From the IMG/VR virus record IMGVR_UViG_3300028627_000407, positions 1-20,842 of that record: a DNA stretch of 20,842 bases; one strand, given 5' to 3'. Shown here piece after piece: positions 1 through 20,842 of this stretch (the stretch's first letter is position 1; each line of letters opens with the position of its first letter). The translations under genes and the position numbers were made by a program. The notes beneath the pieces were generated by a model. It was not told the DNA's origin. It saw only the letters and a list, made by a program, of their open reading frames with translations, and ran no database searches. This DNA is from a virus.

Positions 1-273
1 GTGGAATACAAATGCAAACAGATCCTGCTCTAAGGACACTTGGCACGACGGGACGTTGACGTTGTAATCAGGTGACGGGCCAGAGTCATTTGAGATTGTC
101 TTGACATCGATCCTCTTGCCGCATACCTTGAAGTCACAGTTTGAATAAGGGCCAAGAGATAGCCTGACATTAAGATCTTTCCTCAAGCAGTGGACCAGGA
201 ACTCCTCCTCTCCCTCTGCCCCATTCTCCCTTGAAGATTCCATGGGCTCAAAGATTGTTGGAACTGCCCTCAT
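1..273 (-). CDS. PD-(D/E)XK-superfamily nuclease, 3' end outside the window (not in ORF track)
   Basis: Manual translation: MRAVPTIFEPMESSRENGAEGEEEFLVHCLRKDLNVRLSLGPYSNCDFKVCGKRIDVKTISNDSGPSPDYNVNVPSCQVSLEQDLFAFVFH... is open to position 1. It has a G-x-x-G-E helix, then CD-F...ID-V-K. The ATG (273-271) overlaps the upstream TGA (272-270) as ATGA. Confidence 0.75.
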   Translation of the reverse strand, partial: MRAVPTIFEPMESSRENGAEGEEEFLVHCLRKDLNVRLSLGPYSNCDFKVCGKRIDVKTISNDSGPSPDYNVNVPSCQVSLEQDLFAFVFH

Positions 274-1112
274 GCGTTTTCCTCGAAAGGGGGTGAACTG
301 CCTTCTGCCTTTTCATATGAAAAGTTTGAGTAGGGCCCGGTGTTCAGGCTAAGATCGCCGTTCTTTGTTATCTTGGCATCGATGTTGTAAAACAAGACAA
401 GAGAGCCTATGAGATCAGTTCTTTTGAGCTGTGCCTTTGTCGATAGGAACTTCCCAGGTATCAGCTTCCCGCTCTTCTTTGAGGTGAAGGGCTTTGTGTC
501 GTGGCAGTTGACCCATATCTTGTCCTTGCCATCAGTTATCTCAATGCCAGTAGTCCTTAGCCTTATGGCGCCCTCATTCTCCCTTGAGTTTGAAACCCTG
601 TTCACTGTTGCATTCAGAAAAACAATTCTTCCCTCGTCATTGATCTTTGAAAGAAGGCTATCAAGAGAAACACAGTCTGGCCTTATCTTTGGCTTAGACT
701 TGAAACTTGACATGGGGAGCGGCTCTCCGTCCCTCCAGCCGTAGGCATATGCCAAAAGCATGGCCGCCTCTTCAGGTGATTCGTTCTTGGAGAACTTCAT
801 CTGAAGTTCAAGCTTCCTATCAAGCCAGTCCGGCTCGTTCTTGTGATTTATGGCTGCGTACTGGCAAAGATACGTTGATGCGTCCTCAAAAAGTTCATCC
901 TTATCCTCTTTATTTTCTTTCGGCTTTGAGAAATTCTCTAGCGTCGTGTCAACGCCCTTAGGTTTGTTAAAAGCCTCATAATACAACAGAAGCCTTGCCC
1001 CTCCGGGACTAACATTCTTTTCGTCACTCTTTCTTTTTACAAGCTCAGCGAACTCCTCTTCAGTTACGCCGAGCTTTTCAATCAGCTCTTTTTTCTTTTC
1101 ATCTGACAGCAA
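270..1112 (-). CDS. Divergent RPA/SSB-like protein: two helical N-terminal repeats plus an OB-fold
   Basis: TTG start with GGAGGT SD 7 nt upstream (1120-1125). LGVTEEEFAELV...ARLLL and ...SPEEAAMLLAYAYG resemble the helical cap of euryarchaeal RPA. VFLNATVNRVS...GIEITDGKDKIWVNCHD resembles OB-fold strands (V-x-G-x-V...I-x-D-x-T-G-x-I-x-V). Acidic C-terminal tail (PPFEENA), as in many SSBs. Confidence 0.55.
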   Translation of the reverse strand: MLSDEKKKELIEKLGVTEEEFAELVKRKSDEKNVSPGGARLLLYYEAFNKPKGVDTTLENFSKPKENKEDKDELFEDASTYLCQYAAINHKNEPDWLDRKLELQMKFSKNESPEEAAMLLAYAYGWRDGEPLPMSSFKSKPKIRPDCVSLDSLLSKINDEGRIVFLNATVNRVSNSRENEGAIRLRTTGIEITDGKDKIWVNCHDTKPFTSKKSGKLIPGKFLSTKAQLKRTDLIGSLVLFYNIDAKITKNGDLSLNTGPYSNFSYEKAEGSSPPFEENA

Positions 1113-1206
1113 ACTCCAGACCTCCTGGATTGGCGGAGCGGCATAGGTGGGTGATGGTACCTATGGACGTTTTGGGGCCACGCCATCTTGCCGCTCTTTC
1201 GCCCTA

Positions 1207-1232
1207 TAAATACGTCATATATGACGTATTTA
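1207..1232. promoter_or_regulatory. Perfect 26-bp palindrome (candidate operator) overlapping a TATA-like box
   Basis: TAAATACGTCATATATGACGTATTTA is its own reverse complement. It overlaps TATAAA/TTTATA at 1205-1210, upstream of the leftward operon. Confidence 0.75.
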
Positions 1233-1300
1233 CATACCAAAAGATAGGCATTTGAGTAAAAGATTTTCGATAGGTATATTGTATTTTCGAACATATGTAA

Positions 1301-1315
1301 CGAAATTTTTATATA
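1301..1315 (+). promoter_or_regulatory. Archaeal BRE-TATA promoter of the RHH gene
   Basis: CGAAATT-TTTATATA matches the cRnaANt-TTTAWAtr consensus. ATG lies 30 nt downstream, implying a near-leaderless mRNA. Confidence 0.7.
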
Positions 1316-1344
1316 TCAGGCGGCAGATTATCTATAGTGGGCCT

Positions 1345-1539
1345 ATGGCAAAAGAGCATCAGGGGGCAAGCCTCCCAAAAGAGCTATTGAGAAGAATTGA
1401 CTATATAGTCAAAGAAACTGATCTTGGCTACACCTCAAGGGCGGACTTTGTAAAAGAGTCCGTTAGGCAGAAGCTTGATGAGGTGGAAAGAAAACTTTTA
1501 GAATTAGAGAAACTAAAAAAAGAGCTAAAGGAAAGATAA
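1345..1539 (+). CDS. Ribbon-helix-helix (CopG/Arc/MetJ-type) regulator with C-terminal coiled coil, 64 aa
   Basis: MAKEHQGASLPKELLRRIDYIVKETDLGYTSRADFVKESVRQKL matches the RHH pattern (S-L-P-x-E-L...ID...GY-x-SR-x-D/E-F-V/I-x-E-x-V/I-R). Start moved from 1252 to ATG 1345 because of the promoter position. Confidence 0.85.
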   Translation: MAKEHQGASLPKELLRRIDYIVKETDLGYTSRADFVKESVRQKLDEVERKLLELEKLKKELKER

Positions 1540-1549
1540 ATAAAAAATA

Positions 1550-1831
1550 TTATACTTCGGCATCTTTTAGCTTATCAATTAGGACATCCTCTACCGTTGT
1601 TATGAACGCCTCCTTACTTTCGCATTTCTCTGCTATCTTCAAAACTACCGCCATGCTCTTGACGTAGTTCCTGTGGTACCCTCTTACCTTCTCGCCGAAG
1701 ACACTCTTTTGAGCCCTTAATATCTCGCTCTTTAGCTTATCTCGTAACTCGTCCATTGTGCCGGAGTTATCGGCGATATTTAGCGCCACGGAAGGCGCAT
1801 CGATTCCTCCATAATTCCAGTTGCTTGTCAT
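1550..1831 (-). CDS. Hypothetical 93-aa helical protein
   Basis: ATG start, protein-like composition, TATTATAC about 25 nt upstream, and a T6 run after the stop (1542-1547 on the minus strand). No family recognised. Confidence 0.6.
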   Translation of the reverse strand: MTSNWNYGGIDAPSVALNIADNSGTMDELRDKLKSEILRAQKSVFGEKVRGYHRNYVKSMAVVLKIAEKCESKEAFITTVEDVLIDKLKDAEV

Positions 1832-1958
1832 CTAACTAACTTGGAGAAATGGGTATAATACGATTGGCTAAGGGCATTTTTGTATTTTTTTCTGGCCTTA
1901 ATATAAGGGCCAAATATCCCAAGATAAATATTTATACCTAGATCATAAACAGCTGCTG

Positions 1959-2147
1959 ATGGATGAAGCTACAATGAGTGAACTAAGGGAGTTTTTTAGA
2001 AGTGTGCATGGAAGGACAGAAGATCCAAATAGCAAAAATCCATTAACTAAAGAAGAAATGGATAAATTAGCAAAGTTACGGATATCTGGAGTAATGGATG
2101 AATATATGGAGCAAGTAATGGAAAATGCAAAGAAATCAAAAAATTAG
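1959..2147 (+). CDS. Small hypothetical protein (62 aa), probably extended to 2224 (88 aa) by a -1 shift or an A-run indel
   Basis: TTTATA at 1931-1936 lies about 25 nt upstream. The ORF ends in A AAA AAT TAG, and the -1 frame (2144-2224) encodes a second copy of its C-terminal motif. Confidence 0.6.
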   Translation: MDEATMSELREFFRSVHGRTEDPNSKNPLTKEEMDKLAKLRISGVMDEYMEQVMENAKKSKN

Positions 2148-2326
2148 CACAATTAAGATCACCCGGGATATTAGACGAGTGGATGGAAGAGAATGCTGAA
2201 AAGGAATTTGATAGAAGGAAATAATTTACTCAAATAATTCAAAGTATAAAATCAAATTATACAAAATCCAACTTCATTTAACAAATCACTTTAAACATTT
2301 TTACCTCTTTTTATCGAGGTAGCTGT

Positions 2327-2584
2327 ATGAAATATAATTTTCCAATAAAATCCAAAGAATTTTTTAGCCGCAATATTTTAGAAGCTGATGTAGGATCTAA
2401 CTGCCCATGTGGAGGAGATGGTGGACACGGCGGAAAGACTTACCTAAAGATAACAGATGGAAGGAACACTGGATGGAATATCAAGGTAAAAGATCTTGAA
2501 GAGGGGAGTATTTTTTCATTATTCTATGGAGATACAATTAATGTAGAAAGCTATTTATATATATCTTGTTTCTTTTCATCATGA
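2327..2584 (+). CDS. Hypothetical protein with a GGDGGHGGKTY motif, possibly C-terminally truncated
   Basis: GAGGT SD at 2316-2320. NILEADVGSNCPCGGDGGHGGKTYLKITD recalls, from memory only, a small uncharacterised mobile-element family (NILEVEAGTTG..GGDSGHGGRTYFRI). The last ~13 codons are the promoter of the next gene. Confidence 0.5.
   Translation: MKYNFPIKSKEFFSRNILEADVGSNCPCGGDGGHGGKTYLKITDGRNTGWNIKVKDLEEGSIFSLFYGDTINVESYLYISCFFSS
2545..2561 (+). promoter_or_regulatory. BRE-TATA promoter of the membrane-protein gene
   Basis: AGAAAGCTA-TTTATATA, with ATG at 2581 about 20 nt downstream. Confidence 0.55.
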
Positions 2585-3444
2585 AGAAAAGCCAAGTTAC
2601 TAAATTGATAGCGTATGCATTTATCATTTTATTTGGATTCGGTGCTAGCTTATATTATAATTATGACTCACTTGTTGTATCTAAAACCGAAATTAGCGAA
2701 GATTTAGGCAATACATTGAACTTAGATATGGTAAAGGTAACAGATACGCACCGATATAACAATCCTGATAATCCATATGAGATCTACGAAAAAATACAAA
2801 ATCAAAAAGAATATATTCTGGTACCAGATTATAAAGTCAAGATTAATTTCTCAGAGCCTGCAATTGAGAATAATATAATTTTATTTAGATTTGATATAAA
2901 GGATGAAGGAATTCAAAAATTAAACGAAGAAACGTATTTCTATCGTGTATATGTAGTTCAAAAAGATGAAAATGTCGAATATGCTTTCCCCGATAATCCT
3001 TATTATAGTTATGAAAAATGGGATTATCAAGAAAAATATAGGAATAACAAAAAAATTAATACTGTAGCATATCAAAAAGAAAAGTACTTTTTTCCCAGAG
3101 AAACCTTACTTAATTTAGAGGGAGAATACTTTGATTCGACTCAAAATAAATACTTGGAAAGTAAAATCTACCTTAGTTTTGATGCTCTTGAAGCTGGAAC
3201 ATGGGATGTCTATGTATTTGTTTTTGATGAGAAGTATTATGTAAGAGGAACAGAAACTGAGTTAGACAAAAAATATAGTAATTACTGTGTCGGTTATAAT
3301 AAATTGTCCATTACTTACACTGGAATTGAGGAGCCTCCAAAAAAGACTCAAGATAAAACTCGGCCAGTTGTAGAATTTTTAGGATTATGGGCGGCTATAA
3401 GTTTCCCCTTATATGGATTTTTTAAATGGAGAAACCTACTTTAA
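2581..3444 (+). CDS. Membrane protein: N-terminal signal/TM helix, Tyr-rich extracellular beta domain, C-terminal TM anchor
   Basis: MKKSQVTKLIAYAFIILFGFGASLYY (basic then hydrophobic) and C-terminal PVVEFLGLWAAISFPLYGFFKWR. Start placed at ATG 2581 from the promoter position. Confidence 0.75.
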   Translation: MKKSQVTKLIAYAFIILFGFGASLYYNYDSLVVSKTEISEDLGNTLNLDMVKVTDTHRYNNPDNPYEIYEKIQNQKEYILVPDYKVKINFSEPAIENNIILFRFDIKDEGIQKLNEETYFYRVYVVQKDENVEYAFPDNPYYSYEKWDYQEKYRNNKKINTVAYQKEKYFFPRETLLNLEGEYFDSTQNKYLESKIYLSFDALEAGTWDVYVFVFDEKYYVRGTETELDKKYSNYCVGYNKLSITYTGIEEPPKKTQDKTRPVVEFLGLWAAISFPLYGFFKWRNLL

Positions 3445-3460
3445 TTTTATTTAAATTCTC

Positions 3461-3922
3461 TTATACTTCAAACTTCGGAAAACGTTCTAGATTCGCTCTA
3501 ATCTCTTTCAATCTTTTTAATATATCAAGCACTAATCCATTCTCAATTGAACGGGCTAGATATCCCTCGCATATCCTATCTCCCGCTAAAATAGTTTTGA
3601 ATATCACTCTGATGTCTTGGATACTAGCTTCTGACAAAGGAATCACTCTATTAATTAATCTAAATATATCGCCCCTATCTTTGGTCTTGCCATAATGGGT
3701 GGTAAAATTTTCCTTATACAAAACATATAAAAAATCGGAGACTTTTTCTGAATAGTCATAATATGGAACATGGTAAATTCCTTGTTTAATTTCTCTTGGC
3801 GGCACAAGAATATAGAAAACGTTGGCCTTATCTTCAAAGTAGGGTATAAATTCAAGCACCTTATCTATATTCTCCTTTGTTATTTGAGCGGATTCTTCTT
3901 TAGGTGGCATTGTAATCTTCAT
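3461..3922 (-). CDS. DUF6508-like protein
   Basis: EASIQDIRVIFKTILAGDRICEGYLARSIENGLVLDILKRLKEI matches my recollection of the DUF6508 C-terminal pattern (A-x-L-x-x-I/L-R...DRFCEG-x-L...E-x-G...IL-x-RL). The start could be ATG 3910. Confidence 0.6.
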   Translation of the reverse strand: MKITMPPKEESAQITKENIDKVLEFIPYFEDKANVFYILVPPREIKQGIYHVPYYDYSEKVSDFLYVLYKENFTTHYGKTKDRGDIFRLINRVIPLSEASIQDIRVIFKTILAGDRICEGYLARSIENGLVLDILKRLKEIRANLERFPKFEV

Positions 3923-3998
3923 AAGATTACTTTATTAGTTTTTAATATTATTTGGAAAAGAAATATTTTTCCCTATTTTCCCTATTTTTTTCCATATT

Positions 3999-4010
3999 CT
4001 TATATATAAG
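3999..4010. promoter_or_regulatory. Palindromic, possibly bidirectional TATA element between the DUF6508-like gene and the defence operon
   Basis: CTTATATATAAG, preceded by TTCCCTATT repeats at 3969, 3978 and (degenerate) 3990. Confidence 0.45.
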
Positions 4011-4066
4011 GGAATACCATACAGTACAATCCTTAGGTTATTATTTTACAACTAGAGCGTGAAAAG

Positions 4067-6922
4067 ATGGACCCCGTGCTTGCAGAAATAGTTGAATTGT
4101 ATCCTTCATTAAATAAAGAACAACAAAAATCCATTACTACAACAGAGGGGCCCCTATTACTTATTGCGGGCCCAGGTACTGGAAAAACTTTAGTTTTAGT
4201 TCTAAGAACACTTTACTTAATTAAAACTGGAAAAGCATTACCCTCAGAAATAGTATTGACAACATTCACTGAAAAGGCTGCCTTTGAATTAAGGGACAGA
4301 GTTAGCCAGATTTCAAGAAAACTAAAAATGAAAGAATCCCTGCATGAACTAAAGATAGGCACGATTCATAGTATATGTGAGAGATTTATTTCTAAAAACT
4401 TATTCTACACTAATTTAAAAAATAATTATATTACTCTTGATGATTTGACTCAATATTTGTTTATCTATGAGCATTTTGGAGATATAGTTGGTGGGGCCAG
4501 AAACAATCTTTATCTTGGAAAGTGGAAGACTAAATCGTCAACTATAAAGGCCATTATACCATTCATTAATAAAATAACTGAGGAGCTGATTGATCCTGAT
4601 CAATTATTAAATTCAAATGATAATTTTGTTAGGGACTTGGGCCTCGCATACAAACAATATAGAAAGCTCTTATTTGAGAATAACAGAATAGACTTTTCCC
4701 ACCTACAGACCGTTTTCTTAGATCTATTAAAAAATGAAACAGTTGGTCCAAAAATAAAGGATAAGATAAAATACATTATGGTCGATGAGTATCAGGACAC
4801 AAACTATGCGCAAGAACAGATAATATTGACATGGGGAAAACCAAATAATAATATTTGTGTCGTTGGAGATGAAGATCAATCTCTTTATAGATTTAGAGGG
4901 GCAACTATTAGGAACATAATTGAATTTCCTTCTCATTTTAAAAATTGTGAAGAGATCCCGCTTCTTACAAACTATAGGTCACATAACAAGATAATTGAAC
5001 GATACAATCGTTTTATGCAAGCCGTAGATTGGGCCGATAAGGATGGAAGATTTTATAGATTTATGGACAAAGAGGTTGTACCTCCCAAAAATACAATATT
5101 TCCAGATTACCCCGCAGTTTTTTCTATATGGGGGAGGAATGAATCTGACGAGGGCCAAAGAGTAGCAGAGATGGTAAAATATCTAAAAGATAAGAATGTT
5201 ATAACAGACTATAGAGATGTGGCACTAATATTAAAAAGTGTCCGAATTGAATCAAGTTGTCAGTACACAGATGCCTTTGATAGATTAGGGATTCCATATT
5301 TTAATCCAAGAGCCAAAGCCTATTTTGAAAATGATGAGATAAAGATGATGTTGGCATGCTTTGCTATGGTATTTGAGTTCATGGGGGAGCATTTAGAAAA
5401 TTATCCTTACCGAAATTATATTTATCAAGGATTTGAATTATTGAAGGATTACATTAAAAGCCCGTTATCTGAGTACATCCAAAGGCGAAATGACCAGATA
5501 AAATCCCTTAATGAAGGCCAAACACTTGATTTATCTATAGGTGATTATTTCTATCAGCTTCTTGCGTACAAGCCGTTTTCTAAATTTTTAAAAGAAGAAA
5601 ACAAGGCTAGAAATTTATCAATATTTTCTTCATTATTACGAAAATTCCAGCAATATTATCATTTTAATATTGTAACTTTCAAAAATAAAGAATTTATCAA
5701 GTTTTATCTATTCGGGAGTTTCTTTAGGTTCTTAATCGATGGTGGCATCGACGAATACGAGGATCCAGACAACCCTTTTCCAAAAGGCCATGTACAGGTG
5801 ATGACAATCCATCAATCAAAAGGATTAGATTTTCCTGTAATTATAGTAGGATCTTTAGCAAGAGGATTTAATACCCAAAAACAGATTGATAGAACTCTAG
5901 GTAGTTTTTATGAAAGAGGATTATTTGAACCTGAGAAGAGAATTACAGATTTTGATAGGGCAAGACATTTCTATGTAGCATTTTCAAGAGCCCAAAAATT
6001 ACTTGTCCTAACTACAACTGATACTCCCCATAGATCATTTGCTCCAATATGGGAAGGTCTTGATCAGTGGCCCCACGTTAAGAGAGAATTACTTACTGCC
6101 CAAAGATTCTCTCCTAAGGATCAATATATACCAAAAAGAACCTTTAGTCTTACTTCAGATATAAACATCTATGAAACTTGCCCTAGACAGTATCAGATGT
6201 ATAAAGAATATAAATTTGAGCCGTCTAGAGTAGGAAGTGTTCTTTTCGGTAGTCTAGTGCACCAGACGATAGAAGATATTCATAGATTTGTTTTAGAGGA
6301 TAGATTGGGCGAGATAACGCCGACTTTAATAGAAGATCTTTACAACGAGAACTACAAAGGATTAATTGCAACTGGGTTAAGACCACTTGCACAAACTCCA
6401 AAAGAAGCTGGCCTCAAACAGGTGCTAACTTACTTTAATCAAAACAAAGATCTAATGGATAGGGTTATTGAAACAGAAGTAGATGTTTCTGTTGAAAAAG
6501 ATAGATATATAATACTTGGAAAAATAGATCTTCTTTTAGGAGAAGACGATAAGGTAGAAATACTAGACTTTAAGACCCAACCAAAACCAAATCTCGATGA
6601 TCCCTTAATTGAAAGATACAAGAGGCAACTATCCTTATATGGGTATATTGTCAATCAAAGATATGGATTTCATCCTGAACGTCTATTGCTATACTGGACG
6701 AGTGAAGAGATAAGAGAAAATGCTTTGATGGAGTTTTCATACAGTAAAGATTATGTAGATGAAGTTGGAAAACACTTTGATTATATTTCAACTTGCATTA
6801 TGGAAAAAAGGTTTGACATGGCTAATCCACCCGATATTTCAAAAATATGTAAAGAGTGTGATTTTAGAACATACTGCTCTAAGGAAGGGGTAATAAATTT
6901 CAAAAGTGAGGATATTGTATGA
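4067..6922 (+). CDS. UvrD/PcrA-type SF1 helicase fused to an AddB/Cas4-like PD-(D/E)XK nuclease with a 4-Cys Fe-S signature
   Basis: Helicase motifs AGPGTGKT, MVDEYQD, VGDEDQSLYRFRGA, TNYRS, MTIHQSKGLDFP and FYVAFSRA. Nuclease motif GKIDLL...ILDFKT. One Cys (YETCPRQY) plus C-x2-C-x5-C (CKECDFRTYC). Confidence 0.93.
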   Translation: MDPVLAEIVELYPSLNKEQQKSITTTEGPLLLIAGPGTGKTLVLVLRTLYLIKTGKALPSEIVLTTFTEKAAFELRDRVSQISRKLKMKESLHELKIGTIHSICERFISKNLFYTNLKNNYITLDDLTQYLFIYEHFGDIVGGARNNLYLGKWKTKSSTIKAIIPFINKITEELIDPDQLLNSNDNFVRDLGLAYKQYRKLLFENNRIDFSHLQTVFLDLLKNETVGPKIKDKIKYIMVDEYQDTNYAQEQIILTWGKPNNNICVVGDEDQSLYRFRGATIRNIIEFPSHFKNCEEIPLLTNYRSHNKIIERYNRFMQAVDWADKDGRFYRFMDKEVVPPKNTIFPDYPAVFSIWGRNESDEGQRVAEMVKYLKDKNVITDYRDVALILKSVRIESSCQYTDAFDRLGIPYFNPRAKAYFENDEIKMMLACFAMVFEFMGEHLENYPYRNYIYQGFELLKDYIKSPLSEYIQRRNDQIKSLNEGQTLDLSIGDYFYQLLAYKPFSKFLKEENKARNLSIFSSLLRKFQQYYHFNIVTFKNKEFIKFYLFGSFFRFLIDGGIDEYEDPDNPFPKGHVQVMTIHQSKGLDFPVIIVGSLARGFNTQKQIDRTLGSFYERGLFEPEKRITDFDRARHFYVAFSRAQKLLVLTTTDTPHRSFAPIWEGLDQWPHVKRELLTAQRFSPKDQYIPKRTFSLTSDINIYETCPRQYQMYKEYKFEPSRVGSVLFGSLVHQTIEDIHRFVLEDRLGEITPTLIEDLYNENYKGLIATGLRPLAQTPKEAGLKQVLTYFNQNKDLMDRVIETEVDVSVEKDRYIILGKIDLLLGEDDKVEILDFKTQPKPNLDDPLIERYKRQLSLYGYIVNQRYGFHPERLLLYWTSEEIRENALMEFSYSKDYVDEVGKHFDYISTCIMEKRFDMANPPDISKICKECDFRTYCSKEGVINFKSEDIV

Positions 6923-8790
6923 GTAAGATAGATATTAAAAAACCAGAGCTAGTTTGGAAAGGTAAATACGATGATGAAGGTAATTTAAAACCAATTGATA
7001 GACCTGGCCCTTATCCTTTCCAAGTTGTAGAAACTATTAATAGTCCTAGAAAAGGAAAAAAATCAGGAGATAACCTTACCTTGTATGATTTCTACGATGT
7101 TGATGAAGGTGATAGCTTTGAAACTGGTTGGAATAACAAGCTGATCTGGGGAGACAACAAACTAGTGATGTCCTCCCTTCTTGAGAAGTTTGCAGGAAAA
7201 ATAGATTTAATCTATATTGACCCCCCGTTTGCTACAGGTGCTGATTTTAGATTGAAAGTACAGATAGGTGAAGAAGGAGAAGAGGTTGAAAAGGAGCATT
7301 CTATTTTGGAAGAAAAGGCTTATCGAGATACGTGGGGGGAAGGTCTTGAATCTTATCTTAATATGATGTATGAAAGATTATATCTAATCAAAGAGTTATT
7401 ATCTGAAAAAGGTTCAATTTATGTTCATTGTGATTGGCATGTGGGACATTATCTTAAATTAATATTAGACGAAATATTTGGAAAAGATAATTTTAAAAAT
7501 CAAATAATTTGGAGATATGGAAAAATGGCTTCAGCCAAAAATAAATTCTTATCCAATCATGATATAATATTTTTATATTCAAATAATAAAGATTCGGTTT
7601 TTAATTCTCAGTTTATAAAACTAGATACACCTATAAAAAGATTAGGCAGAACAGTTAGAGATGGAAAATTAGTAAATTTAAAAGACAATGAGGGAAATTT
7701 AGTATACATAGAAAAAAATGAAAAAATAATCGATGATGTATGGGGAGATATACCAACAGTAATGTATGCTAATCCTGAATATGCAGGATTTTCTACCCAG
7801 AAACCAGAAGGATTATTGAAAAGAATAATACTAACTTCATCAAATGAAGGGGATTTAGTTGCAGATTTTTTTGTTGGCTCTGGTACAACTTTGATTGTTG
7901 CAGAAAAATTGAGGAGAAGATGGATTGGAACAGATCTATCTAGATATGCAGTTCATACTACTCGAAAGAGAATATTAGAAATTCAAAATTCTAAAGATTT
8001 AACAAATGAACAAAAACTATATGATAAGAAAGCTAATCCGTTTGAAATTCTAAATCTAGGTAAATATGAAAGACAATACTGGAAGAGTACTACCTTCAAT
8101 CCAAAAGATTCAATCCAAGCTTATTATGAATACATTTCATTTATTTTAAAATTATACGGTGCAGAGCCTCTAAGTGGATCACAATTTATTCATGGTAAAA
8201 AATCTAACGCCTTAGTTTATGTTGGGTCTATAGATACTCCTGTCACTATAAATGAAATAGCCAACGCAATCTCTGAGACAAAAAAAATGAGGCAAAAAGA
8301 GCTTCACGTTTTAGGTTGGGAATGGGAAATGGGGCTAAACGATGCGATAGACCAAATAGCAAAAAGAGAAAACATTAGTCTAAAACTTTGGATTATACCT
8401 AACGAGGTTTTGGAAAAACAGGCTATTGATAGGGGAGACATAAGATTCTTTGAATTAGCCTATTTCAAACCTGAAATTATTACTTCTGGAAAAGAGGTCA
8501 TAATCGAACTAAAGGATTTTGTTATTCCTCATACTGACTTAATATCTAAAGAAGTAAGAGAAAAAATCAAAAAATGGACTGATTGGATCGATTACTGGGC
8601 AATTGATTTTAATTTTCAAAATGATACTTTTGTTAATAGTTGGGCATCGTATAGAACCAAAAAAGATAGAACTCTGTCCCTTAAGGCCACCTACAAATAT
8701 AAAGAACCTGGGAAATACAAAGTTTTTATTAAAGTAATTGATATCTTTGGAATAGATACCTCTCAAATATATGAGGTGACAATAAAATGA
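6919..8790 (+). CDS. mod: Type III-like R-M methyltransferase (Mod), beta-class amino-MTase with C-terminal extension
   Basis: Catalytic DPPF precedes the SAM motif DFFVGSGTT (beta order); TQKPEGLL motif. ATGA overlaps with the helicase stop and the res start. Confidence 0.9.
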   Translation: MSKIDIKKPELVWKGKYDDEGNLKPIDRPGPYPFQVVETINSPRKGKKSGDNLTLYDFYDVDEGDSFETGWNNKLIWGDNKLVMSSLLEKFAGKIDLIYIDPPFATGADFRLKVQIGEEGEEVEKEHSILEEKAYRDTWGEGLESYLNMMYERLYLIKELLSEKGSIYVHCDWHVGHYLKLILDEIFGKDNFKNQIIWRYGKMASAKNKFLSNHDIIFLYSNNKDSVFNSQFIKLDTPIKRLGRTVRDGKLVNLKDNEGNLVYIEKNEKIIDDVWGDIPTVMYANPEYAGFSTQKPEGLLKRIILTSSNEGDLVADFFVGSGTTLIVAEKLRRRWIGTDLSRYAVHTTRKRILEIQNSKDLTNEQKLYDKKANPFEILNLGKYERQYWKSTTFNPKDSIQAYYEYISFILKLYGAEPLSGSQFIHGKKSNALVYVGSIDTPVTINEIANAISETKKMRQKELHVLGWEWEMGLNDAIDQIAKRENISLKLWIIPNEVLEKQAIDRGDIRFFELAYFKPEIITSGKEVIIELKDFVIPHTDLISKEVREKIKKWTDWIDYWAIDFNFQNDTFVNSWASYRTKKDRTLSLKATYKYKEPGKYKVFIKVIDIFGIDTSQIYEVTIK

Positions 8791-11516
8791 GCGAAGTACC
8801 TCAAAGCATAGTTCATTATGATAATAATATTCCGCTCATTGAGGGGCGAGACCCTACTAAACCGCCTGATTGCCATATTGTAAAGGATTTACCGGGCCAT
8901 TACAAGATAGTAAAGGGTAGACGTAAAAGTTCTACTTTCCTCACAAATAGTATAAGAAAACAGGTAAGCAAGTGGGTAAATGATGGATACCCGGGAGTAA
9001 CAGAGACTACCAAAGAATTATTAACCTTCTGGTTTGAAAGCGACCACATAATCAAAGGTAGACAGTTTAATTTTTGGTTCTGCCAAAGAGAAGCGATTGA
9101 AACATTAATATATTTATTTGAGGTAAAAAAATTCAATGATTTTGAACAAGTTATACATGAATTTGCTCAAAAAGAGATAACTGGAATCCTGGGAAGTTCT
9201 GTAGAAGTTATAAAAAAAATAGGTGGGAGTAGAGACGTCATCCGGTACTTTCCAGAATTAAAACAAATGGGAAATCAAGAAATTCCAGAAGAAGGATTGC
9301 TAAAATATGCATTTAAGATGGCTACAGGCTCGGGTAAAACAATAGTTATGGCCTTAATCATTGTTTGGTCATATTTTAATAATATTAAGGAAAAGGATAC
9401 ACGCTACAGCAACAATTTCTTAATAGTTCCCCCAAACGTAATAGTTTATGAAAGGTTAGCAAGGGATTTTAGAGATAATAAACTCTTTTATGATTTTCCA
9501 TTTATTCCCTCCCCTTGGAAATCATTATGGAATTTAAAGGTTACATTAAGAGACGACGATTCTCCTTTGGCGCCCTCCAGTAATATAATATTGGCAAATA
9601 TCCAGCAGTTATACGAATCAAGAGTTGATGGATGGACTCCAGCGAACATTGCAGAAGCTATATTAGGAAGATCTCCACAAAAGAATTTAACAAAATCTCC
9701 TGTTATGCTCTTAGACAGAATAAAGGATCTCACAAATATCTTAGTTATTAATGATGAAGCGCATCATGTTCATGACACAGAATTAAAGTGGCACGAAACT
9801 CTTATTTCCATCCATAGATCCTTACCAAAGGGAATTACTCTCTGGCTTGATTTTTCTGCTACACCTAAGACCCAAACTGGTGTTTATTACGCTTGGACAA
9901 TAGTTGATTATCCATTGGCCCAAGCTGTAGAGGATAGAATAGTAAAAGCCCCAATAATTGTTCACCGTGTCAATAAAAAAGATCCTATTGAAGTGAGTCA
10001 AGACAATGTCATTGAAAAATATGGAGAATGGTTACTATCATCTATTCACAGATGGAAAGTGCACTATGATTCTTATTTAGGCATGAAAAAAAAGCCGATT
10101 CTATTTATAATGTCTGAAAAATCTGTGTATGCGGATAAGATTGCAGAGTTTATTCAAAATGATAAATCAATATATGATTTCTCAAAGGATGAAATATTAG
10201 TTATTCATACAGATACATCGGGAGATATTAAAAAATCAGATTTAGAACAATTACGACGAGTTGCAAGAGATGTCGATAATCCTACAAGTAAAATAAAAGT
10301 TATTTCGAGTGTTTTAATGCTAAGAGAAGGTTGGGATGTTCAAAACGTTACTGTATGTCTTGGATTACGACCCTATACAGCGCAGGCAAAAATTCTTCCA
10401 GAGCAAACTATTGGAAGGGGCCTTAGAATAATGGGTGGAATAACGCCAGACTATATACAAACACTTGAAGTAATGGGAACAAACGAATTTGAAAGTTTTG
10501 TCAGGAATGAGTTAGAGCAAGAGGGCGTAAACATAGAAACAGTCCATACCCCACCACCTCAGGGTGTAACAATATCTGTAGAGTTATCACGCCTTAAGTA
10601 TGATGTAGAAATTCCACAAATAGGCCTAAGATACAAAAGAAATTATAAGAAATTGTCTGAGATTAATATTAACTCAATTCCAAACATATTCACTTCTGAT
10701 ATTCTAAAAGAGGAGTGGAAATCGACATTAAGAATGGAATTTGCTACAACGGGCACCGATATCCATAAAGAAGACATTGAACACACGGCAGGTTATGAAA
10801 TTAGAGAAAAAATATCCTACATTGTGAACAACGTTATGAAAAAAGCCGGCCTCACTTGCCAGTTTTATGAAATATGTCCTATTGTAGAGGAGTATATCTT
10901 AATTAAATGCTTTGATACAAAGATTGATAGTATTGATTCAATTTGTATTAAAAAGTCGCTAAGTAGGATAGATGTATTAGAAGGAATCATCTCTGTTCTT
11001 GCCCAACATATTGGTGAATTAACCGCAGAAAAGACAGATGTACTTATTTTGCAAAAACCAATTAAACTCTCTGAAACAGAAGTTAGCCCGTGGAATAGAA
11101 AACATGTAAGACTTGATAAAACTATTTTCAATTATGTAGCTGTTTATAATAACTTTGAGGAAGAGTTTGCAACATTCCTTGATAGAAGATTTCTGGACAT
11201 AGAGAGATTTGCTTCACTGGCAACCACAATTTTTAAAATTGATTATCTTAGTTCAAAAGGCGCCACTAGATTTTATCACCCGGACTTCGTTGCCGTGCAA
11301 AATATTGGTGATAAAAAGAAATATTGGATCATAGAAACTAAGGGAAGAGAGTATGAGGATGTCGATAGAAAAGACGAGGCCATAATAAGATGGTGTCAAG
11401 AAGTATCAGAACAAATGGGGCAGTCTTGGAATTACTTAAAAGTTCCACAAGTTAAGTTTGATTACATTAAGGATAGAATTACTAGTTTTGAAAATTTAGT
11501 TAGAAGATTAAGTTGA
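8787..11516 (+). CDS. res: Type III-like restriction subunit (Res): SF2 helicase/ATPase plus C-terminal PD-(D/E)XK endonuclease
   Basis: MATGSGKT, NDEAHH, FSATP, MLREGWDV and EQTIGRGLR; C-terminal YHPDF...IIETKG. Confidence 0.9.
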   Translation: MSEVPQSIVHYDNNIPLIEGRDPTKPPDCHIVKDLPGHYKIVKGRRKSSTFLTNSIRKQVSKWVNDGYPGVTETTKELLTFWFESDHIIKGRQFNFWFCQREAIETLIYLFEVKKFNDFEQVIHEFAQKEITGILGSSVEVIKKIGGSRDVIRYFPELKQMGNQEIPEEGLLKYAFKMATGSGKTIVMALIIVWSYFNNIKEKDTRYSNNFLIVPPNVIVYERLARDFRDNKLFYDFPFIPSPWKSLWNLKVTLRDDDSPLAPSSNIILANIQQLYESRVDGWTPANIAEAILGRSPQKNLTKSPVMLLDRIKDLTNILVINDEAHHVHDTELKWHETLISIHRSLPKGITLWLDFSATPKTQTGVYYAWTIVDYPLAQAVEDRIVKAPIIVHRVNKKDPIEVSQDNVIEKYGEWLLSSIHRWKVHYDSYLGMKKKPILFIMSEKSVYADKIAEFIQNDKSIYDFSKDEILVIHTDTSGDIKKSDLEQLRRVARDVDNPTSKIKVISSVLMLREGWDVQNVTVCLGLRPYTAQAKILPEQTIGRGLRIMGGITPDYIQTLEVMGTNEFESFVRNELEQEGVNIETVHTPPPQGVTISVELSRLKYDVEIPQIGLRYKRNYKKLSEININSIPNIFTSDILKEEWKSTLRMEFATTGTDIHKEDIEHTAGYEIREKISYIVNNVMKKAGLTCQFYEICPIVEEYILIKCFDTKIDSIDSICIKKSLSRIDVLEGIISVLAQHIGELTAEKTDVLILQKPIKLSETEVSPWNRKHVRLDKTIFNYVAVYNNFEEEFATFLDRRFLDIERFASLATTIFKIDYLSSKGATRFYHPDFVAVQNIGDKKKYWIIETKGREYEDVDRKDEAIIRWCQEVSEQMGQSWNYLKVPQVKFDYIKDRITSFENLVRRLS

Positions 11517-11628
11517 TTTATATATCCCAATAATTTTCATTTTATTAATAAAACTTTTAAGATACTCCATTTAATTATTATATTCGCAATAGAGTTATAA
11601 AAATATATAAAAAGTTAGGTATGGTAAA

Positions 11629-12063
11629 TTGACAAATTATTGGCTTATGATTACGGACCAAGAAAATTGGCTGGTTATAAAAGAGCATGAAATATATGCT
11701 ACTAATACTAAAAAAATATTTGAAAATCTTAAAATATATGATAAAATAGTAATGTATTTAATTCCTAAACAAATTTGTGGCATATTTGTAATATCAGATT
11801 TATATCCAAAAAAGATTACTACTTTCTCCAATAAAGAGTATAAGTATTATTTCAATATATCCCCTGAAATTATAATAGAACCCCCGATGAAGATACGTAA
11901 AAGGGAGAAATCAGAGTTAATTGATAAAATATCTATTTTTAAAAATGCTTTACATTGGGGAGGAGTAATAATGGGTAAGTCAATCTTAACTATCTCAAAA
12001 GAAGATTATTTATTGATTGAGTCAAAATTATTAAAATTAAAAAATCTTAAACTTAAAAAATAA
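11629..12063 (+). CDS. Stand-alone EVE-domain (PUA-like) protein
   Basis: NYWLMIT..ENW....E..IYA...KK.F..LK..DKIVMYL....ICGIF.I is the EVE pattern. TTG start; an out-of-frame ATG at 11621 makes the true start uncertain. Confidence 0.8.
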   Translation: MTNYWLMITDQENWLVIKEHEIYATNTKKIFENLKIYDKIVMYLIPKQICGIFVISDLYPKKITTFSNKEYKYYFNISPEIIIEPPMKIRKREKSELIDKISIFKNALHWGGVIMGKSILTISKEDYLLIESKLLKLKNLKLKK

Positions 12064-12082
12064 TCTAATATATTAAATTTAA

Positions 12083-12229
12083 TTACCAAATAACCCTATC
12101 TCTCTTTCTTTTGCACTTCTTACAAACTAAAAACGTCTTCTCTGTCTTTGGATCAAAACAATAGCGGGCATACATCTCAATCGGCCTTGCCATGACTACC
12201 CCGCACCTAGCACAGTGATATTCCCTCAT
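12083..12229 (-). CDS. 48-aa zinc-finger protein, last gene of the tail operon
   Basis: MREYHCARCGVV...LVCKKCKRKR has two CxxC pairs. ATG 12229 overlaps the upstream TGA as ATGA, so the longer 12322 start is unlikely. Confidence 0.7.
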   Translation of the reverse strand: MREYHCARCGVVMARPIEMYARYCFDPKTEKTFLVCKKCKRKRDRVIW

Positions 12230-12894
12230 GCTTTCATGATCCACGCAACTTCGTAGTACTTTGGCCTTATATCTATCGTAAATCCTGCCACCCTTGTAGT
12301 TGTATCCCCTGCAAAAGTCCAAGATCCAGCTACAGTCTTTGTGTGGCTACCTCCAGTTGCACCAGGATTTGTTGAAGATGTTGTGATCCCCTGCAAGAAT
12401 CGGTCAATAAGATTAGGCGTCCCGTTGTTTCCATCACAAAGAAGCCATCCTGAGGGGATGCTTGTCAAAACTCCACTCCACGCAACAATAACTCCAGGTG
12501 GCACAAATGAGGGTAATCCTGAAATAACATTAGTTATTGAAGAGATTGAACTTGCCCCTGCGACAACCGTTGCAATCAGCATCGCATCGTCTGGCAAAGT
12601 TGCGGAAGTTGAGATTGTGAGCCAGTTGGCCCCGTTGTCAGAATGCAGATAAACATAGTTTGTGCTATTTGCAGTTGCTGTCAAAGATTCGGAGGCATCT
12701 GAAACAACTTGGAACATGCCTCCGGCCGCATCTTTTACATATGCAGCCCCAGCCGCAACGCTAATAGTAAGGCCACTGGCAACTGAAACTGTAAAGCCTG
12801 TCTTTTTACCTTCAGGAAAAAAATCCCCGAAGTATTGCCTGAAATCAGCTGAGGTGATCTTGGTCCCAGCTGATACTTTTTTTGTAAATGTCAT
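12226..12894 (-). CDS. Tail fibre protein with a phage tail-collar domain
   Basis: VPPGVIVAWSG...IPSGWLLCDGNNGTPNLIDRF...GATGG...RPKYYEVAWIMK is the tail-collar signature. GAGGT SD upstream. Confidence 0.88.
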   Translation of the reverse strand: MTFTKKVSAGTKITSADFRQYFGDFFPEGKKTGFTVSVASGLTISVAAGAAYVKDAAGGMFQVVSDASESLTATANSTNYVYLHSDNGANWLTISTSATLPDDAMLIATVVAGASSISSITNVISGLPSFVPPGVIVAWSGVLTSIPSGWLLCDGNNGTPNLIDRFLQGITTSSTNPGATGGSHTKTVAGSWTFAGDTTTRVAGFTIDIRPKYYEVAWIMKA

Positions 12895-12904
12895 GATTAT
12901 ACCT

Positions 12905-13393
12905 CTAAAATTCTATCACATAATAAATAGTCATTGTTTTTGTGTTGCTGAAAGTTTTAGTTGGAGAGATAAGCGAATGGGTGAGAAGATCTGTTTGATT
13001 GGCAGCATAAAGCCCAAGCTCCGCCCACGTACCATAATAATCAGCTTCCGTGTAATCAAAATAATACGTTGCCTCGGATTTGTTTGAATATGTGTTGTTA
13101 TGCAAGCTCCCTGGAACATAAGATTTTAATGATCCTAATTGTGTAGTTAGGGCCAAATCAGTTCCTGCTGGTGTAGTGCTGCCAGTGCCTATCGCCAGCT
13201 TGCCAATCACATGTTTGTTAGCGTCATAGTCTCCAGTTAGCACATCTGCAAGTGCAGCTTTTAGTTTGTTTGTGATCAGATTCTTTTGCCATGAACCCCT
13301 TATGATCTTGTCTCTTTCAAAATCGTATTCTTCGATCTTGAATTTTCCCAGGTACGGATTTTTATCACCCCTCACCAGTTCTATTATGTCCAT
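12905..13393 (-). CDS. Tail-fibre-base/baseplate-associated protein (DUF3751-like), paralogue of 17981-18361
   Basis: NLITN...LAIGTGST.P..TD.AL...AELGLY...K motif set. Start moved to ATG 13393 (GGATGTGA SD-like), overlapping the end of the hub gene. Confidence 0.65.
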   Translation of the reverse strand: MDIIELVRGDKNPYLGKFKIEEYDFERDKIIRGSWQKNLITNKLKAALADVLTGDYDANKHVIGKLAIGTGSTTPAGTDLALTTQLGSLKSYVPGSLHNNTYSNKSEATYYFDYTEADYYGTWAELGLYAANQTDLLTHSLISPTKTFSNTKTMTIYYVIEF

Positions 13394-16300
13394 TTGCTCA
13401 CATCCCATCTCGCTTCGTTGTCATCATATTCGGCCTCATAATCTGCTGCCGCCTCATAAATATTTTCTGATAATGCGATCGTAGGTGTTTCAGTTGCCTC
13501 TTTATAATCTGTTGTCTGCTCCTGTGATTCTAAGATGTTTTTCACTTTCAGCCGTCTAAGCTCGGAAAACAAGTTAGCAAATGCAGAGTAAAAGTCGTCT
13601 GCAGCGGTGCATGTCAAGGTGACTGTTGAAATTTCCCTTTCTCTTATCTCGTAAGTCACTGATAGTATTGTTTGGTCTTCAAGTGACGGCATTTCAGGAA
13701 GGGTTGTAAACTCGATTACTTGCCCGGCCTTCAATCTTTTTCCCGGCGGATTTATCACAATTCTTGATGCATTTTTCAAGGCGTATTCAATTGCCTTTTG
13801 CTGCGCTAAAGTCATTGCAGTGTCTGCCTCCTGGATAGTCAGATCTATAATCGGTATATCGGTGTGGTACTCAAACATCATTGTTTCTGTCGTGGCGCTT
13901 TTTACTATCTGCACCCCATAATAAGTCTTGAAAGCCAGCTTTCCAGTTGCTGCAGTCCAAGATCCAGCAAGAGTTTTGTATTTATGTCCGCTTGCCGTTG
14001 TGTTATTATGCACAACTTTGTAAGTGTCTGTTGCCGTGCCCATTATATTGAAAACGATCCAGTTTGTTTTTGATATGTCAAGCTGAGAATCGATTAATGT
14101 TGTTTTCACCCATCCACCTTCAGTTGAGATATCTTCCTGAGGGATTGATCCAAAGCCAACAATGCTCCCTGTTGGGTTTCCACCATTATCTTCAATTATT
14201 GTGAAGATCAGATCATCAAGGGGATTGCCCACTTTTTTGACATAAACGTCCAGGAACAGAATATTTGATTTTGATGGCGTAAACGTTGAAGCATATGATT
14301 TGTCGTGCAGAGACACTTCAATCGTTGTTGTGGTCTGGCTGAAGTCCAGAAAACCTTGTTTGCCGCCAACAACATAGATCCTGTCAAAGTATTTCATTGC
14401 ATCCCGTTTAATCTTTGCACTTAGTATTTCAGTGCTAGATATTGAGTGATCTGCGGATAGATCTGCAGCATCATAAAAGTGAAGGTCGTCGTTTTCATCA
14501 ATGTAAAAATCAGCGCCCACAAGACTAGAAACTTTATCAATCGCCTGGCCAACATATTCCCATGCAAATGTCATTGAGGGTATTGCTTCAGCAAAAGTTT
14601 CAAGATTAGTTGTTGTTATCTCAGGGCAGTATCTAGCCAAAATATCTGAAACAATTTCATCGGCAGTTTTGTTGTTGTATGTTTCTGCCCCAGATATAGT
14701 CGTTTGCCCAGTCCTGATTGAGCCATAATCTTCCCCTGAAAGTAGAATCTTATTGCTCCTGTATTGATCCAGTTCAAACTCAACTGAAGTGATAAGGCCG
14801 TGGAAGATCTTTGTAGAGGGAGGATCATTCTCATCAACATAGAAGAATACTTCATTTCCTACTTCAAATGTTTCTGATAGGGACCCATCATCATTGTATA
14901 AGCTTATTTCAAAATAATCCGATCTTTTTCCTTTCTCATCTGTGAATCTTGCATACTCAATTTTATCCAAGGCGGTAAGATCTATCTCAATATCGCCAGG
15001 TTGCTCTACAATTATGGTCCAAAATAGAGGAGTTGCTCCAGTGGTTTCACTGTTTATTGATAAGGCCCCATAAGAATTATAATCGATCTGCTCAACATCG
15101 ATAAACTGAAATGCCCCAGAAGATCCAAATGGGATTATCTCAATATCGGTGTCAAAGTCCTGGATAATTATGGAGCTAGAAGAATCTATCTCTATTAGTG
15201 CATGATAAGTAGTTGCAACAGCAATCTCCATTGTGCCAGCACCTGTGGCTTCATTTTTCCCAACAAATGAAGCACTCAATTGGATATCTACTTCTGCGTT
15301 AGAGGCTATTGATTCGCTTAGGATGTATGCGGTGATACTGTTAAAAGTAAGATCCCCTAATCCAATGATGTTCAAGGTATTCTTGAAGTCTGTTATTATT
15401 TCAGCAGTGATCGATCCTGCTCCGGTAAGCTCTACCAAATCGGTGTCAGAATCAATGTCCTGGAGCAGAAGGGATCCATTTGCAGTGTATGAGGTGCCAA
15501 CAATATAATTTGTGTTAGCTACTAACTCTAGAACGCCAGCCCCGAGGATTATAATGTCAAGAGGTGCCCAAAAAGAGTAAACGTTTGTCGAAGCTTTTGA
15601 AATATACTCTATTGACTCCATGTCCTGTATCTGGATTGATCCTACCCCAGTGAAAAGGATCAATTCAATATCATAATCAATATCCTGTATTGTAACTGAA
15701 GAAGCTGCTGTCAAAACGGAGCTGTAAGTATACTCTGCAGTTGTGCTTATCTCTATTGAAGCAAAGGAAGTTATTTCAAGAAGATCATACTTATTCATGT
15801 GTTTTATGAGGTTGACAAAAGACAGCCCAGTTGTTGTTATATTTGAAACATAATTCCCTGTTGCAGATATTGTTACCTTTGCATTGCTTTGATATTCTAT
15901 TAAAGTTGTGGACCCAGAATATTCTTGTAGCTCAAATGATCCAGCGCCCCCAAATGAGACATCAACTACTTTTCCTATTATTGCATCTATCTCAAAAGTC
16001 GATGCACCGATGATGTTTGAAATACTGGCAAGTTGCCTATACCCTAGAGCTTCTGTTGTGCCGGCCCCATCAAAAGACACAGATATGGCCATGCTTGAAA
16101 TCCCAGAGACTACAAATGATCCATAACCTGAAAAGGTTATAATTTCAATGTCAGAGTCGATATCCTGGGAAATGACTGCACCCAGGCTAATGTAATTTAT
16201 GTTGCAAACATAATCTATAACTGTAGCAACTTCAATTGCCGCATAGCTCAGATAAGTGATAGTCTGCTTATATGAAAATGCCGCTGAAGCTGTTATGGCC

Positions 16301-17916
16301 CCTGCTCCAGTGAGTTCAACTAAAGAGGAATATCCTCTGTGATCTTCATAAGAAAAGCTGCCTTTGCCAGCGATAATTATTGTTTCAATATCGGCGTCAA
16401 CATCCTGGATGACGATTGATCCAAATCCTGTGAACGTCACAGTTTCAGAATATAATGAGCCGTAAGAGCAGGAAACTGCTCCGTTTGAGGTATAAGTTAT
16501 CGTTGCTGCACGTGTTATCCCAGCTGCAGTTACAGAGACTGCACTATTTGCAGAGTAAGTCACAGTTTCTTGATATTCCTCGCCACTTGGCTCGGTGTAG
16601 TCAATCACGAGCTTTGGAGTGTTAGTGGAATTCTCGGATGCATAATAGTATCCAGTGTATGCATAGGTCCCAGAAGGTGCGCTATTTGAATAGTCATAGG
16701 TGTATTCCATTATGCAATATTTAGTTGTGCCAGCACAGACAATATCTGATTTTCCTGTTGCATCAAGATTGATTGTTTGGTAACCATTAGATGTTGTGCC
16801 TATAGTCCCATATGAGCTCCCGCTATATGCTGCAAAATCGCTTGTTGCAAGTGTGCTTCCCTGTGTGCCTTTCAATGCGCAAAGCGTTGGACCGTAGCTG
16901 TGTGAATAGATGTAAACTGAAAGAGCCGCTGAATTAATCGTTGAGCCGCTTGGGATGCCTGAAGTATCAAAGTACAGAAATCCCCTCTGGATTGAGTATA
17001 AGTAACCTAGTATCTTATCGAAGGATTTGCTTGTTCTAACGGCCGTAGTTGTGATTGCGTTGTAAACTGTTTCACCAGTTGCCCGTGCCGTACTCCAAGT
17101 TCCGCTGGTCACACCTTTTATGTATCCATCGGCTGAAGTTGCGTAATAAGTTGTAGAATCTATGTATACTGTTTTTTTGCCTTTCAGTTTTTCGTTGCCG
17201 GGCCCAAGAAGGCCGTAGTTTTGGACCATCCATGCCCAATTTTTGGCCTTATCATCGAAATACTTGACATAGAAAATTCTGCCGTCTTTTTTTACTATTC
17301 TGTGCTTCAAAGGCTCGGAAAAATAATCGTGGCCCTCTACCCACATCCTGGGCGTGGGTATCCAGATTTTTTCCTTTGTATCAAGCTCAAAAGTAAATAC
17401 GTCAGCTTTTTTCCCCTTTGGATGGAATCCTTTCAGATGGAGTTCATACCAGACCTCAACATCTTGAAGGGGGATCTTTCCCGTGTCCACCACAAGCGAT
17501 TCCTGGACATATCTTTCGTGAATCCTGTTGTGTATCCAAAGGCCGTCTGAGATGACGTGCTTCAGTTCATGATTATTGATCTGCTCAATTATGGCAAATC
17601 TATCAAAAGAAACTTCTTTCCCGTTTAGTATGATCTTGCTTATTGTTGCTTCGTACTGCAGATCATACCCTTTCCTGAAGCCAAAATATTTTTCCTTCTT
17701 TCTGTCTTTTCTAAAGCCGACAGAAAACTTGTGCCTATCCATTATGAATTTGTCTTTTTCTTCCCGGATCGTTATATCGATTGTTCGGAGATTGTGATTG
17801 TCGTCTTCATAATGGACAGGCTTTTCTTCACAGATTGCCCTGAATCTTCCTGGTGCAATTTGGAATGTTTTTGAAGCAAGGGTCCTTTTTTCAACTACCT
17901 CTTGCTCTCTATTCAC
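13384..17916 (-). CDS. 1510-aa tail hub/adhesin chimera: WapA/RHS-N-like region, DNRLRE-like domain, 20-aa repeat shaft, gpD/Tal-like hub with an inserted beta domain
   Basis: KRTLASKTF...PVHYEDD...IDITI (WapA-N-like). RGFLYFDTSGIPSGSTINSAALSVY...PKLVIDY (DNRLRE-like). SDYFEISLYN..G...F.VG.EV...IF.G.I..V...EIVSDIL...DFYIDENDDLHF (late-control-D/hub-like). Located two short genes after the tape measure gene; GTG start. Confidence 0.75.
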   Translation of the reverse strand: MNREQEVVEKRTLASKTFQIAPGRFRAICEEKPVHYEDDNHNLRTIDITIREEKDKFIMDRHKFSVGFRKDRKKEKYFGFRKGYDLQYEATISKIILNGKEVSFDRFAIIEQINNHELKHVISDGLWIHNRIHERYVQESLVVDTGKIPLQDVEVWYELHLKGFHPKGKKADVFTFELDTKEKIWIPTPRMWVEGHDYFSEPLKHRIVKKDGRIFYVKYFDDKAKNWAWMVQNYGLLGPGNEKLKGKKTVYIDSTTYYATSADGYIKGVTSGTWSTARATGETVYNAITTTAVRTSKSFDKILGYLYSIQRGFLYFDTSGIPSGSTINSAALSVYIYSHSYGPTLCALKGTQGSTLATSDFAAYSGSSYGTIGTTSNGYQTINLDATGKSDIVCAGTTKYCIMEYTYDYSNSAPSGTYAYTGYYYASENSTNTPKLVIDYTEPSGEEYQETVTYSANSAVSVTAAGITRAATITYTSNGAVSCSYGSLYSETVTFTGFGSIVIQDVDADIETIIIAGKGSFSYEDHRGYSSLVELTGAGAITASAAFSYKQTITYLSYAAIEVATVIDYVCNINYISLGAVISQDIDSDIEIITFSGYGSFVVSGISSMAISVSFDGAGTTEALGYRQLASISNIIGASTFEIDAIIGKVVDVSFGGAGSFELQEYSGSTTLIEYQSNAKVTISATGNYVSNITTTGLSFVNLIKHMNKYDLLEITSFASIEISTTAEYTYSSVLTAASSVTIQDIDYDIELILFTGVGSIQIQDMESIEYISKASTNVYSFWAPLDIIILGAGVLELVANTNYIVGTSYTANGSLLLQDIDSDTDLVELTGAGSITAEIITDFKNTLNIIGLGDLTFNSITAYILSESIASNAEVDIQLSASFVGKNEATGAGTMEIAVATTYHALIEIDSSSSIIIQDFDTDIEIIPFGSSGAFQFIDVEQIDYNSYGALSINSETTGATPLFWTIIVEQPGDIEIDLTALDKIEYARFTDEKGKRSDYFEISLYNDDGSLSETFEVGNEVFFYVDENDPPSTKIFHGLITSVEFELDQYRSNKILLSGEDYGSIRTGQTTISGAETYNNKTADEIVSDILARYCPEITTTNLETFAEAIPSMTFAWEYVGQAIDKVSSLVGADFYIDENDDLHFYDAADLSADHSISSTEILSAKIKRDAMKYFDRIYVVGGKQGFLDFSQTTTTIEVSLHDKSYASTFTPSKSNILFLDVYVKKVGNPLDDLIFTIIEDNGGNPTGSIVGFGSIPQEDISTEGGWVKTTLIDSQLDISKTNWIVFNIMGTATDTYKVVHNNTTASGHKYKTLAGSWTAATGKLAFKTYYGVQIVKSATTETMMFEYHTDIPIIDLTIQEADTAMTLAQQKAIEYALKNASRIVINPPGKRLKAGQVIEFTTLPEMPSLEDQTILSVTYEIREREISTVTLTCTAADDFYSAFANLFSELRRLKVKNILESQEQTTDYKEATETPTIALSENIYEAAADYEAEYDDNEARWDVSKWT
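15040..16575 (-). repeat. About 26 tandem degenerate 20-aa repeats within the large tail protein
   Basis: Units such as YSETVTFTGFGSIVIQDVDA / DIETIIIAGKGSFSYEDHRG / YSSLVELTGAGAITASAAFS. The QD-x-D-x-D motif recurs at 16402, 16162, 15682, 15457 and 15157 (spacings 240, 480, 225 and 300 nt). Confidence 0.85.
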
Positions 17917-17959
17917 TTTTCCAAAATTGTAATCATAGCTTCCCAGGGTACCACTTCAC

Positions 17960-17977
17960 AAATAAAAATAAAAAATA
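17960..17977 (-). terminator. Oligo-T tract after the 126-aa gene (archaeal-type terminator candidate)
   Basis: Minus strand reads CTATTTTTTATTTTTATTT immediately after the TAA at 17981. Confidence 0.4.
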
Positions 17978-17980
17978 GGT

Positions 17981-18361
17981 TTATGCCCTGGATTCAGTTT
18001 CTTTGATGATTATCTGCAAAGAGTCGCCGTCTTCAACGGCCTTAGTCGCCGAGAACTTGTGTCTCATCAACATGTCCCCCGCAGGATCCCCGTCATCATT
18101 GAAAATTCCAACTTCATTGACTGATAGGCTTCCTGTAAAGGAGAAGGTCTTTGTCCACTTTGCCTTGTAGTCGGCCTCATATTCGCATGTTGCAGCGGCT
18201 CTTGCCCCGCCGTTTGTTGTGATTTCCGTAGTCAAGGCTGTCTGGTCGTTTGCCTCTGCTGTAGTTCCACTACCTAGTGCAATATATGTGAATGGGGCGG
18301 TAGATACACCGTTTAGCAGTTTGGCCTTCATTTCAAGTCCTTTGTTCACGAGTGTTGCCAT
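17981..18361 (-). CDS. Tail-fibre-base protein (DUF3751-like) lacking the N-terminal hairpin
   Basis: TLVNKG...YIALGSGTT...DQTALTTE...NEVGIFN...K pattern; GGAGGA SD. Confidence 0.7.
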   Translation of the reverse strand: MATLVNKGLEMKAKLLNGVSTAPFTYIALGSGTTAEANDQTALTTEITTNGGARAAATCEYEADYKAKWTKTFSFTGSLSVNEVGIFNDDGDPAGDMLMRHKFSATKAVEDGDSLQIIIKETESRA

Positions 18362-18365
18362 AATA

Positions 18366-18479
18366 CTAATCCTCCGATTTTTCTATTTTTGGGTAGTCAT
18401 TACCCATTTCTTTTATGTTGCCATCTTTATCCCGGACCACCCACGTCACGAGATATTCCGTTTTGCTTTTTGCTTCCAT
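18366..18479 (-). CDS. 37-aa ORF (not in ORF track), probable N-terminal part of the split tail-fibre-base protein
   Basis: MEAKSKTEYLVTWVVRDKDGNIKEMGNDYPKIEKSED. It starts 1 nt after the TMP stop, ends 4 nt before the next ATG, and exactly fills the gap. Confidence 0.65.
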   Translation of the reverse strand: MEAKSKTEYLVTWVVRDKDGNIKEMGNDYPKIEKSED

Positions 18480-18480
18480 T

Positions 18481-20343
18481 CTAGAATCCCACCCTGGTGA
18501 TTCTATTGATTCTTTTCATGATTTCATCGGCTATCTTGTCGGGATCGCCGTTTCCAGAAATATTGAAAGTGTTGTTAATCGTGACATTTTTCCCCTGGAG
18601 CTTTGATCCTTCTTTGAAGGCTAGGATATTGTCGTCTGGATGAAAATTCACAATGCTTCCATCCTTCTTTATTAGTGCATCGTTTACGCTCCTAGATATC
18701 TCGCCTGTTGAGTTATTGTAGTATCCTACTAATCCCCCGCCAGCGCTGTTACGGATTGTGTCATAGGTATGCCCACCGCTTGAGAAAGAGTTTGACACGA
18801 ACGCACCACCCCTTTCAGGGCCTTCATAGACTATATCGTTCCCAGCTTGGACCCTCTCCCCTGAAGTGAAAGTCCTGCATCCGCCTCCTCCTCCGCCACC
18901 GGGATTCAACATCTGCCTAACTGTGTTCATTGCCGAGTTCATGTAGTTGATAGCAGATCCTGCAGTCCTCCCAAGCGTATCAACTTCAGTTCCAGTTTTT
19001 GTGGTCTGATCCCGGTATAATTTGAGAAGTTCTGTAGCAGAGAGAACATTTTGAGTGTTGTTTAGGACTGCCAAGGAATTGTCTTGTTTCTTTTCCTTGT
19101 TTTCATTTTCAGCACGCTGGATTTCCCTCAAACGCCCCAAGGCATCTGCGGCATTTTCCGATTCCCCTGGAAGTGTGTTTGGGCTTACCGCCCCTGGGCT
19201 AGTCCATCGGCCTCTTGCAGCTGCTTCGTAGGGGGTATAAGCGCCGGCTTTTTCATACTGCACCTGCTGGCCTGCATAGTCCCATAGGGCCATACCACCT
19301 GGAGTTGTCACCCTCAATCCCATTTCAATGATTTTATCGAGATGCAGATCTTTGATAATAACGCTGATTCTTGAAAGCGCATCCTCAATTATGCCCAAAA
19401 TATATGATACCCGGTCAAAAGCATCGGCCAGTTTTGTGATAGCCTCTTCAGAAGAAGTCACGCCTGCAAGTTTCATTATGACATTGCCCAACTCTGAGCC
19501 AAAACTAATTGAATGCTGCAAAAGGTTCCCAAAAGAATCGACCAGTGGCTGTATTTCACCGGATTTTATCATCTCTGAAATCTTGGCTGCAATGTTTTCT
19601 AATGTTGGCGCTATTGCACCGGTCAGCTCATCCCCGAACAAAGTCTTTATATTCTGGACCTGATTCTCAAAATTTGCAAAGATTCCCGCTGTTGAGTTCC
19701 GTAGCGCCTCTGCGCTTCCGCCAAAAGACTTTTCCAACTGTTTGGCCAGGTAGTCGGCCTTCTGGGCCGCAGTCATTGATTTCATGCTGAGGGCATCAAG
19801 AACGACACCGTTCTGCTCAAGTATTGATGTGCTGCCAGAAAGCGCCATTGTGACCTGTTTTGTTGCAGTTTCAAGGCCGACCCCTTGAGCTGCTGCATAG
19901 TCTTCCGCTGCTGACAAGAGCTTTAGCGATCTTTCATAATCTTTTGTTACGGATATAAGATTGTTGAAGCCCTTCCTGATTTCTGTGTCATCGATGGAAG
20001 AGAGTTCGGAATGCTGGCCTATCACATTTTCAATCTGCTTTGAGTAGGACTGCATCCCTGCATTTTTCAGGAGATTTTGGGTCTGTGACTGGAACTTTGA
20101 CTGCTCTAATGAGAGCTTTACCATCTCCCGATTCAAGTTCTGCACTGCGGCGATGCCATAAGTTGTGATAGCCGTTGCCATTGTACCTACGGCGACTTCT
20201 GCTGCATGGCCCAAAGAATGCATTGCCCCGCCTGCTTTGGATGTGCCCTTTTCAAGGCCGCCGAGTGCCGACTCCACGTTTTTTATAGGGCCAGACGCTC
20301 TGTCTTCAGCAGTGACTGTTATCTTGACGTTTTGCTCTGCCAT
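18481..20343 (-). CDS. Tape measure protein (620 aa)
   Basis: N-terminal VKITVTAEDRASGPI; long Ala/Gly/Leu helical body; C-terminal FHPDD...VTINNTFNI.G..DPDKIADEI. Directly follows the chaperone pair. Confidence 0.9.
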   Translation of the reverse strand: MAEQNVKITVTAEDRASGPIKNVESALGGLEKGTSKAGGAMHSLGHAAEVAVGTMATAITTYGIAAVQNLNREMVKLSLEQSKFQSQTQNLLKNAGMQSYSKQIENVIGQHSELSSIDDTEIRKGFNNLISVTKDYERSLKLLSAAEDYAAAQGVGLETATKQVTMALSGSTSILEQNGVVLDALSMKSMTAAQKADYLAKQLEKSFGGSAEALRNSTAGIFANFENQVQNIKTLFGDELTGAIAPTLENIAAKISEMIKSGEIQPLVDSFGNLLQHSISFGSELGNVIMKLAGVTSSEEAITKLADAFDRVSYILGIIEDALSRISVIIKDLHLDKIIEMGLRVTTPGGMALWDYAGQQVQYEKAGAYTPYEAAARGRWTSPGAVSPNTLPGESENAADALGRLREIQRAENENKEKKQDNSLAVLNNTQNVLSATELLKLYRDQTTKTGTEVDTLGRTAGSAINYMNSAMNTVRQMLNPGGGGGGGCRTFTSGERVQAGNDIVYEGPERGGAFVSNSFSSGGHTYDTIRNSAGGGLVGYYNNSTGEISRSVNDALIKKDGSIVNFHPDDNILAFKEGSKLQGKNVTINNTFNISGNGDPDKIADEIMKRINRITRVGF

Positions 20344-20551
20344 GATGCTCTTTTCTCTTTTTGATCAGCTCTTCAGCCTGAATTCTCATCTCTTCTTGGG
20401 TGTCTCCCATAGGATTCTGGTACAGGACATATCCTCTCACAAGTCTCCTTTTTTCAAGGACCGTGAGCTTTGGAATCTCCCATATCTTATACCCAAGCTG
20501 GTGCAGCACCTGCTCCTCAAGGAGCCTTGCCTTTGCTTCCAGGCTCGGGGC
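20306..20551 (-). CDS. +1-frame extension of the tail assembly chaperone (gpGT-like; fused product about 175 aa)
   Basis: The frame opens right after a TAA just upstream of the shift site and reads APSLEAKARLLEEQVLHQLGYKIWEIPKLT...; its 3' end overlaps the TMP start. Confidence 0.7.
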   Translation of the reverse strand, partial: APSLEAKARLLEEQVLHQLGYKIWEIPKLTVLEKRRLVRGYVLYQNPMGDTQEEMRIQAEELIKKRKEHHGRAKRQDNSHC

Positions 20552-20834
20552 GAAAGGATTCTTTTATGTCGCTAATGTCAAGGAGCTTTTGGACTAGATT
20601 GGCTATTGCCTTTGTTTTCCCAAACTTTTTGATTTCATCAGGTGATAGTTTAGGCTCAACTATATGGGCCGAGAGGATATCGTATCCTTTTTGAGGGTCT
20701 GAGAGCAGGGTTATCTCCCCCTCAGGGATTGGTATGACCTTGGCTTCCTTGCCTGGCTCAATCTCAATTAGTATTGCTTTCAACTCACCCTTCTCATCCC
20801 GCTCATGCAAAAAATATGATTTTTCAACTATCAT
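20517..20834 (-). CDS. Tail assembly chaperone (gpG-like), 105 aa
   Basis: Positioned upstream of the TMP with an overlapping second ORF. The start is in a TAATG overlap with an upstream stop (20834-20836). Confidence 0.75.
   Translation of the reverse strand: MIVEKSYFLHERDEKGELKAILIEIEPGKEAKVIPIPEGEITLLSDPQKGYDILSAHIVEPKLSPDEIKKFGKTKAIANLVQKLLDISDIKESFRPEPGSKGKAP
20550..20558 (-). other. Candidate +1 ribosomal frameshift site TCC TTT CGC
   Basis: In-frame UCC_UUU_CGC near the end of gpG. tRNA-Phe re-pairing from UUU to UUC enters the +1 frame of the downstream ORF. Confidence 0.72.
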
Positions 20835-20842
20835 TAAGAAAT

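Follow-up and report, generated by a model that had tools for sequence, protein, structure and literature searches.

A helicase-nuclease gene travels with a Type III-like Mod/Res pair in a variable cargo slot of a virus genome

Classical Type III restriction-modification (R-M) systems, such as EcoP15I and EcoP1I, consist of two genes and have no specificity (S) subunit. EcoP1I is itself phage-borne, being carried on phage P1. The virus fragment analysed here (the window, 20,842 nt) holds a Type III-like Mod/Res pair, likewise with no gene for an S subunit within positions 1890-12079, but the pair forms a three-gene cassette with an upstream gene for a helicase fused to a nuclease, and a small EVE gene lies downstream (Table 1). 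This raises the questions of whether the helicase-nuclease belongs with Mod and Res, what it might contribute to restriction, and what a virus would gain from carrying the set.

Table 1. Features of the cargo slot and its right-hand border (window coordinates).
Feature	Position	Strand	Description
Variable low-GC cargo slot	1890..12079		GC shift; flanks conserved in related viruses
DUF6508 gene	3461..3922	-	In slot, left of cassette; Pfam E = 4e-22
Three-gene mobile cassette	3976..11516	+	Promoter region, helicase-nuclease, Mod, Res; ~7.5 kb
Helicase-nuclease ORF	4067..6922	+	951 aa; UvrD-type SF1A helicase fused to Cas4/AddB-type PD-(D/E)XK nuclease; four conserved cysteines
Mod ORF	6919..8790	+	623 aa; Type III Mod, beta-class N6-adenine-type methyltransferase
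Central variable segment of mod	7487..7835	+	Residues about 190-306; presumed target-recognition domain
Res ORF	8787..11516	+	909 aa; Type III-like, SF2 DEAH ATPase then C-terminal PD...ExK endonuclease
EVE/UPF0310 gene	11629..12063	+	Stand-alone, PUA-like/YTH-like; facultative add-on
Tail fibre/collar gene	12226..12894	-	PHROG tail matches; right-hand slot anchor, outside module

The catalytic motifs, which the preliminary description had judged to be apparently intact, were all present in the three proteins. The first gene product matched the Pfam families UvrD-helicase (PF00580, E = 8e-66) and UvrD_C and, in its nuclease part, PDDEXK_1 (PF12705, E = 5e-19) and Cas_Cas4 (PF01930, E = 6e-7). 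In an alignment of 24 sequences it retains Walker A (G35-T41), DEYQD (240-244), the nuclease residues D821, D834 and K836 together with Q854 and Y858, and the cysteines C705, C928, C931 and C937, whose pattern of one distal cysteine followed by C-x2-C-x5-C is that of AddB, Cas4 and Dna2. The order of an SF1A motor followed by a RecB-family nuclease is likewise found in AddAB and RecBCD. However, the window protein is a single chain without a partner subunit or known Chi-recognition elements, and its scores against AddA and RecB models fall far under their cut-offs.

Mod matched Pfam N6_N4_Mtase (E = 4e-46), PADLOC MTase_III across its full length (E = 2e-149), and the Mod proteins of EcoP15I (4zcf_A, E = 7e-19) and H. 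pylori (E = 5e-20). Its DPPF motif (101-104) precedes FVGSG (318-322), that is, motif IV lies ahead of motif I, which is the arrangement of the beta class and is shared with EcoP15I Mod. Unlike classical Mods, including those of relative L111, it has no TypeIII_RM_meth N-terminal domain. Res matched Pfam ResIII (E = 1e-15) and, in part, PADLOC REase_III (E = 1e-18). It contains Walker A (177-185, with K184), DEAH (323-326), motif VI (540-547, with R544 and R547) and a C-terminal P832-D833...E850-x-K852, the same succession of an SF2 DEAH ATPase and a PD-ExK nuclease as in classical Type III enzymes. Across 28 aligned homologues these motifs are invariant or nearly so; all 28 match ResIII and 23 match RE_endonuc. 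The Res sequence detectably matched no solved chain when PDB chains were searched with the single sequence and with a profile, and the nearest NCBIfam family, BPTD_3080, scored well under its cut-off. The AlphaFold model of Res was of middling quality (pLDDT 71.5), its ATPase core aligning to Snf2/ISWI, RadD and UvsW (Z about 14). Foldseek and VIA-align returned only generic SF2 ATPases, EcoP15I Res being absent among the matches listed.

The ATGA overlaps first described at the two gene junctions were both read, at 6919-6922 (helicase-nuclease/Mod) and 8787-8790 (Mod/Res), with a GAGG-type ribosome-binding site preceding each by 6-10 nt, and the tight spacing recurs in relatives; this arrangement points firmly to translational coupling of the three genes. 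ORFs of more than 900 codons with strong family matches in DNA of 33% GC are far beyond chance. The limits of the cassette are sharp in comparisons with relatives: nucleotide homology to a cellular contig (L002), whose cassette is 80-88% identical, spans positions 3976-11510, and homology to the sister viruses L115 and L120 begins at 3953 and 3987. The central segment of mod is the sole part of the cassette without nucleotide alignment to these three contigs, which indicates that specificity segments are swapped between cassette copies. Searches for direct, inverted or attachment repeats flanking the cassette and the slot gave only AT-rich noise, promoter and terminator scans gave signals at shuffle level, and a tRNA gene search found none.

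At about 22 independent loci, with identities of 35-90%, every helicase homologue examined was followed by a Mod gene and a Res-sized gene, and the order helicase-Mod-Res was also found in 3/3 look-ups begun from Res. At least 21 contigs are common to the top 120 helicase hits and the top 120 Res hits. Because mod and res adjoin the helicase homologue in every locus examined, the earlier suggestion that the helicase-nuclease is dedicated to this Mod/Res clade, rather than a chance neighbour, is supported by gene neighbourhood. Moreover, pairwise identities of helicase and Res co-vary (Mantel r = 0.97 overall, 0.99 and 0.95 within two clades; 0/2000 permutations reached the observed values), a co-divergence that reflects a shared cassette history and is not proof of a shared reaction. 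These comparisons show that the three genes form a genuine, conserved cassette, moving and diverging as one in bacteria and viruses alike.

Homologues of helicase and Res number in the thousands, across many phyla, the closest relatives among the matches listed being metagenome proteins. A profile scan of genome contigs with the full-length helicase alignment locked on to UvrD motifs of a generic kind; most of its hits were ordinary UvrD/PcrA loci, and only L005 and L006 were relevant. Six bacterial loci (L085-L087 and L117-L119) encode a helicase, a Mod and a Res with 55-67% identity to the window proteins, and in them a RadC gene overlaps the start of the helicase-nuclease gene. In contrast to these four- or five-gene operons, the window's clade lacks RadC and PIN, with EVE occupying the downstream position; neither Pfam nor tblastn with three RadC queries found RadC in the window.

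The preliminary description had not recognised this combination as a named system. The neighbourhood itself proved to be published: Hudaiberdiev et al. 2017 (BMC Evol Biol 17:232, PMC5704561) described UvrD-Cas4-like fusions in bacteria and mesophilic archaea, most commonly beside Type III Mod/Res, in a computational study that left the system unnamed, and PADLOC models class the present Mod/Res pair as ordinary Type III R-M; in part, this matches the locus to an already defined system. The finding is incremental because this association has been on record since 2017 as a comparative-genomics prediction. The window protein shares with those fusions the SF1 UvrD helicase, the pfam12705 Cas4-like nuclease and the Mod and Res neighbours; by this architecture and context, and by 53-58% identity to proteins such as those of Caldithrix abyssi, it would fall in the same clade. 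The optional Schlafen/AlbA-HTH inserts of that study also occur in loci L086 and L119. However, its description mentions no virus-borne copies, RadC or EVE neighbour. What is specific to the window is the exact shared unit (3976-11510), the low-GC slot with its variable cargo and the facultative EVE gene. The literature searched yielded no experimental work on the pairing of helicase-nuclease and Type III genes, and 'UvrD-Cas4' was met only in the 2017 study; with the pairing so widespread, any tractable copy would be useful. The present one is compact, with three genes and no RadC in a defined 7.5-kb mobile unit, and it exists in natural variants that have or lack EVE and differ in the Mod specificity segment, a comparison set for the roles of the third enzyme and of the reader.

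The EVE gene behind the trio was identified through structures rather than Pfam, where the match to EVE (PF01878, E = 0.022) is under threshold, as it is for all but 5/11 close homologues. The protein matched the UPF0310 structures 2p5d (E = 4e-12, or 3.5e-17 with a profile) and 1wmm, and NCBIfam PRK00809 (E = 2e-13). Its AlphaFold model (pLDDT 88.5) superposed on 2p5d (TM 0.77) and PH1033 (TM 0.74), followed by YTH domains, THYN1 (with 5mC DNA) and the EVE domain of VcaM4I. By these sequence and model comparisons it qualifies as a divergent EVE domain of the UPF0310 subgroup, with a predicted PUA-like beta-barrel fold. Its inclusion in the module did not hold up: the gene occurs in two virus lineages, with copies in L114 and L120, but neither sister virus L115, of a third lineage, nor cellular contig L002 has it, nor does any of the distant loci, which places it outside the conserved unit. 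EVE is a facultative partner, limited to one small virus clade. Small stand-alone EVE genes have also been described next to R-M systems of archaea (Bell, Wolf and Koonin 2020, PMC7641849), and in the window, too, the gene directly follows a restriction operon. However, the archaeal cases concern Type I and SWI2/SNF2-nuclease/COG1743/DUF499 systems, whereas the system here is Type III and its EVE gene optional.

We consider it probable, if well short of certain, that a tailed virus here carries a 7.5-kb Type III-like R-M cassette as exchangeable cargo, with a helicase-nuclease that acts after cleavage. On this reading, a short asymmetric site would be marked by Mod in the resident genomes, those of the virus and of its host, and Mod-Res complexes would cut unmarked DNA on entry. 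Resembling a RecB/AddA in one chain, the helicase-nuclease would load on the resulting ends, then unwind and degrade the DNA; such a role after Res cleavage is plausible. Restriction would thereby become irreversible and independent of host RecBCD/AddAB, which many phages inhibit. By analogy with EcoP1I of phage P1, we infer that the virus would gain by keeping competing phages and plasmids out while lysogeny or a long infection lasts. The EVE protein, with a fold nearest UPF0310 and then m6A-binding YTH domains, may read a modified base as a separate, optional component, tuning or extending a system which does not need it. A second nuclease is unneeded for cutting as such because Res keeps its own intact nuclease motif. 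Replacement of RecBCD is not a required role either, because most UvrD-Cas4 carriers also have RecB (PMC5704561) and L002 has an AddAB-like pair close to the cassette.

A stronger version, in which the helicase-nuclease would be the indispensable effector of a three-component class, with Mod-Res finding unmarked DNA, the Fe-S helicase-nuclease killing, and the virus-borne YTH-like EVE reading adenine methylation so that the system senses or spares methylated DNA, strikes us as rather unlikely. Also to be doubted is the view that the helicase-nuclease is coupled to Mod and Res but acts at or before cleavage, either as the main effector recruited by a Mod-Res sensor or as a motor opening DNA or clearing proteins for Res. 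The helicase is the best-conserved cassette component, with 37% identity between clades versus 19% for Res, it is always first in the operon, and its subfamily also partners methyltransferases without Res, beside Dcm/Vsr (PMC5704561), all of which would suit such a role. However, the retention of ATPase and PD-ExK motifs in all 28 aligned Res homologues argues that Res is not a mere sensor.

Distinctly improbable, in our view, is a helicase-nuclease with a general ancillary or repair function, or one that serves as a defence gene in its own right; in either case it would merely be co-inherited with the R-M genes, and would mend self-inflicted breaks or act alone. Its position immediately upstream with overlapping codons, and its co-divergence with Res over the whole sampled range, would be unusual for the shuffling neighbours of a defence island, even though stand-alone copies are reported, the 2017 authors propose that the protein is ancillary and overlaps in part with RecB in function (PMC5704561), and PADLOC matches the protein to generic UvrD models only (GajB, DRT helicase).

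Turning to the virus and the exclusion of competitors, the cassette lies in a slot of 0.32 GC between flanks of 0.44 and 0.43. Both flanks (the window up to about 1889 and again from about 12080) have counterparts in a related viral contig, L123, where 7.5 kb of different cargo (30% GC) lies between them; this bears out the description of the module as virus-borne. Synteny of the tail genes stops at 12059-12086 in eight relatives, and the tail fibre/collar gene adjoins the cargo in L104-L111, L115, L120 and L123. As alignment of these relatives shows, the slot beside this gene holds different R-M systems in different members of the lineage, and it documents the exchange of whole R-M systems. 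The cassette might mainly serve the virus itself, as a post-segregational addiction element stabilising a prophage or through Mod protecting virion DNA against hosts with the same system. We consider this very unlikely as the main role; the cellular copy of the cassette implies that hosts with a matching system probably exist, and Mod specificity segments are swapped, but the fully intact Res and helicase-nuclease would be superfluous for self-protection alone, and such a benefit is compatible with, not opposed to, exclusion of competitors. That the low-GC stretch is host chromosome adjoining the end of an integrated prophage is hardly credible: CheckV puts the window, a linear fragment, at 63% completeness, no integrase was seen in the 22.7 kb available, attachment repeats were not found and several distant cassette copies lie at the edges of IMG/VR provirus calls, but both slot flanks recur around different cargo in L123, the cassette has stayed next to the tail-fibre gene in three diverged relatives, and the genes of the left flank are small orphans, as is typical for early regions of phages.

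The proteins of this left flank have almost no phage matches, and the window as a whole gave no megablast match in the phage collection. IMG/VR lists a related record as a provirus, and relative L122 shows capsid, portal and tail genes only. Within the slot, a 292-aa ORF (2566-3444) belongs to no family and gave only a sub-threshold Atlas lead. DUF6508 was not mentioned in the literature searched; L111 has a copy 55% identical to that of the window, placed beyond its own, different R-M cargo on the far side.

A three-gene restriction cassette, published but uncharacterised, is present in the window as a genuine, intact copy borne by a virus; this form lacks RadC, has an EVE gene as an optional neighbour and occupies a slot that swaps restriction-modification (R-M) systems. 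The window is a linear IMG/VR record of 20,842 bp, 63% complete (CheckV), with a GC content of 0.32 between about 1890 and 12079 as against 0.43-0.44 in the flanks. Three ORFs are joined by ATGA overlaps, each junction preceded by a GAGG-type ribosome-binding site, and an AT-rich gap of 112 bp separates Res from the EVE gene. The overlaps fall exactly where the preliminary description placed them, and its coupled trio, intact motifs and EVE gene were all borne out by family matches, alignments and fold. The first product is an SF1A helicase of the UvrD/PcrA type fused to a nuclease of the Cas4/AddB kind, a layout shared with RecB/AddA but contained in one chain. Alignment with 23 homologues revealed that Walker A and DEYQD are kept, as are D821/D834/K836 and Q854/Y858 in the nuclease and four cysteines, of which C705 is distal and C928, C931 and C937 are C-terminal. 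In AddB, Cas4 and Dna2, cysteines arranged in this way bind a 4Fe-4S cluster. PADLOC 2.0 has no helicase-specific model, its top matches being generic GajB and DRT helicases. Mod contains DPPF and FVGSG motifs, matches EcoP15I Mod in sequence and is covered end to end by the PADLOC Type III Mod model (E 2e-149). The ATPase and PD...ExK residues of Res are invariant or almost so in 28 homologues, 23 of which match Pfam RE_endonuc.

Coordinates of features in the window and of RadC genes in bacterial loci of the 55%-identity clade (locus before the colon)
Feature	Coordinates	Strand	Remarks
292-aa ORF in low-GC slot	2566-3444		no family match
DUF6508 gene	3461-3922	-	Pfam E 4e-22; overlaps two spurious + strand ORFs
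Helicase-nuclease gene	4067-6922	+	UvrD/PcrA-type SF1A helicase, PD-(D/E)XK nuclease
Mod gene	6919-8790	+	beta-class methyltransferase
Res gene	8787-11516	+	ResIII/DEAH ATPase motifs, then C-terminal PD...ExK
EVE gene	11629-12063	+	divergent EVE protein, UPF0310 kind
RadC	L085:7314-7997		overlaps helicase-nuclease start
RadC	L086:7309-8004		overlaps helicase-nuclease start
RadC	L087:7291-8004		overlaps helicase-nuclease start
RadC	L117:3607-4311		overlaps helicase-nuclease start
RadC	L118:3607-4302		overlaps helicase-nuclease start
RadC	L119:1958-2653		overlaps helicase-nuclease start

The helicase-nuclease has many homologues (6,423 scored matches); those from WOR-3, TA06, Caldithrix, Ignavibacteria, Bacteroidales, Desulfurella and others are 53-65% identical to it. 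The gene proved a constant neighbour of Mod and Res, the order being the same in every readable neighbourhood. This includes a cellular contig on which an 89% relative adjoins methionyl-tRNA synthetase (L002-L004), a 65% relative adjoining a primase-MCM gene, the Caldithrix, TA06 and WOR-3 loci, and, at 35-39% identity, two MAGs and fifteen IMG/VR contigs. The same order occurs in the deposited complete genome of Acutalibacteraceae phage NatCom_11578, whose annotation labels the genes merely as helicase, methyltransferase and hypothetical. Look-ups started from Res returned the operon in 3/3 cases (Caldimicrobium, Thermodesulfovibrio, Chitinophagales), and at least 21 contigs were common to the helicase and Res lists (best 120 matches each). 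Pairwise identities of helicase and Res across 22 loci were strongly correlated (r 0.97; taken separately, the two clades gave 0.99 and 0.95), to a degree that none of 2000 permutations reached. Mod identities correlate less tightly with those of its partners because the middle of mod is exchanged; its centre (7487-7835, about residues 190-306) is the only part of the cassette not aligning at the nucleotide level with L002 and the sister viruses L115 and L120, a pattern typical of Type III mod genes that have exchanged their target-recognition domains. Of the three genes, the helicase is best conserved from one deep clade to the other (37%, versus 30% for Mod and 19% for Res). These data show a cassette inherited in one piece, a joint reaction not being implied by co-divergence alone. 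In a Pyrinomonadaceae MAG (L006:12887-15556), the helicase-nuclease is followed by a mod that seems to be broken into three short ORFs, probably a decayed copy.

The combination, which the preliminary description had left as possibly undescribed, was published in 2017: Hudaiberdiev et al. (PMC5704561) described a monophyletic branch of UvrD-Cas4 fusions, most often in the company of Type III Mod and Res, predicted an ancillary defence role and reported that carriers usually have RecB too. In the literature searched, the term UvrD-Cas4 was confined to that paper and no experiment was found; the window cassette is useful mainly as a compact experimental handle. As a mechanism, Mod would methylate resident DNA, Mod-Res would cut unmarked DNA, and the helicase-nuclease would enter at the cut ends, unwind and degrade. 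Such degradation after cleavage, as initially proposed, is favoured by the end-processing architecture, the fixed first place in the operon and the co-divergence with Res. Rival readings are that the enzyme acts before cleavage, or that it has a general role in repair or as an ancillary factor; an ancillary role would accord with the published prediction. Against a simple substitute for RecBCD, carriers mostly have RecB, and L002 has an AddAB-like pair nearby. Res has an intact nuclease of its own, so the contribution of the second one must go beyond cutting: it could make restriction irreversible, free it from reliance on host enzymes that are targets of phage inhibition, or act at another step entirely.

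Nucleotide homology between the window and L002 runs from 3976 to 11510, and that to the sister viruses begins at 3953 (L115) and 3987 (L120); judged by these limits, the mobile unit is sharply bounded. In L123, a related viral contig of 30 kb, sequence matching the window's left flank (up to about 1889) is separated from the tail-fibre gene (matching from about 12080) by 7.5 kb of other DNA (877-8385, 30% GC). This DNA encodes a Res-like ATPase and a Type III Mod (EcoP15I Mod, E 3e-33); the helicase-nuclease was not found in this cargo. Synteny is lost at 12059-12086 in eight other relatives, L111 and L106 among them. The cargo of L111 (1250-10050) is Mrr and a classical Type III system, then a DUF6508 gene, and that of L106 (11350-18281) comprises Type II BsaWI-like and MvaI/BcnI-like endonucleases and a methyltransferase. 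From one relative to the next, a different low-GC restriction system occupies the slot, which in this lineage lies between the early-region flank and the tail-fibre gene. Because the DUF6508 copy flanking the unrelated cargo of L111 is 55% identical to the window's, this gene may be part of the slot border; no mention of the family was found in the literature searched. The 292-aa ORF had no matches in Pfam, PADLOC, PHROGs or NCBIfam and a poor Atlas model (pLDDT 0.46), its only lead being a sub-threshold match to an archaeal cluster. HK97-type capsid, portal and tail-tube genes occur in the lineage, and one relative is classed as a provirus. For the proposed exclusion of competitors, the textbook example of a virus-borne Type III system is EcoP1I of phage P1; a rival reading is that the cassette serves addiction or protects the virus itself. 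That the low-GC stretch is host DNA rather than cargo fits poorly with the matching flanks around other R-M cargo in L123. A related IMG/VR provirus (L122:15409-18189) encodes a 926-aa protein joining a phage portal to a C-terminal ADP-ribosyltransferase exoenzyme-like domain (E 1e-11).

The EVE protein gave a weak Pfam match (E 0.022) and clear ones to two proteins of solved structure, 2p5d and 1wmm (with a profile, E as low as 3.5e-17). Its model (pLDDT 88.5) has a TM of 0.77 to 2p5d, the next-best folds being YTH m6A readers, THYN1 and VcaM4I. This kinship with m6A-binding YTH domains, beside an adenine-type methyltransferase, is a suggestive pointer to putative m6A reading. EVE is a facultative neighbour of the cassette, with only 12 homologues among 5.8 billion proteins. 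It is present in the near-identical virus L114 and the diverged L120 (75% amino-acid identity; cassette 85% nucleotide identity), absent at L115 (75-aa ORF instead, L115:7691-7918) and L002 (uncharacterised 274-aa protein, L002:17556-18380), and found in none of the distant cassette neighbourhoods examined. Stand-alone EVE genes adjoining archaeal R-M systems are a published theme (PMC7641849). The position directly after Res is a variable accessory slot (window, L115, L002, L118, L119), with a pEK499_p136-family protein at L118:11748-12191 and an ORF overlapping the Res stop at L119:11727-12019.

A JAB-like RadC overlaps the helicase-nuclease start in 6/6 bacterial loci of the 55%-identity clade and is absent from the window's clade and the 37% clade among the cassette loci examined; the word RadC is absent from Hudaiberdiev et al. 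2017 (PMC5704561). Several 37%-clade cassettes (L090, L091, L096, L097, L101) have a fourth gene after Res, of 1415-1457 aa (L096 copy at 13194-17441), whose product ends C-terminally in a Upf1-like SF1 helicase core (AAA_11/AAA_12). Schlafen/AlbA-type or DUF4062-HATPase_c_4-Fic-like_C proteins lie between helicase and Mod (L086:10814-11502, L119:5478-6995), in L086 a small GIY-YIG ORF separates Mod from Res (13706-13972), and the Caldithrix cassette (L085) is interrupted by a Dcm/HATPase/HhH-GPD block.

What the first reader, a model, noticed from the sequence alone, without database searches (positions are those of the whole stretch)
20306..20834. +1 (not -1) programmed frameshift joining the tail chaperone pair at UCC_UUU_CGC
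Seen: the second ORF is in the +1 frame and opens just before TCC TTT CGC (20558-20550). Slippage gives 94 + 81 = 175 aa (...DIKESF-APSLEAKARLLEEQVLHQ...). Established: lambda-type G/GT chaperones usually use -1 X XXY YYZ sites, and UCC_UUU_CGN is the influenza PA-X +1 motif. As I recall, UUU_CGN has been proposed for haloarchaeal tailed-virus chaperones. Inference: the same recoding operates here in an AT-rich, apparently non-halophilic archaeal virus.
Basis: partly seen in the sequence, partly recalled or inferred. Interest (0 to 1): 0.7.

Follow-up and report, generated by a model that had tools for sequence, protein, structure and literature searches.

The report
+1 frameshift in archaeal tail chaperone
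A tailed virus of a methanogen-like archaeon most likely makes its longer tail-assembly chaperone by a +1 ribosome slip at UCC_UUU_CGC, the influenza PA-X motif already proposed but never tested for salt-loving archaeal viruses; this is a well-supported new example, not a new mechanism.

Summary
On the minus strand, ORF1 (20834-20517, 105 aa) is overlapped by a +1-frame ORF (open 20563-20306). In-frame TCC TTT CGC lies at 20558-20550, and a slip there gives 94+81 = 175 aa.

The pair sits between a tail-tube gene and a tape-measure-like gene. ORF1 has the tail-chaperone fold.

In 37 distinct relatives (60-99% nt identity), GAA TCC TTT CG is invariant while nearly every other conserved codon varies synonymously. 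The Arg codon is always CGN, and CGC/CGT are the rarest Arg codons of the putative host.

ORF2 is under purifying selection as strong as ORF1 (dN/dS about 0.08). It has no conserved start codon, and two lineages have none at all. The ORF1 stop moves, which excludes a stop-dependent site.

A distant homologue reaches the same T domain in the -1 frame behind an A10 run. No stimulatory RNA structure was found.

The virus is archaeal: its capsid matches only archaeal viruses, and it is binned in mcrA-bearing 'Thermococci' MAGs. HF1-group haloviruses carry in-frame TTT CGC, proposed as their +1 site in 2020.

Verdict: new member of a known, still untested kind. No protein evidence exists.

The parts
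20517..20834 (-). ORF1, the G-like tail assembly chaperone (105 aa, P0001), from ATG 20834 to TGA 20519-20517
   Evidence: Searches give the ORF. The AF2 model has pLDDT 84. Its best PDB matches are YqbN 3klu (Z 6.4) and the HK97 tail assembly chaperone 2ob9 (Z 5.8). dN/dS is 0.078. Nine of 53 wider-family members hit phrog_4976 'tail assembly chaperone'.
20550..20561 (-). Proposed +1 shift cassette GAA UCC UUU CGC. UUU (20555-20553) is the P-site slip codon, CGC (20552-20550) the rare A-site codon, and UCC (20558-20556) the E-site codon.
   Evidence: GAA TCC TTT CG is invariant in 37 distinct relatives. The Arg codon is CGC in 13, CGT in 23 and CGA in 1, and never AGR. In the putative host, CGC is 1.6% and CGT 3.7% of Arg codons.
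20517..20563 (-). Overlap window in which both the ORF1 frame and the +1 frame are open. The shift must happen here.
   Evidence: In the 12 codons after TTT, dN/dS is 0.34 in the +1 frame and about 1.1 in frame 0.
20306..20551 (-). T-like part: 81 codons of the +1 frame plus stop TGA 20308-20306. It is translated only as the C-terminal extension of the 175-aa fusion (P0002).
   Evidence: dN/dS is 0.077. There is no conserved start codon. It is homologous to the -1-frame ORF of L116 (BLASTP 4e-5).
20507..20509 (-). GTG, the only early canonical start codon in ORF2 of this window. It is not conserved, and GAGGAG lies only 3 nt upstream.
   Evidence: Real genes of this virus have 5-10 nt spacing. 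At this position relatives carry GTA, ATA, ATT, ATC, GTT or TTA.
18481..20343 (-). Tape-measure-like gene (620 aa). Its start overlaps the end of ORF2 by 38 nt.
   Evidence: The nearest protein-atlas clusters are all tape measure proteins (cosine 0.97). The homologous position in L116 holds a clear tape measure protein (phrog_9959, 5e-60).

Best explanation
ORF1 and ORF2 are the G and T parts of a lambda-type tail assembly chaperone pair in a tailed, probably non-contractile, virus of a Methanofastidiosales-like methanogen.

Most ribosomes translate ORF1 to its TGA and make a 105-aa chaperone. A minority pause with tRNA-Phe(GAA) on UUU in the P site, because the A-site codon CGC is very rare in this host. 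The tRNA then re-pairs one base forward on UUC, a better G:C match. Decoding resumes at GCC in the +1 frame and yields a 175-aa G-T fusion (...KESF-APSLEAK...). The UCC codon before the slip codon probably helps, as it does in influenza PA-X. No downstream RNA structure appears to be involved.

Shown here: the gene arrangement, the chaperone fold of ORF1, coding selection on the +1 frame without a start codon, and nucleotide-level invariance of the motif.

Inferred: that the slip is ribosomal, that it is +1 rather than -2, that it occurs exactly at UUU_C, that its efficiency is low, and that the fusion bridges tape measure and tail tube as in lambda.
For: 1. Synteny. The order is tail tube (PF18906, 2.9e-15), ORF1, ORF2, then a 620-aa tape-measure-like gene.
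2. Fold and family. The top four fold matches stand out at Z 4.3-6.4; the top two are YqbN (Z 6.4) and the HK97 tail assembly chaperone (Z 5.8). PHROG 'tail assembly chaperone' is hit by 9 of 53 wider-family members.
3. All 46 distinct relatives, from about 70 loci in independent assemblies, keep ORF2 in the +1 frame.
4. Among about 50 conserved, degenerate codon columns in 37 sequences (mean nt identity 74%), all but five show more than one codon. The five are K5, the consecutive E92-S93-F94 (GAA TCC TTT), and G102, which lies in the dual-coding overlap. R95 is always CGN, whereas R12 mixes CGG, AGG and CGT.
5. ORF2 has dN/dS 0.077, equal to ORF1. A wrong-frame control gives 2.8.
6. The conserved KARLLEEQ stretch lies upstream of any start codon in many lineages. 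L020 and L045 have no ATG/GTG/TTG anywhere in ORF2.
7. The ORF1 stop lies 10 codons further downstream in six distinct sequences of several lineages, yet the motif stays.
8. CGC and CGT occur at 0.75 and 1.7 per 1000 codons in the host MAG, with a single tRNA-Arg(GCG) found.
9. In-frame TTT_CGN is absent from other long ORFs of the virus: 0 observed against 3.7 expected.
10. The distant homologue L116 has the same G (BLASTP 2e-6) and T (4e-5) parts, with T in the -1 frame behind GCA AAA AAA AAA G, next to a clear tape measure gene.
11. The same in-frame TTT CGC occurs in the Hafunaviridae chaperone genes annotated as +1 joins.
Against: - There is no protein, RNA or ribosome data. No RNA sequencing run holds the sequence.
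- +1 frameshifting has never been demonstrated experimentally in Archaea (PMC8211752).
- The most distant +1-frame clades (L021 type at 51% identity, L072 at 46%) lack the motif. Instead they carry GGAGGT or GAGGT, 8 nt, then TTG in the +1 frame, so there T could be started independently.
- Some relatives seem to start ORF1 itself at ATC, ATA or CTG. This weakens arguments that rest only on the absence of canonical start codons.
- No in-frame fused G-T homologue was found.
- Host assignment rests on binning and on capsid relatedness. Three other bins holding this virus are bacterial.
Confidence: 0.8

Rival explanations
1. ORF2 is made as a separate protein. It initiates at GTG 20509, or reinitiates there after termination at the ORF1 TGA 8 nt upstream, and no fusion is made.
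For: The window has GTG 20509 preceded by GAGGAG. The distant clades L021-type and L072 have a good ribosome-binding site plus TTG in the +1 frame. Near-cognate starts may be tolerated for ORF1 in this virus group.
Against: The codon at 20509 is GTA, ATA, ATT, ATC, GTT or TTA in relatives, which fits a V/I/L position rather than a start. L020 and L045 have no canonical start at all. The +1 frame is under protein-level selection upstream of that codon: KARLLEEQ carries many synonymous changes that also destroy the GAGGAG. The 3-nt spacing is shorter than at any real gene start of the virus, which use 5-10 nt.
Confidence: 0.06
2. A ribosomal shift into the same frame occurs, but at another place or in another way. 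Options are +1 at CCC_G (20549-20546), a stop-stimulated +1 at CCU_UGA (20522-20517), or a -2 slip as in phage Mu.
For: All of these would open the same frame, and the +1 and -2 frames are equivalent. CCC_N and stop-adjacent sites are known +1-prone contexts in bacteria and eukaryotes (my knowledge; review PMC5009743).
Against: The codon after CGN is CCC, CCT, TCC, TCT or GCC, so it is not conserved. The ORF1 stop lies 10 codons further on in L019, L045, L054, L055, L060 and L061. Synonymous changes in the +1 frame already occur before the stop. After a -2 move from UUU or UCC, no anticodon re-pairing is possible (inspection). The only invariant nucleotides between the opening of the +1 frame and KAR are GAATCCTTTCG.
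Confidence: 0.08
3. The frame change happens in the mRNA through transcriptional slippage or editing, not on the ribosome.
For: The distant homologue L116 has an A10 run at which polymerase slippage is plausible.
Against: The window has no run longer than A4 or T3 in the overlap. The A4 run is lost in L016-type relatives, which read ATC AAG GAA. The conserved element is a mixed-base motif.
Confidence: 0.03
4. The split is an assembly error or a decaying gene, and ORF2 is not expressed.
For: None beyond the bare fact of a frame break.
Against: The same frame break appears in about 70 loci from IMG/VR, JGI, ENA and MAG assemblies. dN/dS is 0.077 on ORF2.
Confidence: 0.01

Closest known systems
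HF1-group haloarchaeal myoviruses (Hafunaviridae: HSTV-2, HF1, HF2, HRTV-5, Serpecor1, Hardycor2). A +1 frameshift at TTT-CGC in their tail assembly chaperone genes was proposed by Dyall-Smith et al. 2020 (PMC7230728) and by Pietila/Sencilo 2013.
   Same: [quoted passage not shown] Both have in-frame UUU_CGC a few codons before the first ORF's stop. HSTV-2 even has the full UCC_UUU_CGC. In both, the site sits in a perfectly conserved stretch. Both are archaeal viruses, and both lack experimental proof.
   Different: No detectable sequence homology links the chaperones (BLASTP E 2.3 and 5.7, hhalign probability 0.2%). The haloviruses are contractile-tailed viruses of GC-rich halophiles, where UUU is the rare codon and the site is 1-6 codons from the stop. 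Here the host is AT-rich, so UUU is common and CGY is the rare codon. The stop is 10-20 codons away, and no sheath gene was seen.
Influenza A virus PA-X +1 frameshift site UCC_UUU_CGU (Firth et al. 2012, PMC3498833), and UUU_CGN in plant amalgaviruses
   Same: The nine-nucleotide motif is identical apart from the wobble base of the Arg codon. The proposed logic is also the same: P-site tRNA-Phe slips UUU to UUC while a rare CGN codon waits in the A site. A low-abundance trans-frame product is expected, and no 3' structure is needed.
   Different: PA-X uses eukaryotic ribosomes on an RNA virus and makes a host shut-off nuclease. Here archaeal ribosomes translate a structural-assembly gene of a dsDNA virus.
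Lambda gpG/gpGT and the conserved tail-chaperone frameshift of long-tailed phages (Levin 1993; Xu, Hendrix, Duda 2004)
   Same: Gene position, sizes, overlap architecture and a startless second ORF all match. ORF1 has the chaperone fold (HK97 chaperone Z 5.8). The distant homologue L116 uses the classical -1 A-run.
   Different: The direction is +1, not -1, and there is no X XXY YYZ heptamer in the window.

Membership tests
G/GT-type tail assembly chaperone pair (Xu, Hendrix, Duda 2004) | Located between the major tail/tube gene and the tape measure gene | tested here: met
   The upstream 329-aa gene in relatives is PF18906 Phage_tube_2 (2.9e-15). The downstream 620-aa gene is nearest to tape measure clusters. 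The homologous locus L116 has a tube gene (phrog_290) and a tape measure gene (phrog_9959, 5e-60).
G/GT-type tail assembly chaperone pair (Xu, Hendrix, Duda 2004) | Second ORF overlaps the 3' end of the first in another frame and has no start of its own | tested here: met
   The +1 frame is open from 20563 and ORF1 stops at 20517. No start codon is conserved, and L020 and L045 have none at all.
G/GT-type tail assembly chaperone pair (Xu, Hendrix, Duda 2004) | [quoted passage not shown] | tested here: not met
   The frame is +1 and the overlap holds no heptamer. The distant homologue L116 does have GCA AAA AAA AAA G with T in the -1 frame. A few phages are known to use -2 or +1 (PMC5009743).
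G/GT-type tail assembly chaperone pair (Xu, Hendrix, Duda 2004) | First ORF has the tail assembly chaperone fold or family | tested here: met
   The model has pLDDT 84. An unbiased search of 48,161 chains gives 3klu YqbN (Z 6.4), 2ob9 HK97 tail assembly chaperone (Z 5.8), and next unrelated rows at 2.7 or less. Named viral fold hits are mostly tail assembly chaperones. Nine of 53 family members hit phrog_4976. ORF1 itself has no direct Pfam or PHROG hit.
G/GT-type tail assembly chaperone pair (Xu, Hendrix, Duda 2004) | Two products in a fixed ratio, both needed for tail assembly and absent from virions | not testable with these tools
   This needs protein work on an uncultured virus-host pair.
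UCC_UUU_CGN / UUU_CGN +1 ribosomal frameshift site (PA-X type; proposed for HF1-group haloviruses) | In-frame UUU followed by CGN, with the extension ORF in the +1 frame | tested here: met
   TTT is 20555-20553 and CGC 20552-20550. The arrangement is invariant in 37 relatives.
UCC_UUU_CGN / UUU_CGN +1 ribosomal frameshift site (PA-X type; proposed for HF1-group haloviruses) | UCC as the preceding (E-site) codon | tested here: met
   TCC appears in 37 of 37 sequences, although TCC is only 8-12% of Ser codons. Ser6 of the same protein uses 4 different codons.
UCC_UUU_CGN / UUU_CGN +1 ribosomal frameshift site (PA-X type; proposed for HF1-group haloviruses) | The A-site CGN codon is rare (slowly decoded) in the host | tested here: met
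   In the host MAG G001, CGC is 1.6% and CGT 3.7% of Arg codons and AGR is 87%. One tRNA-Arg(GCG) gene was found. The host link rests on binning in two mcrA-bearing MAGs and on capsid relatedness.
UCC_UUU_CGN / UUU_CGN +1 ribosomal frameshift site (PA-X type; proposed for HF1-group haloviruses) | Conservation of the motif at synonymous sites | tested here: met
   E92, S93 and F94 each use a single codon, whereas all but two other conserved degenerate columns (K5 and G102) vary.
UCC_UUU_CGN / UUU_CGN +1 ribosomal frameshift site (PA-X type; proposed for HF1-group haloviruses) | Trans-frame peptide spanning the site is detected | not testable with these tools
   No proteome or RNA data are available.
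Stop-codon-stimulated +1 frameshift (RF2 prfB, antizyme type) | The shift codon lies directly before the 0-frame stop codon | tested here: not met
   The stop is 10 codons after the conserved motif, and 20 codons after it in six distinct sequences of several lineages.
-2 frameshift (phage Mu tail chaperone type) | P-site, or P- and A-site, tRNAs can re-pair two bases upstream | tested here: not met
   In GAA UCC UUU CGC, a -2 move puts tRNA-Phe on CCU and tRNA-Ser on AAU, so neither re-pairs (inspection).
Transcriptional slippage | Homopolymer run of about 6 or more bases at the frame change | tested here: not met
   The longest runs in the overlap are A4 and T3, and A4 is not conserved.

The most novel reading that the evidence does not exclude
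UUU_CGN, with UCC in front, may be a general +1 recoding signal for archaeal ribosomes. On this reading it was recruited independently in two unrelated chaperone families, the Hafunaviridae of GC-rich halophiles and this family of AT-rich methanogen viruses. Within this one homologous family, evolution has switched between -1 slippage on an A-run (L116), +1 slippage at UCC_UUU_CGY (main clade), and possibly a separately initiated T protein (L021 and L072 clades). If so, the family is a natural experiment on how interchangeable these solutions are, and the best comparative case for +1 frameshifting in Archaea, where none has been demonstrated.
Probability: 0.45. Interest if true: 0.6.

Novelty: new member of a known kind. 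Interest (0 to 1): 0.45.

Why it matters
Only one programmed frameshift, a -1 event in a Saccharolobus fucosidase gene, has been shown experimentally in Archaea. +1 frameshifting there is known only as an annotation in HF1-group haloviruses.

This locus adds a second, unrelated archaeal virus family with the same motif. The comparative evidence is much deeper:
- 37 distinct sequences are available.
- The second ORF has no start codon.
- The ORF1 stop codon moves between lineages.
- A homologue uses -1 instead.

In this host the 'hungry codon' logic is clean, because CGY is about the rarest codon. The case therefore supports the idea that UUU_CGN is shift-prone on ribosomes of all three domains. 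It also gives a compact cassette of about 12 nt to test in genetically tractable archaea.

For annotation, the T-like ORF in these viruses, and probably in many archaeal viral contigs, should be joined to the upstream chaperone gene.

Tried and rejected
DNA for the protein clusters P0012, P0017, P0019-P0021, P0024, P0037, P0061 and P0077 could therefore not be read directly. Their C-terminal (N/S)FR is known only at the protein level. Scans of IMG/VR with P0024, P0037 and P0061 found nothing.
- ORF1 and ORF2 gave no direct Pfam or PHROG hits. No Pfam family matched any of the 53 wider-family members.
- ORF1 had no match in 50,697 phage records.
- A search for in-frame fused G-T proteins found none: no homologue longer than 125 aa in the near-length search and none in the 'longer' search with the T part. 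This is weak evidence.
- Homology to the Hafunaviridae chaperones was not significant. The best local alignment does lie in register across the junction.
- No conserved RNA structure lies downstream. The consensus energy is -2.8 kcal/mol with no covariation, and the single-sequence z-score is -0.09.
- No RNA holder was listed among public runs.
- The alignment A4 was too diverse for a locus scan.
- The Methanofastidiosa virus vir519 has a related capsid. It has an unrelated single small ORF before its tape measure gene, so it gives no information on the motif.
Full report
**The observation**

On the minus strand, ORF1 runs from ATG 20834 to TGA 20519-20517 and encodes 105 aa. A second frame, displaced by +1, is open from 20563 to TGA 20308-20306. 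It opens just after TAA 20566-20564. Its end overlaps by 38 nt the ATG 20343 of a 620-aa gene.

TCC TTT CGC lies in the ORF1 frame at 20558-20550. All coordinates are confirmed.

The 'genome' behind the window is only this 20.8-kb viral record. ORF1 starts 8 nt from its end. Relatives with upstream DNA show the tail-tube stop codon, a GGTGAGG ribosome-binding site and the same start, so ORF1 is complete.

**What the genes are**

A 92%-identical relative lies on a 39.5-kb contig. Its gene order is: large terminase, a portal-MuF fusion, prohead protease, major capsid protein, a tail tube protein (PF18906, 2.9e-15), ORF1, ORF2, and the 620-aa gene. The nearest protein-atlas clusters of the 620-aa protein are all tape measure proteins.

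ORF1 has no direct Pfam or PHROG hit. Three other lines identify it:
- A profile search found a wider family of 100-140-aa proteins. Nine of 53 members match the PHROG 'tail assembly chaperone'.
- With that alignment the ORF1 model reaches pLDDT 84.
- A Foldseek-independent search of 48,161 PDB chains puts YqbN (Z 6.4) and the HK97 tail assembly chaperone (Z 5.8) on top. Unrelated rows score 2.7 or less.

Residues 93-104, after the proposed shift site, are modelled as disordered. The site therefore sits right at the end of the folded domain.

**Comparative test of the frameshift**

Scans of IMG/VR, JGI/ENA metagenomes and GTDB genomes returned about 70 loci, which collapse to 46 distinct sequences. 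Every one has ORF2 in the +1 frame.

The main clade holds 37 distinct sequences. Their pairwise nucleotide identity is 60-99%, with a mean of 74%. In this clade:
- The codons E92-S93-F94 are GAA TCC TTT without exception.
- R95 is always CGN (13 CGC, 23 CGT, 1 CGA), never AGR.
- All but two of the other roughly 50 conserved, degenerate codon columns show two to six codons. For example F8 uses TTT and TTC, and R12 uses CGG, AGG and CGT. The two exceptions are K5 and G102, the latter in the dual-coding overlap.

ORF2 is a real coding region. Its dN/dS is 0.077, the same as ORF1 at 0.078, against 2.8 for a wrong-frame control. In the 12 codons after TTT, the +1 frame (0.34) is better conserved than frame 0 (about 1.1).

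ORF2 has no conserved start:
- The GTG at 20509 is GTA, ATA, ATT, ATC, GTT or TTA elsewhere, which fits a V/I/L position.
- The invariant KARLLEEQ stretch lies upstream of it. That stretch carries many synonymous changes, which also destroy the GAGGAG.
- L020 and L045 have no ATG, GTG or TTG anywhere in ORF2.
- The GAGGAG-to-GTG spacing of 3 nt is shorter than at any real start of this virus, which use 5-10 nt.

The ORF1 stop is displaced 10 codons downstream in six distinct sequences of several lineages. This excludes a stop-stimulated site. The codon after CGN varies, which excludes CCC_G. A -2 slip allows no re-pairing, and there is no homopolymer for transcriptional slippage. No conserved downstream RNA structure exists.

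**A homologue that uses -1**

L116 and L117 are distant relatives. Their ORF1 matches at 32% identity (BLASTP 2e-6). They keep the same neighbourhood, with a tube gene (phrog_290) and a clear tape measure gene (phrog_9959, 5e-60).

There the homologous T domain (LH..GY...IP.LT, BLASTP 4e-5) lies in the -1 frame behind GCA AAA AAA AAA G, a classical slippery run. Many distant family members end in ...LKKK, which would fit such sites.

So the G-T architecture is ancestral to the family. The clade of the window reaches T by the opposite direction of slip.

**Host and mechanism**

Two of the five MAGs that hold this virus are 'uncultured Thermococci archaeon' bins of 1.4-1.6 Mb. Both carry mcrA, which points to Methanofastidiosales-like methanogens. 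Their tRNA set is of the archaeal G34 type. The other three bins are bacterial and are probably binning noise.

Among 50,697 phage records, the capsid protein matches only archaeal viruses. The best match is a Methanofastidiosa virus, followed by haloarchaeal siphoviruses.

In the host MAG, CGC is 1.6% and CGT 3.7% of Arg codons (0.75 and 1.7 per 1000 codons). TCC is 8% of Ser codons and TTT is 72% of Phe codons. One tRNA-Arg(GCG) gene was found.

This fits the PA-X model. The ribosome waits for a scarce Arg-tRNA, and tRNA-Phe(GAA) moves from its wobble pair on UUU to a perfect pair on UUC. In-frame TTT_CGN is absent from the other long ORFs of the virus, with 0 observed against 3.7 expected. 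That is weak but consistent with avoidance.

**What is already known**

UCC_UUU_CGU is the experimentally mapped +1 site of influenza PA-X (PMC3498833). Reviews list HSTV-2 as 'very likely +1' (PMC5009743). They also state that only one -1 event has been proven in Archaea (PMC8211752).

Dyall-Smith et al. 2020 (PMC7230728) proposed the TTT-CGC motif for the HF1 group. I verified it in the sequences:
- HSTV-2 has in-frame AAG TCC TTT CGC, with an annotated +1 join.
- HRTV-5, HF1 and Serpecor1 have AAG TTT CGC AGA TAG, with the +1 ORF continuing.

No sequence homology between the two chaperone families could be shown. The shared motif is therefore either convergent or too old to trace.

**Caveats**

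Nothing here shows the protein. The two most divergent +1-frame clades (L021 type, L072) lack the motif. They carry GGAGGT or GAGGT, 8 nt, then TTG in the +1 frame, so T may be made separately there.

Some relatives have ATC, ATA or CTG where ORF1 should start. Non-canonical initiation may therefore occur in this group. The case against an independent ORF2 start thus rests mainly on three points: the protein-level conservation upstream of any candidate start, the nucleotide-level invariance of the motif, and the -1 homologue.

**Verdict**

This is a new, well-documented member of a known but experimentally untested kind.

Noticed in passing
L003:3990-4010, L016:2985-3005 and others (position equivalent to window 20834): The ORF1 start codon is ATG or GTG in most relatives. 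It is ATC (L003, L005, L044), ATA (L016, L019, L054) or CTG (L050, L053, L055) at the same place behind the same GGTGA-type ribosome-binding site. In L003 an in-frame TGA lies directly upstream, so a near-cognate start seems unavoidable there.
   Followed up: partly
L021:3001-3600, L022, L063-L071; L072:84-700: The two most divergent clades with T in the +1 frame lack TCC TTT CGN. Instead they have GGAGGT or GAGGT, 8 nt, then TTG in the +1 frame, four codons before the conserved KAR. This could mean independent initiation of the T protein or a different, unidentified shift site.
   Followed up: partly
L116:1217-1728 (IMG/VR 3300022858_000591), L117: This distant homologue of the chaperone pair has the T domain in the -1 frame behind a run of ten A. 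Ribosomal -1 slippage and transcriptional slippage are both possible there.
   Followed up: partly
L076:10525-13332 (minus strand; near-identical relative of the window's virus): A 935-aa protein combines a portal domain, a Mu F-like head morphogenesis domain and a C-terminal ADP-ribosyltransferase exoenzyme domain (PF03496, 2.1e-8).
   Followed up: no
window 4067-11516 versus L075:5553-14709: The window carries a UvrD/PD-(D/E)XK helicase-nuclease plus a Type III Mod/Res cassette (GC 0.31-0.34). The 92%-identical relative carries three different large genes in the same slot, and an MvaI/BcnI endonuclease with methylases elsewhere. The slot is a variable defence cargo site.
   Followed up: partly
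window and L075+L076, all ORFs of 120 aa or more: In-frame TTT followed by CGN does not occur in any other long ORF. The counts are 0 against 3.7 expected in the 39.5-kb relative and 0 against 1.5 in the window. This may reflect avoidance of an accidental shift site.
   Followed up: partly
window 12226-13408 and 17981-18361 (minus strand): Three small tail genes hit tail-fibre and collar families: phrog_5417 and phrog_4176 twice, Pfam Gp80, and the collar fibre phrog_1800. The 126-aa and 167-aa proteins look like paralogues flanking the 1510-aa hub or fibre gene.
   Followed up: no
L085:6322-8419 (BK063666.1, Methanofastidiosa virus vir519): This virus has a related capsid (31% identity). It has only one small, unrelated ORF (94 aa) between its tube-like gene and its 610-aa tape-measure-like gene. 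No T-like ORF was seen, so its chaperone arrangement is different.
   Followed up: partly
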